Part shown: one piece after another, positions 1 through 64,000 of the stretch
How the letters are laid out: each line of letters begins with the position of its first letter
How positions within the stretch are numbered: position 1 is the first letter of the stretch
Source: an uncultured Candidatus Saccharibacteria bacterium
Lineage (GTDB): Bacteria > Patescibacteriota > Saccharimonadia > UBA4664 > CAZJNH01
Direction: 5' to 3'
Length of the DNA: 64,000 nucleotides
Assembly (NCBI GenBank): GCA_964547425.1
Contig: CAZJNH010000002.1
Location: 1,028 to 65,027, forward strand
Made by a program: the position numbers and the translations under genes
Notes under the pieces: generated by a model
What the model was told of the DNA's origin: nothing
Databases searched by the model: none
What the model saw: only the letters and a program-made list of their open reading frames with translations

Positions 1-130
1 AGCCGCTGAGAATTGCGATCTGTTTGGAGCTGAATTTTCGTTTGGCGCGAAATTGTTTAGCCATCACTTTAAATTTAGGTTAGAGCATAAGCATTAATAC
101 TTCAAGCGTGTTGCCTGTTAAACTAGTGCC

Positions 131-1306
131 ATGCGCAAGGCCACGGTCCGCGACTACAACCTAGCCGGCAAAAAGGTTCTGCTTCGAGTCGATTACAATG
201 TGCCGATCGAAAACGGCCAGGTCAAAGACAGCCTGCGGATCCGGGCATCCTTCGGCACCATCAACTACCTTCTCGACCAAAACTGTTCGATTGTTTTAAT
301 CAGCCACCTCGGCCGCCCGGACGGCAAACCGAACCAGGAATTTAGCTTGGCGCCGGTCGCCGTCGAGGCCGCCAAACTGCTTGGCCATCCGATCAAGTTT
401 ATCCCCGGCACGATCGGTGATCAGGCGAAACAAGCAGCCCAAGATCTGCAGCCGAAAGAAATTATCTTATTAGAAAACCTGCGCTTTGATCCTCGCGAGG
501 AAAAAAACGATCCGGAGTTTGCCAAAGAGCTGGCAAGCCTAGGCGAGGTTTTCGTTGATGACGCCTTCGCTGTGATTCACCGCGCCCACGCCTCGACCGT
601 TGGTGTCACCAAATTCCTGCCGGCGCTCTGTGGGCTGCTGGTCGAAAAAGAGGTCACCACAATCACCGAAGCGTTAGAGAATCCGAAGCGGCCGCTGCTC
701 GCCATGATCGGCGGCGCCAAAATCTCCGACAAAATTGAGTTCTTAGACAGGCTTCTTTCCAAAGTCGACATGATGGTTATCGGCGGCGCGATGGCTAACA
801 CTTTTTTGGCCGCCAAAGGTTCCCCAATCGGCAAAAGTATTTATGAACCGGATCAAGTTGGTGCCGCAAAAAAGATTCTGGAAGAGTCCAAAGTTGATCT
901 GGTCCTGCCTATCGACGTGGTGGTGGCCGACAATCTCCGGCCGCCCAAAAACGTTCGGACTCTGCGATCGGTAGCGGAGGTTAGCGCAAACGACATTATC
1001 GCGGACCTCGGCCCTGAGTCGGTCGAAACCACCTGCCAAAAACTAATGGAGGCTGGCACAGTGATCTGGAACGGCCCGTTCGGATTAACTGAAATTCCCG
1101 AGTTCGCCAAAGCTTCATTAGAGTTAGCCCATTGCCTGGGCGATTCGGAGGCAAAAACCATTATCGGCGGCGGCGACACCGCCGAATTCATCGACGCGGC
1201 CAACTTGCACGACAAATTCGACCTTGTCTCGACCGGCGGCGGCGCGGCGCTCGAACTAATGGCCGGCAAAGAACTCCCCGGCCTCGAAGCCTTGCTAGAT
1301 AAATAA
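131..1306 (+). CDS. pgk: phosphoglycerate kinase
   Basis: 391-aa ORF with typical PGK N-terminal (RVDYNVP) and C-terminal hinge/ATP motifs, conserved along the whole length. Confidence 0.93.
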   Translation: MRKATVRDYNLAGKKVLLRVDYNVPIENGQVKDSLRIRASFGTINYLLDQNCSIVLISHLGRPDGKPNQEFSLAPVAVEAAKLLGHPIKFIPGTIGDQAKQAAQDLQPKEIILLENLRFDPREEKNDPEFAKELASLGEVFVDDAFAVIHRAHASTVGVTKFLPALCGLLVEKEVTTITEALENPKRPLLAMIGGAKISDKIEFLDRLLSKVDMMVIGGAMANTFLAAKGSPIGKSIYEPDQVGAAKKILEESKVDLVLPIDVVVADNLRPPKNVRTLRSVAEVSANDIIADLGPESVETTCQKLMEAGTVIWNGPFGLTEIPEFAKASLELAHCLGDSEAKTIIGGGDTAEFIDAANLHDKFDLVSTGGGAALELMAGKELPGLEALLDK

Positions 1307-1331
1307 GCATAAAAGCTTTAGAATTATTTTT

Positions 1332-2099
1332 ATGGTAGAGAAAACGATCGTTGGAAACTGGAAAATGCACTTATCGCCCGCCGAAGCCGGGTTATTGGCT
1401 GGACGGCTAAACCAAAAAATCGATCACGACCCCAAGGTGGAAATCGTGTTGTGCCCGCCGTTTGTTGATTTATTGACGGTCCAAAAAGACATGGACTCCA
1501 AGAAGTTTAAACTCGGCTGCCAAAACATTCACTACCGCGACGAGGGCCCGTTTACCGGTGAAATCTCCGCCGCCATGGTTAAAGGCCTGGCGGACTACGC
1601 GATAGTAGGCCACTCCGAACGCCGGGCGATGGGGGAGGACGACAAAACGATCGCCGAGAAACTGGCGGCCGCTGTCCGTAGCGGCATCGTCCCTATCCTC
1701 TGTGTCGGCGAAAACCTTGGCGACCGCCATCACGGCCTGACCAAAAAAGTGGTCATGGACCAACTTGAAGCTAATCTCGCGATGCTAACGGCTGAGGACC
1801 TTCACGACTTCGTGATTGCCTACGAACCGGTCTGGGCGATCGGCACCGGCGACTTTGCTCAGCCGGACGATGTCATCCAGGTCGTTTTATGGATACGCCA
1901 CACCATCGAAGAGCTCTACGGTGAAGAGGCCAGTTCTCGCGTCAGGATCCTATACGGCGGCAGCGTCGATGCCGACAACGCCAAAGCCTACTTGAACGTC
2001 GACTACGTTGATGGATTATTGGTCGGCGGCGCCAGCATCAATTACGAAAGTTTCGCGTCGATTGTTAAAACTGCCCAGGAGATAGCCAATGAATCCTGA
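1332..2099 (+). CDS. tpiA: triosephosphate isomerase
   Basis: 255 aa; active-site motif AYEPVWAIGTG and GHSERR; immediately downstream of pgk as in the common pgk-tpiA operon. Confidence 0.93.
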   Translation: MVEKTIVGNWKMHLSPAEAGLLAGRLNQKIDHDPKVEIVLCPPFVDLLTVQKDMDSKKFKLGCQNIHYRDEGPFTGEISAAMVKGLADYAIVGHSERRAMGEDDKTIAEKLAAAVRSGIVPILCVGENLGDRHHGLTKKVVMDQLEANLAMLTAEDLHDFVIAYEPVWAIGTGDFAQPDDVIQVVLWIRHTIEELYGEEASSRVRILYGGSVDADNAKAYLNVDYVDGLLVGGASINYESFASIVKTAQEIANES

Positions 2100-3054
2100 A
2101 CAACCAGCACCCCAAACACCAGAACCAACTCCAAACCCAGTCCCAACCCCAGCCTCGACTCCTCCTCAATCGCCGCAAACTCCTCCCACCCTCACTCCGA
2201 GTCAGGTCCCCTCATCCGGCGGTAAACTAAAATGGATAATCTTGGCTGTCGTGGTCGTTATTTTGGCGGTCGGCGCTTATGTTTACTTCCAAATCCTGCC
2301 AAGCCGCTACGCTAAGGCTTATAGCGACAGCATGGCTACTCCGTCGGCAAACTTAAAAAGCGCCATAAATAAAGCGGCCGATTCCTATAGTCGGCCGGTA
2401 TTCACCACGATGACCACCCCGGATGACCAGAAAGCAGCTACCAAGCAGTATGCCAAGGATAAAGCCGATCTGAAGTATGCCAGCGATTCCATTGGCACTA
2501 CCGCGACTGCCTTAACCGTGTTCAATAATTCTGCCGCCAAAATAACGATTTTACCGGGCACCGGTTGGACCAAGCCTGTGCGTGACGCCAAGTCCAAGCA
2601 ACAAGGTTTTAAAGATTACGGTGCCAAAGCCGGCCAGTTCGTAAATGACTATCGTGTTTTGGAGGTTTATGTGGCGCAGTTCGTTGACTCCTTGTACAAA
2701 ATCGGAACCTTGGCCGACGCTACCATTAATGGCCCAGCCGCCGCTACATCCGAGGCGGGCGCAAAGCGTTTGGACAGCGTCGCCGCTGAGATAGACAATT
2801 TTACCGCTACGCTACAAAAGGGCACCACACCTAGCTATCTGAGCGATTTTAATAAGAGGGTATTAAAGGATTTCGATCAACTGGCAACAGCCTTTCGCGA
2901 TATGGCAGCAGGTGCGCGTAATGAAGACCCCAGTAAACTCTTTGGCGGATTTTTTGAACTTGGTCCGCCATCCGTAGATCTGGGTAAACTAGATTTTCCA
3001 AAAATTCTTAAAACCAAGTCTCCGATCCCAGCCGAGATTAAGACCCTGCAATGA
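2089..3054 (+). CDS. membrane-anchored protein of unknown function (Pro-rich N-terminus, one TM, about 250-aa extracytoplasmic domain); tandem paralog of next gene
   Basis: ORF overlaps tpiA stop; Pro/Thr-rich low-complexity N-terminus then a hydrophobic helix; the C-terminal domain aligns with the next ORF (YAKAYSDSM.. versus YAKAYAATM.., GWTKPVRDAKSK versus GWSKSVKDAVDN). Confidence 0.5.
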   Translation: MNPEQPAPQTPEPTPNPVPTPASTPPQSPQTPPTLTPSQVPSSGGKLKWIILAVVVVILAVGAYVYFQILPSRYAKAYSDSMATPSANLKSAINKAADSYSRPVFTTMTTPDDQKAATKQYAKDKADLKYASDSIGTTATALTVFNNSAAKITILPGTGWTKPVRDAKSKQQGFKDYGAKAGQFVNDYRVLEVYVAQFVDSLYKIGTLADATINGPAAATSEAGAKRLDSVAAEIDNFTATLQKGTTPSYLSDFNKRVLKDFDQLATAFRDMAAGARNEDPSKLFGGFFELGPPSVDLGKLDFPKILKTKSPIPAEIKTLQ

Positions 3055-4139
3055 CGTGTCCTAACTGCGGCCACGAGTTAACTTCGACCAATCATGGTTT
3101 GGCATGCCTGAACTGCGGATATACCGGGCCGACACAGCCTGCTAACGCTGTTGCTCAAGCTGCTCCTCAGCAACCGGCTGCCCCGACTCCATCTCTCGCG
3201 ACACCGCCAACTCCTGTACCACCGCCGATCGTCCCGCCCGCACCAGTCCAGGCCGCTCCCTCGCCACCCAGTCCAGCAGTTCCTCCGACGCCCGGGCGCC
3301 GGCCGCTGATGGCTCGTCTCAAAAAGTTGCTCATCCCCGGAATTGCCTTGCTGGTACTTTTGACCGCGGCCGGCATAGTCTACTTCAAGATTCTGCCCGA
3401 CAACTACGCCAAAGCTTACGCCGCGACGATGAAAGATCCGGCGGCCCATCTTCACACCACGATCGACAAGGCCATCGGCTCTTTTGGCCGGCCAGCCTTT
3501 GCCAAAAGCGATACCACTACCAAAAATGACAAAGCCGACGTCGCCTACGCCCAAGATTCGATTAACTCAGCCAAAAAAGCCTACGCAACGTATGGCACCG
3601 CGGCAACGAGCTTGCGGATCCTGCCACTGACCGGATGGAGTAAATCGGTTAAGGATGCGGTGGACAACCGGAAGGACTACCTGGATTACGGTACCTCCGT
3701 CAAAAAGTTCTTGAGCGATTATCAGCAGCTGGTGACTTACGCCTCAAAGGTCAACGCAATTGGCGCTACGATTGAAGCTAAGTTCAACGAACTGGACAAA
3801 CTGTCCAGCGCCGATCCTGGTGGGACCTTAACAAAAATGGCCGACGAAATGGATAGCGTTGGCACCGATTTCCGGGCGATCACTCCGCCGACCTACCTTC
3901 AGAATTACCATAACGAACTGCTGGCCGAGGTCGATAATCTGGCCATTTATCTACGCGCCATCGCCAAAGCATACAAAGATCACAGTTTGACCGAATTCAA
4001 CGCGGCGTCCAAAAAGCTCTATGATCTTAGCAATGAAGGCGACGCTACCGACAAGAAATTTATCGACTCGATCCAAAATAATTCGGTGATCAAGCACGAC
4101 ATCGATGACCTCAAAGGCAGTTCGATAATCACGATTTAG
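3051..4139 (+). CDS. zinc-ribbon (CPNCG..CLNCG) plus Pro-rich linker, TM and the same extracytoplasmic domain as the previous gene
   Basis: N-terminal CxxC..CxxC motif, Pro-rich stretch, TM helix, then a domain paralogous to the 2089..3054 product; starts overlap (ATGA). Confidence 0.5.
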   Translation: MTCPNCGHELTSTNHGLACLNCGYTGPTQPANAVAQAAPQQPAAPTPSLATPPTPVPPPIVPPAPVQAAPSPPSPAVPPTPGRRPLMARLKKLLIPGIALLVLLTAAGIVYFKILPDNYAKAYAATMKDPAAHLHTTIDKAIGSFGRPAFAKSDTTTKNDKADVAYAQDSINSAKKAYATYGTAATSLRILPLTGWSKSVKDAVDNRKDYLDYGTSVKKFLSDYQQLVTYASKVNAIGATIEAKFNELDKLSSADPGGTLTKMADEMDSVGTDFRAITPPTYLQNYHNELLAEVDNLAIYLRAIAKAYKDHSLTEFNAASKKLYDLSNEGDATDKKFIDSIQNNSVIKHDIDDLKGSSIITI

Positions 4140-4212
4140 GTTTTGGGAGTTTAGCCAAAGCCTCCGCTAGCGAACTAGGCTACCCTCAAGCAAGTAAGCA
4201 GGAGTTAGATCG

Positions 4213-4575
4213 ATGTTAAATTTCAATAGCGTAATGTTAGGCAGCGAAGACCCTAAAAAGCTGGTGGAGTTTTATACAAAAGTTTTAGGCGATCCGAAGA
4301 TGGACGAAAACAACTACACGGGCTGGCTGGTTGGCAGCGGCTTCTTGAGCGTTGGCCCCCACGACAAAGTCAAAGGTAAATCCAAGGAACCGGAGAGGAT
4401 TATCATTTTCTTCGAAACCAAAGAGGTCAAAGAGGAGTTCGGCCGTATCAAAGAGTTAGGCGCCAAAGTTATCGCCGAGCCCTACAAACCGGACCCAAAC
4501 GGCGAGTTCTGGTTGGCGACATTGGCCGATCCCGACGGCAACTTTTTCCAGCTGGCTTCTCCCTGGGACTCTTAA
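4213..4575 (+). CDS. VOC/glyoxalase-bleomycin resistance family protein
   Basis: 120 aa; RBS AGGAG upstream; size and composition typical of small VOC-fold proteins; weak motif-level support only. Confidence 0.45.
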   Translation: MLNFNSVMLGSEDPKKLVEFYTKVLGDPKMDENNYTGWLVGSGFLSVGPHDKVKGKSKEPERIIIFFETKEVKEEFGRIKELGAKVIAEPYKPDPNGEFWLATLADPDGNFFQLASPWDS

Positions 4576-4707
4576 TCTTTAGCAAGTTCTAAGAACAAAA
4601 CTCTAAGTGCTGAGTAAGATTCAAGATCAAAGGTTAAAGTTTAATCTTGTAACTTTAGTCTTACTTAGGGTTTAGGACTTAGAGTTTAGTCCTTCTATAA
4701 TGTTGAG

Positions 4708-6804
4708 GTGAGAGATTTACTCGACGGCTTAAATGAGCCGCAAAAGCTGGCGGTTTTAACGACCGAAGGGCCGGTTTTAATATTGGCCGGCGCTGGCAGC
4801 GGTAAAACCAAAGCCCTGACCCATCGGGTCGCGTACTTGGTGGCAGAGGGCAAAGCCCAGCCCGACAATATTTTGGCGGTTACCTTTACCAACAAGGCCG
4901 CCGGCGAAATGCGCGAGCGGGTGATGAAGCTGCTCGACCGCCATGCCAGCCGATATTTCTTTCCTTATATGGGCACCTTCCACGCTATTTGCGTCCGGAT
5001 GCTCCGCCGACATGCCGAACTGGTCGGCCTCTCGCCGAGCTTTATTATCTTTGACCAATCCGACAGTTTGGCCGCGATCCGCAAAGCCTCGAAGCAGTTA
5101 GGAATTAACGAAAAAGTTTACGCACCGGGTTTACTGCAAAGCATTATCTCTTCCGCCAAAAACCAGCTGGTGACCCATGGCGATTACAGCCGGCTGGCTC
5201 AAGGGCCGACTCAAACCACGGCGGCCAAGGTTTATCCGCTCTACCACCGGCTGCTGCGTGAAGCCGACGCGCTGGATTTTGACGATTTAATTATGGAGGC
5301 GGTGAGGTTGTTGCAGCACCACCCGGAGGTGTTGGAGCACTGGCAAAAACAGTTCAAATACATTTTGATCGACGAGTATCAGGACACCAACCACGCCCAG
5401 TACCGCTTCACGAAACTTCTAGCCCAGTCGCACCGCAACATCTGCGTGGTCGGTGACGACTGGCAGAGCATTTACTCCTGGCGCGGCGCCGATTTTCGTA
5501 ACATCCTGGATTTTCAAAAAGATTATCCCGATGCCGTAATCATCAAACTTGAACAAAATTATCGCTCAACCAAAAACATCCTCGACGCCGCGCATAGCGT
5601 GATCAGCAAAAACCGGTCGCGCAGCGACAAAAAGCTGTGGACCGAGCAGACCATCGGCGCCCGCGTTGAGGTTCACGAAGTTTACAGCGAAATTCAAGAG
5701 GCTGAATTAATCACCGAGCTGGTCAAACGGGGCATCGCACGCGGCCAAACGCCCCGCGATTTTGCGGTGCTTTACCGGGTTAGCGCGCAGTCAAGGGCGC
5801 TGGAAGAGGCTTTTTTGCGGATCGGTCTGCCATACCGCATCGTCGGCGGCGTCAGGTTTTACGAACGCAAAGAAATTAAAGACACCCTGGCCTATTTGCG
5901 ATTGGCGTACCGGCCTGAGGATATGCTCTCTTTTGAAAGGATTGTGAATGTGCCGGCCCGCGGCCTTGGGGATGTCAGTTTGGGCCGGTTTCAAAGCTTC
6001 AAGCAAAAAGCGGAATTGTCTCTCCTGGCCGCCCTCAGCCGCGCCGACGAAATTGAAGGATTAAGTACCAAAGCCGCCAACAATTTGAAGCAGCTGGGGG
6101 TCCTATTAAATGAACTGGCGAACCGCTCAACGGAGCTGAAGGTCTCCGAACTGCTCGAGCTGATTATCAAAAAAAGCGGTTTTTTGGAGTGGCTAGATGA
6201 CGGCAGTTTACTCGCCGAGGCGAGAATCGAGAATGTTAAAGAGTTGTTGAGTGTGGCCGGTGATTATGACGGCGATTTGGAAGGCTTTTTGCAGGACGTG
6301 GCGTTGATGAGTGAACTCGACGATTACTCGCCGGCCGCCGACGCGGTCACATTGATGACGATGCACGCCGCCAAAGGCTTAGAATTTCCGGTGGTGATTA
6401 TGCCGGGATTGGAAGAGGGAGTGTTCCCGCACGGCCGGGCGCAGGAGGATGCCGAAGAGTTAGAGGAAGAGCGGCGGCTGTGTTACGTCGGCATGACCCG
6501 GGCCAAGCAGCAACTGCATTTAACCTACGCCCGTAAGCGGCTGCTGTATGGCCAAACGATGCACAATCCGCCGTCGCGCTTTTTGCTCGACATTCAACAA
6601 GCCGCAAGCGACCAGCCCACCACAGCGGCTGTTGACGCAAACTTTAAAGCCGTCGAGCTCAAAGACGGTGACCGCGTAAAGCATCCAAAATTTGGGGAGG
6701 GGATCGTTGTTAGTACCAAAGACGATACCGTCACCGCCGCGTTCGCCGGAGTGGGCACAAAGACCCTACTTTTGAGTCTCGCCCCACTTGAAAAGCTTGA
6801 GTAG
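4708..6804 (+). CDS. pcrA: ATP-dependent DNA helicase UvrD/PcrA
   Basis: Walker A GAGSGKT, helicase motifs (DEYQDTN, QNYRST, VTLMTMHAAKGLEFP, YVGMTRAK) and a C-terminal Tudor-like tail; GTG start preceded by TATAAT. Confidence 0.9.
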   Translation: MRDLLDGLNEPQKLAVLTTEGPVLILAGAGSGKTKALTHRVAYLVAEGKAQPDNILAVTFTNKAAGEMRERVMKLLDRHASRYFFPYMGTFHAICVRMLRRHAELVGLSPSFIIFDQSDSLAAIRKASKQLGINEKVYAPGLLQSIISSAKNQLVTHGDYSRLAQGPTQTTAAKVYPLYHRLLREADALDFDDLIMEAVRLLQHHPEVLEHWQKQFKYILIDEYQDTNHAQYRFTKLLAQSHRNICVVGDDWQSIYSWRGADFRNILDFQKDYPDAVIIKLEQNYRSTKNILDAAHSVISKNRSRSDKKLWTEQTIGARVEVHEVYSEIQEAELITELVKRGIARGQTPRDFAVLYRVSAQSRALEEAFLRIGLPYRIVGGVRFYERKEIKDTLAYLRLAYRPEDMLSFERIVNVPARGLGDVSLGRFQSFKQKAELSLLAALSRADEIEGLSTKAANNLKQLGVLLNELANRSTELKVSELLELIIKKSGFLEWLDDGSLLAEARIENVKELLSVAGDYDGDLEGFLQDVALMSELDDYSPAADAVTLMTMHAAKGLEFPVVIMPGLEEGVFPHGRAQEDAEELEEERRLCYVGMTRAKQQLHLTYARKRLLYGQTMHNPPSRFLLDIQQAASDQPTTAAVDANFKAVELKDGDRVKHPKFGEGIVVSTKDDTVTAAFAGVGTKTLLLSLAPLEKLE

Positions 6805-6944
6805 TTTGGTAGTATAAACACTACCACTTTGAGTACATTTAGTACTCGCTGTATCTGTGAGGTGGTGTAAACAAAAACTGCTCGAAACAAACGCTCCGCT
6901 GTTAATCAAAGAGGGCTTACATTTTAAGCAGCATTAAGCGCCGA

Positions 6945-8030
6945 TTGGTGCTCGTGGCGATTCTAACCTTCACTCTTGCCACGTACGGACTAGGAACTGG
7001 AAAAATCCCGATTACCCGAACCGCTTTGGCCGACGCCCAGCGGGTAGTTAGCTTGTACGTCGACGGCCAAAAGCGAATCATCCCGACCGATGCCCAAACC
7101 GTCGGCGACCTATTAAACCGCAGCCACGTTACCTTAGGACCCGGCGACATCGTCGAACCGGATATTTCAACGCCAATTCCTGAAGGCGCGTTTTACGTCA
7201 ACGTCTACCGTTCTCGGCCGGTGGTGGTAATTGATGGGTCACAAGTAACCCGCGGCTACAGCGCTTACCAAAATCCGAAGCTGATCCTCGGGCAGTTAGG
7301 TATTCAAATTTACCCTGAAGATTTGTTGGCCGTTGCTCCAGTGAACGACTTTGTGAACACCGGCGTCGTCGGTCAGCAGCTGACGATCACCCGCGCCAAG
7401 TTAATTAGGGTCGAAGATTTTGATGGCAACACTAAACAGTTGCGGACGCAAGCCGCCACCGTGGGAGATGTGTTGGCCGGGCTAAACATTAAATTACGGC
7501 CCGGCGATCGAGTTTCGCCTAAGCAGTCCGCTCTGGTTGTTTCTGGAAGCACCATCACTTTATCCAGAGTTAACCAAGAATTAGTCAAGGTTGAAGAGGT
7601 GATTCCTCACGGCGAAGAAGCTATTCGCGACCCGAAGCTTGAGGTGCCGTCTACGGCGGTCGAGCAGGCCGGCAGTGATGGCCAAAAAGTCACCACTTAC
7701 AGGGTGGTTTACCGAAATGGCCAAATTGTCTCCAAAACCCCGATCAAAAGCGAGGTCACGGTCCAGCCGAAACCGCGGATTGTGGCTAAGGGTAGCCTGG
7801 TCACGGCCAACACATGGCTAAAACTGCGAATGTGCGAGTCGAGCAATAATTACGCCGACAAGTACAACCCGAATTACCGCGGCGCTTACCAGTTCTCCTT
7901 TAGCACCTGGGCTTCAGTCGGCGGTTCCGGCGACCCGGCAAATGCTTCACCCAGCGAACAGGACTCCCGTGCCCAAATGCTCTACAACCTCCGTGGTTGG
8001 TCGCCCTGGGTCTGCGCTAACGGCTGGTAG
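6945..8030 (+). CDS. RpfB-like secreted protein: DUF348-type repeats, G5-like region and a C-terminal resuscitation-promoting-factor/transglycosylase-like domain
   Basis: The C-terminal block CESSNNY..YRGAYQFS..W is the Rpf-type lysozyme-like domain; N-terminal signal anchor; the start codon is uncertain (TTG at 6945, with the frame open upstream from 6906). Confidence 0.65.
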   Translation: MVLVAILTFTLATYGLGTGKIPITRTALADAQRVVSLYVDGQKRIIPTDAQTVGDLLNRSHVTLGPGDIVEPDISTPIPEGAFYVNVYRSRPVVVIDGSQVTRGYSAYQNPKLILGQLGIQIYPEDLLAVAPVNDFVNTGVVGQQLTITRAKLIRVEDFDGNTKQLRTQAATVGDVLAGLNIKLRPGDRVSPKQSALVVSGSTITLSRVNQELVKVEEVIPHGEEAIRDPKLEVPSTAVEQAGSDGQKVTTYRVVYRNGQIVSKTPIKSEVTVQPKPRIVAKGSLVTANTWLKLRMCESSNNYADKYNPNYRGAYQFSFSTWASVGGSGDPANASPSEQDSRAQMLYNLRGWSPWVCANGW

Positions 8031-8050
8031 TGTCAGCTACAATATAAGAT

Positions 8051-8881
8051 ATGGATTTGACGAAGCTGGATGATTTGCGGTTGGCGATGAAGCTAGCCGG
8101 CATTAAACCGCGGCACGAGTTGGGGCAAAATTTTTTGATCGATGCTGATACGTTGCGCCAAATCGTTGATGCCGGCAGCCTCGAGCCGACCGACACGGTA
8201 CTTGAGATTGGGCCGGGTTTGGGTACGATGACCGGACTTCTTGCCGCCCAGTCCGCCCAAGTTGTGGCGGTTGAGTCCGACCAGAAGCTGGCCGAATTAC
8301 TGCGTAAATCTGCGCCAGCGAACGTTGAGGTCGTACCCGCCGACATCCTGCGCTACAACCTCAGCCAGCTCCCGTCCGGCTACAAAGTGGTGGCCAATAT
8401 CCCCTACTACCTAACCTCGAAAATTTTGCGTACCTTAACCGAAGCAATCGCCAAACCGGCCGTAATTGTGCTGCTGATCCAAAAAGAAGTCGCCGAGCGG
8501 GTCTGCGCCAAACCGGGGGAACTTTCTATCCTCGGATTGTCGGTCCAGTATTACGCCAAAGCTGAAATTATCGCTGTAGTCGGCCGGGAAAAATTCTGGC
8601 CGGCGCCGGATGTGGATTCGGCTATTCTGCGGATCACGCCGTTTGATAAGCCGGTTTTTGAAGCCGACATCCAAAAGCTGTTTCGGCTGATCAAAGCCGG
8701 TTTTGGCGAAAAACGCAAAATGCTCAAAAACTCTCTGGCCGGCGGGCTCAATGGCGCCGATGAATTGGTCGCGCAGGTGCTAGCCTCCGCGGACGTCGAC
8801 GGCCATCGCCGGGCGCAGGAGCTCTCGCTATCCGACTGGCAAAGGTTGTACAATGAAGCGGTTAAGCATAACCTGATTTGA
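8051..8881 (+). CDS. rsmA: 16S rRNA (adenine1518/1519-N6)-dimethyltransferase
   Basis: GQNFL, EIGPGLG and NIPYY motifs of KsgA/RsmA. Confidence 0.9.
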   Translation: MDLTKLDDLRLAMKLAGIKPRHELGQNFLIDADTLRQIVDAGSLEPTDTVLEIGPGLGTMTGLLAAQSAQVVAVESDQKLAELLRKSAPANVEVVPADILRYNLSQLPSGYKVVANIPYYLTSKILRTLTEAIAKPAVIVLLIQKEVAERVCAKPGELSILGLSVQYYAKAEIIAVVGREKFWPAPDVDSAILRITPFDKPVFEADIQKLFRLIKAGFGEKRKMLKNSLAGGLNGADELVAQVLASADVDGHRRAQELSLSDWQRLYNEAVKHNLI

Positions 8882-9723
8882 AGTTTTTACGTTTCCTGGC
8901 CGCGTTCCTCGCCGGCGTCGTTATTACCAACGTTGCCGGTACGTGGGTGTTGGACCATACACTTTTAAGCAGCGATTTCATTATCTCTCGAGCTGCTTCA
9001 GGCAGCTTTTACTCGGAGTTTACCAAAGCTGTACCGCGGCTAATGCACCAAAGCGAAGACGAAAACACCCGTAAAAGCGCCGACATAATCGCGGCGGTGG
9101 TGACCCCCAAATACGTCCAAGCCAAGTTTTCAGACTACGTCTCTCAGCTCGAAAACCACTATCGGAACGAAGGCCCACCGGCCACGATCGATTTGCGTGA
9201 TTTGGTAAAAATCGCTAGCCGCAGTGGCTTTAAACTGCCGCCGGAGGCTGTTAGTAAACCGATTAAACCGGGCGACCCAATCGATCCCAAAAAAGTCCAC
9301 CCGTTGTTCGCCAACCTTAAACTTATCGAATATGGCGGTGCCGGCTTGGCACTGTTGCTCCTTGGATTGGTCGGTCTTTTGGCTGGAGCGGATCGCCGGC
9401 TACGCGCTGTCTCAAAAACCCTTTTACTATCCAGTGTTTTTATTTTGCCGAATGCCCTATTTTTCCAGATTCTGCCGGATATTGCCGATACCGCCTTAAA
9501 GAATAATCAGCAGTTTCAGGCGGTTGAGCCGGTACTTAAAGCATTGGGGGACTCGGTTTTTAAGGCAACGGCCAAGAGTTATCTGATTGCCGCGGGGGTA
9601 GTGGCGGGATTGGCGGTGATTGTTTTCGTGGTTCACTTAATCCTCGGGATCAAAAAACGCCCGCCTAAACGCGGTAAAAAAGACGCCCGCCGCGACGACG
9701 GTGGCTTGATCGTCCAATCCTAG
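8878..9723 (+). CDS. membrane protein of unknown function
   Basis: TTG start overlapping the rsmA stop; N-terminal signal anchor and two C-terminal TM helices; basic C-terminal tail. Confidence 0.4.
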   Translation: MKFLRFLAAFLAGVVITNVAGTWVLDHTLLSSDFIISRAASGSFYSEFTKAVPRLMHQSEDENTRKSADIIAAVVTPKYVQAKFSDYVSQLENHYRNEGPPATIDLRDLVKIASRSGFKLPPEAVSKPIKPGDPIDPKKVHPLFANLKLIEYGGAGLALLLLGLVGLLAGADRRLRAVSKTLLLSSVFILPNALFFQILPDIADTALKNNQQFQAVEPVLKALGDSVFKATAKSYLIAAGVVAGLAVIVFVVHLILGIKKRPPKRGKKDARRDDGGLIVQS

Positions 9724-9755
9724 ACCCTGAAACTCGTACCCTGTATCCTGAAGCT

Positions 9756-11201
9756 ATGGAAAAGTTCTATATAACGACGCCGATTTACTACATCAACGAC
9801 GTGCCGCACATCGGGCACGCTTATTCGACGATCGCCGCCGACGCGCTGGCACGCTATCATCGGGACAAGGGCGCCCGGGTTTTGCTGTCGACCGGTGTTG
9901 ATGAAAACGGCCAAAAAACCGTCGATGCCGCCGTCAAAGCTGGAGAAGCCTCAACCGCCAAATACGCCACGACGATGGCCGCGGCCTGGCAAAAGACTTG
10001 GGACTCACTGGGCATTAAATACGACGACTTTATCCGTACTTCGGCCGCTCGCCACGTTACCGCCGTCAACGCTTTTTTCGCCAAGGTGAAAAAAGGCGAT
10101 ATCTACAAAGGCCAATACGAAGGGCTGTACTGCGTTGGCCACGAGGCTTTTATGAAAGAAGACGAGCTGGTCGACGGCAAGTGTCCGGAGCACGGTACCG
10201 CTCCTCAAAAAGTTAAAGAAGAAAACTACTTTTTTAAATTAAGTAATTACCAAAAACCGCTGCTCGATTACATTACCCAAAACCCGACCTTCATTCAGCC
10301 CGAAGCCCGCCGCAACGAAATACTGGCTTTCATCCAAAGTGGGCTCGAGGACTTCAGTATTTCCCGGCAAAAAACGAAGTGGGGCATTCCGTTTCCGGGT
10401 GACCCAAACCAGGTCCTGTACGTCTGGTTCGACGCGCTGATCAATTACTTGACGGTCGCCGGATACCCGGCCGACACCTATGGGCAATGGTGGCCAGCGG
10501 ACCTGCACTTAATCGGCAAAGACATTATTCGTTTCCACTGCGTCTACTGGCCGGCGATGCTCTTAAGCGCCGGATTGCCCCTGCCCAAAGCCGTTTTCGC
10601 TCACGGTTTTTTTACCATCGACGGCCAGAAAATTTCTAAGTCTTTAGGCAACACCATTAGCCCCGGCGAGCTGGCCAAGCAATATGGCATCGACGCCCTG
10701 CGATATTATTTACTGCGTGAAATTCCGTTTGGCGCCGACGGCGATTTTAACCACGCCCGGTTCGAAGTGGTCTACGAGTCGGAGCTCGCCAACGATTTGG
10801 GCAACGCCGTCCAGCGCACGGCATCGATGATCCAGCAGTACTTCAAAGGCGCCATCGGCCCGGTTCCCGAAGTCGTGCACGATACCGGCCCGTACCATAC
10901 CGCCATGGTCGAGTTCAAGCTAGATAAGGCTTTAGCCGAAATTATGGAATTGGTTCGTGGGCTGAACCAATACATCGACGAGGAAAAACCCTGGGAGCTG
11001 GCCAAAACCGATCCCGTGCAATTGCAAGCGGTGCTGGGCCACGCCGTTAGCGACCTACTCGAGGTGTCGGCCATGATTGAACCGTTTATGCCTCAAACTG
11101 CGCTCAAAATTATGAAGATTTTTAAGGGCCCGGTTGTCGATATGAGCGCCGGAGTATTGTTTCCCAAAAAAGAGCGTCCGGCCAAAAAAACCGAGATTTA
11201 A
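9756..11201 (+). CDS. metG: methionyl-tRNA synthetase (short form without a C-terminal tRNA-binding domain)
   Basis: HIGH motif (PHIGHAYS), KMSKS-type KISKS, class I Rossmann core; 481 aa. Confidence 0.9.
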   Translation: MEKFYITTPIYYINDVPHIGHAYSTIAADALARYHRDKGARVLLSTGVDENGQKTVDAAVKAGEASTAKYATTMAAAWQKTWDSLGIKYDDFIRTSAARHVTAVNAFFAKVKKGDIYKGQYEGLYCVGHEAFMKEDELVDGKCPEHGTAPQKVKEENYFFKLSNYQKPLLDYITQNPTFIQPEARRNEILAFIQSGLEDFSISRQKTKWGIPFPGDPNQVLYVWFDALINYLTVAGYPADTYGQWWPADLHLIGKDIIRFHCVYWPAMLLSAGLPLPKAVFAHGFFTIDGQKISKSLGNTISPGELAKQYGIDALRYYLLREIPFGADGDFNHARFEVVYESELANDLGNAVQRTASMIQQYFKGAIGPVPEVVHDTGPYHTAMVEFKLDKALAEIMELVRGLNQYIDEEKPWELAKTDPVQLQAVLGHAVSDLLEVSAMIEPFMPQTALKIMKIFKGPVVDMSAGVLFPKKERPAKKTEI

Positions 11202-11211
11202 GCCGATCGTC

Positions 11212-11970
11212 ATGCTTATCGATAGCCACGCCCATCTGCATTTTGACCAGTACCGCGACCAGCTCGATGATGTTTTAGAACGATCCAAAGTAGCAGGGGT
11301 GACCAAGATTGTTACCGTGGGTGTGGATGATACCGATAGCCAAGCGGCTGTCGAGCTAGCGGGCCAGCATAATTCTATTTATGCGTCGGTGGGGTTGCAT
11401 CCGCACGAAGCTAAACGGGGCCAGGCGGCGATTGATCGGGTAAAAGCTCTGGCAAAACAACCGAAGGTTGTAGCGATCGGGGAGTGTGGGCTGGATTATT
11501 ACCGCAACCTGTCACCCAAGGATGAGCAGGAAATGGCCCTGCGCCAGCAAATCGAGCTGGCGGGATCTCTTGGGCTTCCAATAATTTTTCATGTCCGCGA
11601 CGCTTTTGCCGACTTCAAACGGATCGTTGCCGACTACCCAGAAGCTAAAGGCATCATTCACAGTTTTAGCGACTCGCCCGAAAACGCGGAGTGGCTAGTG
11701 GGGCGGGGCTTTCTAATCGGATTAAATGGCATTATGACTTTCACTAAGGACGAGGAGCAGTTACGGGCTGCCAAGACTATTCCTCTTGAAAACCTAGTCC
11801 TCGAAACCGATTGTCCATTTTTGTCGCCCGCGCCGAAACGGGGTCAGGTTAATGAACCAGCTAACATCGAGATCATCGCCCGTTTCCTGGCTAGTATCCG
11901 CGGCGAGTCATTCGAAGAGCTAGCCCGTCAAACCACCGCCAACGCCGAAATGCTACTTAAATTGATTTAG
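11212..11970 (+). CDS. tatD: TatD-family metal-dependent DNase/hydrolase
   Basis: N-terminal IDSHAHL motif and conserved His/Asp/Glu pattern of TatD. Confidence 0.85.
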   Translation: MLIDSHAHLHFDQYRDQLDDVLERSKVAGVTKIVTVGVDDTDSQAAVELAGQHNSIYASVGLHPHEAKRGQAAIDRVKALAKQPKVVAIGECGLDYYRNLSPKDEQEMALRQQIELAGSLGLPIIFHVRDAFADFKRIVADYPEAKGIIHSFSDSPENAEWLVGRGFLIGLNGIMTFTKDEEQLRAAKTIPLENLVLETDCPFLSPAPKRGQVNEPANIEIIARFLASIRGESFEELARQTTANAEMLLKLI

Positions 11971-11990
11971 GGGTTGAACCCCTAATATGG
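11964..11990. repeat. REP-like palindrome (family 1, core GGGGTTGAACCCC), left flank of the transposase
   Basis: ATTTAGGGGTTGAACCCCTAATA directly after the tatD stop; recurs at 12521..12549. Confidence 0.8.
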
Positions 11991-12002
11991 TATCCTCGTC
12001 AA

Positions 12003-12557
12003 ATGCCAAGCAAGAATGTGATTCGAGAATTAGCAGCGGGAGAGTATTATCATGTCTTTAATAGGGGTATAGATAAATCTCTCGTCTTTAAAACGAAGAA
12101 TGATTACGGGGTATTTCTTTATTATCTAGAGTCTTTTCTTTCGGACCCTTCGCGCGTTAGCTCATCGAATCCCTACCGAACCAACTATCAAGGCCGGGTA
12201 AGGCTGGTTTGTTATTGCTTAATGCCTAATCATTATCATCTTTTCGTACAGCAAGTAGATGATAATGGCTTACCTGATTTCATGAGGGCATTGGCTAACG
12301 CCTATACGCAATATTTCAATACTACTTACGACAGGGTTGGCCCAGTATTCCAAGGTCGATATAAGGCAGTCCGCATACAGAACGACCCGCACTTTAAAGG
12401 TATTAGTCGGTATATTCACGAGAATCCCAAAGACTTATGTTCTGACTTCCGGAATTATCCATACTCAAGCTATAAGTTTTTTTCTGATAAAGCGCCGGAT
12501 TGGATTCATTTTGGAGAGCTAAAATTAGGGGTTGAACCCCTAATAAAGGCTTTATGA
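12003..12557 (+). CDS. tnpA: IS200/IS605-family Y1 (HuH) transposase-like protein, REP-associated tyrosine transposase (RAYT)-like
   Basis: HuH motif MPNHYHLFVQ and a catalytic Tyr region (GRYKAV), about 184 aa, flanked by direct copies of a palindromic repeat; its C-terminal residues are encoded by the repeat itself. Confidence 0.8.
   Translation: MPSKNVIRELAAGEYYHVFNRGIDKSLVFKTKNDYGVFLYYLESFLSDPSRVSSSNPYRTNYQGRVRLVCYCLMPNHYHLFVQQVDDNGLPDFMRALANAYTQYFNTTYDRVGPVFQGRYKAVRIQNDPHFKGISRYIHENPKDLCSDFRNYPYSSYKFFSDKAPDWIHFGELKLGVEPLIKAL
12521..12549. repeat. REP-like palindrome (family 1), right flank of the transposase
   Basis: AAAATTAGGGGTTGAACCCCTAATAAAGG; direct repeat of the 11964..11990 element. 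Confidence 0.8.
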
Positions 12558-13744
12558 AGCCAGATACACCAGTTTATTTAGATTACGCCGCGGCTACAAC
12601 GCTTGACTCAACGGTCTTAAAAGCGATGCGGCCTTTCCTGAGCGACCGGTTTTACAATCCATCCAGCCTGTATCGAGCGGCGCGAGAGGTTAAAAAAGAG
12701 GTCGAAGCTGCCCGAGCCAGAGTCGCGGCCATATTAGGGGCCAAGCCGACCGAAATTATTTTTACCTCCGGCGCGACCGAAAGCGTTAATCTGGCGATCC
12801 TAGGCACGTCACGCAATTATCCAAAATCCAAAATCCTGGCTTTAGCCACCGAACATCACGCGGTGTTAAATTCGCTCGATGCTTTACATGGCGAAGGTTT
12901 TAAAACGGAGCTAATCCCCGTAGATGCCAAAGGGCGGATCGATTTAGACGCCCTCGAAAAATTAATCGATGACCAAACACTCCTCGTTAGCGTGGCCTAT
13001 GCTAATAACGAGACTGGGACTATTCAGTCTATTAGCCAGATTGCCCAGCTCATTAAAAAGCATCGACTGGCCCGCCAAAAAAGAGGTATCGATTTGCCGC
13101 TATATTTTCATACTGATGCCTCTGCGGCAGCTGCATATTTGCCGTTAAGCGTTGAGAGGCTTGGGGTTGACCTGTTGAGCCTCGGTGGCGGCAAAATCTA
13201 CGGGCCGCCGGGGTCAGGGATTTTATATGCGCGTCGCGGCATCGAGCTTAAACCCTTAACTTACGGTGGCGGGCAGGAAAAAGGCCGGCGATCGGGGACC
13301 GAAGGAGCTGCATTGATTATCGGTTTGGCGGCAGCCCTGGAGCTGACACAAGAACTGCGCCAGCTCGAGGGTGATCGCTTAATGAAACTTCGTGATCTAG
13401 CGATCAGTCGATTGCGCGAAGTCGAGGGCATCGAAATCAATGGCGACCTCAAACACCGGCTGCCAAATAACCTTAATTTTTCCGTTGACGGAACCGACGG
13501 AGAAAGTTTGGTTTTGTATCTGGATGAAGCTGGAGTGCAGGTATCAACCGGCGCCGCCTGCACTACCTCCTCCGCTGAACCTTCTCACGTTTTGTTGGCG
13601 CTGGGGCTATCAAAAGAGCAGGCAAACTCTAATTTAAGGGTGACAATGGGCAGGGGAACAACCGCGGATGATATTGAGTATTTCATCGAAGCTTTGGCCA
13701 AAACGGCCAAGCGGCTAAGAGAAATTGATAGAATAGAGCGATGA
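12554..13744 (+). CDS. cysteine desulfurase (class V aminotransferase, NifS/IscS-like)
   Basis: PLP-lysine region GGGKIYGPPGSGILYARRG and overall class-V fold; start overlaps the tnpA stop. Confidence 0.8.
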   Translation: MKPDTPVYLDYAAATTLDSTVLKAMRPFLSDRFYNPSSLYRAAREVKKEVEAARARVAAILGAKPTEIIFTSGATESVNLAILGTSRNYPKSKILALATEHHAVLNSLDALHGEGFKTELIPVDAKGRIDLDALEKLIDDQTLLVSVAYANNETGTIQSISQIAQLIKKHRLARQKRGIDLPLYFHTDASAAAAYLPLSVERLGVDLLSLGGGKIYGPPGSGILYARRGIELKPLTYGGGQEKGRRSGTEGAALIIGLAAALELTQELRQLEGDRLMKLRDLAISRLREVEGIEINGDLKHRLPNNLNFSVDGTDGESLVLYLDEAGVQVSTGAACTTSSAEPSHVLLALGLSKEQANSNLRVTMGRGTTADDIEYFIEALAKTAKRLREIDRIER

Positions 13745-14325
13745 AGGGTTTTTTGGCTTTAGGCGCGGCTATAGTCCTGACTCTGGCTGCCATAGTATTT
13801 TTTGGCATCGGCTTTTATCTGTCGCCCCAAAGTAAACTCGAGCACGCCGACGCGATCGTGGCGATTAGCGGCGGAGAAACCGATTCGCGAGTTAGTGAAG
13901 CGGTCAAACTTTATAAAGATGGCTGGTCGCACCAGCTGATTTTCTCCGGGGCGGCGCGGGACACCAGCGGGCCTTCCAACGCGTCAGCGATGCGGCGGGA
14001 AGCCGTTAACCTGGGCGTACCGACTACCGACATCACAATCGAAGAAAAATCTACGAGTACCAAGCAAAACGCCGAGTACGTCGGCAGCATCATTAAAGAA
14101 CGAGGTTACAGCAGTATCATTCTGGTTACTTCGCCTTACCACCAGCGGCGGGCCAATCTGGCGTTTCACAAATCGTTGGGCAAAGGCGTGCGAATTATCA
14201 ACCACTCGGCGGTCGACAAAAACTGGCGGCGCTCGAGATGGTGGGCCAATCCGCGCAGTTTCGCTTTGACGGTGGCGGAATTAGCCAAAAACCTGTTTGT
14301 AATAGTGGGCGGTAACCCGGCCTAA
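13741..14325 (+). CDS. DUF218 (YdcF/SanA-like) domain protein with an N-terminal TM
   Basis: ISGGETDSR .. LIFSGAA .. TSTKQNAEY .. LVTSPYHQRRA pattern characteristic of DUF218. Confidence 0.6.
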   Translation: MKGFLALGAAIVLTLAAIVFFGIGFYLSPQSKLEHADAIVAISGGETDSRVSEAVKLYKDGWSHQLIFSGAARDTSGPSNASAMRREAVNLGVPTTDITIEEKSTSTKQNAEYVGSIIKERGYSSIILVTSPYHQRRANLAFHKSLGKGVRIINHSAVDKNWRRSRWWANPRSFALTVAELAKNLFVIVGGNPA

Positions 14326-15287
14326 TGCCTTTCGTCATTTCATTAATCCTGATAGTTATCCTGGCGCTATCCGCCGTGCGCGGCTGGCGATTAGGGCTAG
14401 AGGTATTGGCGGTAGATTTAGGCGGTCTTTTGCTGGCAACGGCAGCCGCCAGCTTAACTTACCTCTTGGTCGCGCGGCTGTTGGCCAAGGTTGGCTCAAT
14501 CCCGGCGGCGTTTGCCAGCTTAGCGGCGTTTTTGCTGGTATGGTTTGGCGTAGAGTTTTTATACCGGTTGGGCATCCACCTGATCGTGGTACGCAAAGTG
14601 GCCCACCTGCCGAACAGCCCTAGTACCGGAAACCGGCTTGGCGGCGCGGCCCTTGGCCTGATGCAAATGTTGCTGGTCGCCTCGCTAAGTCTAATGGTGC
14701 TATTGGCTCTGCCGCTGGGAGGGAACTTTAAAGATAATCTCGGCAAAGCTTTTGTCTCGCGGCAGCTGATCGCGGCCGGTAGCCGTTACCAACAGCAAGT
14801 TAATAACGTCGTCTCAGACCTATCAGAAACGCTCACCTTCTTGACCGTTAAGCCGAAGGGCGAAGAAAGCATTAAGCTCGGTTTCACTACTACGTCGGTG
14901 AGCGTCGATGAGTCGGCTGAGTTGTCGATGCTGGACTTGGTTAACCACGAACGCACCAGCCGGGGATTACAGCCGCTAGTGATGGACGATCAGATCAGAG
15001 AGATCGCCCGCGCGCACTCAAAAGATATGTTTGCCCGGGGTTATTTTTCGCACGTCACCCCCGAAGGATTAGACCCATTCGACCGGATGAGGGCGGGAGG
15101 TATCAAGTTTTTTGCGGCCGGTGAAAACCTTGCCTTGGCTCCTACGCTAGACTTGGCCCACGCCGGGCTGATGAATTCGCCGGGACACCGCGCTAATATT
15201 CTAGAGTCATCGTTCCACCGCGTCGGTATCGGCGTTATCGACGGCGGCATTTACGGCAAAATGTTCACCCAGGACTTTGCCGACTAG
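14325..15287 (+). CDS. CvpA-like membrane N-terminus fused to a CAP/SCP (YkwD-like) domain
   Basis: Three N-terminal TM helices; the C-terminus matches the YkwD family (AHSKDMFARGYFSHVTPEG..DRMRAGG..AGENLA..MNSPGHRANIL). Confidence 0.65.
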   Translation: MPFVISLILIVILALSAVRGWRLGLEVLAVDLGGLLLATAAASLTYLLVARLLAKVGSIPAAFASLAAFLLVWFGVEFLYRLGIHLIVVRKVAHLPNSPSTGNRLGGAALGLMQMLLVASLSLMVLLALPLGGNFKDNLGKAFVSRQLIAAGSRYQQQVNNVVSDLSETLTFLTVKPKGEESIKLGFTTTSVSVDESAELSMLDLVNHERTSRGLQPLVMDDQIREIARAHSKDMFARGYFSHVTPEGLDPFDRMRAGGIKFFAAGENLALAPTLDLAHAGLMNSPGHRANILESSFHRVGIGVIDGGIYGKMFTQDFAD

Positions 15288-15661
15288 CAAAGGTAGGCAT
15301 TCCAGGTGGAACTGCCGCTTGAGACGTGAACCTGCAATGTTGAGCTTGCTCCAGCCGCGTACCTGAACGAGCCGCTGCCGGTACCGAAACTATACCCCAC
15401 GGCAGAACCGGAATTGTAAAGTTTCCAGGACCCGCGAGTGTTGGCTTTGGTGTTCCAGTTGGCGCAAACGTGTGTTTTGCTAGCGTTTCTAAAGCCATGA
15501 GTCCAGGTTACCCCGGCATTGATGACAACTCCGCCTGACGCGAAAGTAGTAATTAATAAGCCGACCCCCAGAAGTAGTGCGAGTGCAAAAATTGAAACTC
15601 CGACGACCTTTTTGGGGATGCTCGGACGTTTAATTAATCCGTTTATGCCTTTTTTCGCCAA
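15284..15661 (-). CDS. small secreted protein of unknown function
   Basis: 125 aa with a signal anchor, Gly/Ser-rich, two Cys; convergent with the cvpA-CAP gene. Confidence 0.4.
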   Translation of the reverse strand: MAKKGINGLIKRPSIPKKVVGVSIFALALLLGVGLLITTFASGGVVINAGVTWTHGFRNASKTHVCANWNTKANTRGSWKLYNSGSAVGYSFGTGSGSFRYAAGASSTLQVHVSSGSSTWNAYLC

Positions 15662-15776
15662 AAATATCTCCTTTTTTTGTTTTTGAAATTAATGCTTATG
15701 CTTTAGATTAACGGCCGTAACAGGGGAAGTCAATGTTGTCGACAGGTGTAGGCCAGGGCGGTAAAATAACTAGCTG

Positions 15777-16823
15777 ATGAAGACAGTTTACGTTGGATTA
15801 TCCGGAGGGGTCGACAGCTCGGTGGCCGCGGCGCTTCTGCTGCAGCAAGGTTACCGGGTGGTTGGCGTATATATGAAAAACTGGACCGCTTCGGTCGGAG
15901 GCGTCGATTGCCCTTGGCAGCAGGACCTAACCGACGCACGGGCTGCCGCGGCAAAACTCGATATTCCGTTCAAGGTTTTTGATTTCCAGGAGCAGTATCG
16001 CGACAGGGTGGTCGAATATATGATCGAGGGCTATAAAAGCGGCCAAACGCCTAATCCCGACATTATGTGCAACCAGGAGATCAAATTTAAGTTGTTTTTG
16101 GATGCCGCATTGGCCGACGGGGCCGATCTAATCGCCACCGGCCACTACGCTCGGCTCAAAGACGGCCAATTGCTCAAAGCCGTCGATGAGTCAAAGGACC
16201 AAACTTACTTCCTTTATAGAGTCACCAAGCACGCACTCGAGAAAACTTTGATGCCGATCGGTGAGCTGCGCAAAACCGAAGTACGAAAATTAGCTAAACA
16301 ATTTAATTTGCCGACCGCCGATAAACCCGATTCGCAAGGCATTTGTTTTATTGGAGAGGTCAGTATTAAAGATTTCCTGTCGGAGTACGTTAAGGCCAAG
16401 CCCGGTTCGATTATGCTCGGTGATGAGGTAATAGGCGAACATCATGGCGCAATTTTCTACACCATCGGCCAGCGCCACGGTTTGCATCTGGGAATCGGCA
16501 AGCCGCTGTGGGTGATTGGCAAGGATATGAAATCCAATACCGTTTTAGTCACCGACAAACCTCAAGATCTGGAGTTGTTCACCAAAGAGTTCGTAATTGA
16601 AGACATCCATTGGATCGACGAAGAGCCGGTTTCCGGTAATAAATATCAGGTTCATACCCGTTATCGAGACGAACTTAAAGATTGTGAGATCGATGGCAGC
16701 ACTATCAAGATGAACCGGACTGAGAGAGCGGTGACCCCCGGGCAATCGGCGGTGATTTATGACGGTGAAAAAGTCCTGGGCGGTGGCGTGATTACCGTAA
16801 AACGCTTAGCTAAAGTAAAATAA
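15777..16823 (+). CDS. mnmA: tRNA-specific 2-thiouridylase
   Basis: PP-loop SGGVDSSV, CNQEIKF and C-terminal MnmA domains. Confidence 0.9.
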   Translation: MKTVYVGLSGGVDSSVAAALLLQQGYRVVGVYMKNWTASVGGVDCPWQQDLTDARAAAAKLDIPFKVFDFQEQYRDRVVEYMIEGYKSGQTPNPDIMCNQEIKFKLFLDAALADGADLIATGHYARLKDGQLLKAVDESKDQTYFLYRVTKHALEKTLMPIGELRKTEVRKLAKQFNLPTADKPDSQGICFIGEVSIKDFLSEYVKAKPGSIMLGDEVIGEHHGAIFYTIGQRHGLHLGIGKPLWVIGKDMKSNTVLVTDKPQDLELFTKEFVIEDIHWIDEEPVSGNKYQVHTRYRDELKDCEIDGSTIKMNRTERAVTPGQSAVIYDGEKVLGGGVITVKRLAKVK

Positions 16824-16828
16824 GGCTA

Positions 16829-18631
16829 ATGACTACCAACGAATTGCGGTCGAAATATCTGGAGTTTTTTAAATCCAAAAGGCACACCATCATCCCTTCA
16901 GCGCCGATAGTGCCGGAGCATGATCCGACGACGCTGTTTAACAGCGCCGGCATGCAGCCATTGGTTCCGAATTTGCTGGGCGAGCCCCATCCTGCAGGCA
17001 AACGAATCGCCGACGTCCAGAAATGTTTGCGCACCACCGACATCGACGAGGTTGGGGACGAAACCCACCTAACAATGTTTGAGATGCTGGGCAACTGGAG
17101 CTTTGGCGATTACTTCAAAAAAGAGTCGATCGCGATGAGCTGGGAGTTTTTGACCGACCCAAAGTGGCTGGGGATTGATCCGAAAAAGCTATATATCACA
17201 GTTTATGAAGGTGACGCGGAGGTGCCTAAGGATTCTGAATCGGTTGAGTATTGGCAGGAACATTTTAAGTCCGTCGGTATGGACGCCAAAGAAGGGGAGC
17301 GGATCATTGCGCTGGGCAAGGACGACAACTGGTGGGAGCAGGGCGGGGTAGAGACTGGTCCCGCGGGTCCAGATACTGAAATTTTTTATTACCTGGGAGA
17401 TGAGGAAAATCCAAAGTTCGAGTATGCGGACCAATCCAAGTACGTCGAAATTTGGAATAACGTCTTTTTAACCTATCAGCGCCAAAAAGAGGGCGGCTAC
17501 AAAGAGCTGGAACAGAAAAACGTCGATACCGGTATGGGAGTTGAGCGTACCGCCGCCGCTTTGGAGGGAGTTAAAACCGTCTACGACACCGATCTACTGA
17601 GTCAAATCGGCTATACAATCACCGGACTAGCTAGCGAGGAGTTTGACCAAGTATTCCTTGAGACCGATCAAAACATGGGCAGGGCGATTCGGATTATCAC
17701 CGACCATCTGCGGGCAGCCACTTTCTTGGCGGCGGATGGAGTCCAACCCAGCAACACCGAGCAAGGCTACGTTATGCGACGGCTAATGCGCCGGGCGATT
17801 CGCCAGGGACTGGTGCTTGGGATTAAATCCGGCTTGAGCGAGACCGTCGGCGTTAAAGTAATCGAATTATACGGCGAGGTTTATTCGGAATTAACAGATC
17901 AGCAGAACCTCATTTTGGACATTCTCACAAAGGAAGAAGAACAGTTTAGAAAAACGCTGGATCGCGGGGTGCGTGAGTTCACCCGGGAGGTCAAAGATAA
18001 ACTAACCGGCGAAACCGCCTTTCGGTTGTTTGATACGTATGGCTTCCCCCCGGAGTTGTCGGTCGAGGATGCTAAACGGTTAAATATTCCGATTGATCCG
18101 AACTGGGACGAAGATTTTCAGCGGCTGATGAATGAGCAAAAAGAACGCTCGCGGACCGCGACCGCCGGCGTCTTTAAGGGTGGCCTAGCCGATCATTCTG
18201 AGCAGGTGACCAAGTACCACACCGCTAATCATTTGATGTACGCGGCGCTTCGACACGTACTCGGCAATCATGTTATTCAGCGAGGCTCGAACATCACCGA
18301 AGAAAGATTAAGGTTTGATTTTTCACATACCGAAAAAGTCACGCCCGAACAACTCAAAGAAGTTGAAGAGATCGTTAACCACCAGATTCATCGCGATTTG
18401 CCGGTGACGATGGAGGAATTACCAACCCAAGATGCCTTTGCGGCTGGCGCCATCGGTGCGTTTGGCGATAAATACGGCGACACCGTGAAGGTCTACACTA
18501 TCGGCGACTTTAGCAAAGAAATCTGCGGCGGCCCGCACGTAGAACAAACCGGCGTCCTTGGCCACTTCAAAATAACCAAAGAAGAATCCTCCTCTGCCGG
18601 CGTCCGCCGCATCAAAGCCACCCTAGCCTAA
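16829..18631 (+). CDS. alaS: alanyl-tRNA synthetase, short form (catalytic plus editing core, no C-Ala domain)
   Basis: Class II AlaRS N-terminus, editing-domain HxxxH (HTANHLMYAALRH) and CGGPHV; only 600 aa. Confidence 0.85.
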   Translation: MTTNELRSKYLEFFKSKRHTIIPSAPIVPEHDPTTLFNSAGMQPLVPNLLGEPHPAGKRIADVQKCLRTTDIDEVGDETHLTMFEMLGNWSFGDYFKKESIAMSWEFLTDPKWLGIDPKKLYITVYEGDAEVPKDSESVEYWQEHFKSVGMDAKEGERIIALGKDDNWWEQGGVETGPAGPDTEIFYYLGDEENPKFEYADQSKYVEIWNNVFLTYQRQKEGGYKELEQKNVDTGMGVERTAAALEGVKTVYDTDLLSQIGYTITGLASEEFDQVFLETDQNMGRAIRIITDHLRAATFLAADGVQPSNTEQGYVMRRLMRRAIRQGLVLGIKSGLSETVGVKVIELYGEVYSELTDQQNLILDILTKEEEQFRKTLDRGVREFTREVKDKLTGETAFRLFDTYGFPPELSVEDAKRLNIPIDPNWDEDFQRLMNEQKERSRTATAGVFKGGLADHSEQVTKYHTANHLMYAALRHVLGNHVIQRGSNITEERLRFDFSHTEKVTPEQLKEVEEIVNHQIHRDLPVTMEELPTQDAFAAGAIGAFGDKYGDTVKVYTIGDFSKEICGGPHVEQTGVLGHFKITKEESSSAGVRRIKATLA

Positions 18632-18633
18632 CC

Positions 18634-18700
18634 CACCTTGTACTTTTCTAACCTGAAAAGGGTTACACCCTTAACAGATAAGCAAATTACATGTTTTTTG
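18634..18700. repeat. REP-like palindromic element, family 2 (copy A)
   Basis: CCTTGTACTTTTCTAACCTGAAAAGGGTTACACCCTTAACAGATAAGCAAATTACATGTTTTTT; one of five copies in the window. Confidence 0.8.
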
Positions 18701-18728
18701 GAAAAATTGACTCAAATTAATTAATGAA

Positions 18729-19394
18729 TTGCGGTTGTTTACTTGGGCAAGTAAAGCGGTTATGCTTTTGATTATGAAAATTATCAAAGATCAGCGCGGT
18801 TTCGCTCTTGTCCTCGAGTTTATTCTGGTGGCCGCGGTCGCGCTCGTCATTGGCGCCGTCGGTTATCGGTATTGGCAGAATAAGCATAAGGCTGCCCCAG
18901 TGACAACCGAAAAGAAAGCTGAAGCGCCGAAAGCTGCCCCGAAACCGACCACAATTTCAGAGAGAACGTTTACACTGACCCTACCGGTAGGCTGGAAAGC
19001 GGGTCACGCCAATGATCCCAAGATAGGTAATGGGTACTTCAGGCAGTGCCGAGCAGTGCCGAATGCGGAAGTGCCCGAGTACGACTACTGTTATGAGGAC
19101 AAATCCGGCAACTTCTTTGATGTCTTAGTAGACCCGGGCGGTAGAGAAATCGGGAACGACGTCGTATGGACACTATCCAAGACCACAGCCGGGTTCAAGA
19201 TTGCGTCTGAAAGTAAGATATGTAAGGTGGGAGAATTCACTTGCGAAGCTGGTGATGGGAGGTTCCATATCTATATGCCTGGTGGGTTACATACCGGGCA
19301 TAACTATTTTTTCGAAGCAGGTAATATCGAGAAAGAAACAGGAGTAAGCGACCAGGTATATCGCGACATCCTAGCTAGCTTCAAAGTAAAATAA
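18729..19394 (+). CDS. type IV pilin-like protein (prepilin-type N-terminus), possibly a pseudopilin
   Basis: N-terminus KDQRGFALVLEFILVAAVALVIG resembles the prepilin leader, with Gly, hydrophobic residues and Glu near +5/+6; C-terminal region with four Cys; the true start may be an internal Met. Confidence 0.5.
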   Translation: MRLFTWASKAVMLLIMKIIKDQRGFALVLEFILVAAVALVIGAVGYRYWQNKHKAAPVTTEKKAEAPKAAPKPTTISERTFTLTLPVGWKAGHANDPKIGNGYFRQCRAVPNAEVPEYDYCYEDKSGNFFDVLVDPGGREIGNDVVWTLSKTTAGFKIASESKICKVGEFTCEAGDGRFHIYMPGGLHTGHNYFFEAGNIEKETGVSDQVYRDILASFKVK

Positions 19395-19426
19395 AGCCCG
19401 CCTAGAAGTTAGGGAGCATAAGCGGT

Positions 19427-19450
19427 AAAATGGGGGTTGACCCTAACTAA
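19427..19450. repeat. solo REP-like palindrome (family 1 variant, GGGGGTTGACCC)
   Basis: AAAATGGGGGTTGACCCTAACTAAA overlapping the annotated ftsA start. Confidence 0.55.
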
Positions 19451-20735
19451 ACGCAGGGCTGGTTTGAAGTTACTGAAAAAATTTAAATCGAAATCGGCCG
19501 AAGCTACTACTAAGGAATACCTGGTCGCGCTTGATATTGGCACCGAATTTGTTAAAGCGTTAGTAGGTAAAATCACCGAGCCGGACCGGGTCGAAATTAT
19601 TGGCGCCGGCCGGCAAAGGCAGCGGCTGACCGACATGCAAGGCGGAACGGTGACCGATATTGCCGGAGTCGTCGAGAATTGTGACGCAGCACTCAAGGCT
19701 GCCGAAAAAATGAGCGGCGTGGTGGCTAAGGATGTTGTAATTGGAATTGCCGGCGAATTAGTCAAAGGTACTTCAACTACTGTTCGTTACAAACGCAATA
19801 AACCCGAAAACCCGATTGAAATGGATGAACTGCGCCGCATCCTCGACCGCGTCCAGTACCGGGCGTTTGAAAAAGCCCGCGAGACTTTGCAGTGGGAGAC
19901 GGGGGACAAGGACGTCGAGGTCAAACTGGTAAACACCGCCATCGTCGACGTTAAAATCGATGGCTACCGGGTGACCAACCCAATCGGTTTCCAGGGCAAA
20001 GACGTCAGCATCCAATTGTTTTGCGCCTTTGCGCCGATGGTCCACCTTGGTGCCCTGCAATCCGTCGCCGCCAATCTGGACCTCAACCTTATCAACATCG
20101 CCGCTGAACCTTTCGCGGTCGCCAAATCGGTCGGCGAAGAAGAATCGAGCGAATTTTCGGCTATTTTCATCGACGTCGGCGGCGGCACGACCGACATAGC
20201 GCTGGTTAACAATGGCGGCGTTGAAGGCACCAAAATGTTCGCCATCGGCGGCCGCAGCTTCACCAAGCGCATCGCCCAGGTTACCGGCCAAAGCTTTGAG
20301 GCCGCCGAAAAACTCAAACTCGAATATTCGGCTGGCAAATTAACCTCGGCTAAGGCCCGCGAACAGGTGGAAGAAGCGGTCAACTCCGATATCAAAGTTT
20401 GGCTTTCCGGAGTTGAATTAAGCCTCGCCGAATTCAACAAAATCGACCACCTGCCATCAAAAGTTTTGCTCTGCGGCGGCGGCTCCGGTTTGCCTCAAAT
20501 TATGCACTCACTCAAAAACTCGAGCTGGTACAAAAACCTGCCGTTTGCCCGCAAACCGATCGTCCGCCACATCGCTCCCGCCGAAGTTACCCGGGTCATC
20601 GATAAGACCGGCCAGCTCGTGAGCTACGCCGACATTACCCCGATGGGTCTGGCTAACCTCGGTTTAGATGTTATAAATACTGGTAGCGTGACAGAATCAA
20701 TTATTTCCAAATTAGCCAAAGCGGTCTCGGCATGA
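19437..20735 (+). CDS. ftsA: actin-like cell division ATPase FtsA
   Basis: Phosphate-1 motif LVALDIGTEFVK, GGGTTDIA, C-terminal amphipathic helix; a basic 25-aa N-terminal extension makes the start uncertain. Confidence 0.75.
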   Translation: MTLTKRRAGLKLLKKFKSKSAEATTKEYLVALDIGTEFVKALVGKITEPDRVEIIGAGRQRQRLTDMQGGTVTDIAGVVENCDAALKAAEKMSGVVAKDVVIGIAGELVKGTSTTVRYKRNKPENPIEMDELRRILDRVQYRAFEKARETLQWETGDKDVEVKLVNTAIVDVKIDGYRVTNPIGFQGKDVSIQLFCAFAPMVHLGALQSVAANLDLNLINIAAEPFAVAKSVGEEESSEFSAIFIDVGGGTTDIALVNNGGVEGTKMFAIGGRSFTKRIAQVTGQSFEAAEKLKLEYSAGKLTSAKAREQVEEAVNSDIKVWLSGVELSLAEFNKIDHLPSKVLLCGGGSGLPQIMHSLKNSSWYKNLPFARKPIVRHIAPAEVTRVIDKTGQLVSYADITPMGLANLGLDVINTGSVTESIISKLAKAVSA

Positions 20736-22342
20736 ACCATACTTTGTATCTGGAAGCCGACGAAGACATTACCTCGGCGATCGACAAGCTGTCCCAAGCT
20801 GAAGGCCACGAAGTCAGGCTCGTCGTGCCCAAACGATCAGGGTTACTTTCAAGTGTCATCAATTTGAAGTTACTAAAAAAGGCCGCCCACGACGGTAAAA
20901 AGAAGTTGGTACTAGTGACCACCGATTCCGCAGTTGTAAACCTGGCCAGCCGGGTTGGTTTGGCGGTGGCTGAGAATGTAAAAGCTGACGCTGAAGTACC
21001 CAATCTCGCGGCCGAAACTCCGGTTGCCGACGCCGCCGACGTCATTGAAGAGGATGAGCCCTTCGACTCCGCTCAGGGCAAGCCCGAAGAGTTAGCGCCC
21101 GAACCGGTCATCGCCAGCCGCCCTGTACCGGATGATGGGCCAGTTGAGGACGCCGTTCCAGATGAACCAGCCAAAAAACCTAAAGGCAAAGGCCTAAAGG
21201 TGCCCGATTTTGGCAGTTTCCAGAAGCGATTACTCCTCGGCGGCGGAGTTGTCGCGGCGATTATCGCGCTCTATCTGCTGAATTTCTTCTTCAAGTCCGC
21301 GGACATTACTATTTTCGCCAAGGGCGCTCAAATTCCGAGCGAAACTAGCTTCAAGGCCGTAGAGGGCGCTGAAGCCGACCCTAAAGCCGGCGAAGTTTCT
21401 ACAACCACCCTGACCGACTCCAAAGACGCTTCGGACTCCTTTACCGCGACCGGCAAAAAAGACGTCGGCACCAAGGCCAAGGGGTCCGTCAGCATCAAAA
21501 ACTGTGACGACACCAGCGCCCATTCCTTCGCGGCTGGCTCGAAGGTGACTTCTCAAGGCAAAACCTTCGCGACCGCATCGACGGTCACTATCCCCGCGGG
21601 CTCGTTTTCCGGCGGAGGAACGATCTGTAATTCGACAACCGTATCGGTTAACGTTACCGCTACAGCAAACGGTGACAGTTATAATTTAGCCCCGGCATCC
21701 TATAGCAGTCCAAGCCTAAACTCCAACTACAAAATAAGCGGAGAACAGATGAGTGGCGGTACCTCAAAGATACTAAGCGTCGTTACCGCGACCGACGTCA
21801 GCGCCGCCAAGGCCAAGCTGGCCGCTGCCGACGACAGCATCAAAAAAGACCTGGCCCAAAAAGCTACTTCCGACCAAATCGCCGCCAAAAGCACCTTTAA
21901 CGCTTCGGTCGCCGATCTGACTCCCAACCCTGCCGTAGGGGCCGAAGGCAACACCTTTACCTTGTCGGGTACCATCAAATACACCATGCTGGCGGTCGAC
22001 AAAAAAGGCTTAGAGGAGCTAATTAATGAAGATGTGGGTGCCAAGATCGGAAAAGATAACCAAATCTATGACACCGGCGCCGCTACTGCCGACATTACCC
22101 CGACCGGTGCCAAAAATACCTACAGCGTTAAAACCACCGTCTTCGCCGGCGCCAAGCTGGACCAAACCAAAATCAAAGCCGTCATTAAAGGTAAAAAACT
22201 GGGCGCGGCCGGTGACGAAATCGAAAAACTGGCCGGCGTCGACAAGGCCGAAATCAGCTTGTCACCCTTCTGGGTGGCGACCGTCCCGCGGATCACCTCA
22301 CATATCCATATTAAGATCAAGGTCGTCCAGGCCGGCGGCTAA
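20732..22342 (+). CDS. membrane-anchored protein: about 90-aa N-terminal cytoplasmic domain, acidic/Pro linker, one TM, Thr/Ser/Ala-rich extracytoplasmic domain; translationally coupled to ftsA
   Basis: ATGA overlap with the ftsA stop; hydrophobic helix LLLGGGVVAAIIALYLL; low-complexity external domain; no recognisable family. Confidence 0.45.
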   Translation: MNHTLYLEADEDITSAIDKLSQAEGHEVRLVVPKRSGLLSSVINLKLLKKAAHDGKKKLVLVTTDSAVVNLASRVGLAVAENVKADAEVPNLAAETPVADAADVIEEDEPFDSAQGKPEELAPEPVIASRPVPDDGPVEDAVPDEPAKKPKGKGLKVPDFGSFQKRLLLGGGVVAAIIALYLLNFFFKSADITIFAKGAQIPSETSFKAVEGAEADPKAGEVSTTTLTDSKDASDSFTATGKKDVGTKAKGSVSIKNCDDTSAHSFAAGSKVTSQGKTFATASTVTIPAGSFSGGGTICNSTTVSVNVTATANGDSYNLAPASYSSPSLNSNYKISGEQMSGGTSKILSVVTATDVSAAKAKLAAADDSIKKDLAQKATSDQIAAKSTFNASVADLTPNPAVGAEGNTFTLSGTIKYTMLAVDKKGLEELINEDVGAKIGKDNQIYDTGAATADITPTGAKNTYSVKTTVFAGAKLDQTKIKAVIKGKKLGAAGDEIEKLAGVDKAEISLSPFWVATVPRITSHIHIKIKVVQAGG

Positions 22343-22346
22343 ATCT

Positions 22347-22730
22347 ATGAATCTACTGGGGATAGATTACGGCTACAAACGGGTAGGGCTGGCTTTCGGC
22401 AGCGACGAAACCAAAGCCGCCGAACCGCTTGAAACCCTGGTCAATGACGACGGCCTACTTACTCGTTTGCGCCAAATTATCTCTGACCGCAATGTTGGTA
22501 AGTTAGTCGTTGGTTTGCCTCGCGGCCTGGAGGGCCAACCAACCCAGCAAACCCGGGTGGTAGAGGAGTTTGTCGCCCAGGTTCTTTCCGAACTACAGAT
22601 ACCTATCGAAACCGTTGACGAGGCGGTCACTAGCGAGGTTGCCAGACAAACCGTTGGCCCGGCTGCCCCCAAAACGGCGGTTGATGCCGAAGCCGCCGCG
22701 ATCATTTTGCGGGATTATCTGAATCAGTGA
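22347..22730 (+). CDS. ruvX: Holliday junction resolvase-like protein RuvX/YqgF
   Basis: N-terminus MNLLGIDYGYKRVGLAFG typical of YqgF; the ORF-track entry 22026..22730 carries a spurious upstream extension. Confidence 0.8.
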   Translation: MNLLGIDYGYKRVGLAFGSDETKAAEPLETLVNDDGLLTRLRQIISDRNVGKLVVGLPRGLEGQPTQQTRVVEEFVAQVLSELQIPIETVDEAVTSEVARQTVGPAAPKTAVDAEAAAIILRDYLNQ

Positions 22731-23722
22731 AGTTCACCAAGCGACATATTCTCATAGTGTCAGCCGCGGCGGCCGGCTTACTATTGCTCAGCGGTATCAC
22801 CTGGTACGAAGTCAGCCTGCGCCCGCCAAACGCCAGCGACCATTCGGCGGTCAGCTTTGAGTTGCCTAAAGGTGAAAAAAGCACTGAGACCGCCAGCCGC
22901 CTGGAAAAGGCCCAGTTAATTCGGGACGAACACGCCTTTTTAATCTTTATCATCATCCACGGCATTCGCGCCAAACTGCAGGCCGGCAGTTACTCGCTGT
23001 CGCCATCACATTCGGCCAGCGATGTCGCCGCGATCTTGAGCCAGGGCAAAATCTCGACCAATCTGCTGATAATTCCGGAGGGCAAAAACCTTAGCCAAAT
23101 CATTAAACTGGCCGAAGCCAAAGGCATACAATCGGCCGACATGAAAGCGGCACTAGCAAAGCAGTACGGTTACAGTTTCCTTAAGGGCGCTCCAGGTTTA
23201 GAGGGGTATCTCTTCCCCGATAGTTATCAAGTCAACAAAAAGACAACGGCTAGCGATTTAGTAAACGACATGCTCGCCAACTTTGCCCAAAAAGTGCCGG
23301 CAAAGTTCACCCCGCTATTCAAACGCCAGGGTTTGAGTCTGCATGATGGGTTAATTCTGGCCTCGATGATCGAGAAGGAGGTTAATACCGCCGCCGATCG
23401 GCCCAAAGTCGCCCAAGTTTTCCTGCGCCGGCTCAGGATTGGGATGGCGCTGGAGTCCGACACCACCGTAGAGTACGCGGCTGCCCAACTGGGCTTAGCT
23501 TTCAGTATCGACCTGGACTCGCCTTACAACACCTACAGCCACACCGGATTGCCGCCCGGGCCAATTTCAAATCCTGGACTATCCGCTCTTCAGGCAGTCG
23601 CCAATCCGGCTAAAACCAACTACCTATACTTCGTTACCGGGCGCGACGGCAAGACTCGTTTCGCTGTGACTTTTTCCCAGCACCAAGCCAATATTGCTCG
23701 GTACGGCTTGATCAGCCGATAA
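22727..23722 (+). CDS. mltG: endolytic murein transglycosylase MltG (YceG-like)
   Basis: N-terminal TM then the YceG domain; conserved Glu region (ASMIEKE). Confidence 0.8.
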   Translation: MKFTKRHILIVSAAAAGLLLLSGITWYEVSLRPPNASDHSAVSFELPKGEKSTETASRLEKAQLIRDEHAFLIFIIIHGIRAKLQAGSYSLSPSHSASDVAAILSQGKISTNLLIIPEGKNLSQIIKLAEAKGIQSADMKAALAKQYGYSFLKGAPGLEGYLFPDSYQVNKKTTASDLVNDMLANFAQKVPAKFTPLFKRQGLSLHDGLILASMIEKEVNTAADRPKVAQVFLRRLRIGMALESDTTVEYAAAQLGLAFSIDLDSPYNTYSHTGLPPGPISNPGLSALQAVANPAKTNYLYFVTGRDGKTRFAVTFSQHQANIARYGLISR

Positions 23723-23768
23723 GGGAATTGACACTACTGACACCGATTGCTAAACTTACCTTCGTATA

Positions 23769-24980
23769 TTGATAAGCGTTAGCGCAATGCTAACCGTGAA
23801 GTGGAGTATCTTTATTAGTAGAGAAGCTCTAGGCGGCTCGCTCGAGTCTTTTCCGCCAGCCAACTGGCAGCTAGGAGCCGAGACCGCTCAGCCCTTTTCG
23901 AAAATAAAATTGCCCAGACCGCCAAAAATAGCCCATTTCGCTTCTTCACGAAGCCGGGGCCGCGGTCTTAGCCTAGTCAAAATCGCCAAAGCTGTCGTCG
24001 CCCGTCCACGGGTGTTGGTTCACTTTGCTGTGGCTCTAGGCTTAGTAGGCATCGTCGCCGGCTCCAGTCTTAACCAGCTGGGGGTCGCTTCGCTTCAGGC
24101 ACGCACCGGCGGTTACGGTTCGGCGCTTGATCAAATCTCAACCACCACCTTAGCCGCTGAAATCGCCCAAAAAGCTAACTTCATGGCGGCTACCGATGCG
24201 GTCAAACAAGCCGACACGCTTAGCTCCCAAGTAGCTTTACCTACCGCCAGCGATACCGTTCTGGCCAAGCGAGAAGTGGTAGAAACCGCTGGCAGTGAAC
24301 GCCGTACCATCCGCAATTATTCAGCCGCCCCCGGCGACACCGTCTCCGGCATCGCGGCCAAGTTTGGCGTTACAACCGACACCATTAAGTGGGCCAACCA
24401 CCTAAGCGACGTCGACACTCTTGCCCCAGGTACCGAGTTAACGATCCTGCCGATTACCGGGTTGCTTTACCGCGTCCAGTCCGGTGACACCGCCTCTAGC
24501 ATCGCCGACAAGTTCCAGGCCAACGCCGCGCAGATTATTAGCTTCAACAACGCCGAAATCAAAGGCTTGCAGGTTGGGCAACGGATTGTTGTTCCCGACG
24601 GAGTCCAGGCTGACGCTGCTCCGGCTCCGGCTTCGACCTACTCCAACTCGCCAGCCCCAGCCCTAACCGCCTACTACGGCGCCGGCAATGGTTATGACTT
24701 CGGTTACTGCACTTGGTACGTGGCCAGCCGCCGGTCGGTCCCCTCAAACTGGGGCAACGCCGCCAACTGGTATTACAACGCTCAATTCAGTGGCTTTAAA
24801 GTCGGTGACACCCCGCGCGCCGGTGCCATCGCCTGGACGGGAGCCGGTTACGCCGGACACGTCGCCTACGTCGAATCCGTTCATGGCGGTATGGTGACCG
24901 TTTCGGAAATGAACTATGGCGGTTGGGACCAAGTCACCTACCGCACCGTCCCTTCATCCTACTTCCGCTACATCTACTAG
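23769..24980 (+). CDS. LysM-repeat plus CHAP-domain peptidoglycan hydrolase
   Basis: Two LysM-like segments (DTVSGIAAKFGV.., DTASSIADKF..) and a C-terminal CHAP (GYCTWYV .. GHVAYV); the start is probably downstream of 23769. Confidence 0.7.
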   Translation: MISVSAMLTVKWSIFISREALGGSLESFPPANWQLGAETAQPFSKIKLPRPPKIAHFASSRSRGRGLSLVKIAKAVVARPRVLVHFAVALGLVGIVAGSSLNQLGVASLQARTGGYGSALDQISTTTLAAEIAQKANFMAATDAVKQADTLSSQVALPTASDTVLAKREVVETAGSERRTIRNYSAAPGDTVSGIAAKFGVTTDTIKWANHLSDVDTLAPGTELTILPITGLLYRVQSGDTASSIADKFQANAAQIISFNNAEIKGLQVGQRIVVPDGVQADAAPAPASTYSNSPAPALTAYYGAGNGYDFGYCTWYVASRRSVPSNWGNAANWYYNAQFSGFKVGDTPRAGAIAWTGAGYAGHVAYVESVHGGMVTVSEMNYGGWDQVTYRTVPSSYFRYIY

Positions 24981-24985
24981 TTTTG

Positions 24986-25111
24986 AAAAAAGGTCTGACT
25001 CTTTTTAACTGAAAGGGTTCGACCCTAAACAAACTATGTAACTAACGTTTAGATGAAGAAGGGTCGAACCCTAGTCAAGCCATGGGTTGTGCAGGGTCAG
25101 ACCTTTTTTAG
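24986..25111. repeat. nested inverted-repeat (REPIN-like) element: outer 14-bp IR AAAAAAGGTCTGAC/GTCAGACCTTTTTT enclosing the inverted pair GGGTTCGACCC/GGGTCGAACCC
   Basis: Read directly from the sequence; the inner repeats are related to the family-1 REP core; sits between the CHAP gene and obg. Confidence 0.8.
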
Positions 25112-25131
25112 CTTGCAACAGGTATAATTAG

Positions 25132-26388
<1,257 letters not shown>

Positions 26389-26403
26389 TCTAGGCTTGGT
26401 TAT

Positions 26404-26479
26404 GGGGCATTAGCTCAGTTGGTAGAGCGCTACATTCGCATTGTAGAGGCCGCCGGTTCGAATCCGGCATGCTCCACCA
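26404..26479 (+). tRNA. tRNA-Ala (anticodon CGC)
   Basis: Cloverleaf folded by hand: acceptor GGGGCAT/ATGCTCC with the G3:U70 pair, anticodon loop TTCGCAT, T-loop TTCGAAT, encoded CCA. Confidence 0.85.
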
Positions 26480-26488
26480 GGACTTATT

Positions 26489-27193
26489 TTAGCTTTTGGT
26501 AAACGTAACTTTGTCGACATTAACCGCCGCACCTTTTTCTACACCGAAGCGGTATTCAACTCCATGCTCGGTGGAAGCCATATTGGTGTTGGAGACGGTC
26601 CTTGGGGTTTGGCTCGGTAAGCATGTTGTCCTCCACTGCCCAGTTCGAATCACAAACCTGATTGTGGCGTGGGTGTATGAACCCATTGCGGCGCCATTAC
26701 CGCTGATTGGGCACACCAAGGTTGCGCCAATAACATAACCGCAGCCAGGCGTACCGCACGCGCTAACGTTGGCGTGAAACGTGGTTTGACCCAGAGATCG
26801 GTAATAAAACGATACTGTGTAGTAGTTGTAGCCGGCGTTACGGTCATTTGTTACGTTCCAGGTCGTATAAGGTCCATACCAGTTAAGGCCAGAGCCTAAT
26901 GGGAAAGCCTGCCAAGCTTTGTTATCACCTTTACAGGTGAACTTCCCGGAGGGGTGGTTAATCGCAGGTGTCGCATAGTCGTTGACCGTAGCGCCTTTAG
27001 TAACTCTAACCCCACCCGTATTGCAACTTCCAGTGCTACCACTTTGCTCGTAGACATAGCCAGCTGGCGCCACCGACGCGTGGGCGAAAAGGAGGCGATA
27101 GCCTAAATAAATAGCGCCGATCGCAAGTATGGCGATGACGGCTGATTCGAAGCGTTTTTGTTTTTTGAGTAGGGCTTTTTTTGTTTTTGGCAT
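26489..27193 (-). CDS. secreted Cys-containing protein of unknown function
   Basis: 234 aa, basic N-terminus plus TM/signal, 8 Cys, Gly/Thr/Tyr-rich; no family recognised. Confidence 0.4.
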   Translation of the reverse strand: MPKTKKALLKKQKRFESAVIAILAIGAIYLGYRLLFAHASVAPAGYVYEQSGSTGSCNTGGVRVTKGATVNDYATPAINHPSGKFTCKGDNKAWQAFPLGSGLNWYGPYTTWNVTNDRNAGYNYYTVSFYYRSLGQTTFHANVSACGTPGCGYVIGATLVCPISGNGAAMGSYTHATIRFVIRTGQWRTTCLPSQTPRTVSNTNMASTEHGVEYRFGVEKGAAVNVDKVTFTKS

Positions 27194-27251
27194 GTTCCTA
27201 AAATAATTACCTGATGATGCTAAGATATACTATAGTAAAAGCATAAGCAAT

Positions 27252-27701
27252 ATGGCTAAAACGTTTCTGCGCATTCGCAAAAAATATAATCAGGCCACGT
27301 TTTATCTAACGGCCGCGGCCGCTATGGCGGTTGGCACCTACTTGTTGCTCCACGCTCTGGCTTCCGCGCCGGTTATGGCCCATTTTGTTCCTCCGGACCA
27401 CGGCACCGCTTTTAATAAAGGTGAGTTTGTCGTGTTTGGGGTCACCGACCACACCCAGCAGGGCATTACCTTTACCGACAACGCGCCATGGGAGGTGGTC
27501 GACGAGCATAACAATCAGGTCTTTAAACCCGTCGCGGTCAAGGATTTCAGCGCGTTGTCTGTCCAAGAGAATCGGTACTGGAGCTGGGATCAAGACGACC
27601 AAGGTGGCCATCAGGTTTCGTCCGGTAAATACACCATCATTATCAATTACCAAGTTGACCACAAGGCCGCCGAGGCCAAGCTAGATCTCACAATCAGATA
27701 A
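27252..27701 (+). CDS. small secreted protein of unknown function
   Basis: 149 aa with a signal anchor; no motif recognised. Confidence 0.4.
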   Translation: MAKTFLRIRKKYNQATFYLTAAAAMAVGTYLLLHALASAPVMAHFVPPDHGTAFNKGEFVVFGVTDHTQQGITFTDNAPWEVVDEHNNQVFKPVAVKDFSALSVQENRYWSWDQDDQGGHQVSSGKYTIIINYQVDHKAAEAKLDLTIR

Positions 27702-27708
27702 ATAAATC

Positions 27709-27766
27709 CTGGTGGAGATAAGGAGGCTCGAACTCCTGACCTGTCGCCTGCGGCGACCGCTCTACC
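27709..27766 (-). pseudogene. 3' portion of a tRNA-Ala-like gene (D-loop remnant, 6-bp/3-nt hairpin, AGGTC, T-arm, acceptor 3' strand, CCA)
   Basis: Minus-strand sequence GGTAGAGCGGTCGCCGCAGGCGACAGGTCAGGAGTTCGAGCCTCCTTATCTCCACCA; its acceptor 3' strand pairs perfectly, including G3:U70, with the 5' piece at 28101..28145. Confidence 0.6.
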
Positions 27767-27782
27767 TTCTAGGAATTAGTCC

Positions 27783-28094
<312 letters not shown>

Positions 28095-28100
28095 GACTTT

Positions 28101-28145
28101 GACCTGTCGCCGATGGCGACCGCTCTACCAACTGAGCTATATCCC
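28101..28145 (-). pseudogene. 5' portion of a tRNA-Ala-like gene (acceptor 5' strand, D-arm, then a 6-bp/3-nt hairpin in place of the anticodon arm)
   Basis: Minus-strand sequence GGGGATATAGCTCAGTTGGTAGAGCGGTCGCCATCGGCGACAGGTC; shares a 29-nt segment with the 3' piece at 27738..27766. Confidence 0.6.
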
Positions 28146-28164
28146 CTTGAACCAAAAGATATTA

Positions 28165-28202
28165 GCATTTTGGCATCGAATAGAAAAGGCTCCCGCGGTG
28201 AG
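28165..28202 (-). terminator. rho-independent terminator for the small CC-motif gene
   Basis: Minus strand GGCTCCCGCCTCACCGCGGGAGCC followed by TTTTCTATT. Confidence 0.6.
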
Positions 28203-28245
28203 GCGGGAGCCTGGAAGATTTCCCCGAAGGGCCGTTCTTCAACGG

Positions 28246-28473
28246 TTACTTCAGCGGTGAAGCGGTCGGAGGGGCATGAACATGACCGCAGCACTGCTTG
28301 GTGTCTGGAGTTGCGACCGGAAGGCCACCTCGCTGGTTGGGCCGGACCGGTTGTCCGCAACATTGCTTGGGGTAGGCGGGCGGGTGTGTGGAACTGTGGC
28401 TCATCGTGACCGCCCAAAAGACTCCAAGCCCAACGATCGCCACGCCGACTACCACTACCATCCATCGACGCAT
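28246..28473 (-). CDS. small membrane-anchored protein with duplicated QCCG motifs
   Basis: 75 aa; strong RBS GGAGGT 6 nt before the ATG; N-terminal TM; PKQCCGQPV and TKQCCGHVH repeats; followed by its own terminator. Confidence 0.5.
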   Translation of the reverse strand: MRRWMVVVVGVAIVGLGVFWAVTMSHSSTHPPAYPKQCCGQPVRPNQRGGLPVATPDTKQCCGHVHAPPTASPLK

Positions 28474-28581
28474 AGCTTTACCTCCATTCCAGAGTTTAAA
28501 GCCGCTACATTATAACAAAAAGATTACTCTTTGTCAATAGTAACCTTGTCAGAGCATTAGTATTATGATATAAAGTCCCCA

Positions 28582-29772
28582 ATGCCTTCAAAAGCTCTGA
28601 AAAATAAGGTTAAACTTGATCGGCTGACCGCTATTGTTGCGGCCGTTTTGGCGGTTGCTGCCGGCTATATTGCGTTAAGGATATTTGCGGCTGGCCCTCC
28701 ATCCCTGTCTTCAGCATGCGTAAAAAGCAGCAGAGTCCTTCGCCAGAAGCGGGTTAGCCCAACGACACTGGCTGCTTCTAATTCCGCGACTGCAGCGACA
28801 GCAATCACCCTGGGCGATTCGGACGGAAGCCAGTTTGAACAACATCGACCTCCGCGAAGCTGGAAGCCGCTTATGGCAACCGATGCGGAACTGGCCTATT
28901 ACGGTTTTCCAAAGCGTCCAACCGACCCTAAAGGCTTGGCTGACTGGAACAAAACCTACAAGAATTTTTCGGGCTTTGAGCCAGTCGGCGACTGTGTCAC
29001 CAATACGCGGTTCGGCCAGATCGAAAACGACAATAACCCTACTTGGGCTGGCTGGGTGGCGACCGGTCACAGTAATTTCACTAGCTCACAAACTAGAGTA
29101 ACCGTCCCGCGGGACATTGCCGCTTGTCCTCACCCCAGCGCATTAGGAATCTGGACCGGCATAGGTGGACAGTATCCAAACAACGGCAAGTTTTACCCGA
29201 ATTCCGGCTTATTTCAAAACGGTATCGACGACAACGGTACCGGCTCCCTCAATAATTGGACATGGTTTTGGGAGATCCTGCCCGATAAGGGACACGTCGT
29301 TTCCGGTAGCTCAACTCCGGGGCAATCCATAATTTTCTCGACTAAGTATAATCCTAGTTATAAGTCCAGCGGTGAGGTCACCTTCTTTTGGTACAACAGT
29401 TCGACTGGCAAATCCAATAACGTTGTCCACGTATCCGGCAATATCGGCACGACACAATATCCAAGCTACGTCCCGGTTAATCAGCTTTACGATGGCCGAA
29501 CCGCGGAAGCGATTGTTGAGCGGCCTCCGACAAAGCTTAACCCGGATGGCAGTTTTGCGGCGGTCGCGGATTTACGCAAATGGAGTACTGGCCCAATGGC
29601 CGTTAGCGCCGTTGGTGCAGGCTACGGGGGAGGCTCCATCGCGCCGGTCGGAAACTACCCATATATCAGGTCTGTCATGACAACCCTCAAAACCAACAAG
29701 GTCATCGCCTCTACGCATTACTTGAGCACCAGTAGTTTCCAGCTCAATCACAGCTCAATCTGCGGCGAATAA
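28582..29772 (+). CDS. secreted peptidase G1 (eqolisin/scytalidoglutamic peptidase)-like protein
   Basis: Signal anchor; segments IWTGIGGQY and TAEAIVE resemble the catalytic Gln and Glu regions of G1 peptidases; assignment from motifs only. Confidence 0.45.
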   Translation: MPSKALKNKVKLDRLTAIVAAVLAVAAGYIALRIFAAGPPSLSSACVKSSRVLRQKRVSPTTLAASNSATAATAITLGDSDGSQFEQHRPPRSWKPLMATDAELAYYGFPKRPTDPKGLADWNKTYKNFSGFEPVGDCVTNTRFGQIENDNNPTWAGWVATGHSNFTSSQTRVTVPRDIAACPHPSALGIWTGIGGQYPNNGKFYPNSGLFQNGIDDNGTGSLNNWTWFWEILPDKGHVVSGSSTPGQSIIFSTKYNPSYKSSGEVTFFWYNSSTGKSNNVVHVSGNIGTTQYPSYVPVNQLYDGRTAEAIVERPPTKLNPDGSFAAVADLRKWSTGPMAVSAVGAGYGGGSIAPVGNYPYIRSVMTTLKTNKVIASTHYLSTSSFQLNHSSICGE

Positions 29773-29796
29773 CCCCAATCCTGATAAAATAAACTT

Positions 29797-31080
29797 ATGG
29801 TTAGTAAATTTCGGCGTGGTATAGAAACCATCTTAGCTTGGCAGGTTAAGCGGTTAATCAAACGGCATAATCCCAAAATCGTGGCGGTCACCGGCAGTGT
29901 CGGCAAAACCTCGACTAAATCCGCAATTGCGCACGTTTTATCCTCCGAGTACAGCGTCCTCGCTCACGACGGCAATTACAACTCCGCAGTCGGGCTCCCG
30001 TTGGCTATTTTTGAGGAGGAAACCCCATCCTGGCTACTAAATCCAGTGTCCTGGATCATAATTTTCGTCCGTAACGAACTGAGGATTTGGGGTAATTCAA
30101 CTCACGACGCGTGGGTGCTCGAGATGGGGGCGGAGAGAAAAGGCGAAATCGCCAACTTTTTGACCTACATCAAACCCGACATCGGCGTCGTCACGGCGGT
30201 CAAGGGCGTGCATATGGAGGAAGGCCAGTTTACTTCGGTCGAAGAAATCCTCGCCGAAAAGTGGCAAGTAGCTAAGGTCTCGCGTCAGGCTGTTATTAAC
30301 GCCGAAGACAAACTACTGAAGGAAAAAGTTACCGAGCTCCGGCACGCCACCACTTATGGCCTTGAACATGGTGATTCTCATTGGAGTGATCTAGTTACCA
30401 CACCTGCCGGCCTCAAGGGGACGTTAATAGTTGGCAAAAAGAAACTAAAGATTCAAACCGGCTTGATTGGCAAACACAGCCTGTACGCTGCTACAGCGGC
30501 GGCGGCCGTGGCGGATTTGTTGGCCGTCGATCCGGAAAACATCGCCAAAGCTATTGGCGGCCTGCAGCCGGTCAGCGGCCGGATGAACCCGCTCCCAGGC
30601 CGGCACGGATCGTTAATCCTCGACGACAGCTATAACTCCAGCCCGGATACCGCTCTGGCGGCTCTCGAAACGCTCTATCAGCTGCCGAAGTCAGGCCGTA
30701 AAATCGCAATTTTAGGGTCAATGAACGAATTGGGATCGTCGAGCACTAAAGGGCATGAGGCAGTCGGCAAAGCCGCGGCTAATGTTGATTTGCTTATTAC
30801 TATCGGCAACCAGGCTAAACAATTTTTAGCGCCGGCGGCACATATGGCTGGGCTTAAGAACGACCACATCCGCTCGTTTGACGATCCCTACAAAGCCGGC
30901 GAATTCGTTTTAGCCAACCTGAAAAAAGGCGATCAGGTTCTAGTCAAAGGCTCGCAAAACGGGGTATTTAGCGAAGAAGCGGCCAAACTGTTACTCGCTC
31001 GCCGCGACGACCGGGGCAAGCTGGTTCGCCAATCATCCGACTGGCTAAGGCGCAAACAGCGCGCCTTCGGGGTAAAATAA
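29797..31080 (+). CDS. murF: Mur ligase family protein, MurF-like UDP-MurNAc-tripeptide--D-Ala-D-Ala ligase
   Basis: P-loop GSVGKTSTK and the Mur ligase middle and C-terminal domain pattern. Confidence 0.75.
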   Translation: MVSKFRRGIETILAWQVKRLIKRHNPKIVAVTGSVGKTSTKSAIAHVLSSEYSVLAHDGNYNSAVGLPLAIFEEETPSWLLNPVSWIIIFVRNELRIWGNSTHDAWVLEMGAERKGEIANFLTYIKPDIGVVTAVKGVHMEEGQFTSVEEILAEKWQVAKVSRQAVINAEDKLLKEKVTELRHATTYGLEHGDSHWSDLVTTPAGLKGTLIVGKKKLKIQTGLIGKHSLYAATAAAAVADLLAVDPENIAKAIGGLQPVSGRMNPLPGRHGSLILDDSYNSSPDTALAALETLYQLPKSGRKIAILGSMNELGSSSTKGHEAVGKAAANVDLLITIGNQAKQFLAPAAHMAGLKNDHIRSFDDPYKAGEFVLANLKKGDQVLVKGSQNGVFSEEAAKLLLARRDDRGKLVRQSSDWLRRKQRAFGVK

Positions 31081-31084
31081 GAAA

Positions 31085-31705
31085 ATGCCCGACAAAATTC
31101 TCGACGTCCCATTTTATAACCAGCTCGACCAACAGGACCTGCCGGAGGAGTGGCGGCCAAACGCCTGCGGTCTTTTGGCGCTCAAAATGGTGATGGATTT
31201 TTGGCACCCCGACAAGCCAGCCAATCTCAAACAACTCCTCGGCGAAACGCTGGCCGACCATGGATATCTCGACGACGTAGGCTGGTACCACTCCGCTTTG
31301 GTGCGGGCTGCTCAGCGCCAAGGCTTTAACTCCTTTCGCCGTAGTTGGAACGTTTCCGGCGACAATAAGGACAAGTTTTCTGAAGAAGGGGTAAATGATC
31401 GATCACTTGAAGCTTATGCCGACCAGATGGAACAAGAAGCTTACCCAACGCTGGTGGCCGAGCTTGAAGAGGGTAACCCCGTGATCGTGGCCGTTGCCAA
31501 AGATTTTGACGATATCGAAAAGGGCCATCTAGTAGTATTAACCGGCGTTAAACGCGAGGATGCGCTTGGCCGCTACCTTGGATTTTTCTATAACGACCCC
31601 TATAGTCCGACCAAGACCGAGCGCAAAGACCGTTATGTCTCGATCAAACGATTTCAGGAAAAATGGAACCGCCGCGCGATTTTTATTAAGCCAGCCAATG
31701 AATAA
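31085..31705 (+). CDS. papain-like (C39-like) cysteine peptidase domain protein
   Basis: N-terminal Cys in NACGLLA and a downstream His in KGHLVV, in the spacing typical of C39-like peptidase domains. Confidence 0.5.
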   Translation: MPDKILDVPFYNQLDQQDLPEEWRPNACGLLALKMVMDFWHPDKPANLKQLLGETLADHGYLDDVGWYHSALVRAAQRQGFNSFRRSWNVSGDNKDKFSEEGVNDRSLEAYADQMEQEAYPTLVAELEEGNPVIVAVAKDFDDIEKGHLVVLTGVKREDALGRYLGFFYNDPYSPTKTERKDRYVSIKRFQEKWNRRAIFIKPANE

Positions 31706-34586
31706 GTACGATCCGAAATCAATCGAAGAAAAGTGGCAAAAGATCTGGGAAGAAACCGAGATATACAAAACGCCGGCCAAACCAGGGCAGGACAAGGCTT
31801 ATACGCTGGTGATGTTCCCCTATACTTCGGGCGACCTTCATAGTGGCCACTGGTATAACTTCGGCCCGGGAGATACGGTGGCGCGGTTTTTTCGTATGCA
31901 GGGAAAAAATGTGCTTCACCCAATGGGATTTGATGCCTTTGGACTGCCAGCCGAAAATGCCGCGATCAAGCGCGGCATCGACCCAAATACGTGGACCAAA
32001 GACGGCATCAAGAAGATGACCGAGCAGCTGAAAAAAATCGGCACTATGTACGACTGGGACAAAGTCGTTAACACATCCGACCCTGATTATTACCGCTGGA
32101 CTCAATGGTTGTTTCTGCTGTTTTACAAACACGGCATCGCCTATCGCGCTAAAGGCTGGCAAAACTGGTGCCCTAAGGATCAAACCGTTCTGGCCAATGA
32201 GCAAGTAATTGGCGAGAACAACGTCTGTGAACGCTGCGGTACACCCGTGATCAAAAAAGAGCTTGAGCAGTGGTTTTTCAAGATTACCGACTACGCGGAA
32301 CGGCTGCTTAACGATATCGACAAACTCGAGTGGCCCCAGCGCGTCAAAACGATGCAGCGAAACTGGATCGGCAAGAGTGAAGGATCTTCGATCAAATTCA
32401 GCGTCGAAGGCTCAGACAAAGAAATCGAGGTCTTTACTACCCGTCCCGACACCCTGTTCGGTGCCACCTATATGGTTATGGCGCCCGAACATCCTCTAGT
32501 TGAAAAATTGGTATCCAAAGATCAATCGGCCGAGGTCAAAAAATATCAGGAGGAAACTGGCCGCAAAACCGAGCTCGACCGGATGGAAGAAGGCAAAGAC
32601 AAATCAGGCGTCTTCACCGGCGCCCACGCCGTAAATCCGATAAACGGAGAGAAGATTCCAATTTGGGTGGCCGATTATGTTTTGATGGGCTACGGCACGG
32701 GCGCGATTATGGCGGTCCCTGCCCACGACCAGCGAGACAATGATTTTGCAAAGAAGTTCAAGCTGCCGGTTCAAAATGTTGTAAACCCGGTCTTGGTCCG
32801 TGACGACGCAAAAGGCATGACCGAATTTAAATCAAAGAAAAAAATCGTTGCAGTAGTTGAAAACGACAAAGGCGAGATATTAACCATCAACTGGGGTCCA
32901 AAACTAGGCGGCCGGTTAACTATTGGCGGCACGATTGAAGGTGATGAGTCGCCACAGGCCACGGCGTTGCGCGAGGTCGAGGAAGAAACTGGCTATCATG
33001 ATTTAGAGGTGGTTGAGGTCGGAGCCGAAACCATGCGCTACAAATACTACGCATTCTCCAAGAATGAAGCGCATGATGCGGCCGTAAATTTTGTTCACCT
33101 TAGAGTCAAAGGCCAAACCCAAAAGCCGCAGAAGCTGGATGAATCGGAGCATGGGAATTTTAAGGTCGAATGGGTGGACCAGGAAACCGCTGAAAAGGAA
33201 ATCGTTGAGCCGCTTCACAGGTATGGTTATGACAAGTTTATTCATGGCCGGGTTTACACCGGCGAGGGTCCGCTGGTCCATTCGGGCAAATACGCTGAGT
33301 TATCGGGCGACGAAGCTAAACATGCGATTATCGAAGACCTACATAAAGAAGGTAGGGCTGAGGCCGCAACTAAATATAGGTTGCGCGACTGGCTGATTAG
33401 CCGCCAACGCTACTGGGGCGCGCCGATCCCGATCGTTTACTGCGACGACTGCGGCATAGTGCCCGTGCCTGAGGAGCATCTTCCGGTCAAGCTGCCGACC
33501 GATGTCGAATTTGAGCCAACCGGCCAGTCCCCTTTGGCAACCAGGCCGGACTTCTACGAAACGGACTGTCCCAAGTGCGGCAAACAGGGCCGTCGCGAGA
33601 CCGACACTATGGACACCTTCGTCGACTCGAGCTGGTATTTCCTGCGCTACCCGAATACCAAAATCGATGATAAGGCCTTTGATACTACGGCGGTTCGGCA
33701 GTGGCTGCCTGTTGATCAATACATTGGCGGGATCGAACACGCCATTTTGCACCTGCTGTACGCCCGCTTTTTCACTAAGGTTTTGTTTGACCAAAAACTG
33801 ATCGGCTTCGATGAGCCTTTTACAAAGCTGTACAACCAGGGGATTATTGTCGGTCCAGACGGCCAGAAGATGAGTAAAAGCCGCGGCAATGTAGTTAATC
33901 CCGATGACTACGTTAGCCGATACGGCGCCGACACCTTTAGGATGTATTTGATGTTTATGGGGCCTTACGACCAGGGCGGACCCTTCGATCCTAAAGGCAT
34001 TAATGGCGTGTTCCGCTTCTTACAGCGCTGCTTCAACCTGGTCGAGGAGTTTTCTCAGCAAAAATCGGCCGGAGCTGGCGGCGGATCGCTCGCAACATCG
34101 ATAAACTCGACGATCCAGAAAATGATCAAGCGGGTCGCCCACGACACCAAAGAGTTTCAGTTCAACACCGCTATAGCCGCGATGATGGAAGGCCTCAACG
34201 AGCTTTTCCGGCTAAAGGCCGACTTACCAATAAGTGAGGACACCGAGGGCTGGCGGTCGGCGATTGAAGCGCTAATAAAATTACTGGCACCATACGCGCC
34301 GCACGCCGCCGAAGAAATGTGGCAGATAATTGGCGAGACCGAGAGTATTCACCTGCAAGGCTGGCCGAAGTACGACGAAAGTTTGGTTAAAGAAGAATTG
34401 ATCGAAATTCCGGTCCAGGTTAACGGCAAACTTCGGTCGACAGTTACCGCTCCACCGGACTCCAGCGAGGCAGAATTGGTCGCATTGGCCAAAGAACAAA
34501 CGGGAGTGCAAAAGCAGCTTGAGGGCAAAGAGATTGCCCGTACCGTCTACGTTCCGCGCCGCCTCATCAACTTCGTTACTAAATAG
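31698..34586 (+). CDS. leuS: leucyl-tRNA synthetase with an inserted NUDIX hydrolase domain
   Basis: Start MNKYDPKSIEEKWQKIW (ATG 31698, overlapping the previous stop); HIGH region, KMSKS, and all LeuRS blocks. A perfect Nudix box GGTIEGDESPQATALREVEEETGY lies between AHDQRD and KYRLRDW; the ORF-track entry 31560..34586 includes a spurious N-terminal extension. Confidence 0.9.
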   Translation: MNKYDPKSIEEKWQKIWEETEIYKTPAKPGQDKAYTLVMFPYTSGDLHSGHWYNFGPGDTVARFFRMQGKNVLHPMGFDAFGLPAENAAIKRGIDPNTWTKDGIKKMTEQLKKIGTMYDWDKVVNTSDPDYYRWTQWLFLLFYKHGIAYRAKGWQNWCPKDQTVLANEQVIGENNVCERCGTPVIKKELEQWFFKITDYAERLLNDIDKLEWPQRVKTMQRNWIGKSEGSSIKFSVEGSDKEIEVFTTRPDTLFGATYMVMAPEHPLVEKLVSKDQSAEVKKYQEETGRKTELDRMEEGKDKSGVFTGAHAVNPINGEKIPIWVADYVLMGYGTGAIMAVPAHDQRDNDFAKKFKLPVQNVVNPVLVRDDAKGMTEFKSKKKIVAVVENDKGEILTINWGPKLGGRLTIGGTIEGDESPQATALREVEEETGYHDLEVVEVGAETMRYKYYAFSKNEAHDAAVNFVHLRVKGQTQKPQKLDESEHGNFKVEWVDQETAEKEIVEPLHRYGYDKFIHGRVYTGEGPLVHSGKYAELSGDEAKHAIIEDLHKEGRAEAATKYRLRDWLISRQRYWGAPIPIVYCDDCGIVPVPEEHLPVKLPTDVEFEPTGQSPLATRPDFYETDCPKCGKQGRRETDTMDTFVDSSWYFLRYPNTKIDDKAFDTTAVRQWLPVDQYIGGIEHAILHLLYARFFTKVLFDQKLIGFDEPFTKLYNQGIIVGPDGQKMSKSRGNVVNPDDYVSRYGADTFRMYLMFMGPYDQGGPFDPKGINGVFRFLQRCFNLVEEFSQQKSAGAGGGSLATSINSTIQKMIKRVAHDTKEFQFNTAIAAMMEGLNELFRLKADLPISEDTEGWRSAIEALIKLLAPYAPHAAEEMWQIIGETESIHLQGWPKYDESLVKEELIEIPVQVNGKLRSTVTAPPDSSEAELVALAKEQTGVQKQLEGKEIARTVYVPRRLINFVTK

Positions 34587-34631
34587 TCTGCTACAATACT
34601 CACGTCGAAGAGGCGGATCGAGGAGGCTTGT

Positions 34632-35135
34632 ATGTCGGATTTTGCATTGGGCGTAGACGCAGCCTTGAAGGTTGCTGCTCTGGCCAATCATGAGCCGAAG
34701 GGTCCGGTTCAAACTCTGGACTCGCGGGGTTCGGCGCCGGTCAAAGAGCTGAGGCGCAAGGTGGAGCAAAAGATCAAACGCCGCCAACGTACTGAAGCTG
34801 AAATGGCTGAAGCAATCGCTGAATTGCGGCGAGTCTGCACGCACGAGCACGTGGTGGAGGCGCCGTACGAACCCAGCCGCTCGGGCATGTTCGACTCGCT
34901 AAAGCCGCTACGGCTATGCACCGACTGCGGGATCGAAGAAGAAGGCTGGGGAGTCGGGTTTAATGTGCTCGACGGCTCTGCGCAGGAGGTTGCCCGCAAC
35001 AAGCTGTACTCACTGCGTTTGCCCGGTTCTTTGGTTCGAGTCAAGCGCGACCCGGATTGCGGTCAAGTCTTCGATGTCAACGATCTCGACGACTGGCACC
35101 GTTGTGCGGAGTGTAGGGGAAAGCGCTCCGCGTAG
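34632..35135 (+). CDS. Cys-rich protein of unknown function (possible zinc-binding)
   Basis: 167 aa; strong RBS AGGAGG; Cys pairs CTHEH, CTDCG and CAEC; followed by a terminator hairpin at 35140..35180. Confidence 0.4.
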   Translation: MSDFALGVDAALKVAALANHEPKGPVQTLDSRGSAPVKELRRKVEQKIKRRQRTEAEMAEAIAELRRVCTHEHVVEAPYEPSRSGMFDSLKPLRLCTDCGIEEEGWGVGFNVLDGSAQEVARNKLYSLRLPGSLVRVKRDPDCGQVFDVNDLDDWHRCAECRGKRSA

Positions 35136-35299
35136 CTTCACAAGAGGGCGATCGCTTTCGCGGTCGCCCTCTTTCCTTTTAGGCTTATTTATGCCATAAT
35201 TCGTGCGAACGTCATGGACGTAGGCGAAACAGCCACTCAAATTAGAGAGTAACAAACCGAGTAATCGGTTCGTCTGCGTGATTAACTGAAAGGAAATTA

Positions 35300-35479
35300 A
35301 TGCCAGTACCGAAAAAACGCGGCACTCGGAGTGCCCGCGGACAGCGGCGCAGCCACGATGCTTTAAAGGTGGCGGCTCTGACCAAATGCTCCAACTGCGG
35401 CGCGTTGGGGCGATCCCATCAGGTTTGCCGAAGCTGCGGCTTTTACAACGGCGCGAAAGTGACCCAAGCGAGCAAATAA
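35300..35479 (+). CDS. rpmF: 50S ribosomal protein L32
   Basis: MPVPKKRGTRSARGQRRSHDALK.. with the CxxC..CxxC zinc ribbon; 59 aa, below the ORF-track size cutoff; RBS AGGAAA. Confidence 0.8.
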   Translation: MPVPKKRGTRSARGQRRSHDALKVAALTKCSNCGALGRSHQVCRSCGFYNGAKVTQASK

Positions 35480-35946
35480 TGGCGTCAAACCGGCACCTTG
35501 GGCGAATTGTGGCGATGCAGACTCTTTACGAAGAGGATTTTCGCCATTCCGCCGATGCCCAGCCGGATTTGAAGGAGATCCTGACCCGTAACATCAATGA
35601 ATTCTCCGATAGTATCGACGACAAAGCGTTTGTGAAAGACCTGGTCGACGGGGTAACCAAGCACCAGGAAGACATCGACGCTATGATCGTGCCGGTAGCG
35701 CCGGAATGGCCGATCGAGCAGATCGCCAAGATCGACAAGATTATTCTTAGGATCGGGATCTACGAATTAATGATTAAAAAGGACGTTCCGCCCAAGGTGG
35801 CAATCAACGAAGCCGTCGAGCTGGCCAAGGCGTTTGGGGGCGAAAACTCCTCAAAGTTTGTCAACGGCGTGCTCGGCACAATTTATCGAAACAGTGATTT
35901 TTATGAACCAGAAGAAGACCACAAAGACAAAACCTCAGCCAAATAA
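35479..35946 (+). CDS. nusB: transcription antitermination factor NusB
   Basis: MASNRHLGRIVAMQTLYE.. NusB fold; start overlaps the rpmF stop (TAATG); the ORF-track start 35386 is an upstream extension. Confidence 0.75.
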   Translation: MASNRHLGRIVAMQTLYEEDFRHSADAQPDLKEILTRNINEFSDSIDDKAFVKDLVDGVTKHQEDIDAMIVPVAPEWPIEQIAKIDKIILRIGIYELMIKKDVPPKVAINEAVELAKAFGGENSSKFVNGVLGTIYRNSDFYEPEEDHKDKTSAK

Positions 35947-36412
35947 AGCTGTCAAAGAGTATACCGCCGGCGGCATGGTTTACCGTTTTCGCCGCGGCCA
36001 GCTGCAGATTTTGATGATCCAGGACCGGATGGGTCGTTGGACTATCCCCAAAGGTCACGTTGAGCCGGGTGAGAGCTTGGCCCAAACCGCCATCCGCGAA
36101 GTGCGGGAGGAAACCGGGCTGCAAAAGACCAAAATTCGCGACAAATTGGATAAAATCCACTTTTTCTATCGCAAAGAAGGCAAACTGATTTTAATGACCA
36201 CCTACGTTTTCTTGATGGAAGCGGTCGGCCGCAGTGACCGGGTGGTGCCGGAAAATAGTGAAGGCATTGTGGATGTTAAGTGGTTCGACAAAGACGAAGC
36301 GCTGAAATTGATTGAGTATAAGGACACCGAGCGGCTGTTTCGGATTGGGCTAACTAAACTAAGTCGACGCAAAGCCGAGCGCCAGCCGGAACCGGTCAAG
36401 GCTGAGGCATGA
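35903..36412 (+). CDS. NUDIX hydrolase
   Basis: Nudix box GHVEPGESLAQTAIREVREETGL; start MNQKKTTK at ATG 35903, overlapping the nusB end. Confidence 0.75.
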   Translation: MNQKKTTKTKPQPNKAVKEYTAGGMVYRFRRGQLQILMIQDRMGRWTIPKGHVEPGESLAQTAIREVREETGLQKTKIRDKLDKIHFFYRKEGKLILMTTYVFLMEAVGRSDRVVPENSEGIVDVKWFDKDEALKLIEYKDTERLFRIGLTKLSRRKAERQPEPVKAEA

Positions 36413-37101
36413 ACAAACCCGATCTAGCTGAATTTCAGAAGTTAATCGGCGTTACCTTTAAGGACGCCAGCTTAATCGAGCGCGCGTTCATCCACCGCTC
36501 GTACATCAACGAACACCCCAAACTTGGCCTCGAACACAACGAGCGGCTGGAGTTTTTGGGCGACGCCGTACTTGAACTAGTGGTGACCGACTACCTATAC
36601 AAGAATTTCCCGAATCCGGAAGGCGAATTGACCAACTACCGTAGCGCCTTGGTTAAAACTGAATCTTTGAGCGCTGTGGCGGCAAAGCTTCAAGCCGGTG
36701 ATTATTTGAAACTTTCTCGAGGTGAAGCCAAAGGCAACGACCGCAGCCGGGCGCTGATTTCCGCCAACTGCATCGAAGCCATTATCGGGGCTATTTATCT
36801 GGACCAAGGTTTTGAGGCAGCTAGCAAGTTTATTCACGCTCAAATCATCGTCACCCTGCCGGAAATTCTCGAAGAGGGCAGTTATTTGGACCCGAAAAGC
36901 CGGTTTCAGGAGATAGCCCAAGAAAAAGACGGCGTTACGCCACAGTACAAAGTTATTTCAGAAAGCGGGCCCGACCACGACAAAATCTTTGAGGTTGGTG
37001 CTTATCTGGGCGGGCGACTGCTTGGTAAAGGTAAAGGTTCGAGCAAACAGGCGGCTCAACTGGTGGCCGCCGCCGACGCCCTGAAAAAGTACCAAAAGTA
37101 A
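36409..37101 (+). CDS. rnc: ribonuclease III
   Basis: Signature ERLEFLGDAVL plus a C-terminal dsRBD. Confidence 0.9.
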   Translation: MNKPDLAEFQKLIGVTFKDASLIERAFIHRSYINEHPKLGLEHNERLEFLGDAVLELVVTDYLYKNFPNPEGELTNYRSALVKTESLSAVAAKLQAGDYLKLSRGEAKGNDRSRALISANCIEAIIGAIYLDQGFEAASKFIHAQIIVTLPEILEEGSYLDPKSRFQEIAQEKDGVTPQYKVISESGPDHDKIFEVGAYLGGRLLGKGKGSSKQAAQLVAAADALKKYQK

Positions 37102-37223
37102 TTATTTAGTCATTATTCCAAAAATAAGCCCTCCTTATTGCTATTTCATCGTAGTTATGCTATACCGGGGCTACGCAGAAGTTATTGCGATAACTTTGTA
37201 GCTCATTCAAAGGGGATGGGGAG

Positions 37224-38036
37224 ATGGACCCTCAAAATCCGTCGTTCGTCATCACGGGCACTGGAGTTCCGGGGCCTTGGGCGGCTTTGGTCGCGTACCT
37301 GCCGTTCTGGCTTTCTGGCCGCACCGACCCGATCGATATTCCCGGGTGGGGACTAGGCCCGCTGGAAGCAAGTTACGTCGGGGTTGAGCGCAGGTTGCTT
37401 GGCTCGATTAAGCAAAGCGGAGCGCCGGTAGCGATCATCGGCCACTCGCAGGGCGGCTTTCATGCCGTGCGCTTCGGGCTCGATCATCCGGACCTGGTTC
37501 ACACCGTCATCGCGATTTCGACGCCCTTTGGGGGTTTGGACGCTACGGTGAAGGGCATTCGCTCCCGTATAACCTCAAGAACGCTGAGGCTTCCCGCCGG
37601 CCGCGTAATTGCGAAGCTGGCCGGCAGGGTTTGGGACGCCGCGGAAGAACCAGTTGAACGCTGGCTCTACAAGAAGGCCCCAAGCCTGCACAGTCTGGCG
37701 TTTCTGGGCCAACCGGTCCACGACTTGCGGGATGCCGTCGAGCAGAGCTGGGGCGCGGATGTCCGGTTGGTCTTGGTCGGTGGCGAGAAGGACAAGTTCG
37801 TCGACTCCGAAGACGGGACGGCTTGGGACCTCTCGATACCGAACCCGGAGATGCTCTTCAGGTATTTCCTGGGCGAGGAAGATCCCGGTTACCCCGGCAT
37901 CAAGCACTGGCGAGCGCGTCACAGTGGTCACCTCGGCGAGATGTTCGAGCGGCAGCTGCACAAGCTGGTGATGAAGTTCTCACGGAACCATCGCGAGGGT
38001 GAAGTTCACCCGGTGCCGCTCACGATCGTCGCCTAG
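37224..38036 (+). CDS. alpha/beta-hydrolase (lipase-like, GHSQGG nucleophile elbow)
   Basis: GxSxG motif GHSQGG; GC content about 62%, above the neighbouring genes. Confidence 0.55.
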   Translation: MDPQNPSFVITGTGVPGPWAALVAYLPFWLSGRTDPIDIPGWGLGPLEASYVGVERRLLGSIKQSGAPVAIIGHSQGGFHAVRFGLDHPDLVHTVIAISTPFGGLDATVKGIRSRITSRTLRLPAGRVIAKLAGRVWDAAEEPVERWLYKKAPSLHSLAFLGQPVHDLRDAVEQSWGADVRLVLVGGEKDKFVDSEDGTAWDLSIPNPEMLFRYFLGEEDPGYPGIKHWRARHSGHLGEMFERQLHKLVMKFSRNHREGEVHPVPLTIVA

Positions 38037-38070
38037 GCTTCTACCTCAGATCGGCGGATCTCACGGGCCC

Positions 38071-38112
38071 GCCATACCGCGCTCCGTCCCCCGTCCGGGA
38101 CGGAGCGCTTCA
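38071..38112 (+). terminator. rho-independent terminator
   Basis: CGCTCCGTCCC..GGGACGGAGCG, an 11-bp stem, followed by CTTCATTTTGCC. Confidence 0.6.
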
Positions 38113-38169
38113 TTTTGCCACCCCAACAGATTGACTTATTACTGAGCGTAACCTAAAATTATCGTTCGT

Positions 38170-38715
38170 ATGTTAGTCATTCGTTTGTCCCGCGTGGGCC
38201 GAAATAAATACCCAACCTATCGTGTCGTTGCCGCCGATTCTCGCCGGCCAGCCAACGGCAAATTTGTTAGTATTTTGGGCCATTTCAATCCTCACACCAA
38301 GGAACTAGTGCTGAAAAAAGAGGAAATTATCCACTATATCGAAAACGGCGCCCAACCCTCTAATTCGATGATCCGGCTGCTCGACAAGGAAAAGGTTAAG
38401 TTGCCGGAGTGGGCTAAGTACCATGCTAAGAACAAAGCTAGCAAGCAAGAAGCTGAAAAGGCTCCTGTAGCTGCTGCTCAGGCCGCGGAGTCTGCTCCGA
38501 CTGAGGAGGTAGCAACCCCCGAAGAAGCTCCGGCCGATGCCACCGAAAATGTAGCGGCAACGGCGGCGGATCAGGCGGCTGAAACCGCCGAAAGTGTGCC
38601 GGACAAAAATACCACCGAAACCGCTGAAACCGCCGAAAAACAGGAGCAAGCGGCCGAAAAAGCCGAGGACATTGCCGCCGAAGCTGCGGTTGAAGCTCCC
38701 GCCGAGCCAGAGTAA
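38170..38715 (+). CDS. rpsP: 30S ribosomal protein S16 with a long acidic Ala/Glu-rich C-terminal extension
   Basis: N-terminus MLVIRLSRVGRNKYPTYRVV typical of S16; about 100-aa low-complexity tail. Confidence 0.85.
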   Translation: MLVIRLSRVGRNKYPTYRVVAADSRRPANGKFVSILGHFNPHTKELVLKKEEIIHYIENGAQPSNSMIRLLDKEKVKLPEWAKYHAKNKASKQEAEKAPVAAAQAAESAPTEEVATPEEAPADATENVAATAADQAAETAESVPDKNTTETAETAEKQEQAAEKAEDIAAEAAVEAPAEPE

Positions 38716-38760
38716 TATAAATCTATCCGCACTCGCGGAAGCATAACAGAAGAGGAAATT

Positions 38761-39162
38761 ATGGCAGCAGAAGTTGACAAGGAATTTGTCGAATACGTCG
38801 TTCGGGCGCTAGTTTCTACCCCCGACGCCGTCAAGGTCGAACGCAGCGTGGATGACCGGGGAGTTTTACTCGAACTCGAAGTTGATCCTGCCGATATGGG
38901 CAAAGTCATCGGCAAAGCCGGTGCCACCGCTAAAAGTCTACGGACTTTGCTCCGGGTCCTGGGCGCCAAAAACGACGCCAAGGTAAACCTGAAGATCGTT
39001 GAGCCCGAAGGCAGCGAGCACGTCCGGGCCGCCGCCGAGACTTCAGCAGAAGCTCCGGCCGAAGTGGCCGAGGAAGAGCCGAAAGAGGAGGAACAAACCA
39101 CCTCCGATATCCGGGCAAAGACCGAAGCCGAACTAAAAGAAATCGCTGATCTAGAGTTTTAA
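38761..39162 (+). CDS. KH-domain RNA-binding protein (YlqC-like) with an acidic tail
   Basis: GKVIGKAG KH signature; conserved position between rpsP and trmD. Confidence 0.7.
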   Translation: MAAEVDKEFVEYVVRALVSTPDAVKVERSVDDRGVLLELEVDPADMGKVIGKAGATAKSLRTLLRVLGAKNDAKVNLKIVEPEGSEHVRAAAETSAEAPAEVAEEEPKEEEQTTSDIRAKTEAELKEIADLEF

Positions 39163-39231
39163 TAGAAATATTTAGCAAGGGTCACCACAGCCCAAACCGC
39201 TTTGGTGGCCCTTGTGTATTAGGAGAGAGCA

Positions 39232-39903
39232 ATGAAAATCGACATTTTGACTTTATTCCCCAGCATGTTTGATGGGCCGTTTGCCACCAGCATGCTCAAA
39301 AAAGCCCAGGATAATAAGTTGGCTGAAATTCGGATTCATGATCTTCGAAAATATGGTCTAGGATCTCGTCGAACGGTCGACGATACTCCATATGGCGGCG
39401 GGGCTGGTATGGTCTTGCGTCCAGAGCCGGTTTTCGACGCGGTTGAGGCGATCAAAAAGCAGAACCCAAAGGCTAAGGTTGTCGTTTTGACTCCGTCGGG
39501 AAAGTTATTCAAACAAAAAATCGCTAGCGACATGAGTCGTGAGGCTGGTCTGATCTTGATCTGTGGCCACTACGAGGGTTTTGACGAGCGGATTTTGAGT
39601 TTGGCGGATCTGGAACTGTCTATCGGAGATTACGTATTAACGGGCGGCGAAATTCCAGCGATGGTGGTCGTTGATAGCGTTGTCAGGCTAATCCCCGGAG
39701 TGTTGGGCGATGATACTAGTTCGATTGAAGAATCGTTTAGCGATGGATTGCTGGAGTATCCGCACTACACAAAACCAGATGAATTTAAGGGCAAATCAGT
39801 ACCAGAAGTTTTAAAAAGCGGCCATCATGCCGAAATCGCCAAATGGCGTAAGGAGCAGGCTCTTAAAAAAACCAAGCAAAACCGGCCCGACCTGCTAAGA
39901 TAG
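39232..39903 (+). CDS. trmD: tRNA (guanine37-N1)-methyltransferase
   Basis: SPOUT TrmD motifs ([22 protein letters not shown]). Confidence 0.9.
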
Positions 39904-39908
39904 CCGCA

Positions 39909-40616
39909 ATGGTGTCAGTTATTATTCCGGCCTATAACGAAGCCGATGACCTACCCAAATGCTTGGACAGTTTAACCAAGCAACTAACCCGGCACCAATT
40001 CGAGGTTGTGGTAGTTGATAATGCATCGACCGATCAAACAAAAGCCGCCGCGATTACTTATAAAGCTAAGCTAAAGCTCAAAGTCATTGAAGAGGCTCGG
40101 ACGGGGCGAGGGGCAGCGAGAGCGGCTGGGTTTGCCGCCTCCGAAGGCCGAATTTTACTATCAACCGACGCTGACACTATCTTGCCACCGAACTGGGTCG
40201 ACTCGTTGGTAGATACGCTCGATTCTCATCCTGACTGGGTGGCGTTAAGTGGAACCTGCCGCATAATCGACCAAAGCTTGCTGGTTAACGGCTTTTTTAA
40301 TTGGTTCCAGCCGTTTTCGATGCGGGTGTTTCGTTTGTTGTTTGGGCATTACTGGCTAACAGGTTCGAATTTTGCTATTCGTAGCGATATTTACAAGAGG
40401 TCAGGTGGTTTCAATCCTAAAATTCCAGACCTCGAAGATCACGACCTTGCTTTCAAGGTAAGAAAACTGGGCAGGATAGGATTTTTGAGGCGACCAGCGG
40501 TCATTACCTCCGGAGAACGTTACCATCAAGGATTATTCCGTGGATTGGGTGAATACGTTCGCGCGTTCAATAGCCGGTTCTTGTTTAAGCGCAAACGGCC
40601 GTATAGCCGGGATTAA
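39909..40616 (+). CDS. family 2 glycosyltransferase
   Basis: N-terminus VSVIIPAYNE and the DxD region (STDADT). Confidence 0.75.
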   Translation: MVSVIIPAYNEADDLPKCLDSLTKQLTRHQFEVVVVDNASTDQTKAAAITYKAKLKLKVIEEARTGRGAARAAGFAASEGRILLSTDADTILPPNWVDSLVDTLDSHPDWVALSGTCRIIDQSLLVNGFFNWFQPFSMRVFRLLFGHYWLTGSNFAIRSDIYKRSGGFNPKIPDLEDHDLAFKVRKLGRIGFLRRPAVITSGERYHQGLFRGLGEYVRAFNSRFLFKRKRPYSRD

Positions 40617-41425
40617 TTGAGAGCTTTATAGATCGCGCTTGAGAGTTTGGCGAAGCTAGAGAAGGAGTTTGCTGGGTTAGTCCACGGGCCGGACAAAACG
40701 ACGATCAGATAATCGGTTTTGGAGCCGTAAACTATGCCGGCGTCGTGCATTAGGCCGCCGAGGTCGCCGGTTTTGTGTGCGATGGTCGTGCCGCCGGGTA
40801 AACCGAGAGGTAGGCGATTATTGACGCGTTGCGCTTTGAGTAAATTGGTCAGGATCTTGGTGCTCGATGGGCTAAGGAGCGTGCCGGCATAAAGTTTCTC
40901 GTAAAATTTTGCCACGTCGCCGGCCGAAGTGTGGAGGTTGTATTTATCGAGCGAGGTCGAACTAAAGCCCAACTGCTCCAGGCGGGCGTTTTGGTTACTC
41001 CATCCCAGTCTTGATCCAAGAGTTTCTCCGCACTGATTGCTCGAGACTGTGATCATCGGGTTTAGGCAGCCAATGACCGAACCAAGCTGGATTTGTCCTT
41101 GGTCGACCCGTTCCAAAATTCCTTGTGCCACGAACAGTTTATAGAGGCTGGCGCTGGTGAATTGCTGGTCGGCGTTGTGTGAAGCCGCGGCACCGGTTTT
41201 AAGATCCTCGATGACGATGCCATAAGAGACTGGTTGGGTGGATAAAAACCCGTCGACCGCCTGCTGTAAATTTTGGCTCTGAGCGGTACTATCCGTGGAA
41301 TCACTGGAGGATAGAGGTTGTACGGCGGCACTCAAACTGCCAATACCAATCAGAACCGTGGCTGCTACAATCGCGCTGGCTGCGACCACAACAAAAATCC
41401 GTGCTCGACCTCGACTCTCTAGCAT
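40613..41425 (-). CDS. class A beta-lactamase-like serine hydrolase with an N-terminal TM anchor
   Basis: SxxK (SLYK), KTG (HKTGDLGG), SDN-like loop; convergent with the GT2 gene and overlapping it by 4 nt. Confidence 0.6.
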   Translation of the reverse strand: MLESRGRARIFVVVAASAIVAATVLIGIGSLSAAVQPLSSSDSTDSTAQSQNLQQAVDGFLSTQPVSYGIVIEDLKTGAAASHNADQQFTSASLYKLFVAQGILERVDQGQIQLGSVIGCLNPMITVSSNQCGETLGSRLGWSNQNARLEQLGFSSTSLDKYNLHTSAGDVAKFYEKLYAGTLLSPSSTKILTNLLKAQRVNNRLPLGLPGGTTIAHKTGDLGGLMHDAGIVYGSKTDYLIVVLSGPWTNPANSFSSFAKLSSAIYKALN

Positions 41426-41519
41426 AAGCGTTATTATACCCCTTGTCCGCCTTCGTTGACATTTTTAACGGTAAGAGTAGAGTATTGTCACTCGAATTCC
41501 TTTGACACAAGGAGAGAAC

Positions 41520-42137
41520 GTGCGACGGGTGTGGGTATCGTTGCTTCTGGCGGCTTGCTTTTCGCTCGTGATTGAGGCTCCGGCGGGCTCGGAATCGGTG
41601 CAAGCTGTGGTTTCGCATCGGATTGTGGTGCCTCGATCTGCCCTGCTGGGGTATTTGCCGCTCCGGCCGCCGGATCCGATCTACAGCCATTTGCCGGCGC
41701 AAAGGGCCGGAAAGATGGTAGTTGTAGATATCTCGGACTTCATGCTCTATGAGCTGGTGGACGGGATTATCGTCAAACGGCTACAAATTTCGACCGGTTT
41801 CGGCGGTCCATTCCGTGAACTTCACCGCCTGCCGGGCGGCCAATACGAATTGGAAACCGGCCACGCCGACACGCACAGAGGGGCGTTTGAGGCGCACCGC
41901 CAAAAAGTCGATGGCTACGACGGGGAGCTGCTGCATATGGGTCCAGGCGGGACCTACACCAGCAAACTCGGAGTGATGAGTTGGCCGGTTTGGTTTTACG
42001 GCACCATCGACGCCATTCACGGCGAGGATGTACCGAACTACAACGCCTCGCATGGATGTGTTCGGATCCCCTGGCAAGAAGCTAAGCCGTTCTACGATTG
42101 GACGCCCGACGGGACGCCGATCGTCGTTCAGCAGTAA
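41520..42137 (+). CDS. L,D-transpeptidase (YkuD domain)
   Basis: Catalytic motif SHGCVRIP; GTG start at 41520 preceded by AAGGAGAG; signal peptide. Confidence 0.7.
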   Translation: MRRVWVSLLLAACFSLVIEAPAGSESVQAVVSHRIVVPRSALLGYLPLRPPDPIYSHLPAQRAGKMVVVDISDFMLYELVDGIIVKRLQISTGFGGPFRELHRLPGGQYELETGHADTHRGAFEAHRQKVDGYDGELLHMGPGGTYTSKLGVMSWPVWFYGTIDAIHGEDVPNYNASHGCVRIPWQEAKPFYDWTPDGTPIVVQQ

Positions 42138-42201
42138 GGTTTTCGAAGTCCCCGGTCAAAAGATGGCCGGGGACTTTAATATTGAGTGCTAGAATTAAAA
42201 C

Positions 42202-42789
<588 letters not shown>

Positions 42790-42806
42790 CTCAAATTATT
42801 GCTAAA

Positions 42807-42870
42807 ACATGTATTTTTCTAACCTGTTAAGGGTGTAACCCTTAACAGGTTAGTCGATTACAAGGTTTCC
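42807..42870. repeat. REP-like palindromic element, family 2 (copy B), contains the perfect 16-bp-stem hairpin CTAACCTGTTAAGGGT-GTA-ACCCTTAACAGGTTAG
   Basis: Read directly; the stop codon of the adjacent transposase lies inside the hairpin. Confidence 0.85.
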
Positions 42871-43461
42871 TAGTAACGGTTTAGAGTCTCGGATTAAACC
42901 CTCATGGAAGTCAGAAAACTCCATAGAGCCTGAAAACAGGCTAAGAACATCGATATGCTTCAACCACCGTGGAGCATGTCCTAACACGAAATAACGGTAG
43001 CTTGAATACGGGTATCGCAGGTAGCTCAACCTGATAGTTTGGGGATTTAGATGGATGTAACGGGTCAAGTGCATAATTTGCTCGTCTGATTCTGCGAGAA
43101 CCGCTTTATATGTCCCCTGAAACAAACTCCCGACGCGGTTGTGCCTCGTATTGAAATACATTGCATATTTGGTCCCAATAGATTTCATTAACTTCGTAAT
43201 ACCTTCAGCCGTGTTTTGCCTGACGAGCAAATGAAAATGATTGGGCATCAAGCAATACGCTAAAAGATCGATTTCTTTACTTAGTTCCGGCAAGTTGTCG
43301 GGCCGTTTTTTTTGATCCGGGTCCAAATAAAGTTTCAGATAGCCTAGAAACACTCGATAATCTTGGTCGTCCATGAAGATATCACGTTTTTCAACACCTC
43401 GGTTGTAGATGTGGTAGTACCCGCCCTCTTGATATTGCTTGATAGTATTACGGCTTGGCAT
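42850..43461 (-). CDS. tnpA: IS200/IS605-family Y1 (HuH) transposase-like protein (RAYT-like), second paralog
   Basis: HuH motif MPNHFHLLVRQ, GTYKAV Tyr region; about 55% identical to the 12003..12557 product; flanked by family-2 REP copies B and C. Confidence 0.8.
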   Translation of the reverse strand: MPSRNTIKQYQEGGYYHIYNRGVEKRDIFMDDQDYRVFLGYLKLYLDPDQKKRPDNLPELSKEIDLLAYCLMPNHFHLLVRQNTAEGITKLMKSIGTKYAMYFNTRHNRVGSLFQGTYKAVLAESDEQIMHLTRYIHLNPQTIRLSYLRYPYSSYRYFVLGHAPRWLKHIDVLSLFSGSMEFSDFHEGLIRDSKPLLGNLVID

Positions 43462-43476
43462 CGGTGTATCAATATA

Positions 43477-43546
43477 ACGTGTATTTTCCTAACCTGTAAA
43501 GGGTTACACCCTTAACAGATGGGTGAAATACAAGGTTAGGTTTTGT
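43477..43546. repeat. REP-like palindromic element, family 2 (copy C)
   Basis: AACGTGTATTTTCCTAACCTGTAAAGGGTTACACCCTTAACAGATGGGTGAAATACAAGGTTAGG. Confidence 0.85.
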
Positions 43547-43853
43547 GGCTTTGGTAAAGCCCAATTAGGGCACCAAAAATTACTGAAAAAGCGAAGTAAG
43601 GGATAAGGCTGGGGAGATAGGTGATGCTGCCGGCGTAGCCCTTGTCGGTTAGGATTTTGCCTAGCTCAATTAGCCGTAGAGGGCCAAGCCGAACGGTGAC
43701 GACGAGTGAATCCGCGTTTATGAAGCGGCGCGCGTACCAAAGAGTTAGCCCAAGCAGCAACATTGATGCAGCGATAAGTGCTTTGCCGGTCCAGCTGGCA
43801 ACTTGGTTTTGGGATTTAGTACGGTCTAACATGCCTTGGATTCCTCCAAACAA
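43536..43853 (-). CDS. small membrane protein (two TM)
   Basis: 105 aa, hydrophobic helices; no family recognised; the start may be internal. Confidence 0.35.
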   Translation of the reverse strand: MFGGIQGMLDRTKSQNQVASWTGKALIAASMLLLGLTLWYARRFINADSLVVTVRLGPLRLIELGKILTDKGYAGSITYLPSLIPYFAFSVIFGALIGLYQSHKT

Positions 43854-45156
43854 AATTATTTCTGATCCGCTCGATTAAAAAACAAAGCCCAAATAGGGTC
43901 ACAGCGAGAACTGCATACCCTAGCGTGGTCTGCTGCGGCGCTAAAACGGAGGATAATTTTGGTAGCCCGATCAGTAACGACACGCACAAGCTAGCGCTTA
44001 ATAATTGCCCCGACACGTCGCGCCCGCCGGTGACCAGGGACTCCGAAACCGCCAGACCAACCGCTGAGCTAAACAACATCAAGACCACAAACTTCATACC
44101 GATAAATCCGTCGTTGGACAAAGCGATCACGGCAAATCCGATTGGTGCTGTGGCAAGCATTGATAGTAGGGTGACTGTAAGCAATTGTGTCCGCATAAAT
44201 CGGACAACGCCGTAGAGCCCGGTGATTTCCGGCGGTTTAAATTTTTTAACGGCTCCTCTTGCGTCCGTCGCGAACGCACTGGCAAGTACCGCCGCGACTA
44301 TCAAGAAGACTCCGCCATCACCGACAGCGGTTTGATGATATAACGCGGATATGGCGACCAAACTACTTAGCGCGATCGTTACCGCAAAAGCCCCGGCGAT
44401 GCGCCGATGACGTAACAGTTTCGCGAAGTACCAGTGTCGATTCGAGCTATAAGATAACGTTTTTGTTTGCAGGTTTTGCTCCTGCTGGAGGCGCTCGGTT
44501 AAGCCATAAACGCTAATTACTAACCACACAACCGGAATTACCAAGATTAAGGCTGCCGCGGAGTACCAGGCCAAGCTTGGCTGCCCTTCGAAATAAGCGA
44601 TGATTATCTTTTTTAACAACAAAATCTCATCTGCCGCGATTAAGCCCGCCAAACCAAGCCGTAATGCCAACTTCGAACTAGGTTGGTAACTAGCAAGCCC
44701 AAACCCTGAAATGAGTCCGATCCCGACAGCGCCGACTACTTGTCCGGTAGGTAGGCCGAGATTAGCCACAACTAGCCAGAGAGGCTGAATAATCAGGACC
44801 AGAAGCAAACAGCCAAGAATAATTCCAGGGGCGTTAATGACTAGCCATCGCCGCACCGGGCCAATCGGTAGCGCAACCATCAACCGTGCTAAAGCTGACC
44901 GGCTAGGCAGAATGGCTTGGCCCATCAGCAAGCTTATTCCCGCCAGCAGCTGCACGCCCACGGTGATCACCACTAGCCACCACCATTTCGGCAGGCCGGG
45001 ATACAGCGGCAGCTGACGCAGAGCCGGCACCATCAAGCCGGTGAAAGCTAGGAGCAACGCCACTAATGCCACTAACCGAACCCTGGCTTTGCGCAGCAAT
45101 GGCCCTTTATCCCGCCCGAACGTCGTCACCAAACCAAGTTTAGTAAATTCAAACAC
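43816..45156 (-). CDS. polytopic membrane permease, probably the ABC transporter transmembrane subunit
   Basis: 446 aa with 10 or more predicted TM helices; start overlaps the upstream ATPase gene. Confidence 0.5.
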   Translation of the reverse strand: MFEFTKLGLVTTFGRDKGPLLRKARVRLVALVALLLAFTGLMVPALRQLPLYPGLPKWWWLVVITVGVQLLAGISLLMGQAILPSRSALARLMVALPIGPVRRWLVINAPGIILGCLLLVLIIQPLWLVVANLGLPTGQVVGAVGIGLISGFGLASYQPSSKLALRLGLAGLIAADEILLLKKIIIAYFEGQPSLAWYSAAALILVIPVVWLVISVYGLTERLQQEQNLQTKTLSYSSNRHWYFAKLLRHRRIAGAFAVTIALSSLVAISALYHQTAVGDGGVFLIVAAVLASAFATDARGAVKKFKPPEITGLYGVVRFMRTQLLTVTLLSMLATAPIGFAVIALSNDGFIGMKFVVLMLFSSAVGLAVSESLVTGGRDVSGQLLSASLCVSLLIGLPKLSSVLAPQQTTLGYAVLAVTLFGLCFLIERIRNNFVWRNPRHVRPY

Positions 45157-45928
45157 CGGCGGCCGCCAGCTTCAAAAACAGCCGCTCTAGACTGCCAAAC
45201 CGCCTGACCAGCTCTTGTTTGCGCCCCTTAATCGCTACTTCGCCGTCATTTAGCAGCAAAATCTCATCGGCGACACGCTCCGCCCACCATAGGTCATGGG
45301 TCGCGGCGACAATAGAGGCGCCCCGCTTAGCTTCATCCCGAATTAATTTTTCAGCCGCGATGATTGCCAGTGGATCCAAACCGTTGCGCAACTCGTCAAC
45401 AACAATCACCGCTGGTGAGTGCATTAACCCCGCGATAATCTGGACCTTCTTTTTGTTTCCATGGCTTAAGCTTTCAAGAGCTTGATCCCACGAGGAAAAA
45501 TACAATCGGGCGGCCAGCTTCTCAGTTAACCCGTCTTGAACCTTACGACCTGCGTCCTCATATACTTTGCCAAGCAGCCTAAAGTACTCGCGTGCCGTTA
45601 GCTCAGCTACGAACCAGCTGTCGTCGTCGGGTATAAAACCAAGCGAGGCCTTGGTTTGCCGCAGATTATGGCTGAGTGTTTGGCCGCCCAACTTAACTTC
45701 TCCTCGGTCCGGCTTAGTCAGCCCAGCCAATGTTTCAAGCAAAGTAGTCTTGCCGCTGCCGTTCGGACCGGTGACGCTAAGTATTCGCCCTGGGAGCACT
45801 TCGAGGCTATCGATGACCAACTTAAAATTCCGGCCGCGTTTAACCTCAAGAGATTCCAGCTGCAGTGCCGGCTTTAGGCCCATCGCGATCTCCCAATCTT
45901 GACTAGCGTCAGCCCATCTCCATACCAT
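45149..45928 (-). CDS. ABC transporter ATP-binding protein
   Basis: Walker A GPNGSGKTT, signature-like LSHGNKKKV, Walker B VVVDE, H-loop. Confidence 0.8.
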   Translation of the reverse strand: MVWRWADASQDWEIAMGLKPALQLESLEVKRGRNFKLVIDSLEVLPGRILSVTGPNGSGKTTLLETLAGLTKPDRGEVKLGGQTLSHNLRQTKASLGFIPDDDSWFVAELTAREYFRLLGKVYEDAGRKVQDGLTEKLAARLYFSSWDQALESLSHGNKKKVQIIAGLMHSPAVIVVDELRNGLDPLAIIAAEKLIRDEAKRGASIVAATHDLWWAERVADEILLLNDGEVAIKGRKQELVRRFGSLERLFLKLAAAGV

Positions 45929-46686
45929 GGGAGCCAGCTCGCCGCGTGCGTCAAACCAATCAATATTCCGTAAGTTGGAATTGCGCTATCGATCAATCCT
46001 CCGGCCCGGCCAAACGCAATCGCGGTTAGTCCTCCCAATAAAGGACATAGCAGAGCCGAAAACAGCTCTTTGCGAGGGGGAAGTTCGGGATGCACGACGC
46101 CTAGCCTTAGCCCCTGCTGCAAAACACTCGAGCGCCGGCCGCTCCACGTGGCAATTAAAACGTGGAAATATTCATGCACGATCAGGCTAATCAGGATCAT
46201 CACTAGCGACGCTCCGGTAATAGCGATGAACTTTGCCATAGCGAATAACCCGCTGCCATTCGCTAGCAGCAACAAAATTGGCCAGCTAAGCCATATCCAA
46301 CCGGTTGCCCGCAAAGTTGCCACCGTCACCGACCTCAAACCGCCCGGCCGTCGATAACTAAGCTTCGGCAACCTCATACCCTGGAATATCCAGAGCACTC
46401 GACTTAGCTCTTGCTTGATAGCTCCAGCCCAGCCGCGTTTAACCCTGAGCGCTCCGGTATGGTTCAAAAAACTCAAAACCTCAGCCAGCTGCTCATCCTT
46501 TAGCCCGGATTTCGCTAACCAGCTAGAGTAGGAGATTGAACTCCGTAAGAGTTTCAACGCTCGGTAGGCCTGTTTGTTGATCTGGTGATTTGCGTCCAGA
46601 GTCACATCAACCAGATAATATTTAGTTAGGATAAATTCGTTGGAGAGCGACAAGGTGTCGCCCTCCAACAGATACGGTTGTGGCAT
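45874..46686 (-). CDS. membrane-embedded HExxH zinc metalloprotease-like protein (M50/SpoIVFB-like) with an approximately 100-aa N-terminal soluble domain
   Basis: HEYFH inside a TM helix, further TM helices, N-terminal non-membrane domain; overlaps the ABC ATPase start. Confidence 0.45.
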   Translation of the reverse strand: MPQPYLLEGDTLSLSNEFILTKYYLVDVTLDANHQINKQAYRALKLLRSSISYSSWLAKSGLKDEQLAEVLSFLNHTGALRVKRGWAGAIKQELSRVLWIFQGMRLPKLSYRRPGGLRSVTVATLRATGWIWLSWPILLLLANGSGLFAMAKFIAITGASLVMILISLIVHEYFHVLIATWSGRRSSVLQQGLRLGVVHPELPPRKELFSALLCPLLGGLTAIAFGRAGGLIDSAIPTYGILIGLTHAASWLPWYGDGLTLVKIGRSRWA

Positions 46687-46694
46687 ATTCTAAC

Positions 46695-46889
46695 TTAGTT
46701 GCAGTAGAAGATGACGCGTCCGCGGAGCCAGTCGACCGCGAGCTGTTTGGTCCGGTGCCAACCGCAAATGAACACCGAAACCGCTGCCGCGCCGCCGATG
46801 GCCAAAATCCAGACCAAGGCGACCACGATAATGGCCACCTCTTTTGTGCTGTAGTTGACTGAAGAGTCGGCCACAATTAGTGAGTTCAC
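46695..46889 (-). CDS. small single-TM peptide (64 aa) at the head of the M50-like/ABC operon
   Basis: GTG start 7 nt after the strong SD AAGGGGGAAG; hydrophobic core VAIIVVALVWILAIGGAAAVSVFICGW; ends 8 nt before the M50-like start. Confidence 0.45.
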   Translation of the reverse strand: MNSLIVADSSVNYSTKEVAIIVVALVWILAIGGAAAVSVFICGWHRTKQLAVDWLRGRVIFYCN

Positions 46890-47083
46890 TAAGCTTCCCC
46901 CTTAAATTAATATGCGATTTCGTTTATACGAAATGCTTGCTCGGCTTGTCAATAACTTTTTGGTTATTTCTCCAAATAGAAAATACATACTTGTTATGTT
47001 ACACAAGTTCAAGTTTTTTTGGAGCCGTGTTATCGTGGTCGTATTGTTCGTTGTCGCGAAAAAAATAACCAGTAGGAGGGTAC

Positions 47084-47641
47084 ATGCTAAAAGAAATTAT
47101 TAATGAAACATCCGAAGCTGTTGTTGCGGCCGTCAAAGGTGTCGACGACATTTTAGGGGCGGTCACCGGCACCGTTAAGCACCAAGTGACCAGCGTACTC
47201 AAAGGCACCGGTGAGGTTTCGGGCAGCGGGATCGACGCGGTGGCTTCGGTTGCCAGCGGTGCGATTCAAGGGGCAGGCAAGGTTGGAGCCTCGTTGACCG
47301 AAGTCGTTAGCGGTACTATGCATGGTGTGGTTGGCGCGGCCAGCCAGGCTGGCAGTGATGTTACTGACGCAGTCCGCGGTGCAGCGACCGGTGTGGTCCA
47401 GGGTACCGCCGAGGTCGGCGGAGATGTTGGCGGCGCTGCCGTTTCGGCGGTTGAAGGCGCGATCAAGGCGGCCGGTGACGTGGGTGCTGATACCGGCGAA
47501 GCCGCTACGGCCGCGGTCGGCGGCGCGATGAAGGCCGCTACTACAGTTGGCGGCGATGCGGCTGGTAAAGTCCGTGAGGCCCTGCTTTCCGCGGCCGCTC
47601 TGCCCCGCGACACTATCGAAGCAGCTCTAAAAGGCAGTTAG
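47084..47641 (+). CDS. Gly/Ala/Val-rich tandem-repeat protein (about 22-aa periodic repeats), no TM or signal
   Basis: RBS AGGAGGG; repeats such as GAIKAAGDVGADTGEAATAAVG and GAMKAATTVGGDAAGKVREA visible at the protein and DNA level. Confidence 0.5.
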   Translation: MLKEIINETSEAVVAAVKGVDDILGAVTGTVKHQVTSVLKGTGEVSGSGIDAVASVASGAIQGAGKVGASLTEVVSGTMHGVVGAASQAGSDVTDAVRGAATGVVQGTAEVGGDVGGAAVSAVEGAIKAAGDVGADTGEAATAAVGGAMKAATTVGGDAAGKVREALLSAAALPRDTIEAALKGS

Positions 47642-47668
47642 CTTTTTAGCAGTAAAATTCGAACACTA

Positions 47669-47705
47669 AAAAAAAAGCCCGACGAATTGTCGGGCTTTTT
47701 TGTTT
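47669..47705. terminator. bidirectional rho-independent terminator
   Basis: AAAAAAAAAGCCCGACGAATTGTCGGGCTTTTTTTG with an A-tract on the left and a T-tract on the right. Confidence 0.8.
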
Positions 47706-47769
47706 AGGCATCAGAGGGGTTTGGGACCGCCCGCCGAATTGGCGAACGGTCCCTGATCCCATGGTTGTG

Positions 47770-48010
47770 CTAGAACCGCACGATCAGCCAGTGGGCGACG
47801 TACGCGAGACCCGTGAGGGCCACGACGTTGAACCCGAGGCTGACGAGCTTGCTACTCACCGAGTTGGCGGTGTCGACGGCCTTCTCCGCGAGAGCGGAGC
47901 CGGCGTCGGTCGCCTTGGTGACGAGGTCGGTGCCTGTCCCTACTACTTCATCGATCATCTCGCGACCGGTGTGGAGGACAGCCACTGCAGCGTTTCCGCT
48001 AGCTTCCATG
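47770..48010 (-). CDS. small C-terminally membrane-anchored protein with composition related to the 47084 product
   Basis: Strong RBS AAGGAGGTG then ATG (MEASGNAAV..); 80 aa; C-terminal TM; the longer ORF-track version is an upstream extension. Confidence 0.45.
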
Positions 48011-48183
48011 TGTTTCACCTCCTTTGAGGTGTGAGGATGTAAATCAGAACGGTATAAATCTCTGGATGCCACAACCAAGTCGTTCTAAAGTGCTTACGCT
48101 TAGTTGTTAGCAACCATATTACCATAATAGTTTTGATTTGTCAAGTACTTGTAAGGTCGATTTCTATCTGGAAAAAGACGAAT

Positions 48184-48582
48184 TTAGGGCTTTTTGGTCG
48201 ATTTTAGGCTGTTTTTGATGGCTTTTAGCTCCTCCATCTGCTGGTCCTGTAAATTGGCCAAGTGTGTCAAAGTTTCGTGATCGGTTTCGGCTTTGGCGTC
48301 GTTTTGGGCCTGGATTTTGTTCTGGCTGCGCTGAAGTGCCGGCAACGCCCACCACTGGATCCAGCTACCGGAGATCACCCCTAGAGTAATCTTGACCCCT
48401 GAAGGCGCCCGCAGTACCAAAAGCGGCACGATTAGTGCCACGTCAAACAGTAATACCGACGCCAAAATATGGTTAGTAATCCAGGTTAAAACTGCGTCGT
48501 TAGCCCGCAGAGCCGCGTTTTGCTTGGCCTTCGCGGCTTTAATTAGCTCTTTAGGATGCCGAACCTTAGGATGGCTATTCAT
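48184..48582 (-). CDS. DUF1003-like membrane protein
   Basis: Two TM helices followed by a QRSQNKIQAQNDAKAETDHE segment reminiscent of DUF1003; start taken at MNSHPK. Confidence 0.4.
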   Translation of the reverse strand: MNSHPKVRHPKELIKAAKAKQNAALRANDAVLTWITNHILASVLLFDVALIVPLLVLRAPSGVKITLGVISGSWIQWWALPALQRSQNKIQAQNDAKAETDHETLTHLANLQDQQMEELKAIKNSLKSTKKP

Positions 48583-48973
48583 TGCGGGAAAGGCCCCAGC
48601 CGTAAATCGATACGGCCAGCACAAACCCCAGCGCCATCACAAACGACCATGCATCTTGCTGGGTAGCCACAAACCGCTCGCCTCCGAGCCAAGCGGTCAA
48701 AATCCCGGCCAATCCTAGGCTTGCCGGAAGCTTCCAGTGCTCCAATTTGTTTTTATACACCCTAATAATAAAGACGATGCCGCCAATTAACAGCGCGGTA
48801 CCGAGCAGGACATGAAGCATAATCAGCCAGTTATGCCGAGCGAAGGCCCAATTGGCGTTCGGGTCGGCGTTCTCGGGGAAACTCACAAACAAATTAATAT
48901 AGATACCGAGCAGAAATTGGACCGCTAGGCCGATCTTGAGCCCATTAGCCTGTTTTTCGATACCTTTTTTCAT
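48575..48973 (-). CDS. four-TM membrane protein of unknown function
   Basis: Hydropathy pattern only. Confidence 0.35.
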   Translation of the reverse strand: MKKGIEKQANGLKIGLAVQFLLGIYINLFVSFPENADPNANWAFARHNWLIMLHVLLGTALLIGGIVFIIRVYKNKLEHWKLPASLGLAGILTAWLGGERFVATQQDAWSFVMALGFVLAVSIYGWGLSRNE

Positions 48974-48985
48974 ATCTAAATAGTA

Positions 48986-49372
48986 CTACCGTTTCTGAAT
49001 TTTGCGCCAGCCGCCTGCCCGGTTGTTTTTAATGATGGCCTTGAATAGTTCCAGCAACGCCGGTTCGTTCAATTTATCGCCTTCATAAACCTGGATCGCC
49101 CGTGCCGTTAAATTTCCGTGACCCTGGTTGATGATATGGTGCGGATCCGGCGCGATCGGATCATAAATAAAGATATTAACGTGGTCTTTGGCACCCAAAA
49201 GCGCGCAAATATTGCCGCTGAGCGTAAAGTACGGCCGGTTACTGCGCTTAATCGCTTCTACAACGTCCGGATCCGCTCCGTGCACTAATTTCCGCACTTG
49301 CCGGCAAATCTTCTGCTGCCAATCAGGAAGTGAGGCGATGTATTTATCGACCCGTAGATCGTGTTTGCTCAT
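48986..49372 (-). CDS. DUF1801 (YdhG-like) domain protein
   Basis: LRVDKYIASLPDWQQKICRQVRKLV.. pattern typical of DUF1801. Confidence 0.45.
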   Translation of the reverse strand: MSKHDLRVDKYIASLPDWQQKICRQVRKLVHGADPDVVEAIKRSNRPYFTLSGNICALLGAKDHVNIFIYDPIAPDPHHIINQGHGNLTARAIQVYEGDKLNEPALLELFKAIIKNNRAGGWRKIQKR

Positions 49373-49401
49373 AACATCATGGTATCAAGTAGAATGGCTA
49401 A

Positions 49402-49668
49402 ATGAGCACGTTTTGGAGTAAATTCTGGCGCGACAAGCATGGCAATGTAGCGGTATGGCAAACGCCCAATATACCGCTGATTGGCTGGGCGGCCTGTATT
49501 GTGCTGTTGGTAGTTGTAAAATCCGGCGGTGCCCACCAATTGCTAACTTTCCTGCGGACTGCGTTTATCTTTACCTGGGCCTATCTGGAACTAACTGACG
49601 GCTCATGCTATTTCCGCCGTCTGCTAGGCGCAATCGTCCTGGCTTCGATCATAATTTCTCACTTCTAG
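49402..49668 (+). CDS. small membrane protein
   Basis: 88 aa, two or three hydrophobic helices. Confidence 0.3.
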   Translation: MSTFWSKFWRDKHGNVAVWQTPNIPLIGWAACIVLLVVVKSGGAHQLLTFLRTAFIFTWAYLELTDGSCYFRRLLGAIVLASIIISHF

Positions 49669-49707
49669 ACCGGCACCTTCGATTACGGTAAAATATCTCG
49701 GTTATGA

Positions 49708-49782
49708 TCGGGTGTGGCCAAGCGGTAAGGCGCCTGCCTCTGGAGCAGGAAATCGTAGGTTCGAATCCTACCACCCGAGCCA
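49708..49782 (+). tRNA. tRNA-Gln (anticodon CUG)
   Basis: Acceptor TCGGGTG/CACCCGA, anticodon stem CCTGC/GCAGG with loop CTCTGGA, T-loop TTCGAAT, encoded CCA. Confidence 0.8.
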
Positions 49783-49855
49783 AAGGTTATTATTGTAATC
49801 CCCTGAAGTTGACACGAATTTGTTTCAACACTAGAGTTTAAAAAGGATTATTCTT

Positions 49856-50668
49856 ATGGCAAAAGTCAATTTAGCAAAAAGCAGCAATCTTAATACGATT
49901 TTAAAGTTTGTAGCCTGGATTCTTTTTATTTTTGGCATGGTTGTTATTTTCGGAGTGAGTATTAATCCCGAAACCGCCCCGACCGTACCACCAAGCCCAC
50001 TAGATATTTTCTGGCCAGCGCTATTTATTCTGCTGCCTGTACTGTGGCTAAAAAAACTTAACGGTAATTCAAAAGGTAAGCGCTTCTTATCTTCCGACGG
50101 CGTGATCGTTACCCTCGCGGCGGTGTCGGTGGTATTGTCCGCATGGGGGGCATACCGCGGCGCCCAAAGTTACTTTGTCACCCAAGATGAGCTCATTTCG
50201 CAAAAATTTGCCGCCGTAAATGTTGTGTATCAAAAACGCTTCGACTTAGTTCCAAACGTAGCCGCCAGCGCGAAGGCACTCGCAACCCAAGAAAGAGCCG
50301 TAATAAATAGTATAACCAAAGCCAGATCCTTGTATCTCCGATCCAGAAGCACGAATGCCAAAGTTGGAGCTATTAACGATTTCAATAGAGCCCTTCTTTC
50401 GGTAAACGTGGAAAATTACCCTAACTTAAAAAGCGATGCCGGGTTCTTGAAGTTGATTCAAGTTTTAAGCGATACTGAAAACCAATTGGTGACGGCTCAG
50501 AATGACTATAACCAGCAAGTTACCGCATTGAATAGCCAGTCTAGAACTTTTCCCTACAACTTTCTAGCAAAGCATTTTATAGACCAACCGATCAAAAATC
50601 GTCTTGACCAAACAATCGATTTCCAGACTCAAAATTCTCAAGATCTGTTGAAGATACTTAAAGAATAA
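49856..50668 (+). CDS. LemA family protein with an extended N-terminal membrane region
   Basis: The C-terminal 170 aa match the LemA pattern (YQKRFDLVPNV .. NYPNLKSD..FLKLQ .. TENQL..A.NDYN..V..N). Confidence 0.6.
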   Translation: MAKVNLAKSSNLNTILKFVAWILFIFGMVVIFGVSINPETAPTVPPSPLDIFWPALFILLPVLWLKKLNGNSKGKRFLSSDGVIVTLAAVSVVLSAWGAYRGAQSYFVTQDELISQKFAAVNVVYQKRFDLVPNVAASAKALATQERAVINSITKARSLYLRSRSTNAKVGAINDFNRALLSVNVENYPNLKSDAGFLKLIQVLSDTENQLVTAQNDYNQQVTALNSQSRTFPYNFLAKHFIDQPIKNRLDQTIDFQTQNSQDLLKILKE

Positions 50669-50674
50669 CTGGAA

Positions 50675-51073
50675 TTACTCTTTGCCGGCTAGCATCAAGA
50701 CGATTAGCTTGGTGATACCCCAACCGACGAGGGCGTAGACGATCATACCGATGATCGTAGCCGGTTCGAGTACCGAGGTGGTTTCAACACCTTGCGAGAC
50801 CGTAGTATGAAAAATCCCCAAAAACGGCGCCAAAAGACCGCCGGTAATCGAGTAGATGAAGGACACAAAGCCGCTGTTCGGGTTGGCGCCTAACAGTTTA
50901 AATACCAGCCGAAACGCGAACAGGATTTCCAGGACTCCCAGAATGTAATACACCAGGTAGTAAGCCTGAAAAGTGCCTTTGTTTTCCTGTGATACCGGTG
51001 AACTAGAGGTCTTTTCGGTGACCTTTTCGCCGCCCGGGATCTTCTCTGTTGAAACTTCTTTTTTCTCTTCCAT
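50675..51073 (-). CDS. YggT-like small membrane protein
   Basis: Acidic/Ser-rich N-terminus then TM helices in a YggT-like arrangement. Confidence 0.35.
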   Translation of the reverse strand: MEEKKEVSTEKIPGGEKVTEKTSSSPVSQENKGTFQAYYLVYYILGVLEILFAFRLVFKLLGANPNSGFVSFIYSITGGLLAPFLGIFHTTVSQGVETTSVLEPATIIGMIVYALVGWGITKLIVLMLAGKE

Positions 51074-51180
51074 TTGGTTTTTCTCCGATCGTTTAATTAT
51101 TACCCCAACATATTAAGACAACTCGCCCCAAAATGCTAATGGTTTACCAGTTGTGTATAATCTGGAAAAGGAGACATTCA

Positions 51181-51510
51181 ATGGAAAAGAAAAGTTTTAG
51201 TAATCCCGATGAGTCGATGAATCCGGCTGAAAAAATTAAGAGCGATAAAGTTACAGTTGATGGTAAAGACTTTTATCGGGTTACCGCAGCGCCCGGCTGG
51301 AAATGGTTCGTTGATCTTAAGCCGGTGATGAAGACAGAGAGCTGTCCGATGGATCACTTGCTGTATATGATTTCCGGCAAAATGGCGGTCAAAATGGACG
51401 ATGGCGAAGAATTAGAGTTTGGTCCTGGCGATTTGGCTCACATTCCTGCCGGCCACGACGGCTGGGATATTGCAAACGAACCCACCGTCTGGCTGGAGAT
51501 TCCGCATTAA
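51181..51510 (+). CDS. cupin-domain protein
   Basis: RBS AAGGAG then ATG (MEKKSFS..); small beta-barrel pattern ending GDLAHIPAGHDGWDI. Confidence 0.5.
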   Translation: MEKKSFSNPDESMNPAEKIKSDKVTVDGKDFYRVTAAPGWKWFVDLKPVMKTESCPMDHLLYMISGKMAVKMDDGEELEFGPGDLAHIPAGHDGWDIANEPTVWLEIPH

Positions 51511-52229
51511 TGAGCGAGAAGCAGTGGGATTTTGAGGGGTTGCGAGCCTTATTTATCAACGGGACGCTTAAAAAGTCGCCGGAGGTCTCTAATACCGAAG
51601 GGCTGATCAAGATTAGCCGCGGGATTATGGAAAAGCACGGGGTCAAAACCGAGCTGATCCGGACAATCGACCATGATATTGCCACCGGTGTTTACCCGGA
51701 TATGACGAAACAGGGATGGAAAACCGATGAGTGGCCCCAGATTTATAAAAATAAAGTTATGCCGGCCGACATTTTGGTGCTTTGCGGGCCGATCTGGCTG
51801 GGCGACAACAGTTCACAAACCAAGAAAATTATTGAGCGGTTGTACGCTTGCTCGAGCGAGCTAAACGACCAAGGCCAGTACGCGTTTTATGGCAAGGTTG
51901 GCGGCAGTATTATTACTGGCAACGAAGATGGCATTAAACATTGCACCATGAACACGCTTTATAGTTTGCAGCACATCGGCTACGTCATTCCGCCGCAAGC
52001 AGACGCTGGTTGGGTGGGGGAGGCCGGGCCCGGCCCATCGTATTTGGACAAAGGCTCGGGCGGGCCGGAAAACGACTTTACCAACCGCAACACCACCTTT
52101 ATGACCTGGAATTTGATGCATATGGCCAAACTACTTAAAGACAACGGTGGTATCCCAGCCTACGGCAATCAACGCAGCAAATGGGACGCCGGTGCCCGCT
52201 TCGATTTTGAAAACCCCGAGTACCGATGA
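51510..52229 (+). CDS. flavodoxin-like fold NAD(P)H-dependent FMN reductase/oxidoreductase
   Basis: N-terminal alpha/beta flavodoxin-like pattern (LFINGTLKKSP.., ILVLCGPIWLG); start overlaps the cupin stop. Confidence 0.55.
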   Translation: MSEKQWDFEGLRALFINGTLKKSPEVSNTEGLIKISRGIMEKHGVKTELIRTIDHDIATGVYPDMTKQGWKTDEWPQIYKNKVMPADILVLCGPIWLGDNSSQTKKIIERLYACSSELNDQGQYAFYGKVGGSIITGNEDGIKHCTMNTLYSLQHIGYVIPPQADAGWVGEAGPGPSYLDKGSGGPENDFTNRNTTFMTWNLMHMAKLLKDNGGIPAYGNQRSKWDAGARFDFENPEYR

Positions 52230-52256
52230 CCCGACTGAACTGATACAATCCAGCGT

Positions 52257-53447
52257 ATGCAAATCAAGGCCCGCTATCACGAATTGAGGGTTTTTCTGGC
52301 GCTGAGACCCTTTAATTACTTGGTCGGCAAGGCGCTCAAAATTTTCCCCAAAGCTGCTTACCTACCCGGCGTTGGGTATTGCGTCAATGATCCTGTTCTG
52401 GCCCGGACGATCCTTCAGGACAAGGAGCACTTTAGCTTCAACGATTCTGGCGCCCTGGGAACTTTGATATCTGAGTTATGGGGGACGACGCCAACGATAT
52501 TGAGCATGGAAGGAGAAGAGCACCATCGAGTCAAGTTTTCGCTACTCAAAATGTACGCCAACGACAATCTCTCTAATCTAATTGGCGACCAGCTGGATGG
52601 CTTTGTAGCCGAGCTAAAAAACCAGCTTGATGATACCGACGGAGCCGATCTGGCTAGACTGACGAGAATTTATACCAATAGAATCACAACCAAACTTCTG
52701 ACCGGTAAAGTAGCCCCGACCGACGAAGAACTATTAGAAATAAGCGACTTAGTTACCGAAACTATGGGTTGCGTGGATGTGGCTTACAAAACCTTCACCG
52801 CCGCCAACCGAGCAAAGGCGGTTCGGAATGTAGCGAAATTCAAGCAGATCGCGAAATCCTACGTTGCCAATACAGATCCGAAAGCCGAATGTATTATCAA
52901 CCACCTCAAAGAACTGGGATACGAAGAGGAAAACTGCTATGGGTTTATTTCAATGTTCTTGGTAGCCGGCACCGTTACGGTTTCTGCCGGATTACCCAGG
53001 ATCGCGGCAATGTTAATCGAGACGAATCAAATGCATAAACTTAAGTCTCCCGAAGTAGTTATCGAGGCGATAGACGAGGGGCTAAGGTATGTTACCCCTG
53101 GGCCGGTATTTCTGCACGGGGTAAAGAAAACCACGGCCATTGATGGTTTCGAATTTAAATCAGGCCGCCGAGTACTAATACTTCTGCATAACATCATGCA
53201 TCGCAATAAGTTCAATAAGGATTCAGGGCGTTTTGATATCGAACGTAAGCACAACGAGATTACCTACGGCCTATGGTTCGGGACAGGAATGCATTTTTGC
53301 ATGGGCTCGGTTATTGCTAAAGCCGAAATGGAGGCAATTCTCAGCTCTTTAGCGGCAGAGAAAGGGCAACTGAAGATTGTTCATCGGAAATACCAGCACC
53401 TAGGAATTAACCCGGGCTACACCAGTTTGGTGATCGCTCGGGGCTGA
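52257..53447 (+). CDS. cytochrome P450
   Basis: Heme-ligand loop FGTGMHFCMG, I-helix AGTVT, K-helix ExxR (EGLR); 396 aa. Confidence 0.85.
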   Translation: MQIKARYHELRVFLALRPFNYLVGKALKIFPKAAYLPGVGYCVNDPVLARTILQDKEHFSFNDSGALGTLISELWGTTPTILSMEGEEHHRVKFSLLKMYANDNLSNLIGDQLDGFVAELKNQLDDTDGADLARLTRIYTNRITTKLLTGKVAPTDEELLEISDLVTETMGCVDVAYKTFTAANRAKAVRNVAKFKQIAKSYVANTDPKAECIINHLKELGYEEENCYGFISMFLVAGTVTVSAGLPRIAAMLIETNQMHKLKSPEVVIEAIDEGLRYVTPGPVFLHGVKKTTAIDGFEFKSGRRVLILLHNIMHRNKFNKDSGRFDIERKHNEITYGLWFGTGMHFCMGSVIAKAEMEAILSSLAAEKGQLKIVHRKYQHLGINPGYTSLVIARG

Positions 53448-54161
53448 TTTATGTTCATACGCCATAAAGGCCAGTGAGATCACCCATATCTCGAACGCAG
53501 CCAGCGAAATCCGTTGCAACAGACCGATAAAATGATTTCCGTGAAAACTAATATAGGCAATGGCTGCACTGACAACTACCTGCAATATAAAATGTGATAG
53601 ATGCCATTTGCGCCGGAGACCAGTAGCTGGCATTTTAAACGCTAGTAGCTGAGCCAAAATTAATCCCCCAAAAGTAATTAGACTAGTAACTTGGTGTACG
53701 TATTGGTTGAATCCGAAATTATAGCTATCCAGACTGGCAAGGCAACTTCGCGATAGATAAGGAGAACAGATCATTGGAAAAAACGCGTTTACGGCGGCCG
53801 AGGCGGTACAAACCGCGAGCACTATATGAATGCGTTTTAGTCTTGTTTTCTTCACCTGTAGCCAACAGTAGGCTAGTAGACAAAGCGATCCGAGCAGTTG
53901 CGTTACCCTAAAAAACCAAGCATAAGGTTGTCCGGATACACTCAGCTCACTCACGTAACTATGGGCAATGGATAGCTTGGGGTTGAGGTAAGCGCTAATT
54001 ATCCAGACGCTGTAAAATGCTATGCCTATACCGGCTAACAGTCTAGAAGCCGTTTTTTGGTTCATCAGTCCAGTATAGATGACTCCGCTATAATGGGTCG
54101 CAATGAGCGAAGCGATTGCAGCGAGAGATGCTATGGATCTGCAGAAAATCCTCACCCACAC
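53400..54161 (-). CDS. polytopic membrane protein of unknown function
   Basis: 253 aa, 6-7 TM helices; overlaps the 3' end of the P450 gene on the opposite strand. Confidence 0.4.
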   Translation of the reverse strand: MWVRIFCRSIASLAAIASLIATHYSGVIYTGLMNQKTASRLLAGIGIAFYSVWIISAYLNPKLSIAHSYVSELSVSGQPYAWFFRVTQLLGSLCLLAYCWLQVKKTRLKRIHIVLAVCTASAAVNAFFPMICSPYLSRSCLASLDSYNFGFNQYVHQVTSLITFGGLILAQLLAFKMPATGLRRKWHLSHFILQVVVSAAIAYISFHGNHFIGLLQRISLAAFEIWVISLAFMAYEHKSAPSDHQTGVARVNS

Positions 54162-55098
54162 GGGCGGGTCAACTGAGGACTGGTTTAAGTTTTGGCCGAC
54201 CGGAAAGCTAACCTATTTCAACCAAGACCGTAGTGCCGCCGCCGTATACAAGGTTAAATTTGGGGTTGCAGTTACCGCGGGTGATATCGCTTGTCCGGCC
54301 AACCAGCGAGAAGATTTCCTACGGCGCTACTTTGCTCATTGCCGTAGCAATGGATGGGAACTGGCGTTCCTTAATTCCGAAGCCGAATTCAAAGCACTTT
54401 ACGAGCAGCTTGGGCTGAATGTTTGTTTAATTGGGCACAACGCGATCATTGATGTCAGGAACTTTCTAGACTCAACACAGCATACCGGCCACTTCAAGAC
54501 AATTAGGAATCGAGCTAACAGAAAGCATTGGAGATTTACCCCGTCTCAACCCCCTCATGACCCAGCGTTACTAGAGGAGTTGACGACTCTCGCTAAGAGT
54601 TGGGCTAAAGTACACTGCCATAAAGAAAGGGGATTCCTGAATTCCCCATACTCGGAGGAATACATCCGCCATTCGAAGGTTTTTTGCGTCAGAGACGAGG
54701 AAGGTAAGCTCGGTGCATTCCTAAATGAAATACCTTCATACCGGGATAACGTTGCTACTTTCGATTTAATGCGGCGCGCGCCGTCGGCCCCAAACGGTGT
54801 GATGGACTTTCTAATAATGCGCTATATCGCGGAAGTCCGTGCTAGAGGTTTCGACCAACTCAGTTTAGGATTTAGCCCATTAAACCCAAAGCAGCTTGAG
54901 CTGACCGGTCTACTGGGCGAGGTTACAAAGAAGATAATCAATCTAAAATCCGTCACGCCTTTTGGATCAGGCCTAAGCGCGTATAAGGCCAAGTTCGAGC
55001 CAAACATGGAGCCTCGTTACATTGCATACTCCCGAGGCCGCTGGCCCCAACTCAAGACCCTGCTCGCGGTTCGTGGGGTCATGGGGGACATATCTTAG
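54103..55098 (+). CDS. stand-alone DUF2156 domain protein (the aminoacyl-tRNA-dependent aminoacyl-phosphatidylglycerol synthase catalytic domain of MprF-type enzymes), with no attached membrane domain
   Basis: 331-aa soluble protein that I judge, on overall resemblance, to be similar to the C-terminal lysyl/alanyl-PG synthase domain. Confidence 0.5.
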   Translation: MSEAIAARDAMDLQKILTHTGGSTEDWFKFWPTGKLTYFNQDRSAAAVYKVKFGVAVTAGDIACPANQREDFLRRYFAHCRSNGWELAFLNSEAEFKALYEQLGLNVCLIGHNAIIDVRNFLDSTQHTGHFKTIRNRANRKHWRFTPSQPPHDPALLEELTTLAKSWAKVHCHKERGFLNSPYSEEYIRHSKVFCVRDEEGKLGAFLNEIPSYRDNVATFDLMRRAPSAPNGVMDFLIMRYIAEVRARGFDQLSLGFSPLNPKQLELTGLLGEVTKKIINLKSVTPFGSGLSAYKAKFEPNMEPRYIAYSRGRWPQLKTLLAVRGVMGDIS

Positions 55099-55259
55099 AA
55101 AAAATTCGCTCGCACCTTAATAACCCCGGTTTATTTCTTCGGAAGGTTCTACTGCTCGCGGCAGCTACCTTTGTTCTTGGTCCACTAGTCTATTTCAAGC
55201 AGTACTTCTCCGTTGTCGTTTATGTCTCCTTTTTATTAATCCTCCATATCGCGTTTTTA

Positions 55260-55466
55260 GTGGTTTATATATACAGAGTGAGTTGGCGGCATTTGATGAG
55301 AGACAAAAAAATCTTCGTTGCGAGAGTGATGGCTGTGCTTTTTTTTGGGTACCTGTTAGCGGCGCTGAAGTATCGAAGTAATTTTGTATTGTTTACGGGT
55401 TCATTGCTTGCGGCGATTATCCTTCATACCGGAATTATCCTCGCGCTACACCTGGAGAAGAAATGA
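55260..55466 (+). CDS. small membrane protein; the frame is open and hydrophobic for about 270 nt upstream without a canonical start
   Basis: GTG start at 55260; the same frame upstream from 54987 encodes further TM-like segments. Confidence 0.35.
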   Translation: MVYIYRVSWRHLMRDKKIFVARVMAVLFFGYLLAALKYRSNFVLFTGSLLAAIILHTGIILALHLEKK

Positions 55467-55813
55467 GGGCAGAACAGTTGTACGAATTGACGCTCAAATT
55501 GAAAGCCAAATATCCGGTAAGCACCGTGTTAGCAAAGGAGTTTGGATTGGAGCCGGGTGACGAGGCGGTTCTTGAGGTTGTTGATCTTCAGGATGAAAAG
55601 CACGGCCGTGTCAAAATCAATCTGGCGACCGAGTTCGCGCTCAAAGCCAACCCGCCTTTCGAGTGGAAGCTCGAGATCGACGACTTTCAGGGTGAACACT
55701 ATCTATGGTTGTCAGACGGCCGTTTCGTCCGCGCCGACCGCAAAACCTTCTTCGATGTTTCAAGTGATGAAATCACCAGGATCTCCAATCGCCTTATTTC
55801 CTTCGAGAAATAA
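55463..55813 (+). CDS. protein of unknown function, translationally coupled (ATGA) to the previous ORF
   Basis: 116 aa; no motif recognised. Confidence 0.35.
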   Translation: MRAEQLYELTLKLKAKYPVSTVLAKEFGLEPGDEAVLEVVDLQDEKHGRVKINLATEFALKANPPFEWKLEIDDFQGEHYLWLSDGRFVRADRKTFFDVSSDEITRISNRLISFEK

Positions 55814-55815
55814 GC

Positions 55816-55882
55816 AAACTTGTATTTCTCTAACCTGAAAAGGGTTACACCCTTAACAGATTGGGAAATTACAAGGTTTGGC
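55816..55882. repeat. REP-like palindromic element, family 2 (copy D)
   Basis: AAACTTGTATTTCTCTAACCTGAAAAGGGTTACACCCTTAACAGATTGGGAAATTACAAGGTTTGG. Confidence 0.85.
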
Positions 55883-56001
55883 TTGTCTGTTGCGAAGAGA
55901 TAAAAGTTATGTTATAGTTGGTTCAACTTACTGATGAATACGAGTCTGGTTGTCAATTATTCTCGCGGTTCATCCTAAGAGAATAATTAAACAAGGTATT
56001 C

Positions 56002-57207
56002 ATGAGAAACAATTCATTTTCACGCCCGCGCGGCGGCCGACCGGTCTTCCGCAACTCTACTTCTTCGCGCTATGCCAAGCCTAACCGCAATGGCCAATAC
56101 ATTAACCCCGACCGCTTTATCAACAAAGCCCAGGTTTCAGCCGCAGTGGCCGACTTTGTGCCGCGCCACCGCTTTGCTGATTTTAGCTTTACCGAAGCCT
56201 TAAAACACAACATTACGTCCAAGGGTTACGAAATTCCGACGCCCATCCAAGACGGCGCCATCCCGCCGGTTCTGGCCGGCAAAGACTTAGTTGGCCTGGC
56301 CAACACCGGCACCGGCAAAACCGCCGCCTTTATATTGCCGATCATTAACTATTTACAGGTGCGCCAAGGCCGCGGCACGGCTCTGGTTATCGTCCCCACC
56401 CGCGAATTGGCTACGCAGATTGACGACGAGTTCCGCGCTTTTGCCCGAGGACTCAATCTCTACTCGGCCGTTTGTGTTGGCGGCGCCAGCCTTAATAACC
56501 AGATCAGAGCCTTGAGCCGTAATCCGCAGGTGATTATCGGAACTCCCGGCCGGCTTAAAGACCTGACCCAGCAGGGTAAATTGAAGCTTCATGCTGTCAA
56601 CATTCTGGTGCTCGACGAAGCCGACCGCATGTTTGACATGGGCTTCATCCGCGACATTCGCTTTCTCGTTGACCAACTATCCAAAGAGCGCCAGTCTTTG
56701 TGTTTTTCCGCCACTATGCCCAACGAAATCAAGAATTTAGTCCACAGCGTTTTGGTCGACCCGGTGACGGTCTCGGTCAAAACCGCCGAAACTAGTGAGC
56801 AGGTGGAGCAGGACGTTATTAAAGCCGTTGGCAAAGAGCAAAAAATCGAGATCCTCACCAACTTGCTTCGCCAGCCCGACTTCAATAAAGTCATGGTTTT
56901 TGGCCAAACCAAGTGGGGAGTGCAGAAACTAGCCGACCAACTAGTCAAAAGCGGCATCAAAGCCGAAGCCATTCACGGTAATAAATCCCAGCCGCAGCGC
57001 CAACGCGCGCTAAAGGCCTTCAAAGCCGGGCAGGTTGACGTGTTGGTCGCGACCGACGTGGCCGCGCGAGGCCTCGACATACCCGACGTCTCACACGTCA
57101 TTAACTTCGACCAGCCCAACACCTACGACGACTACATTCACCGCATTGGCCGCACCGGCCGGGCCGGAAAAGTCGGCAAAGCGCTGACCTTCGTTTCGGC
57201 GCGCTAA
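56002..57207 (+). CDS. DEAD-box ATP-dependent RNA helicase
   Basis: Q-motif, GTGKTAAF, DEAD, SAT, HRIGRTGRAG. Confidence 0.9.
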   Translation: MRNNSFSRPRGGRPVFRNSTSSRYAKPNRNGQYINPDRFINKAQVSAAVADFVPRHRFADFSFTEALKHNITSKGYEIPTPIQDGAIPPVLAGKDLVGLANTGTGKTAAFILPIINYLQVRQGRGTALVIVPTRELATQIDDEFRAFARGLNLYSAVCVGGASLNNQIRALSRNPQVIIGTPGRLKDLTQQGKLKLHAVNILVLDEADRMFDMGFIRDIRFLVDQLSKERQSLCFSATMPNEIKNLVHSVLVDPVTVSVKTAETSEQVEQDVIKAVGKEQKIEILTNLLRQPDFNKVMVFGQTKWGVQKLADQLVKSGIKAEAIHGNKSQPQRQRALKAFKAGQVDVLVATDVAARGLDIPDVSHVINFDQPNTYDDYIHRIGRTGRAGKVGKALTFVSAR

Positions 57208-57208
57208 A

Positions 57209-57643
57209 TTATTTTTTAGTCTCGGGCTGGCCGAGAGCGACAGCTTTTAAAATTTCCGGTAGGTCGCTGGCCGAGATTTCAGCTTTGATGATATAGCGGT
57301 CGACACCGTACTCTTTGGCGGTAGCGGCCATTTTGGGATCGGCGACGTTAGTGATAATGATAATTTTTGGCTGGGGCGTTATGGCCTGGTATTTCGGATT
57401 GGTCCGCAGATTTTTTAGCACTTCAATTCCGGGCATCCCGGGAATCATCAGATCAAGCAGGACAAACTCCGGCTTGCTGTCTTCAATGTGGGCCAAGGCG
57501 TCTTTGCCGTTAATTACATTGGTAACATCGAAACCGCCGCTTTTTAGGATAGTCGAGTAAATTTCCTGAATATTCGGATCGTCCTCTACGAGCAGTACAA
57601 CTTTGGGAGCTTCAGCCAACTCAATTTCCTTATTAACAACCAT
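57209..57643 (-). CDS. stand-alone response-regulator receiver (CheY-like) domain protein
   Basis: LLVEDD .. D(L)MIPGM .. K; no output domain and no kinase gene in the window. Confidence 0.7.
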   Translation of the reverse strand: MVVNKEIELAEAPKVVLLVEDDPNIQEIYSTILKSGGFDVTNVINGKDALAHIEDSKPEFVLLDLMIPGMPGIEVLKNLRTNPKYQAITPQPKIIIITNVADPKMAATAKEYGVDRYIIKAEISASDLPEILKAVALGQPETKK

Positions 57644-57660
57644 TATTGTAACTTATAGCT

Positions 57661-58233
57661 ATGCGAAAAATAAATCTGGCGGTTTTGGTGTCGGGAACCG
57701 GCTCCTTGCTGGAGGCGATGATCGAGGATGGACTCGAGATTGCTCTAGTTGCCGCCGACCGGGAGTGTAAAGGGTTGGAAATTGCCAAAAAAGCCGGTAT
57801 TCCTGCCGAATTGGTGCTACGCACGAGTTTCAAAAAAGACTTCGACCGCGAAGCCTATACTCGGCAGATGGTTGAGGTGCTCCAAAAATACGACATCGGC
57901 CTGGTCGCCATGGCTGGGTTTATGACGGTGTTTGCGCAACCGATGTTCGACGCTTTCCCGCATCGGGTACTTAACTCACACCCAGCTCTTTTGCCGAACT
58001 ACAAAGGGGCGCACGCGGTGCGCGACGCGCTGGCGGATGGGGCAAAGGTGACCGGAACGACGATTCATATTGCCAGCCTCGAGGTCGACCACGGCCGGAT
58101 CTTGGCTAAGAAAGAGGTCGAAATTCGTCCGGACGACACCGAGGAAACCCTGCACGAGAGGATCAAGATCGAGGAGCGCAAGCTTTATCCGCAGGCTATC
58201 CGCAAAATTATGGACGAGCTAGGGGCGAAGTAA
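57661..58233 (+). CDS. purN: phosphoribosylglycinamide formyltransferase
   Basis: VLVSGTGSLLEA and NSHPALLP formyltransferase motifs. Confidence 0.85.
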   Translation: MRKINLAVLVSGTGSLLEAMIEDGLEIALVAADRECKGLEIAKKAGIPAELVLRTSFKKDFDREAYTRQMVEVLQKYDIGLVAMAGFMTVFAQPMFDAFPHRVLNSHPALLPNYKGAHAVRDALADGAKVTGTTIHIASLEVDHGRILAKKEVEIRPDDTEETLHERIKIEERKLYPQAIRKIMDELGAK

Positions 58234-58343
58234 GCCCCTGGCTCGTTTACCCCAAACAGCTTAAGTTTGTTTGACTTAGTGGCCTACCAGATATTATGCT
58301 GGTGTTATAATCTGTAAACTAAATAGGAAAGGAACTTGTCTTA

Positions 58344-58559
58344 ATGCAACCAGACGAAAACAACACTCAAGTGCCCGGTACCGACCCTAACGCCACCCCG
58401 GCCGCTCCGGCCACCGATGGTGGAATGGGTGCTCCTGCTCTTGCCCCGGAAGCCCCTGCTGACGGTGGAATGGGCGCACCGGCTCCGGCCGATGGTGGAA
58501 TGGGCGCTCCTGCCCCGGCCCCAGAGGGAACCCCTCCGGCCGACGACCACCAAGTCTAA
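58344..58559 (+). CDS. acidic Pro/Ala-rich peptide with three DGGMGAP repeats
   Basis: RBS AGGAAAGGA; repeats visible in the DNA (GAYGGTGGAATGGGYGC x3); followed by a shared terminator. Confidence 0.45.
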   Translation: MQPDENNTQVPGTDPNATPAAPATDGGMGAPALAPEAPADGGMGAPAPADGGMGAPAPAPEGTPPADDHQV

Positions 58560-58569
58560 TTTGTAGACA

Positions 58570-58612
58570 AAACGAAAAAGCCCCCGGAATTAATCTTCCA
58601 GGGGCTTTTCGA
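58570..58612. terminator. bidirectional rho-independent terminator
   Basis: AAAAAGCCCCCGGAATTAATCTTCCAGGGGCTTTTCG shared by the convergent genes. Confidence 0.75.
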
Positions 58613-58625
58613 TTTCGAGTTTCAC

Positions 58626-59798
58626 TTACTGAGCCGTCAGGCGGTGCAGCCTCGGCGGCAGCCAAATTGGCTCCAACCTGTCCCGCATAACGGCTTGTAC
58701 TGCTTCGGCGGCTTTCCTCGCGTTGGACTTCTTTTTGTCCTTGTTCATCACCAGAAATGCCTTGCCGAGTTCTTTCAAATGTGGGCTCATCTTCCGGTTG
58801 AGCTCCCGGTACAAAGGGAGCTCAAGCCCGTTGACGTTGCGGACCACATCGGTGATACCGGTCTGGTACTTCTGGTAAAGCTCCGGCTCGCGCTTCAGCA
58901 GGCTCATGCAATCATCGAGCCAGTGATAGAGCTTCTCCGCCGTTAAAGCTTTCAGCGCAGCCAGGTATACCGCCTCCGACTCCGGATTTTCACGCAAAAG
59001 ACTGCGAATCCAGTTGGCAGCGTGCCATTCCGGCTTCACCATCAGTTCCAAATCGCGGTAGATACCCCTGGAACGCTCCGTCGTAGGCGGTTGCAGCAAC
59101 CGAGTTTCGATGTGGGCCAGGACATGTTCCAACTTCCCGTTGAACTCGCGGAACGCGACCTGGTTCTTCCGGTTGGCCGACTTGGTCTTTTCATTGACCT
59201 GTTGCTGCCGGCCAATCCGCTGTTCGGCTGCCCTAAGGCTGACTCCGGACGCCTGGGGATTGACCCGTCCGGTCACATCCTTAAAGTCCCGATGGGCATT
59301 AACCCGGTCGCCGGCGTCTAGAAGCCAGGGACTGTCAGCGTCTCCCAGTACCTCACCTACTTGACCGAGCCAGTACTGATCGTATTCGATCTCAGCCGCA
59401 TCGAGATTCCTCCAATTAGCGGAATCCTCGACTCCCTTGTCGATTACGGCCAGCATGTCATCGAGGCGCTGCTCGCTGGCCGCCCGACTATCTGGTAAGT
59501 GGTCGAACAGGAAGCGCCGCAGCGTGTGTCTGGTGTACGTTGCCCTTTCGTAATGGCGCGGCACCTCGTCGTTCGGCCCCAATGGCTTCGCCGCGCGACC
59601 TCTCTGGTTGTGATTACGCGGCGTTTTGATCTCGCCGACTGCCGTGATATTGACCGCTATCGACACGTCGTAAATGACGTACCAATTCAGGCCGGCTGGG
59701 GTGACCTTGACCATCCGCCACCTGAGTTCTGGATCGTACTCAGGCAAAAACCCCATCTTGCCGGCAAAACGGCCGGCTTTGACCGGTTGACTTAGCAT
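58626..59798 (-). CDS. hypothetical protein (390 aa, Arg/Trp-rich, higher GC than surroundings)
   Basis: Long uninterrupted ORF; no motif recognised; composition atypical for the window. Confidence 0.4.
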   Translation of the reverse strand: MLSQPVKAGRFAGKMGFLPEYDPELRWRMVKVTPAGLNWYVIYDVSIAVNITAVGEIKTPRNHNQRGRAAKPLGPNDEVPRHYERATYTRHTLRRFLFDHLPDSRAASEQRLDDMLAVIDKGVEDSANWRNLDAAEIEYDQYWLGQVGEVLGDADSPWLLDAGDRVNAHRDFKDVTGRVNPQASGVSLRAAEQRIGRQQQVNEKTKSANRKNQVAFREFNGKLEHVLAHIETRLLQPPTTERSRGIYRDLELMVKPEWHAANWIRSLLRENPESEAVYLAALKALTAEKLYHWLDDCMSLLKREPELYQKYQTGITDVVRNVNGLELPLYRELNRKMSPHLKELGKAFLVMNKDKKKSNARKAAEAVQAVMRDRLEPIWLPPRLHRLTAQ

Positions 59799-59945
59799 TT
59801 ATTCACCTCTCAAGGTTCGGGGTGCTCGAAACCGAGCAGTACAAAGTAACAGATTTTGGAAAAAAAGGAAAGCAAAAGCCCCTAGAATTCAGGGACTTTT
59901 GCTAGCCGTTTTGGCGGTGTTACAAAAGCTTGTTTCTAGGGGCCG

Positions 59946-60356
59946 TTAGGCCACGGTCTGCCCAATCCGTACGGTCTTCATGATCGTGATAATCTTGACG
60001 GACTCGTACGGTAGGTTGAGCTTTCGCTCAACTCTTCGGCAGATATGCCGGTGGATCTGGAGCCGACGAGTGAGCGCGGCTTGGGATCGGGAGTTCTGGG
60101 TAGCCAACCCGATCTTGACGCCATCGAGCTCAATACTCGTTACCCAGCCGGTGTCGGTCAGGACGGTGACCTCGTAAAGGCGGTTTCGCCTTAGATCATC
60201 GCCTTTGAGAGCCTCGGCTCGCTCTTCGAACTGACGCTCATACCTCTCGGTCTGAACAATCATTCTTTCGATCCCCTCGGCGACCTGGCCACAATTCCAG
60301 CAATCTTCACCGAAGGTAGTTTCTGCTCCACAAACCGGACAGTCAACAGAGTACAT
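59946..60356 (-). CDS. N-terminal zinc-ribbon (CPVCG..CWNCG) protein of unknown function
   Basis: 136 aa; sits upstream of the 390-aa gene on the same strand. Confidence 0.4.
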   Translation of the reverse strand: MYSVDCPVCGAETTFGEDCWNCGQVAEGIERMIVQTERYERQFEERAEALKGDDLRRNRLYEVTVLTDTGWVTSIELDGVKIGLATQNSRSQAALTRRLQIHRHICRRVERKLNLPYESVKIITIMKTVRIGQTVA

Positions 60357-60457
60357 TTAAGACTCCTTGATCAGGGGAAAGGTACGATTAACAGGAGAGA
60401 TTCTAGCATAATCACCTAAACCTGTCAATACCGCTTAAGCTTCCCCAACCTGATAAT

Positions 60458-60528
60458 TCCAAACCTTGTATTTTCCCTATCTGTTAAGGGTGTAACCCTT
60501 TTCAGGTTAGAGAAATACATGTTTTTGG
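60458..60528. repeat. REP-like palindromic element, family 2 (copy E, inverse orientation relative to copy D)
   Basis: CCAAACCTTGTATTTTCCCTATCTGTTAAGGGTGTAACCCTTTTCAGGTTAGAGAAATACATGTTTTTGG. Confidence 0.85.
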
Positions 60529-60599
60529 TGCTGGTCAAAGTAAGCATAAGGGGTATATATTGATATGTAGACGGGACGATGTAGCACCTTGAGGAGGCG

Positions 60600-61652
60600 A
60601 TGGGGGTGCGCAGACACAAGCGTAGACGCAGGTTGCGGTGGCTGATTCTGGCTGGACTGGCTCTACTGGGAGCAGCGCCGGCCGAGGCCGACTCACCGGT
60701 CTTCAATCAGAAGGTGTTGATGCCGGGGGTGAAGGTGTTTCAGTACAAATCTTCGGCGATAGCCCAACCAAACCTGGTGCACGTCGCCGAGGTGGATAAG
60801 AGCGCCCCGGTGGAGTGGAAGGTGGTTTCGCTTGGCATAAAGACCCCGGTCAGCGACCTCTGCCGTTTGAGTCATTGCCTGGTCGGGGCGAACGCGGGCT
60901 TTTTTAAGCCGAACGGACAGCCGGTACCTGGATCCAACTCTCAAGTCCAGCAGCTTCTGGGCCTGAGCGTTCCGGGTATTGGTCCGGGCACGGCGATCCT
61001 GCTGAAGGGCGGCAGATCCGCTAGCTTCGCGCCGGATGGCAGCTTCACCGACGTGAGGCATCCGCGTACCATCGTTTGCGATCGGCCAAACAGCCGGTTA
61101 CTGGTAACGGTCGATGGCCGCCAACCGGGCAGCCGCGGTATTAATCTGGACGAAGCCTCAGTTTTGGCCAAAAGCCTGGGCTGCGTCTGGGCGGTGAACT
61201 TCGACGGCGGCGGTTCGACAACGCTGGCCGTTCAGGGCGGCAAAGTCGTGAACCATCCGGTTGGCACGCTGGTGAAACGCGCTGGGGTCGTGATAGCGGT
61301 TGACGGAGTGCGGCGAGGCGATATCGTCTTGAAGCAGTACGTGCCGGTGCCGGTCGCGAACGCGCTGGTCGCCGTATCGAAACCGCAGTCGGCACAGGTC
61401 ATGGCCAAGACAGTAGCTAAGCCCGTGATGCCGGTAAACGCGATCCTTGGAGGCAAGGTTGCCGAGTCGGCTTTGCCTCAGCGCTTGAAGGCGCGGCCTG
61501 CCAGCCATCACGGTTCAGGGAGTCTGAAGTGGCTGGCAGCTATGAGCGTTTTGGCGGCCTACTTCAGTGGGCTGACAGTTCAGCGCCAGATCAAACGAAA
61601 AGCCGGTCCGCCATCAGGCGGATCGGCTTTCGCGTTTTTTAAGTTGTCATGA
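60600..61652 (+). CDS. secreted DUF2233/phosphodiester-glycosidase-like protein
   Basis: Arg-rich signal peptide; NAGFFKPNG and NFDGGGSTTL segments resemble the DUF2233 family; GC about 62%. Confidence 0.45.
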   Translation: MGVRRHKRRRRLRWLILAGLALLGAAPAEADSPVFNQKVLMPGVKVFQYKSSAIAQPNLVHVAEVDKSAPVEWKVVSLGIKTPVSDLCRLSHCLVGANAGFFKPNGQPVPGSNSQVQQLLGLSVPGIGPGTAILLKGGRSASFAPDGSFTDVRHPRTIVCDRPNSRLLVTVDGRQPGSRGINLDEASVLAKSLGCVWAVNFDGGGSTTLAVQGGKVVNHPVGTLVKRAGVVIAVDGVRRGDIVLKQYVPVPVANALVAVSKPQSAQVMAKTVAKPVMPVNAILGGKVAESALPQRLKARPASHHGSGSLKWLAAMSVLAAYFSGLTVQRQIKRKAGPPSGGSAFAFFKLS

Positions 61653-61659
61653 GGCTTTT

Positions 61660-61824
61660 CTAGATTTGCCGCCGATCCGCCCGATTTTCGACATGTGGTC
61701 GCGGTTCTTACTTACAGCGGTTCCGCCCTTACGTCCGATTTCAGCGAAAAAAGTCGCCCCGTGCCTTTTGGCGGTGGCCTGCCCGCCTCTTTTACCGGCC
61801 TCGCTCCGATTCATTTTTGCCAAA
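61660..61824 (-). CDS. KGG-repeat general stress protein (YciG-like), 54 aa
   Basis: MNRSEAGKRGGQATAKRHGATFFAEIGRKGG.. on the minus strand; missed by the ORF track because of the size cutoff; AGGAGG upstream. Confidence 0.55.
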
Positions 61825-61915
61825 TCACACCTCCTTACTCAACCTAAACTACCATTCCGGCAGGCTCACCGCGTCGTCTAAGTTCCAAAAATAGTGGCTT
61901 GCGCGTTGCGGTAGA

Positions 61916-62176
61916 ATGGTAGTAATGACTAAAGTTAAGATCTACACCACTTCAACCTGCGCCTACTGCCGAGCCGAAAAGGCGTTTTTTGATGCCAAAG
62001 GCGTCAAATACGAGGAGGCACACGCCGATACCGACGTCGAAGCGGCCAAGGAGATGATCGCGATTTCGGGCCAGATGGGTGTGCCGTTTACGGTGATCAC
62101 CCACGACGACGGACACCAGGTCGGAATCCTCGGTTTCGACCAACCGCGGCTGTCGGCTGAACTTGGTTTGAAATGA
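61916..62176 (+). CDS. glutaredoxin-like (NrdH-type) redoxin
   Basis: CAYC active site in the KIYTTSTCAYCRAEK context; 86 aa. Confidence 0.7.
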   Translation: MVVMTKVKIYTTSTCAYCRAEKAFFDAKGVKYEEAHADTDVEAAKEMIAISGQMGVPFTVITHDDGHQVGILGFDQPRLSAELGLK

Positions 62177-63105
62177 AAACGGCTGACCTGGCGATTATCG
62201 GCGCCGGACCAGCCGGATTGGCGGCGGCGATTTATACTTCGCGGGAAGACATTCAAACCATTGTCCTGGAACGCGACGTGATTAGCGGGGGCTTGGCTTC
62301 GCAAACGGCCGTTATCGATAATTACCCCGGTTTTCCAGATGGCATCGATGGTCCGGAATTAGGCGAAAAGCTAGCCGCCCAGGCCAAACGCTTCGGCGCC
62401 GAAATTATTACCGGCCAAACGGTTGAATCTATTGCCTCAAACGCCGGAAAACCTCTTGTTTCAACCAGCAGCGAGCAGTATCAGGCCAAAGCCGTCTTAA
62501 TCGCTACCGGCAACCACTATCGCCGGCTCGGTATTCCGAACGAACAAGAATTAACCGGCCGCGGCGTACATTACTGCGCGACCTGTGACGGCCCGCTTTA
62601 CCGCGACAAAAAACTGGCGGTGGTCGGCGGCGGCAACTCGGCGATGCAAGAAGGGTTATTTTTAACCAAATTCGCCACTCACATCGACCTGCTGGTTCGC
62701 GGCGACAAATTGAAAGGGACCGAACTGCTAATCGAGCAAGTCCAGAAGAATCCTAAAATTACCGTCCACTACCAAACCGAAGTAACAGCGCTGACCGGCG
62801 ACAAAATGCTAAGCGGTGTCTCCGTCACCAATAAGACTAACGACCAATCGTCTCCGCTCGAAGTCGATGGTGTCTTCGTCTTTATAGGGCTAGTGCCGAA
62901 CACCGATTGGCTGCAGGGCATACTCAAACTCGATCCGCAGGGTTTTATCGTTACCGACGAGAACTTTCAAACCAGTTTACCAGGAGTGTTTGCTGCGGGC
63001 GATGTGCGGGCAGGTTCAACCTACCAGATCGCCAGCGCCACCGGTGAAGCCGTTAGCGCCGCGTTAGTAATCCGCAAATACCTGGAAGAAAACCCCGCAA
63101 AATAG
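62173..63105 (+). CDS. trxB: thioredoxin-disulfide reductase
   Basis: FAD motif GAGPAG, redox-active CATC, NADPH motif GGGNSA. Confidence 0.9.
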   Translation: MKTADLAIIGAGPAGLAAAIYTSREDIQTIVLERDVISGGLASQTAVIDNYPGFPDGIDGPELGEKLAAQAKRFGAEIITGQTVESIASNAGKPLVSTSSEQYQAKAVLIATGNHYRRLGIPNEQELTGRGVHYCATCDGPLYRDKKLAVVGGGNSAMQEGLFLTKFATHIDLLVRGDKLKGTELLIEQVQKNPKITVHYQTEVTALTGDKMLSGVSVTNKTNDQSSPLEVDGVFVFIGLVPNTDWLQGILKLDPQGFIVTDENFQTSLPGVFAAGDVRAGSTYQIASATGEAVSAALVIRKYLEENPAK

Positions 63106-63168
63106 CTTGCCCGTACCCGTTAGACATGCTAAATTTAGCTGCGACTCATTAAGTTTCCGGAGTTATTT

Positions 63169-64000
63169 TTGTTTAATTTCAGCGCTATTAATTTAGCTCA
63201 TTTAGCCGCCGTCGTTGCCATTCTTTACGCCGTGCGCAGCATGGTTAAAGTTCTCAAAACTCCGGCCGGCAGCCCAAAAATGAAGGAAATCGCCGCCGCC
63301 ATTCAAGAAGGCGCCGCGGCATATTTGGCCCGCCAGTATCGGGTTGTGGCATCAATCGCGGTGATCGTTGGGGCTATTTTGATCTGGGCTTTTGGCTGGC
63401 GAACCGGGGTTGGATTTGGAATCGGGGCGGCTTTTTCAGCGGTTGCCGGGTATTTGGGCATGTTTGTGGCTGTTCGAGCAAACGCCAGAACGGCTGAAGC
63501 GGCCAAGAAGGGTATGCCCGACGCTTTTGGCTTAGCCTTCAGAGCCGCGACGGTTACCGGAATGTTGGTTGTCGGACTGGGATTACTAGCAGTTAGCGGC
63601 TTCTGGGCAGTCTTCCATGATATTCGAGCGATTATTGGCCTAGGTTTCGGCGCCAGCCTAATTTCAGTGTTTGCCCGGCTGGGCGGCGGAATCTTCACTA
63701 AAGGTGCCGATGTGGGTGCCGACCTGGTTGGCAAAGTTGAGGCTGGAATCCCCGAGGACGACCCGCGCAATCCGGCGGTGATCGCCGACAATGTAGGAGA
63801 TAACGTCGGAGACGTAGCCGGAATGGCCGCCGACTTGTTCGAAACCTATGCAATTACACTCGTAGCTGCCATGTTGCTGGGCTCACTGATTTTTCCAGGC
63901 CAAACCGAACCCCTGCTTTATCCATTACTGATGGGCGCGGCAGCTATCGTCGGTTCGGTGATTGGTTTCGGCTTCGTCAAGGTCACCAAAAAAGGCAACA
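63169..64000 (+). CDS. hppA: K+/H+-translocating pyrophosphatase (N-terminal part; runs off the window end)
   Basis: N-terminal TM1 then [22 protein letters not shown] and [28 protein letters not shown] signature; probable TTG start at 63169. Confidence 0.8.

Follow-up and report, generated by a model that had tools for sequence, protein, structure and literature searches.

Nearly all HUH/REP systems characterised to date come, to our knowledge, from Proteobacteria and Cyanobacteria, and a search of the literature for RAYT or TnpAREP in combination with Patescibacteria, Saccharibacteria or CPR brought up no relevant work. The described systems closest to the locus considered here are the TIRYTs and their TIRtrons (Di Nocera et al. 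2013, PMC3733652), equivalent to subclass 2.1 of the TnpA-Y1 proteins (Quentin et al. 2018, PMC6006769) and to RAYT Group 1 (Bertels et al. 2017, PMC5581495). Subclass 2.1 is marked by the motifs NH[YF]H, FQ, Y[IV]HLNP and SS (Table 1 of PMC6006769), and no REP-like hairpins are reported for it (Quentin et al., PMC6006769). Further points of reference are E. coli TnpA-REP (RayT/YafM; structure 4er8), which belongs to subclass 2.2 and Bertels Group 2; TnpA of the IS200/IS605 elements (IS608, ISDra2), which forms subclass 1.1; and subclass 2.4, in which REPs occur in frame inside tnpA-REP.

Here we describe a gene at 12003..12557 (+ strand) within the window, the whole 64-kb stretch of DNA that was analysed. 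It lies between tatD and a cysteine desulfurase gene and encodes a protein of 184 aa (W1), a TnpA-Y1 of the class-2, RAYT/TIRYT-like HUH single-tyrosine type. Its motifs match the subclass 2.1 signature: NHYH (the HuH motif; nt 12228-12239, residues 76-79), VFQGRYKA with the FQ motif, YIHENP (the Tyr motif; nt 12411-12428, residues 137-142, with Y137 as the tyrosine at the catalytic position) and YPYSSY with the SS motif at residues 155-156. The consensus motifs of the W1 family are identical to those of subclass 2.1/TIRYT, FQ standing in place of W. Pfam recognised Y1_Tnp (36.4 bits, cutoff 23) and no second domain in the protein; REP_Tyr_transpos (NF047646) was the only NCBIfam family matched at E <= 0.01, at a score (45.8 bits) below its equivalog cutoff of 80. 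Compared with PDB structures, an AF2 model (pLDDT 88) was closest in fold to 4er8, in which E. coli TnpA-REP is complexed with a REP hairpin (E 6.7e-7); the next matches were TnpA of ISDra2 and of IS608 (2xm3, 2vju). The protein thus combines HUH and Y---NP motifs on an IS200-like core fold, as class 2 TnpA-Y1 proteins do, and shares this catalytic core with E. coli TnpA-REP, although identity to the latter is only 15%. These findings bear out the first-pass annotation of this DNA, which had proposed a RAYT-like protein with a HuH motif.

In length W1 departs from its relatives. It lacks the C-terminal HTH-like domain of subclass 2.1, whose median length is 238 aa, and it is the shortest member of the homologue set assembled here (median 219 aa), without a C-terminal tail of ~35 aa (YxxFVE...LxLD) that most homologues keep; for these last two reasons the tail-less protein may be inactive. 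The truncated C-terminus might conceivably have arisen through an internal palindrome serving as an alternative right end, but no homologue carries an internal copy there. W1 forms a singleton in database clustering, no other sequence exceeding 48% identity to it. A PADLOC search for defence systems returned no match with the protein, and a phage-borne family was also rejected, only one weak relative (32% identity) being present among 2.9 million viral contigs.

Two identical copies of a 21-nt direct repeat, TTAGGGGTTGAACCCCTAATA, bracket the gene at 11967-11987 and 12525-12545, both in the same orientation on the + strand. Each is a hairpin-forming palindrome with a stem of 8-10 bp, that of the left copy spanning 11967-11985 with a central TTGAA on the coding strand. 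Folding of the two copies as single-stranded DNA gave -6.7 and -7.8 kcal/mol (z about -3), and the palindrome can be read as a direct repeat or, with 95% complementarity over 20 nt, as an inverted one. The stop codon of tatD (TAG, 11968-11970) falls within the left copy. The right copy lies in frame within the 3' end of the gene and codes for ..KLGVEPLI.. near the C-terminus of the protein; it is followed by a retained operon spacer, AAAGGCTTT, which is Shine-Dalgarno-like, and by the overlap of the W1 TGA with the desulfurase ATG (12554) as ATGA at 12554-12557 (spacer and overlap together 12546..12557, + strand). It had been claimed that the right copy encodes the final residues of the transposase and that the stop overlaps the start of the next gene, and both statements hold. 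A chance origin of the repeat is excluded by the uniqueness of its 13-mer core, found at <=2 mismatches only at the two flank sites in 64 kb, and by the rarity of hairpins, perfect ones with a stem >=8 bp numbering only ~17 across the window. An Rfam search over 11500-26000 detected no known RNA family.

As in the E. coli REPtron, the gene has its cognate palindrome on both sides; unlike in that system, the foot of the hairpin shows no canonical 5' GT[AG]G guide and reads TTAGGGG, preceded by ..TTGAT in one copy and by ..TAAAA in the other. Each flank consists of one hairpin in direct orientation where the E. coli system has inverted REP pairs, and a REPIN-like inverted arrangement is absent, both copies showing TTGAA and a 3' TA on the same strand. 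With TIRtrons the locus shares a low-copy gene and divergent paralogs within a genome, every one of them accompanied by a flanking repeat of its own; the repeats are rich in G (GGGG...), self-complementary in part or throughout, and organised in small families only. It appears to differ from them in that the flanks are compact, perfect direct hairpins and not terminal inverted repeats, and in that GGGGTTGA at the W1 flank does not fit GGGGWSAS exactly, being off at one position.

We favour the reading, at a probability of about 0.65, that ~11965-12545 constitutes a REPtron/TIRtron-like unit of ~580 bp, composed of a class-2 HUH gene and two direct cognate hairpins, which has hardly spread. By analogy with TnpA of IS608 and ISDra2 and with E. 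coli TnpA-REP, the protein would bind its own hairpin in single-stranded DNA, and Y137 would cleave and rejoin DNA beside the hairpin while H77 and H79 hold the metal; cleavage and rejoining of this kind could account for the movement of the hairpins and, on one occasion or more, of the entire hairpin-gene-hairpin unit. The gene is now probably transcribed mainly together with the operon. That the upstream hairpin, which overlaps a promoter in many homologues, might serve as an operator too is speculative.

Intact solo copies of the W1 palindrome are absent from the 64 kb. The nearest approach is a possible degenerate solo copy, ATGGGGGTTGACCCTAA (19430..19446, + strand), situated in an intergenic spacer and separated from the repeat by 2 substitutions and 2 deletions; by chance a window would yield about 0.4 matches as good as this one, and the site folds weakly (z -1.07). 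The first-pass annotation had credited W1 with its own REP family, including a solo copy at 19427..19450 and a related inverted pair inside 24986..25111. The supposed solo copy reduces to this chance-level match, and the palindrome at 24986-25111 is a different one, AGGGTTCGACCCT, closer to the family of the paralog at 42850 (W2); the claim of a REP family is not borne out in the window, where two flank copies and the one degenerate site are all that occur. The W1 system has most likely hardly spread, the 64 kb showing no more than its two flank copies and perhaps one decayed solo copy, and appears to differ in this from the E. coli REPtron with its high-copy REP family. Identity between W1 and W2 is 41% over 169 aa, below the ~55% first estimated; that the two genes are flanked by distinct palindromes proved correct. 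The palindromic unit of W2, roughly 60 nt long, has 3 solo copies in the window. One genome therefore harbours a full-length, partly ameliorated W2 with dispersed repeats and a tail-less, AT-rich W1 whose repeat has not spread within 64 kb, a contrast that suggests a natural experiment on the requirements for hairpin spread.

W1 has roughly 2,300 homologues, and those examined in Patescibacteria show that the bracketed arrangement is common in the family. A gene-specific hairpin was present on both sides of 50 of 73 homologues, compared with 10 of 215 control ORFs (Fisher 5e-28); in the common layout, seen in about two thirds of the homologues examined, one hairpin lies just upstream of the ATG and the other just after or over the stop. 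In this prevalence the clade departs from subclass 2.1, for which Quentin et al. report none. The flank hairpins of the 50 genes are direct in 30, inverted in 15 and ambiguous in 5, a mixture that fits neither a strict IS200 nor a strict REPtron layout. Exact in-frame internal copies of a gene's own flank palindrome occur in 14 of the 50 genes (17 of 2450 in cross-comparisons), and dispersed copies accompany some homologue loci; on these distributions the palindromes are mobile within the family. Subclass 2.4 offers a parallel, since homologues of W1 likewise carry their own palindrome in frame and the right-hand palindrome of W1 is itself in frame at the C-terminus. The motifs of that subclass are, however, WQ and YIxNNP, the internal copies of the W1 homologues are found outside the stretch between the HuH and Tyr motifs, ahead of the first or beyond the second, and the window gene contains no internal copy.

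The nearest homologues, P0002 and P0003 (48% identity), have flanks of the form AAAAGGTTGAACCTTTT with the same centre, GGTTGAACC, as the window gene. Four metagenome genes carry an identical 17-mer, TAGGGGTTGAACCCCTA, at their flanks. In each of them the upstream copy nearest the gene has TTGAA on the coding strand, as have the two downstream copies of this type; their proteins are 42-45% identical to W1, no nearer than the family average. A metagenome scan for this 17-mer gave at least 120 matches, of which 4 flank Y1 genes among the matches listed. The total is about what chance predicts, by a rough estimate made where the collection size in bases is not given, and is for that reason unusable as a test of copy number. 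W1 is an ordinary member of the REP/TIR-associated tyrosine transposases, from a large clade that we did not find described.

A more far-reaching interpretation is possible, if doubtful: that W1 belongs to a clade of HUH genes, subclass-2.1-like, undescribed and spread across Patescibacteria, in which one gene-specific palindrome plays four roles at once. It may form both boundaries of the unit; it may provide the spacer or the -35 of a promoter for a leaderless mRNA; it may be inserted, exactly and in frame, into two surface loops of the encoded protein; and it may act as a low-copy dispersed repeat. Up to six identical palindrome copies occur within 1 kb in genes only ~45% identical to one another, which on this interpretation would point to ongoing re-insertion or gene conversion by the encoded protein. 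If this were true, each unit would be a self-targeting, self-regulating ssDNA element and neither a classical IS nor a REP system. A large CPR clade with promoter-embedded and in-gene hairpins would widen the known range of HUH/REP systems, and the tiny genomes of these organisms would supply compact hairpin-protein pairs for biochemistry.

The association of hairpins with promoters raises an alternative that we consider unlikely, in which the palindromes are mainly regulatory, the upstream copy an operator and the downstream copy an mRNA 3' hairpin or insulator, and the protein is a domesticated host factor that binds or nicks ssDNA. Upstream hairpins overlap a sigma-70-like promoter in 19 of 50 genes, against 2 of 50 for downstream hairpins, and the end of the -10 in these promoters lies 5-12 nt before the ATG, with a mode of 6. 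Such a role would also suit the single-copy, divergent state of paralogs within a genome and the conserved genomic position of P0002 and P0003. W1 itself has a possible weak extended -10 (TG-G-TATCCT) at 11988..12002 (+ strand), with the -10 at 11988-11996 followed by 6 nt and the ATG, a spacing repeated in homologues; yet this match is sub-threshold and was not called by a sigma-70 scan. Regulation leaves unexplained why an identical 3' copy is kept in two thirds of the genes, as it does the exact in-frame internal copies, the dispersed solo copies and the doublets. The flank hairpins, moreover, have no T-tract and drew no call in a terminator scan, by which their action as intrinsic terminators was rejected.

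The composition and site of the unit bear on its history. The window gene has a GC content of 40.5% and a GC3 of 39.5%, against 51-55% and 51-66% in its neighbours; among 555-nt segments of the window it has the lowest GC (lowest 0.08% of such segments), and the inserted unit is compositionally foreign. All four relatives in which the tatD-desulfurase site could be read (L082, L083, L084, L086) lack the unit: in L082 and L083 the two genes are 18-28 nt apart, and in L084 and L086 other cargo occupies the junction. Because tatD is directly followed by the desulfurase gene in the closest relatives, the unit is an insertion into a conserved operon, and an insertion is what the first-pass annotation had claimed. 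The nearest TatD shares no more than 74% identity and the spacers cannot be aligned, so that exact boundaries and target site are not readable from the relatives. The same annotation had judged the element long-resident and not recent; its low GC3 argues against long residence, and with the site empty of the unit in all four relatives this judgement is not sustained. The unit lies on the same strand as its neighbours, with no terminator and with the ATGA overlap with the next gene, and its co-transcription with the operon is plausible from this arrangement. A unit bracketed by hairpins has in this way entered an essential-looking operon and left it unbroken.

Presence and absence of the unit at one site among relatives, its foreign composition, hairpins in direct orientation as in IS608 and the fold matches to IS608 and ISDra2 TnpA might suggest an autonomous, still active IS200/IS605-type element, the same-strand hairpins being its ends and the whole unit moving by peel-and-paste. 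Subterminal same-strand hairpins at both ends, the HUH fold, a small size (about 0.6-0.7 kb) and the lack of an obvious target duplication are indeed shared with that group. We nevertheless think this origin quite improbable. TnpA of IS200 is a core-only protein of ~150 aa with the motif Y---Q and several near-identical copies per genome; W1 has the class 2 motif Y---NP (YIHENP) and extra N- and C-terminal segments in its 184 aa, and is without the conserved C-terminal tail of its own family. It is single-copy, no identical or near-identical second copy having been found: its sole paralog, W2, has another palindrome, and its database clusters are singletons. There is no tnpB. Two homologues, 58% identical, both follow folA in different genomes, a shared position that implies vertical inheritance. 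The appropriate annotation is a RAYT/TIRYT-type HUH gene that is, within the 64-kb window, neither an IS200 copy nor the hub of a REP family.

Least probable is a decaying relic, in which the transposase gene would be truncated and inactive, its frame preserved by nothing more than chance or translational coupling with the desulfurase gene, and its end hairpins fossil: the loss of the tail in the shortest protein of the family, a palindrome that has not spread while that of the full-length paralog has, and the weakness of its own promoter would agree with it, but the ORF is uninterrupted and retains the catalytic motifs and all 27 family-invariant residues (including H77, H79 and Y137), the structural model is confident, both 21-nt copies are still identical, and comparable short forms, ending just past a conserved Trp, recur in other lineages (P0066, P0070, P0082, P0094).

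The gene W1 (12003..12557, + strand, 184 aa) lies between tatD and a class-V aminotransferase (cysteine desulfurase-like) gene, and is bracketed by two exact copies of a 21-nt direct repeat, TTAGGGGTTGAACCCCTAATA, at 11967-11987 and 12525-12545. The first-pass annotation had described distinct flanking palindromes, a right-hand copy coding for the last residues of the product, and a stop overlapping the next start; each is observed directly. Both copies are palindromic, with stems of 8-10 bp, and have single-stranded DNA folding energies of -6.7 and -7.8 kcal/mol (z about -3); translated in the W1 frame, the right copy yields the C-terminal residues ..KLGVEPLIKAL; and the W1 TGA and the desulfurase-like ATG overlap as ATGA. 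The tatD stop, TAG (11968-11970), falls inside the left copy. Across the whole 64 kb, the 13-mer core of the repeat, at up to two mismatches, occurs at just these two sites. Two further occurrences proposed earlier are weak or mistaken: the supposed solo copy over the ftsA start (19430-19446) is a weak match that requires two substitutions and two deletions, is expected by chance about 0.4 times per window and folds poorly, and the inverted pair within 24986-25111 is built on a different palindrome, AGGGTTCGACCCT.

The order metRS-tatD-desulfurase-DUF218 is kept in the nearest relatives found, and comparison of their synteny shows an insertion between tatD and the desulfurase gene. In two loci without an insert (L082 and L083; TatD 74% and 67% identical) only 18 and 28 nt, respectively, separate tatD from the desulfurase start. 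Other junctions are otherwise occupied: by a small gene (5745-6067) in L084 (TatD 60%), by an HTH_3 gene called right after tatD (1781-2032) in L085, another contig bearing that TatD, and by an unrelated 208-aa ORF (5762-6388), for which Pfam gave no match, in L086 (TatD 62%). The junction is thus variable and a recurrent landing site, and among the relatives compared only the window genome carries there a Y1 unit, that is, an HUH single-tyrosine gene with its bracketing hairpins (about 11965-12545). This unit clearly arrived as a block. W1 also looks foreign: its GC of 40.5% and GC3 of 39.5% compare with 51-55% and 51-66% in its neighbours, and no 555-nt segment of the window has a lower GC (0.08th percentile), a composition that argues against the long residence first proposed. 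Co-transcription with the operon is plausible from the tight fit, since the strand is shared, a terminator scan at the unit called none, and AAAGG is retained before the desulfurase ATG. A second low-GC patch (about 42%; 49708-50668) covers a 270-aa membrane-anchored ORF directly 3' of tRNA-Gln (49708-49782), and may be a small island.

The RAYT-like nature and HuH motif ascribed to the product stand. W1 carries NHYH at residues 76-79 (12228-12239, + strand) and YIHENP at residues 137-142 (12411-12428, + strand); it scores 36.4 bits with Pfam Y1_Tnp (cutoff 23), and its sole NCBIfam match is REP_Tyr_transpos (45.8 bits; equivalog cutoff 80). Sequence-only matches to the PDB were marginal. The confident AlphaFold model (pLDDT 88.3, pTM 0.85) has as its top fold match 4er8, E. 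coli TnpA-REP with a REP hairpin (E 6.7e-7, TM 0.57/0.62), followed by ISDra2, IS608 and IS200 TnpA. A homologue search found 2,298 proteins, the named ones all from Patescibacteria, with a best non-self identity of 48% and clusters that are mostly singletons. All 27 residues invariant in an alignment of 30 sequences (27/27) are present in W1. Absent from it is a C-terminal tail of ~35 residues (YxxFVE...LxLD) found in most aligned members, including the window paralog W2; W1 is the shortest among 73 genes analysed (median 219 aa), and further short forms (P0066, P0070, P0082, P0094) end right after the conserved Trp. W2 (42850..43461, - strand, 203 aa) and W1 share 41% identity, a figure that replaces the earlier estimate of about 55%.

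Eighty loci encoding homologues were fetched, all from MAGs and largely labelled Patescibacteria, and each gene was scanned for a hairpin common to the 150 nt 5' of its ATG and the region around its stop. Such hairpins flank both sides of 50 of 73 genes (W1 and W2 included), versus 10 of 215 control ORFs drawn from those loci (Fisher 5e-28), a direct observation of gene-hairpin association throughout the family. Median start positions are -51 nt relative to the ATG for the upstream hairpin and +10 nt past the stop for the downstream one, 12 of the latter extending into the gene. Hairpins are gene-specific, always differing between two paralogs on one contig (e.g. L003 vs L005; L046 vs L050), around a common theme of ...AAGG/GGGG, a 3-5-nt centre and CCTT/CCCC.... 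Their orientation is direct in 30 cases (as at W1), inverted in 15 and ambiguous in five; those of W2 are inverted in the loop. P0002 and P0003, which are nearest to W1 and share 58% identity with one another, each lie in a separate genome immediately 3' of a DHFR gene, flanked by AAAAGGTT(G/C)AACCTTTT (L208, 2945-2972 and 3634-3661; L210, 2197-2215 and 2877-2895), whose centre, GGTTGAACC, is common to the W1 palindrome. The common centre and the same post-DHFR position point to co-inheritance of protein and hairpin and to vertical persistence in the P0002/P0003 lineage. Palindromes also repeatedly supply stop codons (TAG/TAA in TTAGGGG / TAAAAGG / AGCTAAAAAGG), serving the upstream host gene, as for tatD, or the Y1 gene itself; the gene ends in L176, L208 and L210 are further cases.

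Among the metagenome matches listed, an identical TAGGGGTTGAACCCCTA flanks four genes. In all four, the upstream copy nearest the gene has TTGAA on the coding strand, as do the two downstream copies of this type; upstream of one gene lies an inverted doublet, and downstream of one there is a different palindrome. Many of the matches listed (L087-L206) lie within longer perfect stems (e.g. cactTAGGGG..CCCCTAagtg) and others form doublets with TAGGGGTCCGACCCCTA, so that repeats of this palindrome type seem widespread among environmental genomes, in most cases with no Y1 gene within 300 nt.

Palindromes have moved in relatives of W1, as is directly apparent from their copies. Solo or doublet copies occur within a few kb in some homologue loci, and in 14 of 50 genes the flank palindrome recurs in frame within the coding sequence (0-1 mismatch in 15), versus 17 of 2,450 cross-comparisons (Fisher 5e-17). 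Six exact 15-mers lie within 1 kb in L013 (3970-4957; expected 0.03) and four palindrome sites in L002 (3969-4725); the further genes are in L004, L007, L020, L027, L034, L038, L040, L049, L065, L068, L080 and L081. The copies, encoding peptides such as KVRP, TRSDLV and KGPSF, fall at two sites, codons ~52-65 (before HuH) and ~146-171 (between YIHxNP and YSSY), both predicted loop regions in the W1 model. Such exact in-frame copies imply repeated self-insertion or gene conversion, as judged from sequence; insertion of a REP within a gene has been reported for subclass 2.4 only. Neither W1 nor W2 has an internal copy.

The W2 palindrome is part of a ~60-nt imperfect-hairpin unit (core AAGGGTKWMACCCTT, consensus ..TGTATTTTTCTAACCTGAAAAGGGTTACACCCTTAACAGAT..AAATTACAAGG) with five copies in the window: flanks at 42819-42853 and 43493-43517 and solo copies at 18653-18676, 55835-55858 and 60479-60504. 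These copies form a genuine dispersed REP-like family of small size, in contrast to the W1 palindrome, whose two flank copies within 64 kb do not demonstrate the dispersed family first credited to it. That the W1 palindrome is unspread and W2's has spread in this window, with W2 full-length and more ameliorated (GC3 49.5%, less extreme), is compatible with a later arrival of W1, with impairment of W1 through its missing tail, or with both. That W1, with its tail missing and its invariant residues in place, is a decaying relic is possible but less well supported. The intergenic element at 24986-25111 (about 125 nt) is REPIN-like and of a third palindrome type: an outer inverted pair, AAAAAAGGTCTGAC/GTCAGACCTTTTTT, encloses an inner one, AGGGTTCGACCCT and its reverse complement AGGGTCGAACCCT, and the whole is predicted to form one long hairpin (-30 kcal/mol, z -6.1) that has no match in Rfam; the window contains no Y1 gene cognate to it.

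Functionally, the W1 element resembles a REPtron or TIRtron; it fits the class-2 TnpA-Y1 definition and the motif signature of subclass 2.1, the set NH[YF]H / FQ / Y[IV]HLNP / SS being exactly the second signature line for that subclass (Table 1, PMC6006769); in that paper (Quentin et al. 2018) subclass 2.1 is identified with the RAYT Group 1 defined by Bertels and tentatively also with the group that Di Nocera et al. (2013) named TIRYTs. We therefore place W1 within this known class, although it lacks the C-terminal HTH domain of the subclass and falls under the equivalog cutoff of REP_Tyr_transpos, and although, unlike canonical REPs, its flanks have no GT[AG]G foot, form no inverted pair and belong to no multi-copy family demonstrated in the 64-kb window. 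An active IS200-type insertion sequence, a reading to which the fold matches are relevant, is possible but less well supported; W1 departs from the IS200/IS605 definition in Tyr motif and copy number. By analogy with established work on IS608 and ISDra2 TnpA and E. coli TnpA-REP, the W1 protein would recognise its own hairpin in single-stranded DNA and, with a metal held by the HUH histidines, cut and rejoin DNA beside it via Tyr137. Excision or insertion of the whole unit would need direct, same-strand hairpins, and the W1 pair is so arranged.

Overlap with a sigma-70-like site is seen for 19 of 50 upstream hairpins and for two of 50 downstream ones. TTGACA frequently makes up the palindrome's left arm, with TATAAT after the right arm (examples upstream of Y1 ATGs in L002, L004, L010, L011, L013, L020, L037 and L043), and the distance from the end of the -10 hexamer to the ATG is 5-12 nt (mode 6), a spacing that suggests leaderless transcripts. 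Autoregulation through the promoter-embedded palindrome is possible on this layout; that the hairpins are purely regulatory is likewise possible but less well supported than the REPtron- or TIRtron-like reading. As the literature found holds no description of this homologue clade in Patescibacteria, the family-level flank, in-gene-copy and promoter-overlap features, which go beyond the finding at W1 itself, may be new. The same layout was considered at 11962-12002 and 43462-43520 in the window: the sigma-70 match upstream of W1 is sub-threshold, and TG-G-TATCCT (11988-11996), followed by 6 nt and the W1 ATG, would reproduce the promoter geometry of the family.

Follow-up and report, generated by a model that had tools for sequence, protein, structure and literature searches.

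A Y1 transposase-like gene and its probable cognate palindromes on a Saccharibacteria-like chromosome

Results and Discussion

In a 64-kb stretch of a Saccharibacteria-like chromosome (64,000 nucleotides; "the window" below), a gene for a Y1 tyrosine transposase-like protein lies between two copies of a palindromic element, and three solo copies of the element lie elsewhere. We think it probable (roughly 0.7) that these form a REPtron- or TIRtron-type unit: a class-2 Y1 enzyme (subclass 2.1, Group 1, or TIRYT-like) together with its cognate palindrome. This system is not the canonical proteobacterial combination of a RAYT with GTAG-REPs.

The Y1 protein

The gene, which we call RAYT-1, is at 42850..43461 on the minus strand and encodes 203 amino acids. 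The first-pass annotation of this DNA had described an IS200/IS605-type Y1 gene with the HuH motif HFHLLV at this location, and the open reading frame, the Pfam match (Y1_Tnp, PF01797; 42.7 bits, E = 7e-11, cut-off 23), and the motif PNHFHLLV bear this out. (The identification also draws on an AlphaFold (AF2) model and on Foldseek.) Besides the HUH motif PNHFHLLV, the protein contains YYHIYNRG, LFQGTYK, RYIHLNP (with the tyrosine), and YPYSSY. With its HUH motif, single catalytic tyrosine, and ferredoxin-like core, RAYT-1 belongs to the HUH Y1 superfamily. Across 28 homologues, the invariant residues are Y16, H17, N20, R21, G22, H75, H77, Q82, F114, Q115, Y135, I136, H137, N139, P140, S153, and S154.

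Quentin et al. 2018 (PMC6006769) distinguish class 2 of TnpA-Y1, with the tyrosine motif Y---NP, from IS200, with Y---Q. RAYT-1 has the class-2 form (YIHLNP), and Y135, N139, and P140 do not vary among the 28 sequences. The key motifs of subclass 2.1 are NH[YF]H, FQ, Y[IV]HLNP, and a conserved SS in the tail (PMC6006769). These are also the protein signature of TIRYTs, and the NHFH, FQ, YIHLNP, and SS of RAYT-1 are the second subclass 2.1 signature in Table 1 of that paper. By motifs alone, RAYT-1 falls in the subclass 2.1, Group 1, or TIRYT-like branch. (Subclass 2.1 corresponds to the Group 1 RAYTs of Bertels et al. 2017, PMC5581495, and both are probably the same as the TIRYTs of Di Nocera et al. 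2013, PMC3733652.) RAYT-1 does differ from TIRYTs in being shorter (203 versus a median of 238 amino acids) and in having no C-terminal HTH or Bac_DnaA_C-like domain by Pfam, which reports Y1_Tnp as its sole domain. In subgroup 2.1.2, such a C-terminal domain is present in some proteins and absent from others (PMC6006769).

The AF2 model (pLDDT 89.8, pTM 0.88) has the Y1 fold and a C-terminal extension, and its best match by Foldseek is the canonical RAYT of E. coli, TnpA-REP (YafM), bound to a REP hairpin (PDB:4ER8; E = 9.8e-7 over 169 aligned columns). The TnpA structures from ISDra2, IS608, and IS200 rank lower, with E values of 4e-5 or worse over about 127 columns (about 1e-4 for IS200). 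The similarity to 4ER8 was visible by fold search alone; a sequence-profile search of the PDB gave a marginal match to ISDra2 (E = 0.0065).

The first-pass annotation had proposed a REP/REPIN-RAYT system. The closest fold, the class-2 tyrosine motif, the lack of identical gene copies among those we saw, the bracketed gene, the solo copies of the element, and the second paralogue with a different repeat agree with that proposal. As in the canonical systems (E. coli TnpA-REP and Groups 2 and 3 of Pseudomonas), the gene has cognate palindromes on both sides, the repeat family differs from paralogue to paralogue, and extragenic solo copies lie at the 3' ends of genes. But RAYT-1 scores 41.5 bits against the NCBIfam equivalog model for RAYTs (REP_Tyr_transpos, NF047646), well under the cut-off of 80. 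Also, the motifs of subclass 2.2, to which the canonical RAYTs correspond, are DHLH, WE, and YIHYNP, and the GT[AG]G tetranucleotide of canonical REPs is absent from the foot of the inner stem, which reads CTAACCTG.

Alternatively, the 740-bp segment from one flanking palindrome (C), through the gene, to the other (B) could be an IS200-like insertion sequence that moves autonomously. The hairpins would be its left and right ends, and the solo copies would be recombination scars left after gene loss, or would be MITE-like. The segment is close to IS200 in size (about 0.7 kb, with a single Y1 gene), and IS200 (subclass 1.1 of the IS200/IS605 family) also has subterminal hairpins upstream and downstream of its gene, often in the same orientation, with the upstream hairpin near the promoter and ribosome-binding site. 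The protein points the other way: RAYT-1 has Y---NP instead of Y---Q, is about 50 amino acids longer than the IS200 protein, and in its model resembles TnpA-REP more closely than it does the TnpA structures of the IS200 type. We return to this alternative below.

Five copies of a palindromic element

A profile search of the window with nhmmer returned five elements and no more, each about 62-66 nt long (E = 5e-20 to 6e-22), with matches at 18636-18697, 42803-42865, 43478-43539, 55819-55881, and 60459-60521. Nothing else, including degenerate copies, scored at E < 0.1. The density is about 5 per 100 kb, which is at the low end for canonical REPs. Element B (42803..42866, with no strand assigned) lies between the stop codon of sodA (42789) and the 3' end of RAYT-1. 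Element C (43476..43542, plus strand) is 15-17 nt upstream of the ATG of RAYT-1 (43461) and directly follows the stop codon of an upstream minus-strand ORF (43536..43853). The first solo element (18635..18697, plus strand) begins about 5 nt past the stop codon (18631) of an alanyl-tRNA-synthetase-like ORF. The second (55817..55883, plus strand) begins about 4 nt past the stop codon of a 116-amino-acid ORF (55463..55813) and is upstream of a DEAD-box helicase-like ORF. The third (60458..60523, minus strand) is in a 243-nt gap between divergent ORFs (59946..60356 on the minus strand and 60600..61652 on the plus strand). The earlier claims that copies B and C flank the gene, and that three more copies occur at 18634, 55816, and 60458, are thus confirmed by nhmmer, with about zero copies expected by chance. 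The repeat is dispersed: there are two flanking and three solo copies, and all of them are extragenic except for an overlap with the last five codons and stop codon of RAYT-1, which element B contains.

Element B includes a perfect 35-nt hairpin, CTAACCTGTTAAGGGT-GTA-ACCCTTAACAGGTTAG, at 42819..42853, with a 16-bp stem and a 3-nt loop. The stop codon of RAYT-1 (TAA, minus strand, 42852..42850) makes up nucleotides 2-4 of this stem, so it does lie inside the hairpin, as annotated. The perfect 16-bp stem that had been ascribed to the element in general holds for B only. The other four copies have a 6-bp core (AAGGGT/ACCCTT), beyond which come an internal loop (A.A/A.A) and outer arms that pair imperfectly; C has an imperfect stem with the loop TAC. 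As folded DNA, B is predicted to have a free energy of -18.7 kcal/mol (z = -7.4), versus -7 to -13 kcal/mol for the others (z = -1.8 to -4.6). The palindrome is longer than the first-pass length of 65 bp and reaches about 75 nt (CCAAACCTTGTA...TACAAGGTTTGG), which makes it long and self-complementary compared to the repeats of TIRYTs. We also considered the flanking AAAC...GTTT as a target-site motif outside the elements; we rejected this because these flanks are a further stretch of the palindrome.

Could these repeats be due to chance or to an assembly artefact? The perfect hairpin of B had no match in 100 shuffled sequences. Allowing up to 3 mismatches, we counted 10 copies of the 16-nt half-site in the window (two arms in each of five elements), while shuffled sequences had at most 3 (mean 0.46). 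The five copies have independent substitutions and differing gene contexts, which argues against an artefact, as does a record of the identical RAYT-1 protein from an NCBI contig of 91,917 nt. This explanation can practically be set aside.

Another explanation is that the palindromes are ordinary regulatory hairpins of the host, such as terminators or mRNA stabilisers, that are functionally unrelated to the Y1 protein and lie around its gene incidentally. In its favor, four of the five copies either overlap a stop codon or start 0-5 nt past it, the first solo copy is followed by TTTTTT, and B is between convergent genes. However, the third solo copy is between divergent gene starts, a terminator scan of 42000-44500 called no element, and an Rfam scan of the window found three tRNAs and no family that matches the elements. 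Together with the locus-specific hairpin pairs that are described below, this makes the explanation improbable.

The solo copies resemble each other (95% identity for the second and third, which are in inverted orientation, and 87%) and are less like element B. The second and third are just 77-85% identical to B and 88-91% identical to C, as expected if solo copies give rise to solo copies. This, and the lack of any Y1 gene remnants beside the solo copies in a search of the window, argue against their being scars of an IS200-like unit. The invariant 20-mer of the element, AAGGGTTACACCCTTAACAG, has one match, in an unrelated member of the Christensenellaceae, among 185,579 species genomes (the source species is not among them). 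REPINs, or doublets of REPs, are another feature of canonical systems, and a check for inverted doublets had been proposed; there are none in the window, but tight inverted doublets do flank several homologues.

A candidate sigma-70-like promoter (-35 TTTACA and -10 TATATT, 43471..43500 on the minus strand; 10 of 12 positions, by consensus match alone) overlaps element C and faces RAYT-1.

B and C had been described as direct copies. Their global identity is higher in that orientation (85% versus 78% inverted), and the Smith-Waterman alignment is also direct. On the other hand, the loop reads GTA in B but TAC, the flipped form, in C, and when B is left out of the profile, it scores higher as an inverted copy (50-51 bits) than as a direct one (42-46 bits). 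Because B is nearly symmetric, neither "direct" nor "inverted" can be assigned to this pair.

A second paralogue with its own hairpin

The window encodes a second Y1 protein, RAYT-2 (184 amino acids, 12003..12557, plus strand), which is 41% identical to RAYT-1. Its left hairpin, TTAGGGGTTGAACCCCTAATA (11967..11987, plus strand), contains the stop codon of a TatD-like ORF and lies 16 nt before the ATG. An identical direct copy (12525..12545, plus strand) is inside the last 11 codons of RAYT-2, and the orientation of this pair is clearly direct. TTAGGGGTTGAACCCCTAATA differs from the element around RAYT-1, in agreement with the earlier statement that the gene at 12003 has a different repeat family. 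It has no solo copies in the window.

Matched hairpin pairs across the family

We surveyed 73 metagenomic loci with homologues (75 for the orientation of the hairpins). In 84% of the 73 loci, the gene has a locus-specific matched pair of hairpins. Aligning the upstream to the downstream region gives a median score of 42 when both come from one locus and 16 when they come from different loci, and scores of at least 30 are found for 84% of own-locus pairs and 0.9% of cross-locus pairs (p = 4e-38). This specificity is not what we would expect of host hairpins. The hairpins are centered at roughly -40 relative to the ATG and roughly +20 relative to the stop codon. The family consensus is CAAGGT-CNG-ACCTTG, with the common core RRGGT-NNN-ACCYY; the hairpin cores in the window are AAGGGT-GTA-ACCCTT and TAGGGGT-TGA-ACCCCTA.

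The repeat motif reported for TIRYTs is GGGGWSAS (PMC3733652). The family's core fits this motif, with the first two positions being purines and not strictly G. Homologues from proteobacterial plasmids show the same hairpin geometry. The homologue from a Rhodospirillum rubrum plasmid is flanked by TTAAAAGGGGTCAGACCCC at -44 and GGGGTCTGACCCCTTTTAA at +11 (control hairpin, GGGGTCAG), so the placement in our family, around -40 and +10 to +20, is shared. The homologue from a Legionella plasmid, which carries an HTH-like tail, lies between inverted 26-nt repeats that contain AGGGTCAG. Both sets of repeats fit GGGGWSAS. This shows that the "TIR" motif GGGGWSAS is half of the stem plus the loop of a small hairpin whose spacing from the gene's start and stop is conserved. 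The plasmid homologues are a further argument against hairpins that belong to the host.

The survey shows that cognate hairpins are the rule for the subclass 2.1-like branch. PMC6006769 reported that REP-like sequences were not found beside genes of subclass 2.1, and our result qualifies that statement. As with TIRYTs, the matched pair brackets the gene and may overlap its ends, the gene has a low copy number with diverged paralogues, and the repeat family is moderately abundant. Solo copies are also found near some of the homologues, at about 2 per 100 kb. This and the density in the window (about 5 per 100 kb) agree with the roughly 12 flanking 16-mers per replicon in Group 1 (Bertels et al., PMC5581495). 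A difference from TIRYTs is that the pair is more often direct (37 of 75 loci) than inverted (17 of 75). We also considered whether the hairpin imposes the conserved C-terminal peptide LGxLx[IL][DE], but rejected this, as the matched element mostly starts at or after the stop codon.

Is it a mobile element?

Several observations bear on the IS200-like alternative that was introduced above. First, the hairpins are direct in about half of the family's loci, and are both direct and identical around RAYT-2. RAYT-2 also fills exactly the space from the stop codon of the TatD-like ORF to the following ATG, and its hairpin is duplicated. Second, both Y1 genes are extreme outliers in composition: they are the lowest-GC 600-nt stretches in the window (43.0% and 40.5%, versus 52.0 +/- 3.7%). 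Third, RAYT-1 is at a break in synteny. The related locus L082 keeps the order blaC-YkuD-sodA, and neither L082 nor L083, from the nearest genomes available, has a Y1 gene beside sodA, which suggests acquisition or movement of RAYT-1 itself. A caveat is that the nearest SodA is only 76% identical, and L082 and L083 are too distant to define the boundary of an insertion. Finally, among the true RAYT groups, Group 1 most resembles insertion sequences (6.3% duplicates; Bertels et al., PMC5581495).

In contrast, IS200 is expected to have several near-identical full copies, and the window's two Y1 genes are just 41% identical. Tandem pairs of paralogues are 79% (L063) and 61% (L068) identical, the nearest database relative of RAYT-1 is 60% identical, and clusters of relatives are found on 1-7 contigs; we saw no identical or near-identical gene copies in the window, in the tandem pairs, or among the database relatives. 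Even distant homologues are in just 16 of 72,556 plasmids and 1 of 50,697 phages. Because the Y1 genes are low in GC and are absent beside sodA, an IS200-like mobile unit keeps some credibility, but overall we consider it unlikely. For similar reasons (two paralogues within 31 kb, both of them low-GC outliers, and the gene's absence beside sodA), the description of RAYT-1 as a domesticated single copy is not supported.

How the unit might work

If RAYT-1 and the element do form a REPtron- or TIRtron-type unit, then by analogy to E. coli TnpA-REP and to the TnpA proteins of IS608 and ISDra2, RAYT-1 would bind the element when it is folded as a hairpin on single-stranded DNA, such as the lagging-strand template. 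It would then cleave and rejoin DNA near the foot of the hairpin via a 5'-phosphotyrosine link. We saw no polymorphism from excision or insertion, which counts against such a unit. In this way the roughly 62-nt palindrome could have spread on its own to sites where it is tolerated, such as the stop codons where four of five copies are found. The overlap of element C with the promoter-like site may let the protein regulate its own gene. The perfect stem and flipped loop of copy B would be best explained by hairpin-templated (quasipalindrome) correction.

Implications

This kind of system, a RAYT or TIRYT with cognate repeats, was already known. What is new is its occurrence in a tiny-genome, Saccharibacteria-like bacterium. 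Unlike the hosts of known TIRYTs, this host is a Saccharibacteria-like member of the Patescibacteria, presumably with a genome of about 1 Mb, and Y1 genes outside of insertion sequences were reported to favor large genomes.

In a profile search, the matches at E <= 1e-30 fell into 2,777 clusters when grouped at 50% identity. We speculate, with considerable doubt, that the Patescibacteria contain a very large and undescribed radiation of RAYT-like Y1 proteins, each tied to a private hairpin pair in a fixed place around its gene, and that these hairpins seed small palindrome families at the 3' ends of genes. The module might be kept in genomes of about 1 Mb because it serves the host (for instance in hairpin-dependent termination, regulation, or processing of single-stranded DNA) instead of being a parasite.

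For the window itself, the value of these results is mostly in annotation, as they tie together five palindromes and two "transposase" genes. More broadly, the arrangement of a RAYT or TIRYT with a cognate palindrome would extend to Saccharibacteria-like Patescibacteria, and the hairpin rule gives a simple and testable prediction of the enzyme's substrate.

RAYT-1 and its palindromic elements

RAYT-1 (the Y1/HUH gene at 42850..43461 on the minus strand) encodes a protein of 203 amino acids with the motifs YYHIYNRG, PNHFHLLV (the HUH motif), LFQGTYK, and RYIHLNP. It matches the Y1_Tnp family in Pfam (42.7 bits, E = 7e-11). An AlphaFold2 model built from a 28-sequence alignment is confident (pLDDT 89.8, pTM 0.88), and its top match in the PDB is 4ER8, which is TnpA-REP from E. 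coli with a REP hairpin bound (E = 9.8e-7; 169 aligned columns; target-normalised TM 0.64). The transposases of ISDra2, IS608, and IS200 rank lower (E = 4e-5 or worse, about 127 columns). The Y1 catalytic core of RAYT-1 is intact and is conserved across the family.

The 3' end of RAYT-1 overlaps a perfect 35-nt hairpin (42819..42853), CTAACCTGTTAAGGGT-GTA-ACCCTTAACAGGTTAG, which had no matches in 100 shuffles. The full palindrome extends to about 75 nt (CCAAACCTTGTA...TACAAGGTTTGG). As the first-pass annotation stated, the stop codon of RAYT-1 lies inside the hairpin: TAA is nucleotides 2-4 of the stem, on the minus strand. If up to 3 mismatches are allowed, the 16-nt half-site occurs 10 times in the window (shuffle mean 0.46), or twice in each of five elements. 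A profile search of the window found exactly these five elements, of 62-66 nt each, and no weaker copies. Elements B (42803-42865) and C (43478-43539) bracket RAYT-1, and the gene-less copies are solo 1 (18636-18697), solo 2 (55819-55881), and solo 3 (60459-60521). So the gene is indeed bracketed by its own palindrome, with three solo copies elsewhere. None of the elements matches an Rfam family.

The perfect 16-bp stem described in the first-pass annotation is found only in element B (-18.7 kcal/mol when folded as DNA, z = -7.4). In each of the other four, a 6-bp core (AAGGGT/ACCCTT) gives way to an A.A/A.A internal loop and to outer arms that pair imperfectly (-7 to -13 kcal/mol). B and solo 3 have GTA as the loop triplet, and C, solo 1, and solo 2 have TAC. 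B and C had also been described as direct copies. Global identity (85% direct versus 78% inverted) and Smith-Waterman alignment favor this, but a profile of the three solo copies, which gives C a clear polarity (61.7 versus 31.4 bits), prefers B in the inverted orientation (50.0 versus 42.2 bits). Because these measures disagree, we consider B to be effectively symmetric, so that direct and inverted cannot be told apart. We infer that hairpin-templated correction rewrote one arm of B to match the other exactly and inverted the loop.

Element B occupies the gap between RAYT-1 and the convergent gene sodA (stop at 42789). Element C starts directly after the stop codon of a minus-strand ORF (43536..43853) upstream of RAYT-1 and ends about 15 nt from the ATG of RAYT-1. 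It contains a promoter-like -35/-10 pair that faces RAYT-1 (10/12 positions; a consensus match only). Solo 1 starts about 5 nt past the stop codon of an alanyl-tRNA-synthetase-like ORF and has TTTTTT after it; solo 2 lies about 4 nt past the stop codon of a 116-aa ORF; and solo 3 lies between divergent gene starts. We found no remnants of Y1 genes near the solo copies. Solos 2 and 3 share 95% identity with each other and 88-91% with C, a pattern that points to copying of the short element more than to scars left independently where genes were lost.

In most aligned homologues, a conserved C-terminal LGxLx[IL][DE] is followed directly by the stop codon and the downstream hairpin. In RAYT-1, the last codons of this peptide (NLVID) lie in the outer arm of B, and all five elements contain AACCTTGTA or a sequence close to it.

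Matched hairpins across the family

A metagenome scan returned 80 loci with homologues of RAYT-1, and 73 of these had enough flanking sequence for a pairing test, in which the 130 nt before the ATG were aligned with the region from 60 nt before the stop codon to 100 nt after it. The median alignment score was 42 within a locus and 16 between loci (Mann-Whitney p = 4e-38), and 84% of within-locus pairs scored at least 30, versus 0.9% of between-locus pairs. The hairpins have the consensus CAAGGT-CNG-ACCTTG, with outer stems that vary by locus, and their centers have median positions of -40 relative to the ATG and +20 relative to the stop codon. As a rule, each gene has a cognate pair of hairpins around it, and the window's genome also has gene-less copies. 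Such copies are uncommon away from homologues (about 2 per 100 kb of flank, versus about 5 per 100 kb in the window). Could the palindromes be purely regulatory hairpins? The locus-specific pairing across the family makes this unlikely.

Of 75 loci, 37 have a direct hairpin pair and 17 an inverted one; the orientation is ambiguous at 14, and 7 have no pair. Inverted doublets, which the first-pass annotation had proposed looking for, do exist: at several loci (L020, L021, L023, L030, L044, L063, and L071), the flanking hairpins form tight inverted doublets that make up a larger palindrome (for instance, CAAAAGGTCTGACCTTTCAAAGGTCAGACCTTTTG). These are REPIN-like, and the window's long palindrome could be derived from such a doublet. 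Two loci have neighboring Y1 paralogues, 2-4 kb apart and each with its own hairpin variant, that have diverged to 79% (L063, 10001-12732) or 61% identity (L068, 5226-10720). Genes that duplicate locally and then diverge seem to be a recurrent pattern in the family.

Possible mobility and the second Y1 gene

By analogy to TnpA-REP and IS608/ISDra2, the protein would recognize the hairpin form of the element in single-stranded DNA and would cut and rejoin DNA near the foot of the hairpin via a phosphotyrosine link. This could allow the palindrome, and perhaps the 740-bp unit as a whole, to move or multiply.

A rival explanation is that the 740-bp unit is an autonomous IS200-like unit. No other 600-nt stretches of the window are as low in GC as its two Y1 genes, at 12003-12557 and 42850-43461 (40.5% and 43.0%, versus 52.0 +/- 3.7%; under 1% of 600-nt windows are as low), which suggests a foreign or mobile origin. 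Also, the order beta-lactamase-YkuD-sodA is common to the window and a locus (L082; GCA_964478595.1, CAYZIN010000001.1) that has no Y1 gene after sodA; another locus (L083) lacks a Y1 gene there as well. Direct hairpins are the commonest arrangement in the family, and the second Y1 gene resembles a neat insertion between two genes. On the other hand, RAYT-1 has class-2 motifs and a modeled fold like that of TnpA-REP, and we saw no near-identical copies of the gene in the window or the other sequences searched. We consider the IS200-like explanation less likely, but still a live rival.

The second Y1 gene, RAYT-2 (12003..12557, plus strand), is 41% identical to RAYT-1. A different hairpin, TTAGGGGTTGAACCCCTAATA, lies at both of its ends as identical copies in direct orientation, which agrees with the first-pass annotation that the two genes have different repeat families; we found no solo copies of this hairpin in the window. 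The cores of the two hairpins are alike (AGGGGT-TGA-ACCCCT for RAYT-2 and AAGGGT-GTA-ACCCTT for RAYT-1). The left hairpin includes the stop codon of a TatD-like gene, the right hairpin lies within the last 11 codons of RAYT-2, and the TGA of RAYT-2 overlaps (as ATGA) the ATG of the next ORF, which is cysteine-desulfurase-like. If RAYT-2 and one hairpin (558 nt within 11960-12560) were removed, TatD would be followed by one hairpin, 8 nt, and an ATG.

Other features of the window

A third low-GC patch (49500-50900, about 43-44%) starts beside a tRNA gene (49708-49779) and may be an accessory islet. Its ORFs (49856..50668 and 50675..51073) resemble membrane or secreted proteins. An in-frame tandem repeat of about 30-45 nt (CCGATGGTGGAATGGGTGCTCCTGC...) lies within coding sequence at 58414-58525. 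Clustered tRNA genes on both strands form long inverted and direct repeats (26396-26488 / 27774-27866 and 27701-28157; Rfam tRNAs at 26404 and 27786), which are unrelated to the RAYT elements.

Relatives and placement among known families

A protein identical to RAYT-1 is recorded from one NCBI contig of 91,917 nt, and the next relative, among at least 7,995 homologues scored, is only 60% identical. The few named homologues are from Candidatus Saccharibacteria, Saccharimonadales, or the Patescibacteria group, and the best matches to SodA (76%) are likewise mostly from Saccharimonadales. (Three SodA homologues that are 75-76% identical, P0121, P0124, and P0134, lie on contigs of 91,917, 91,876, and 91,830 nt from three assemblies; the near-equal lengths could be a coincidence or could reflect conserved contig break points.) A profile search of 1.84 billion cluster representatives found 2,777 proteins with E <= 1e-30 and 20,515 with E <= 1e-10. 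Even distant homologues (at most 37% identity) are rare on mobile replicons, with hits in only 16 plasmids out of 72,556 and one phage record out of 50,697. The invariant 20-mer of the element had one match, which was unrelated, among 185,579 species genomes, a set that does not include the source species.

Quentin et al. 2018 split Y1 proteins into class 1 (IS200, with Y---Q) and class 2 (RAYT-like, with Y---NP) (PMC6006769). Their signature for subclass 2.1 (NH[YF]H, FQ, Y[IV]HLNP, and an SS tail; Table 1 of PMC6006769) corresponds to the motifs of RAYT-1 and the invariant columns of its alignment. In their view, subclass 2.1 is the same as Group 1 of Bertels et al. 2017 and is probably also the same as the TIRYTs of Di Nocera et al. 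2013 (PMC6006769). Duplicates make up 6.3% of Group 1, which has about 12 flanking 16-mers in each replicon (PMC5581495). TIRYT genes have flanking inverted repeats with a common GGGGWSAS; in some cases the repeats are self-complementary, overlap the ends of the gene, or belong to families of moderate abundance (PMC3733652).

We checked the link to TIRYTs with two annotated plasmid homologues. The gene from R. rubrum (NHIH, WQG, YIELNP) is flanked by TTAAAAGGGGTCAGACCCC, centered 44 nt before the ATG, and GGGGTCTGACCCCTTTTAA, centered 11 nt after the stop codon. (On this plasmid, NC_007641 or L084, a perfect 19-nt inverted pair at 1104-1122 and 1870-1888, with GGGGT-CAG-ACCCC, brackets the annotated "transposase.") For the gene from Legionella (NHYH, FQG, YIVLNP, and an HTH tail), the flanks are an inverted pair of 26 nt that contains AGGGTCAG. 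These flanks indicate that GGGGWSAS is the half-stem and loop of one small hairpin. The hairpin and its distances to the gene are the same in the plasmid homologues, the Patescibacteria family, and the window.

The REP-RAYT reading of the first-pass annotation is broadly right but calls for reclassification. RAYT-1 belongs to the RAYT superfamily and has cognate palindromes, but it scores 41.5 bits against NCBIfam's RAYT equivalog (the cutoff is 80), and the foot of its repeat does not have the GT[AG]G seen in canonical REPs. We place RAYT-1 within that superfamily in the subclass 2.1/TIRYT type, with a cognate palindrome that is modestly dispersed in a Saccharibacteria-like genome; the assignment to subclass 2.1 rests on published motif signatures and the two control loci. 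The literature that we searched describes no system of this kind from Saccharibacteria or from the candidate phyla radiation. Quentin et al. found no REP-like structures beside subclass 2.1 genes (PMC6006769). Our survey qualifies this statement, since matched hairpins are the rule in the branch that it covered.

Follow-up and report, generated by a model that had tools for sequence, protein, structure and literature searches.

The window analysed here is a stretch of 64,000 nucleotides from an uncultured Candidatus Saccharibacteria bacterium (GCA_964547425.1 CAZJNH010000002.1:1028-65027), and all positions are counted from its first letter. The first-pass annotation had placed four minus-strand genes with touching or overlapping junctions between 43816 and 46889, encoding a 64-aa peptide, a 270-aa membrane protease, an ABC ATPase and a permease. 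An ORF check found all four (4/4) at these coordinates, and they are translationally coupled. The flagged interval, though, missed a fifth coupled gene of the same operon, which encodes a 98-aa protein with two TM helices and extends the unit by 280 nt. In gene order, the junctions are an 8-nt gap followed by overlaps of 10, 8 and 17 nt. The order peptide, protease, ABC ATPase, 12-TM permease and 2-TM protein was kept in all homologous loci long enough to show it, a recurrence that puts the arrangement far beyond chance, and the 98-aa gene was the last of the operon in each of them. The homologous loci that carry an organism name (4/4) all come from Candidatus Saccharimonadales/Saccharibacteria, and the source genomes appear to be small CPR genomes. 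The operon is chromosomal and adjoins polA in eight loci. None of the five proteins is named in the source records, and Pfam and NCBIfam likewise give the family no name. The coordinates are collected in Table 1.

Table 1. Features of the operon and its upstream region; tmc names refer to the TMcin cluster described in the text.
Feature	Position	Strand	Details
Promoter-like site	46923..46952	-	TTGACA 46952-46947, 18-nt spacer, TATAAA 46928-46923; pattern match only
Shine-Dalgarno sequence AAGGGGGAA	46895..46903	-	7 nt before the GTG start of the peptide gene
tmcA-like precursor peptide, 64 aa	46695..46889	-	ORF, GTG start
Conserved 15-bp RNA hairpin	46638..46670	-	Inside codons 6-16 of the protease gene, right after the peptide gene
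N-terminal RRE/PqqD-like domain of the protease, about residues 1-105	46372..46686	-	AF2 model, Foldseek, homology; predicted cytoplasmic
4-TM site-2-protease (M50 clan) domain	45874..46371	-	HEYFH 46162-46176; P253-x3-D257-G258, D257 codon 45916-45918
tmcB-like ABC ATPase, 244 aa	45149..45883	-	Walker A GPNGSGKTT, signature LSHGNKKK, Walker B VIVVDE
tmcC-like single-chain permease, 446 aa	43816..45156	-	About 12 TM helices by hydropathy
tmcE-like small membrane protein, 98 aa	43536..43832	-	ORF, ATG start; beyond the flagged interval

The strong Shine-Dalgarno sequence claimed for the peptide gene was borne out (AAGGGGGAA). About 35 nt upstream of the peptide start, a promoter-like site could be read from the sequence; it is absent from the output of the consensus scan because that scan demands T at position 6 of the -10 hexamer. 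The hairpin at the start of the protease gene, which was not among the remarks of the first-pass annotation, has a folding energy of -26.8 kcal/mol (z -5.35) and was found in 12-13 of 16 loci. Its pairing was kept in 79.6% of cells vs 39-52% in slid controls, with compensatory synonymous changes, and the region has no match in Rfam.

Hydropathy showed one hydrophobic span in the 64-aa peptide, in agreement with the single TM segment noticed earlier. Together with the peptide alignment, it divides the peptide into an N-terminal leader (residues 1-17, SLI..YSTKE), a single TM helix and a C-terminal loop, such that the predicted mature 47-mer consists of the TM helix, Cys25, a beta-prone loop of 20 residues and Cys46. 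C42 and C63 of the precursor, which are invariant in the peptide family, are the residues that would become 25 and 46 if the peptide is cut after E17, the predicted cleavage site. Peptide length is fixed at 64-65 aa, and the whole length is conserved, more strongly than the protease. The first-pass annotation had proposed a check on whether the small ORF is conserved beside homologous operons; wherever a locus includes upstream DNA, we found it directly ahead of the protease gene. Where synonymous sites were unsaturated, its dN/dS was 0.06-0.12, and the ORF is under purifying selection (dN/dS about 0.1). A word-indexed homologue search with the peptide returned the query itself only, and a first genome scan with the close alignment gave no match.

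The 270-aa ORF (45874-46686, minus strand) joins two domains. The AF2 model of the N-domain has strands at residues 11-35 followed by three helices within 38-77, and its best Foldseek matches were the RRE domains of MccB, TigE, MadB, TbtB and TbiB1, with E-values of only 0.2-3. The match to MccB had a prob of 0.99 and an rmsd of 2.6-2.7 over about 80 residues, and that to TbiB1 a target-normalised TM-score of 0.64. The Pfam PqqD model (PF05402) had no direct match in the window protease or in 27 relatives; the link is transitive only, through clostridial homologues to which the window N-domain aligns and whose PqqD scores of 34-52 bits exceed the cut-off of 23.4. Fold and homology thus support the earlier guess that this domain is a peptide-recognition element of the RRE/PqqD type, with leader binding as its predicted role.

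The second domain is an intramembrane protease. HEYFH (residues 171-175) lies within predicted helix 150-181, as had been noted, and the protease family profile matched mjS2P (3B4R) with an E-value of 2.7e-6, its HExxH (H54ExxH58) and Asp-Gly motif (PMDGG) both being aligned. All 27 diverse members of the family share H171, E172, H175, H199, H247, P253, D257 and G258 without variation. HExxH in a TM helix, with Asp as third zinc ligand in P-x(3-4)-DG of a later helix, is the arrangement that marks M50/S2P enzymes. The Pfam M50 model (PF02163) scored 16.5 bits, below its gathering score of 27.2, and gave sub-threshold matches for 13 of the 27 members. The protease also falls outside PF11667/DUF3267. 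The possibility had been raised that this protein is an RseP-type housekeeping protease whose PDZ domains had been overlooked. Neither Pfam nor the model showed a PDZ domain in this protein of 270 aa and 4 TM helices, and this ruled out the RseP type. PDZ and CBS sensor domains were both absent from the protease.

The ABC ATPase with GPNGSGKTT was confirmed. Its true start is the ATG at 45883, and the exact 244-aa protein is recorded in NCBI and Logan. Pfam ABC_tran matched with an E-value of 3e-22, the DrrA subfamily was the best NCBIfam match and ABCA nucleotide-binding domains were the best matches in the PDB, placing the protein in a DrrA/ABCA-like clade. The permease, described earlier as having 10-12 TM segments, is conserved in the operon. 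The secondary structure of a low-confidence AF2 model suggests that its helices fall into 6 + 6, with a short helix ahead of each half; the single-sequence AF2 prediction was poor (pLDDT 54.7, pTM 0.37). It had no Pfam match, its profile had no match among PDB sequences, a word-indexed search returned the query itself only, and hhalign found no internal duplication between its halves. In the 98-aa protein, which is on record as an exact sequence, two TM helices enclose a beta-prone loop of about 35 residues.

This set of parts resembles that of the TMcin clusters, described only in 2025-2026 and known only from two Gram-positive phyla, Bacillota and Actinomycetota (Dickey et al. Nat Commun 2025, PMC12328743; Nur, Antwi, Dickey bioRxiv 2026, PMC13252029). 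The TMcin core operon comprises tmcA, tmcP, tmcB, tmcC and tmcE, which in S. aureus pCT545 are arranged as tmcB-tmcC-tmcE-tmcP-tmcA (PMC12328743, PMC13252029). TmcP is a 4-TM protease of the S2P clan with HEYMH plus a distal Asp, TmcC a 12-TM type V permease and TmcE a 2-TM escort whose helices are separated by a beta-sheet (PMC13252029), and mutants have shown roles in cleavage, disulfide formation and secretion (PMC13252029; PMC12328743). The TmcA product is antimicrobial, and its TM helix is flanked by two highly conserved tryptophans (PMC12328743). S. aureus TmcA is cut after N45 to give mature C25 and C50; TMcin-G1905 has its cysteines at 25 and 50 (PMC13252029). The window operon likewise has a precursor made of a leader and a TM helix, with one Cys atop the helix and another near the C-terminus, a 4-TM S2P-clan HEYxH protease without gating helices, an ABC ATPase that stands alone and, by size and predicted topology, a single-chain permease with about 12 TM helices and a 2-TM protein of the TmcE size (about 95 aa). 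The window peptide would also have C25, at the same distance from cleavage to first Cys, when cleavage is placed after E17, and the C-termini share the shape ..V.(I/E)C(R/K).

We compared the profile of the window peptide with 39 TmcA sequences using hhalign (Prob 76.8, P 2.1e-5, 47 columns). The alignment covered exactly the mature region with both Cys matched, and its score was reached by 0 of 300 shuffles (150 column and 150 block-preserving). Single-sequence HMM tests between the two peptide families were not significant (median empirical p 0.05-0.13), the best decoys outscoring real sequences. The Saccharibacterial family lay beyond the reach of PSI-BLAST started from TmcA and of standard genome-mining tools. 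The ATPase matched TmcB with Prob 100 in hhalign, a value that is generic to ABC ATPases. The permease had no detectable similarity to TmcC (hhalign P 0.84), and the 98-aa protein agreed with TmcE in size and topology, its sequence match being not significant (hhalign P 0.01); these two proteins are thus not detectably homologous to their TMcin counterparts and match them in architecture only.

Several features set the window operon apart from the TMcin clusters. It lies in Saccharibacteria (CPR), its gene order is A-P-B-C-E, its leader has 17 aa rather than the 45 aa of S. aureus, and its Cys-Cys loop has 20 residues instead of 24. The peptide lacks a Trp at the N-terminal end of the helix, only the CGW Trp after the first Cys being conserved. 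Its protease bears an RRE domain and does not belong to DUF3267. The operon is chromosomal, with polA synteny in eight loci, and lacks a DsbA gene and regulatory genes; a search of the window for DsbA/thioredoxin CxxC motifs gave zinc-ribbon-like sites only.

The closest relatives of the window protease architecture were found in TMcin plasmid loci of clostridia, namely in C. perfringens pJIR3844 (WP_015060574.1) and Paraclostridium bifermentans (WGX77503.1). In these fusions of 290-297 aa (270 aa in the window), an RRE/PqqD domain is followed by 4 TM helices with HExxH and LLPxxxDG, and they sit in an A-B-C-(fusion)-E arrangement. The window protease profile matched them over the full length with Prob 93-95.5 and E-values of 2.5e-7 to 1.5e-8, although the pairwise identity is about 18-24%. 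Their N-domains exceed the Pfam PqqD threshold, whereas the window N-domain itself stays below it, and the clostridial loci, unlike the window operon, additionally encode a DUF3267 protease apart from the fusion, as well as a protein with a thioredoxin domain. The TmcA peptide of one such locus (L029) is identical to one in the TMcin paper's own list, and that of another (L028) equals the listed C. perfringens entry except for a longer N-terminus.

These data suggest that the five genes most likely form an operon for the production, trimming and export of a small antimicrobial peptide that spans the membrane and belongs to the TMcin class, a function that we infer from sequence and from analogy. 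The operon is probably TMcin-type, for transmembrane-helix bacteriocin. The first-pass annotation, made without knowledge of the TMcin class, had read the genes as a bacteriocin or RiPP-type precursor-protease-exporter locus, and this reading is supported by the conservation of the small ORF, the PDZ-free S2P, the RRE fold and the TMcin component set.

Except for the fold and homology of the N-domain and the catalytic motifs, we infer the following steps by analogy with the experimentally dissected S. aureus system. On membrane insertion, the 17-residue leader of the 64-aa precursor would stay in the cytoplasm, and the C-terminal loop would face outwards. The peptide has an acidic N-tail and a basic C-tail, a charge distribution that favours the opposite topology if the peptide inserts unaided. 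The cytoplasmic RRE/PqqD-like domain of the protease would dock the leader through the conserved SLI..YSTKE, and the 4-TM S2P core (HEYFH plus Asp257) would cleave the helix at its cytoplasmic end, the bond after Glu17 being the most likely site. The 98-aa 2-TM protein may aid cleavage by replacing the absent gating helices, as TmcE does. A disulfide between the invariant cysteines would fasten a beta-hairpin loop to the helix top. The 12-TM permease, working with two ATPase copies, would extract the hydrophobic 47-mer from the membrane and release it. The released peptide may then form pores in target membranes. Lying just downstream of the peptide gene, the mRNA hairpin probably keeps peptide output high relative to that of the processing machinery.

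The stronger conservation of the peptide than of the protease, and the position beside polA in eight loci, count against a bacteriocin: both look as if the operon were passed down vertically in reduced genomes, an uncommon pattern for bacteriocins. In addition to these two observations, the fixed peptide length of 64-65 aa, the lack of modification enzymes in the operon loci, a charge distribution that suits a stable N-out/C-in membrane protein and the apparently small CPR genomes, in which retained genes tend to be essential, would fit a small protein that is not secreted at all. Such a protein would stay permanently in the membrane, as a subunit or a regulator of a protease-ABC transporter complex with a housekeeping task, perhaps the clearance or processing of other membrane peptides along the lines of the RasP/Eep plus EcsAB/PptAB axis. 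We consider this improbable, as the RRE fold and PqqD homology of the N-domain point to a dedicated peptide substrate, and the component-wise match to TMcin and the position of the two Cys would have to be coincidence.

A somewhat smaller chance is given to the product being a quorum-sensing or host-sensing signal rather than a pore-forming toxin. Eep and PptAB release and export hydrophobic pheromones, and a hydrophobic peptide, an S2P-clan protease and a DrrA/ABC-2-type ATPase are the parts of such a route; high sequence conservation would also fit a ligand-receptor pair. However, no locus has a linked receptor or regulator gene, the mature region aligns with antimicrobial TmcA, and a 47-residue TM-helix product is atypical for a pheromone. 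A regulated intramembrane proteolysis unit, the alternative offered in the first-pass annotation, is very improbable: an S2P-clan protease does adjoin a single-pass membrane protein, but the cytoplasmic tail of only about 17 residues has no DNA-binding or anti-sigma domain that could be freed as an effector, the protease lacks PDZ or CBS sensor domains, and we found no sigma factor, anti-sigma factor or regulator in the operon or its conserved flanks.

Other known systems share part of the design. In epeXEPAB (yydFGHIJ) of Bacillus subtilis, a precursor peptide, the membrane M50 protease EpeP and the ABC transporter EpeAB are encoded in one operon; however, that locus needs a radical-SAM epimerase, its product is a 17-aa soluble peptide rather than a TM-helix peptide, and EpeAB gives immunity. 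An epe-type locus was ruled out because neither the operon nor the flanking DNA of any locus contains a radical-SAM gene. In the lasso-peptide B1/B2 proteins, an RRE fused to or partnered with a leader peptidase delivers the leader to the protease, but the lasso protease is a soluble transglutaminase-like Cys protease and that of the window an intramembrane zinc protease. A circular or double-glycine bacteriocin locus was also ruled out, with neither a C39 peptidase domain nor a DUF95 protein present, and PADLOC gave nothing specific to a defence system.

The TMcin class has not previously been reported in Saccharibacteria, and the version described here is divergent. Its conservation across Saccharimonadales would extend the class to the Candidate Phyla Radiation. 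Leader recognition is a hallmark of soluble RiPP enzymes, and the window protease indicates that intramembrane site-2 proteases can carry a fused RRE/PqqD domain, which ties leader recognition to membrane-embedded processing. Such a fusion is mentioned in neither TMcin paper (PMC12328743, PMC13252029), and a literature search for RRE with M50, and for Saccharibacteria with RiPP or bacteriocin, found no description of such a system.

Saccharibacteria are obligate epibionts, the best-studied of which live on Actinomycetota, and the operon is a concrete candidate for the means by which epibionts with reduced genomes might affect the membranes of their hosts. As a speculation that we regard as unlikely but worth stating, they may keep the TMcin-like operon as a core, vertically inherited tool of symbiosis and not for fighting competitors. 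Once exported, the peptide, anchored by its helix, would enter the host membrane and form stable pores that leak nutrients to the epibiont or kill the host. The intramembrane protease with its RRE domain would in that case represent a type of RiPP leader peptidase not yet described, shared with clostridial TMcin clusters. A protein family of 332 clusters, together with the conserved peptide family, can be used for building search models.

The first-pass annotation described four minus-strand genes at 43816-46889 with overlapping or nearly abutting stops and starts, and all four were found as described: a small peptide gene with a strong Shine-Dalgarno sequence and one transmembrane (TM) span, a membrane protease gene, an ABC ATPase gene and the gene of a permease expected to have 10-12 TM helices. 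The first two genes are 8 nt apart, and the junctions after them overlap by 10, 8 and 17 nt; the last overlap, at the end of the permease gene, leads into a fifth gene that had been overlooked. The ATPase is recorded in public collections as exactly this protein in its 244-aa form. The protease is given as 259 aa in the NCBI record and as 270 aa in Logan, and the longer form takes in conserved N-terminal residues and the hairpin-forming codons. A near-consensus TTGACA-18-TATAAA was seen upstream of the peptide gene, as a pattern match only. Divergent from this promoter region is a gene for an Ala/Gly/Val-rich protein, which also adjoins the operon in the near-identical Logan contig L001. Directly downstream of the operon is a transposase gene, and the 75-nt spacer between them contains small inverted repeats as well as a site resembling a promoter.

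Features of the operon and of other parts of the window
Feature	Position	Strand	Remarks
Alanyl-tRNA synthetase	16829-18631	+	only 600 aa
Leucyl-tRNA synthetase	31560-34586	+	residues 429-554 form a NUDIX domain (Pfam E 6.9e-14)
Transposase	42850-43461	-	IS200-like Y1 or REP-associated tyrosine transposase (Pfam Y1_Tnp E 7e-11)
Fifth gene, 98 aa	43536-43832	-	two TM helices around a ~35-residue loop
Permease, 446 aa	43816-45156	-	~12 hydrophobic helices
ABC ATPase, 244 aa	ATG at 45883 (real start)	-	GPNGSGKTT
Protease, 270 aa	45874-46686	-	HEYFH at residues 171-175
RNA hairpin, 15 bp	46638-46670	- (sense strand)	within protease codons 6-16, directly after the peptide gene
Peptide, 64 aa	46695-46889	-	GTG start, AAGGGGGAA 7 nt upstream, one long hydrophobic span
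185-aa protein	47084-47641	+	no family match

For the 270-aa protein, a word-indexed search returned no more than five relatives. When 1.84 billion cluster representatives were searched with a full profile, 332 clusters were retrieved at E up to 1e-3, and 166 of them at E up to 1e-30; the clusters are all about 280 aa long and match from end to end. Conservation of the small ORF, which the first-pass annotation had proposed as a check, was evident: an ORF of 64-65 aa lies immediately 5' of the protease gene in every readable locus, followed, where the DNA was long enough, by the ATPase, a 420-450-aa permease and a roughly 100-aa protein. The small ORF is a genuine gene, with a dN/dS of 0.06-0.12 where synonymous sites were unsaturated, and the peptide is more conserved than the protease (50-80% vs 35-53% identity). 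All four loci with organism names belong to Candidatus Saccharimonadales/Saccharibacteria, and in no locus was a RiPP-modifying enzyme or a regulator linked to the operon.

The genes around the operon vary by clade. In eight more distant loci (L008, L009, L012, L014, L015, L017, L018 and L019) the operon adjoins a divergently transcribed polA (DNA polymerase I), which points to vertical chromosomal inheritance; the neighborhood of the window's own copy differs from these. The window looks like a CPR chromosome, with housekeeping genes and a short alanyl-tRNA synthetase whose length is consistent with a reduced CPR-type genome. Its leucyl-tRNA synthetase carries the NUDIX domain right after the editing domain, an unusual insertion.

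The five genes correspond one to one to the core operon of the TMcins, the transmembrane-helix-containing bacteriocins (PMC12328743, 2025; PMC13252029, 2026 preprint), in which a disulfide joining two universally conserved cysteines holds a loop (PMC12328743, PMC13252029). Besides the precursor TmcA, that operon encodes the ABC ATPase TmcB, the single-chain 12-TM type V permease TmcC, the 2-TM escort TmcE, which is required for cleavage and secretion, and TmcP, a 4-TM protease of the site-2 protease (S2P) clan with HEYMH and a distal Asp that lacks gating helices 5-6 of Methanocaldococcus jannaschii S2P; these roles were established with S. aureus mutants (PMC13252029). The class is known only from Bacillota and Actinomycetota, and both papers are silent on Saccharibacteria, Patescibacteria, PqqD and the RiPP recognition element (RRE) (PMC12328743, PMC13252029).

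The 270-aa protease scored 16.5 bits with Pfam M50, below the threshold of 27.2, and had no match in NCBIfam. A profile of 27 diverse family members matched M. jannaschii S2P (PDB 3B4R) with an E of 2.7e-6, aligning HExxH with H54ExxH58 and P-x3-DG with the Asp-Gly motif (PMDGG), and H171, E172, H175, H199, P215, G218, H247, P253, D257 and G258 are invariant in all 27. The match and the motifs bear out the M50/S2P-like assignment first made from HEYFH. In an AlphaFold2 model (pLDDT 86.7, pTM 0.81), an N-terminal beta/alpha domain (strands 11-35, helices 38-77) precedes four TM helices, and a beta-hairpin follows the HExxH helix. Orthology to housekeeping proteases of the RseP type, with their PDZ domains, had been named as an outcome that would speak against the proposed module; the protein contains no PDZ or CBS domain.

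The N-terminal domain had been guessed to be RRE/PqqD-like. When it was compared with the PDB by Foldseek, the top matches were RREs, namely the MccB peptide clamp, TigE, MadB, TbtB and TbiB1, with E values of only 0.2-3; the MccB clamp matched with prob 0.99 and an rmsd of 2.6-2.7 over about 80 residues, and the leader-bound lasso RRE TbiB1 with a target-normalized TM-score of 0.64. We also took TMcin loci from plasmids, and found that the clusters of C. perfringens pJIR3844 and Paraclostridium encode a 290-297-aa "PqqD family protein", in which a Pfam PqqD domain above threshold (E 3.6e-8 and 1.2e-13) precedes a membrane domain carrying HEWxH and LLPFxxDG. The TMcin paper's list contains an exact copy of the Paraclostridium TmcA, and the C. 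perfringens TmcA equals its listed entry except for a longer N-terminus. The Saccharibacterial protease family aligned with these proteins from end to end, across the two domains (Prob 93.4-95.5, E 2.5e-7 to 1.5e-8). By transitive homology, this alignment confirms that the N-terminal domain is an RRE, and it connects the window's protease with genuine TMcin clusters. With RRE-less TmcP/DUF3267 proteins, similarity was confined to the HExxH region (Prob 68). An RRE-fused intramembrane protease also occurs, undescribed, in clostridial TMcin loci. Unlike the window's operon, these plasmid loci encode a DUF3267 protease apart from the PqqD-S2P fusion and, in addition, a thioredoxin-domain protein (L028, C. 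perfringens, 7475-8347 and 9237-9845; L029, Paraclostridium, 7496-8389 and 9278-9910).

The peptide was compared with TmcA sequences from the TMcin paper's source data. Cleaved after N45, S. aureus TmcA becomes a 52-mer carrying C25 and C50, matching the published values; cleavage of the window's peptide after E17, the putative site, would give a 47-mer with C25 and C46, and the acidic residue before the helix has the same spacing to the first Cys in other Saccharibacterial peptides. When a profile of 19 Saccharibacterial peptides was aligned with one of 39 TmcA sequences (Prob 76.8, P 2.1e-5), the alignment spanned exactly the mature region and paired both cysteines. Its score was higher than that of any of 150 column shuffles or of 150 shuffles with the hydrophobic block fixed. 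Because HMM searches of the two peptide families against single sequences scored no higher than the best decoys, homology of the precursor to TmcA is suggestive but not proven.

The ATPase belongs to the DrrA/ABCA-like clade, with Walker A, signature and Walker B all intact. The permease gave no signal in Pfam, PDB or internal-repeat searches and did not resemble TmcC in sequence (P 0.84), and the match between the 98-aa protein and TmcE reached only P 0.01, so that both resemble their TMcin counterparts by size and topology only. Taken together, the five genes most likely form a divergent version of the TMcin cluster, a type previously unknown in the Saccharibacteria. The gene set and its conservation, the catalytic motifs, the S2P and RRE relationships and the cysteine positions support the bacteriocin/RiPP-type precursor-protease-exporter layout first proposed, and its function we infer from the S. 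aureus system.

By that analogy, the leader of the peptide would lie on the cytoplasmic side, accessible to the RRE domain, and the S2P core would cleave the helix at its cytoplasmic end, assisted by the 2-TM protein. The two cysteines would form a disulfide outside the cell, and the ATPase dimer and the permease would pull the 47-mer from the membrane; the secreted product may form pores. The basic C-tail of the peptide fits a TMcin poorly, and its conservation and vertical inheritance are unusually strong for a bacteriocin. In addition, no oxidoreductase gene was found in the window, although non-staphylococcal TMcin clusters likewise lack one according to the TMcin authors (PMC13252029). 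These features keep alive the alternative that the small protein stays in the membrane as a stable subunit.

The RNA hairpin has a free energy of -26.8 kcal/mol (z -5.35) and is kept in 12-13 of 16 loci. In the alignment, 79.6% of cells were paired, compared with 39-52% in slid controls, with compensatory changes at synonymous sites and G.U wobbles on the sense strand; an Rfam search gave no match. Its position right behind the precursor gene suggests attenuation, 3'-end stabilization or a translation brake, each of which would increase the amount of peptide relative to the machinery that processes it.
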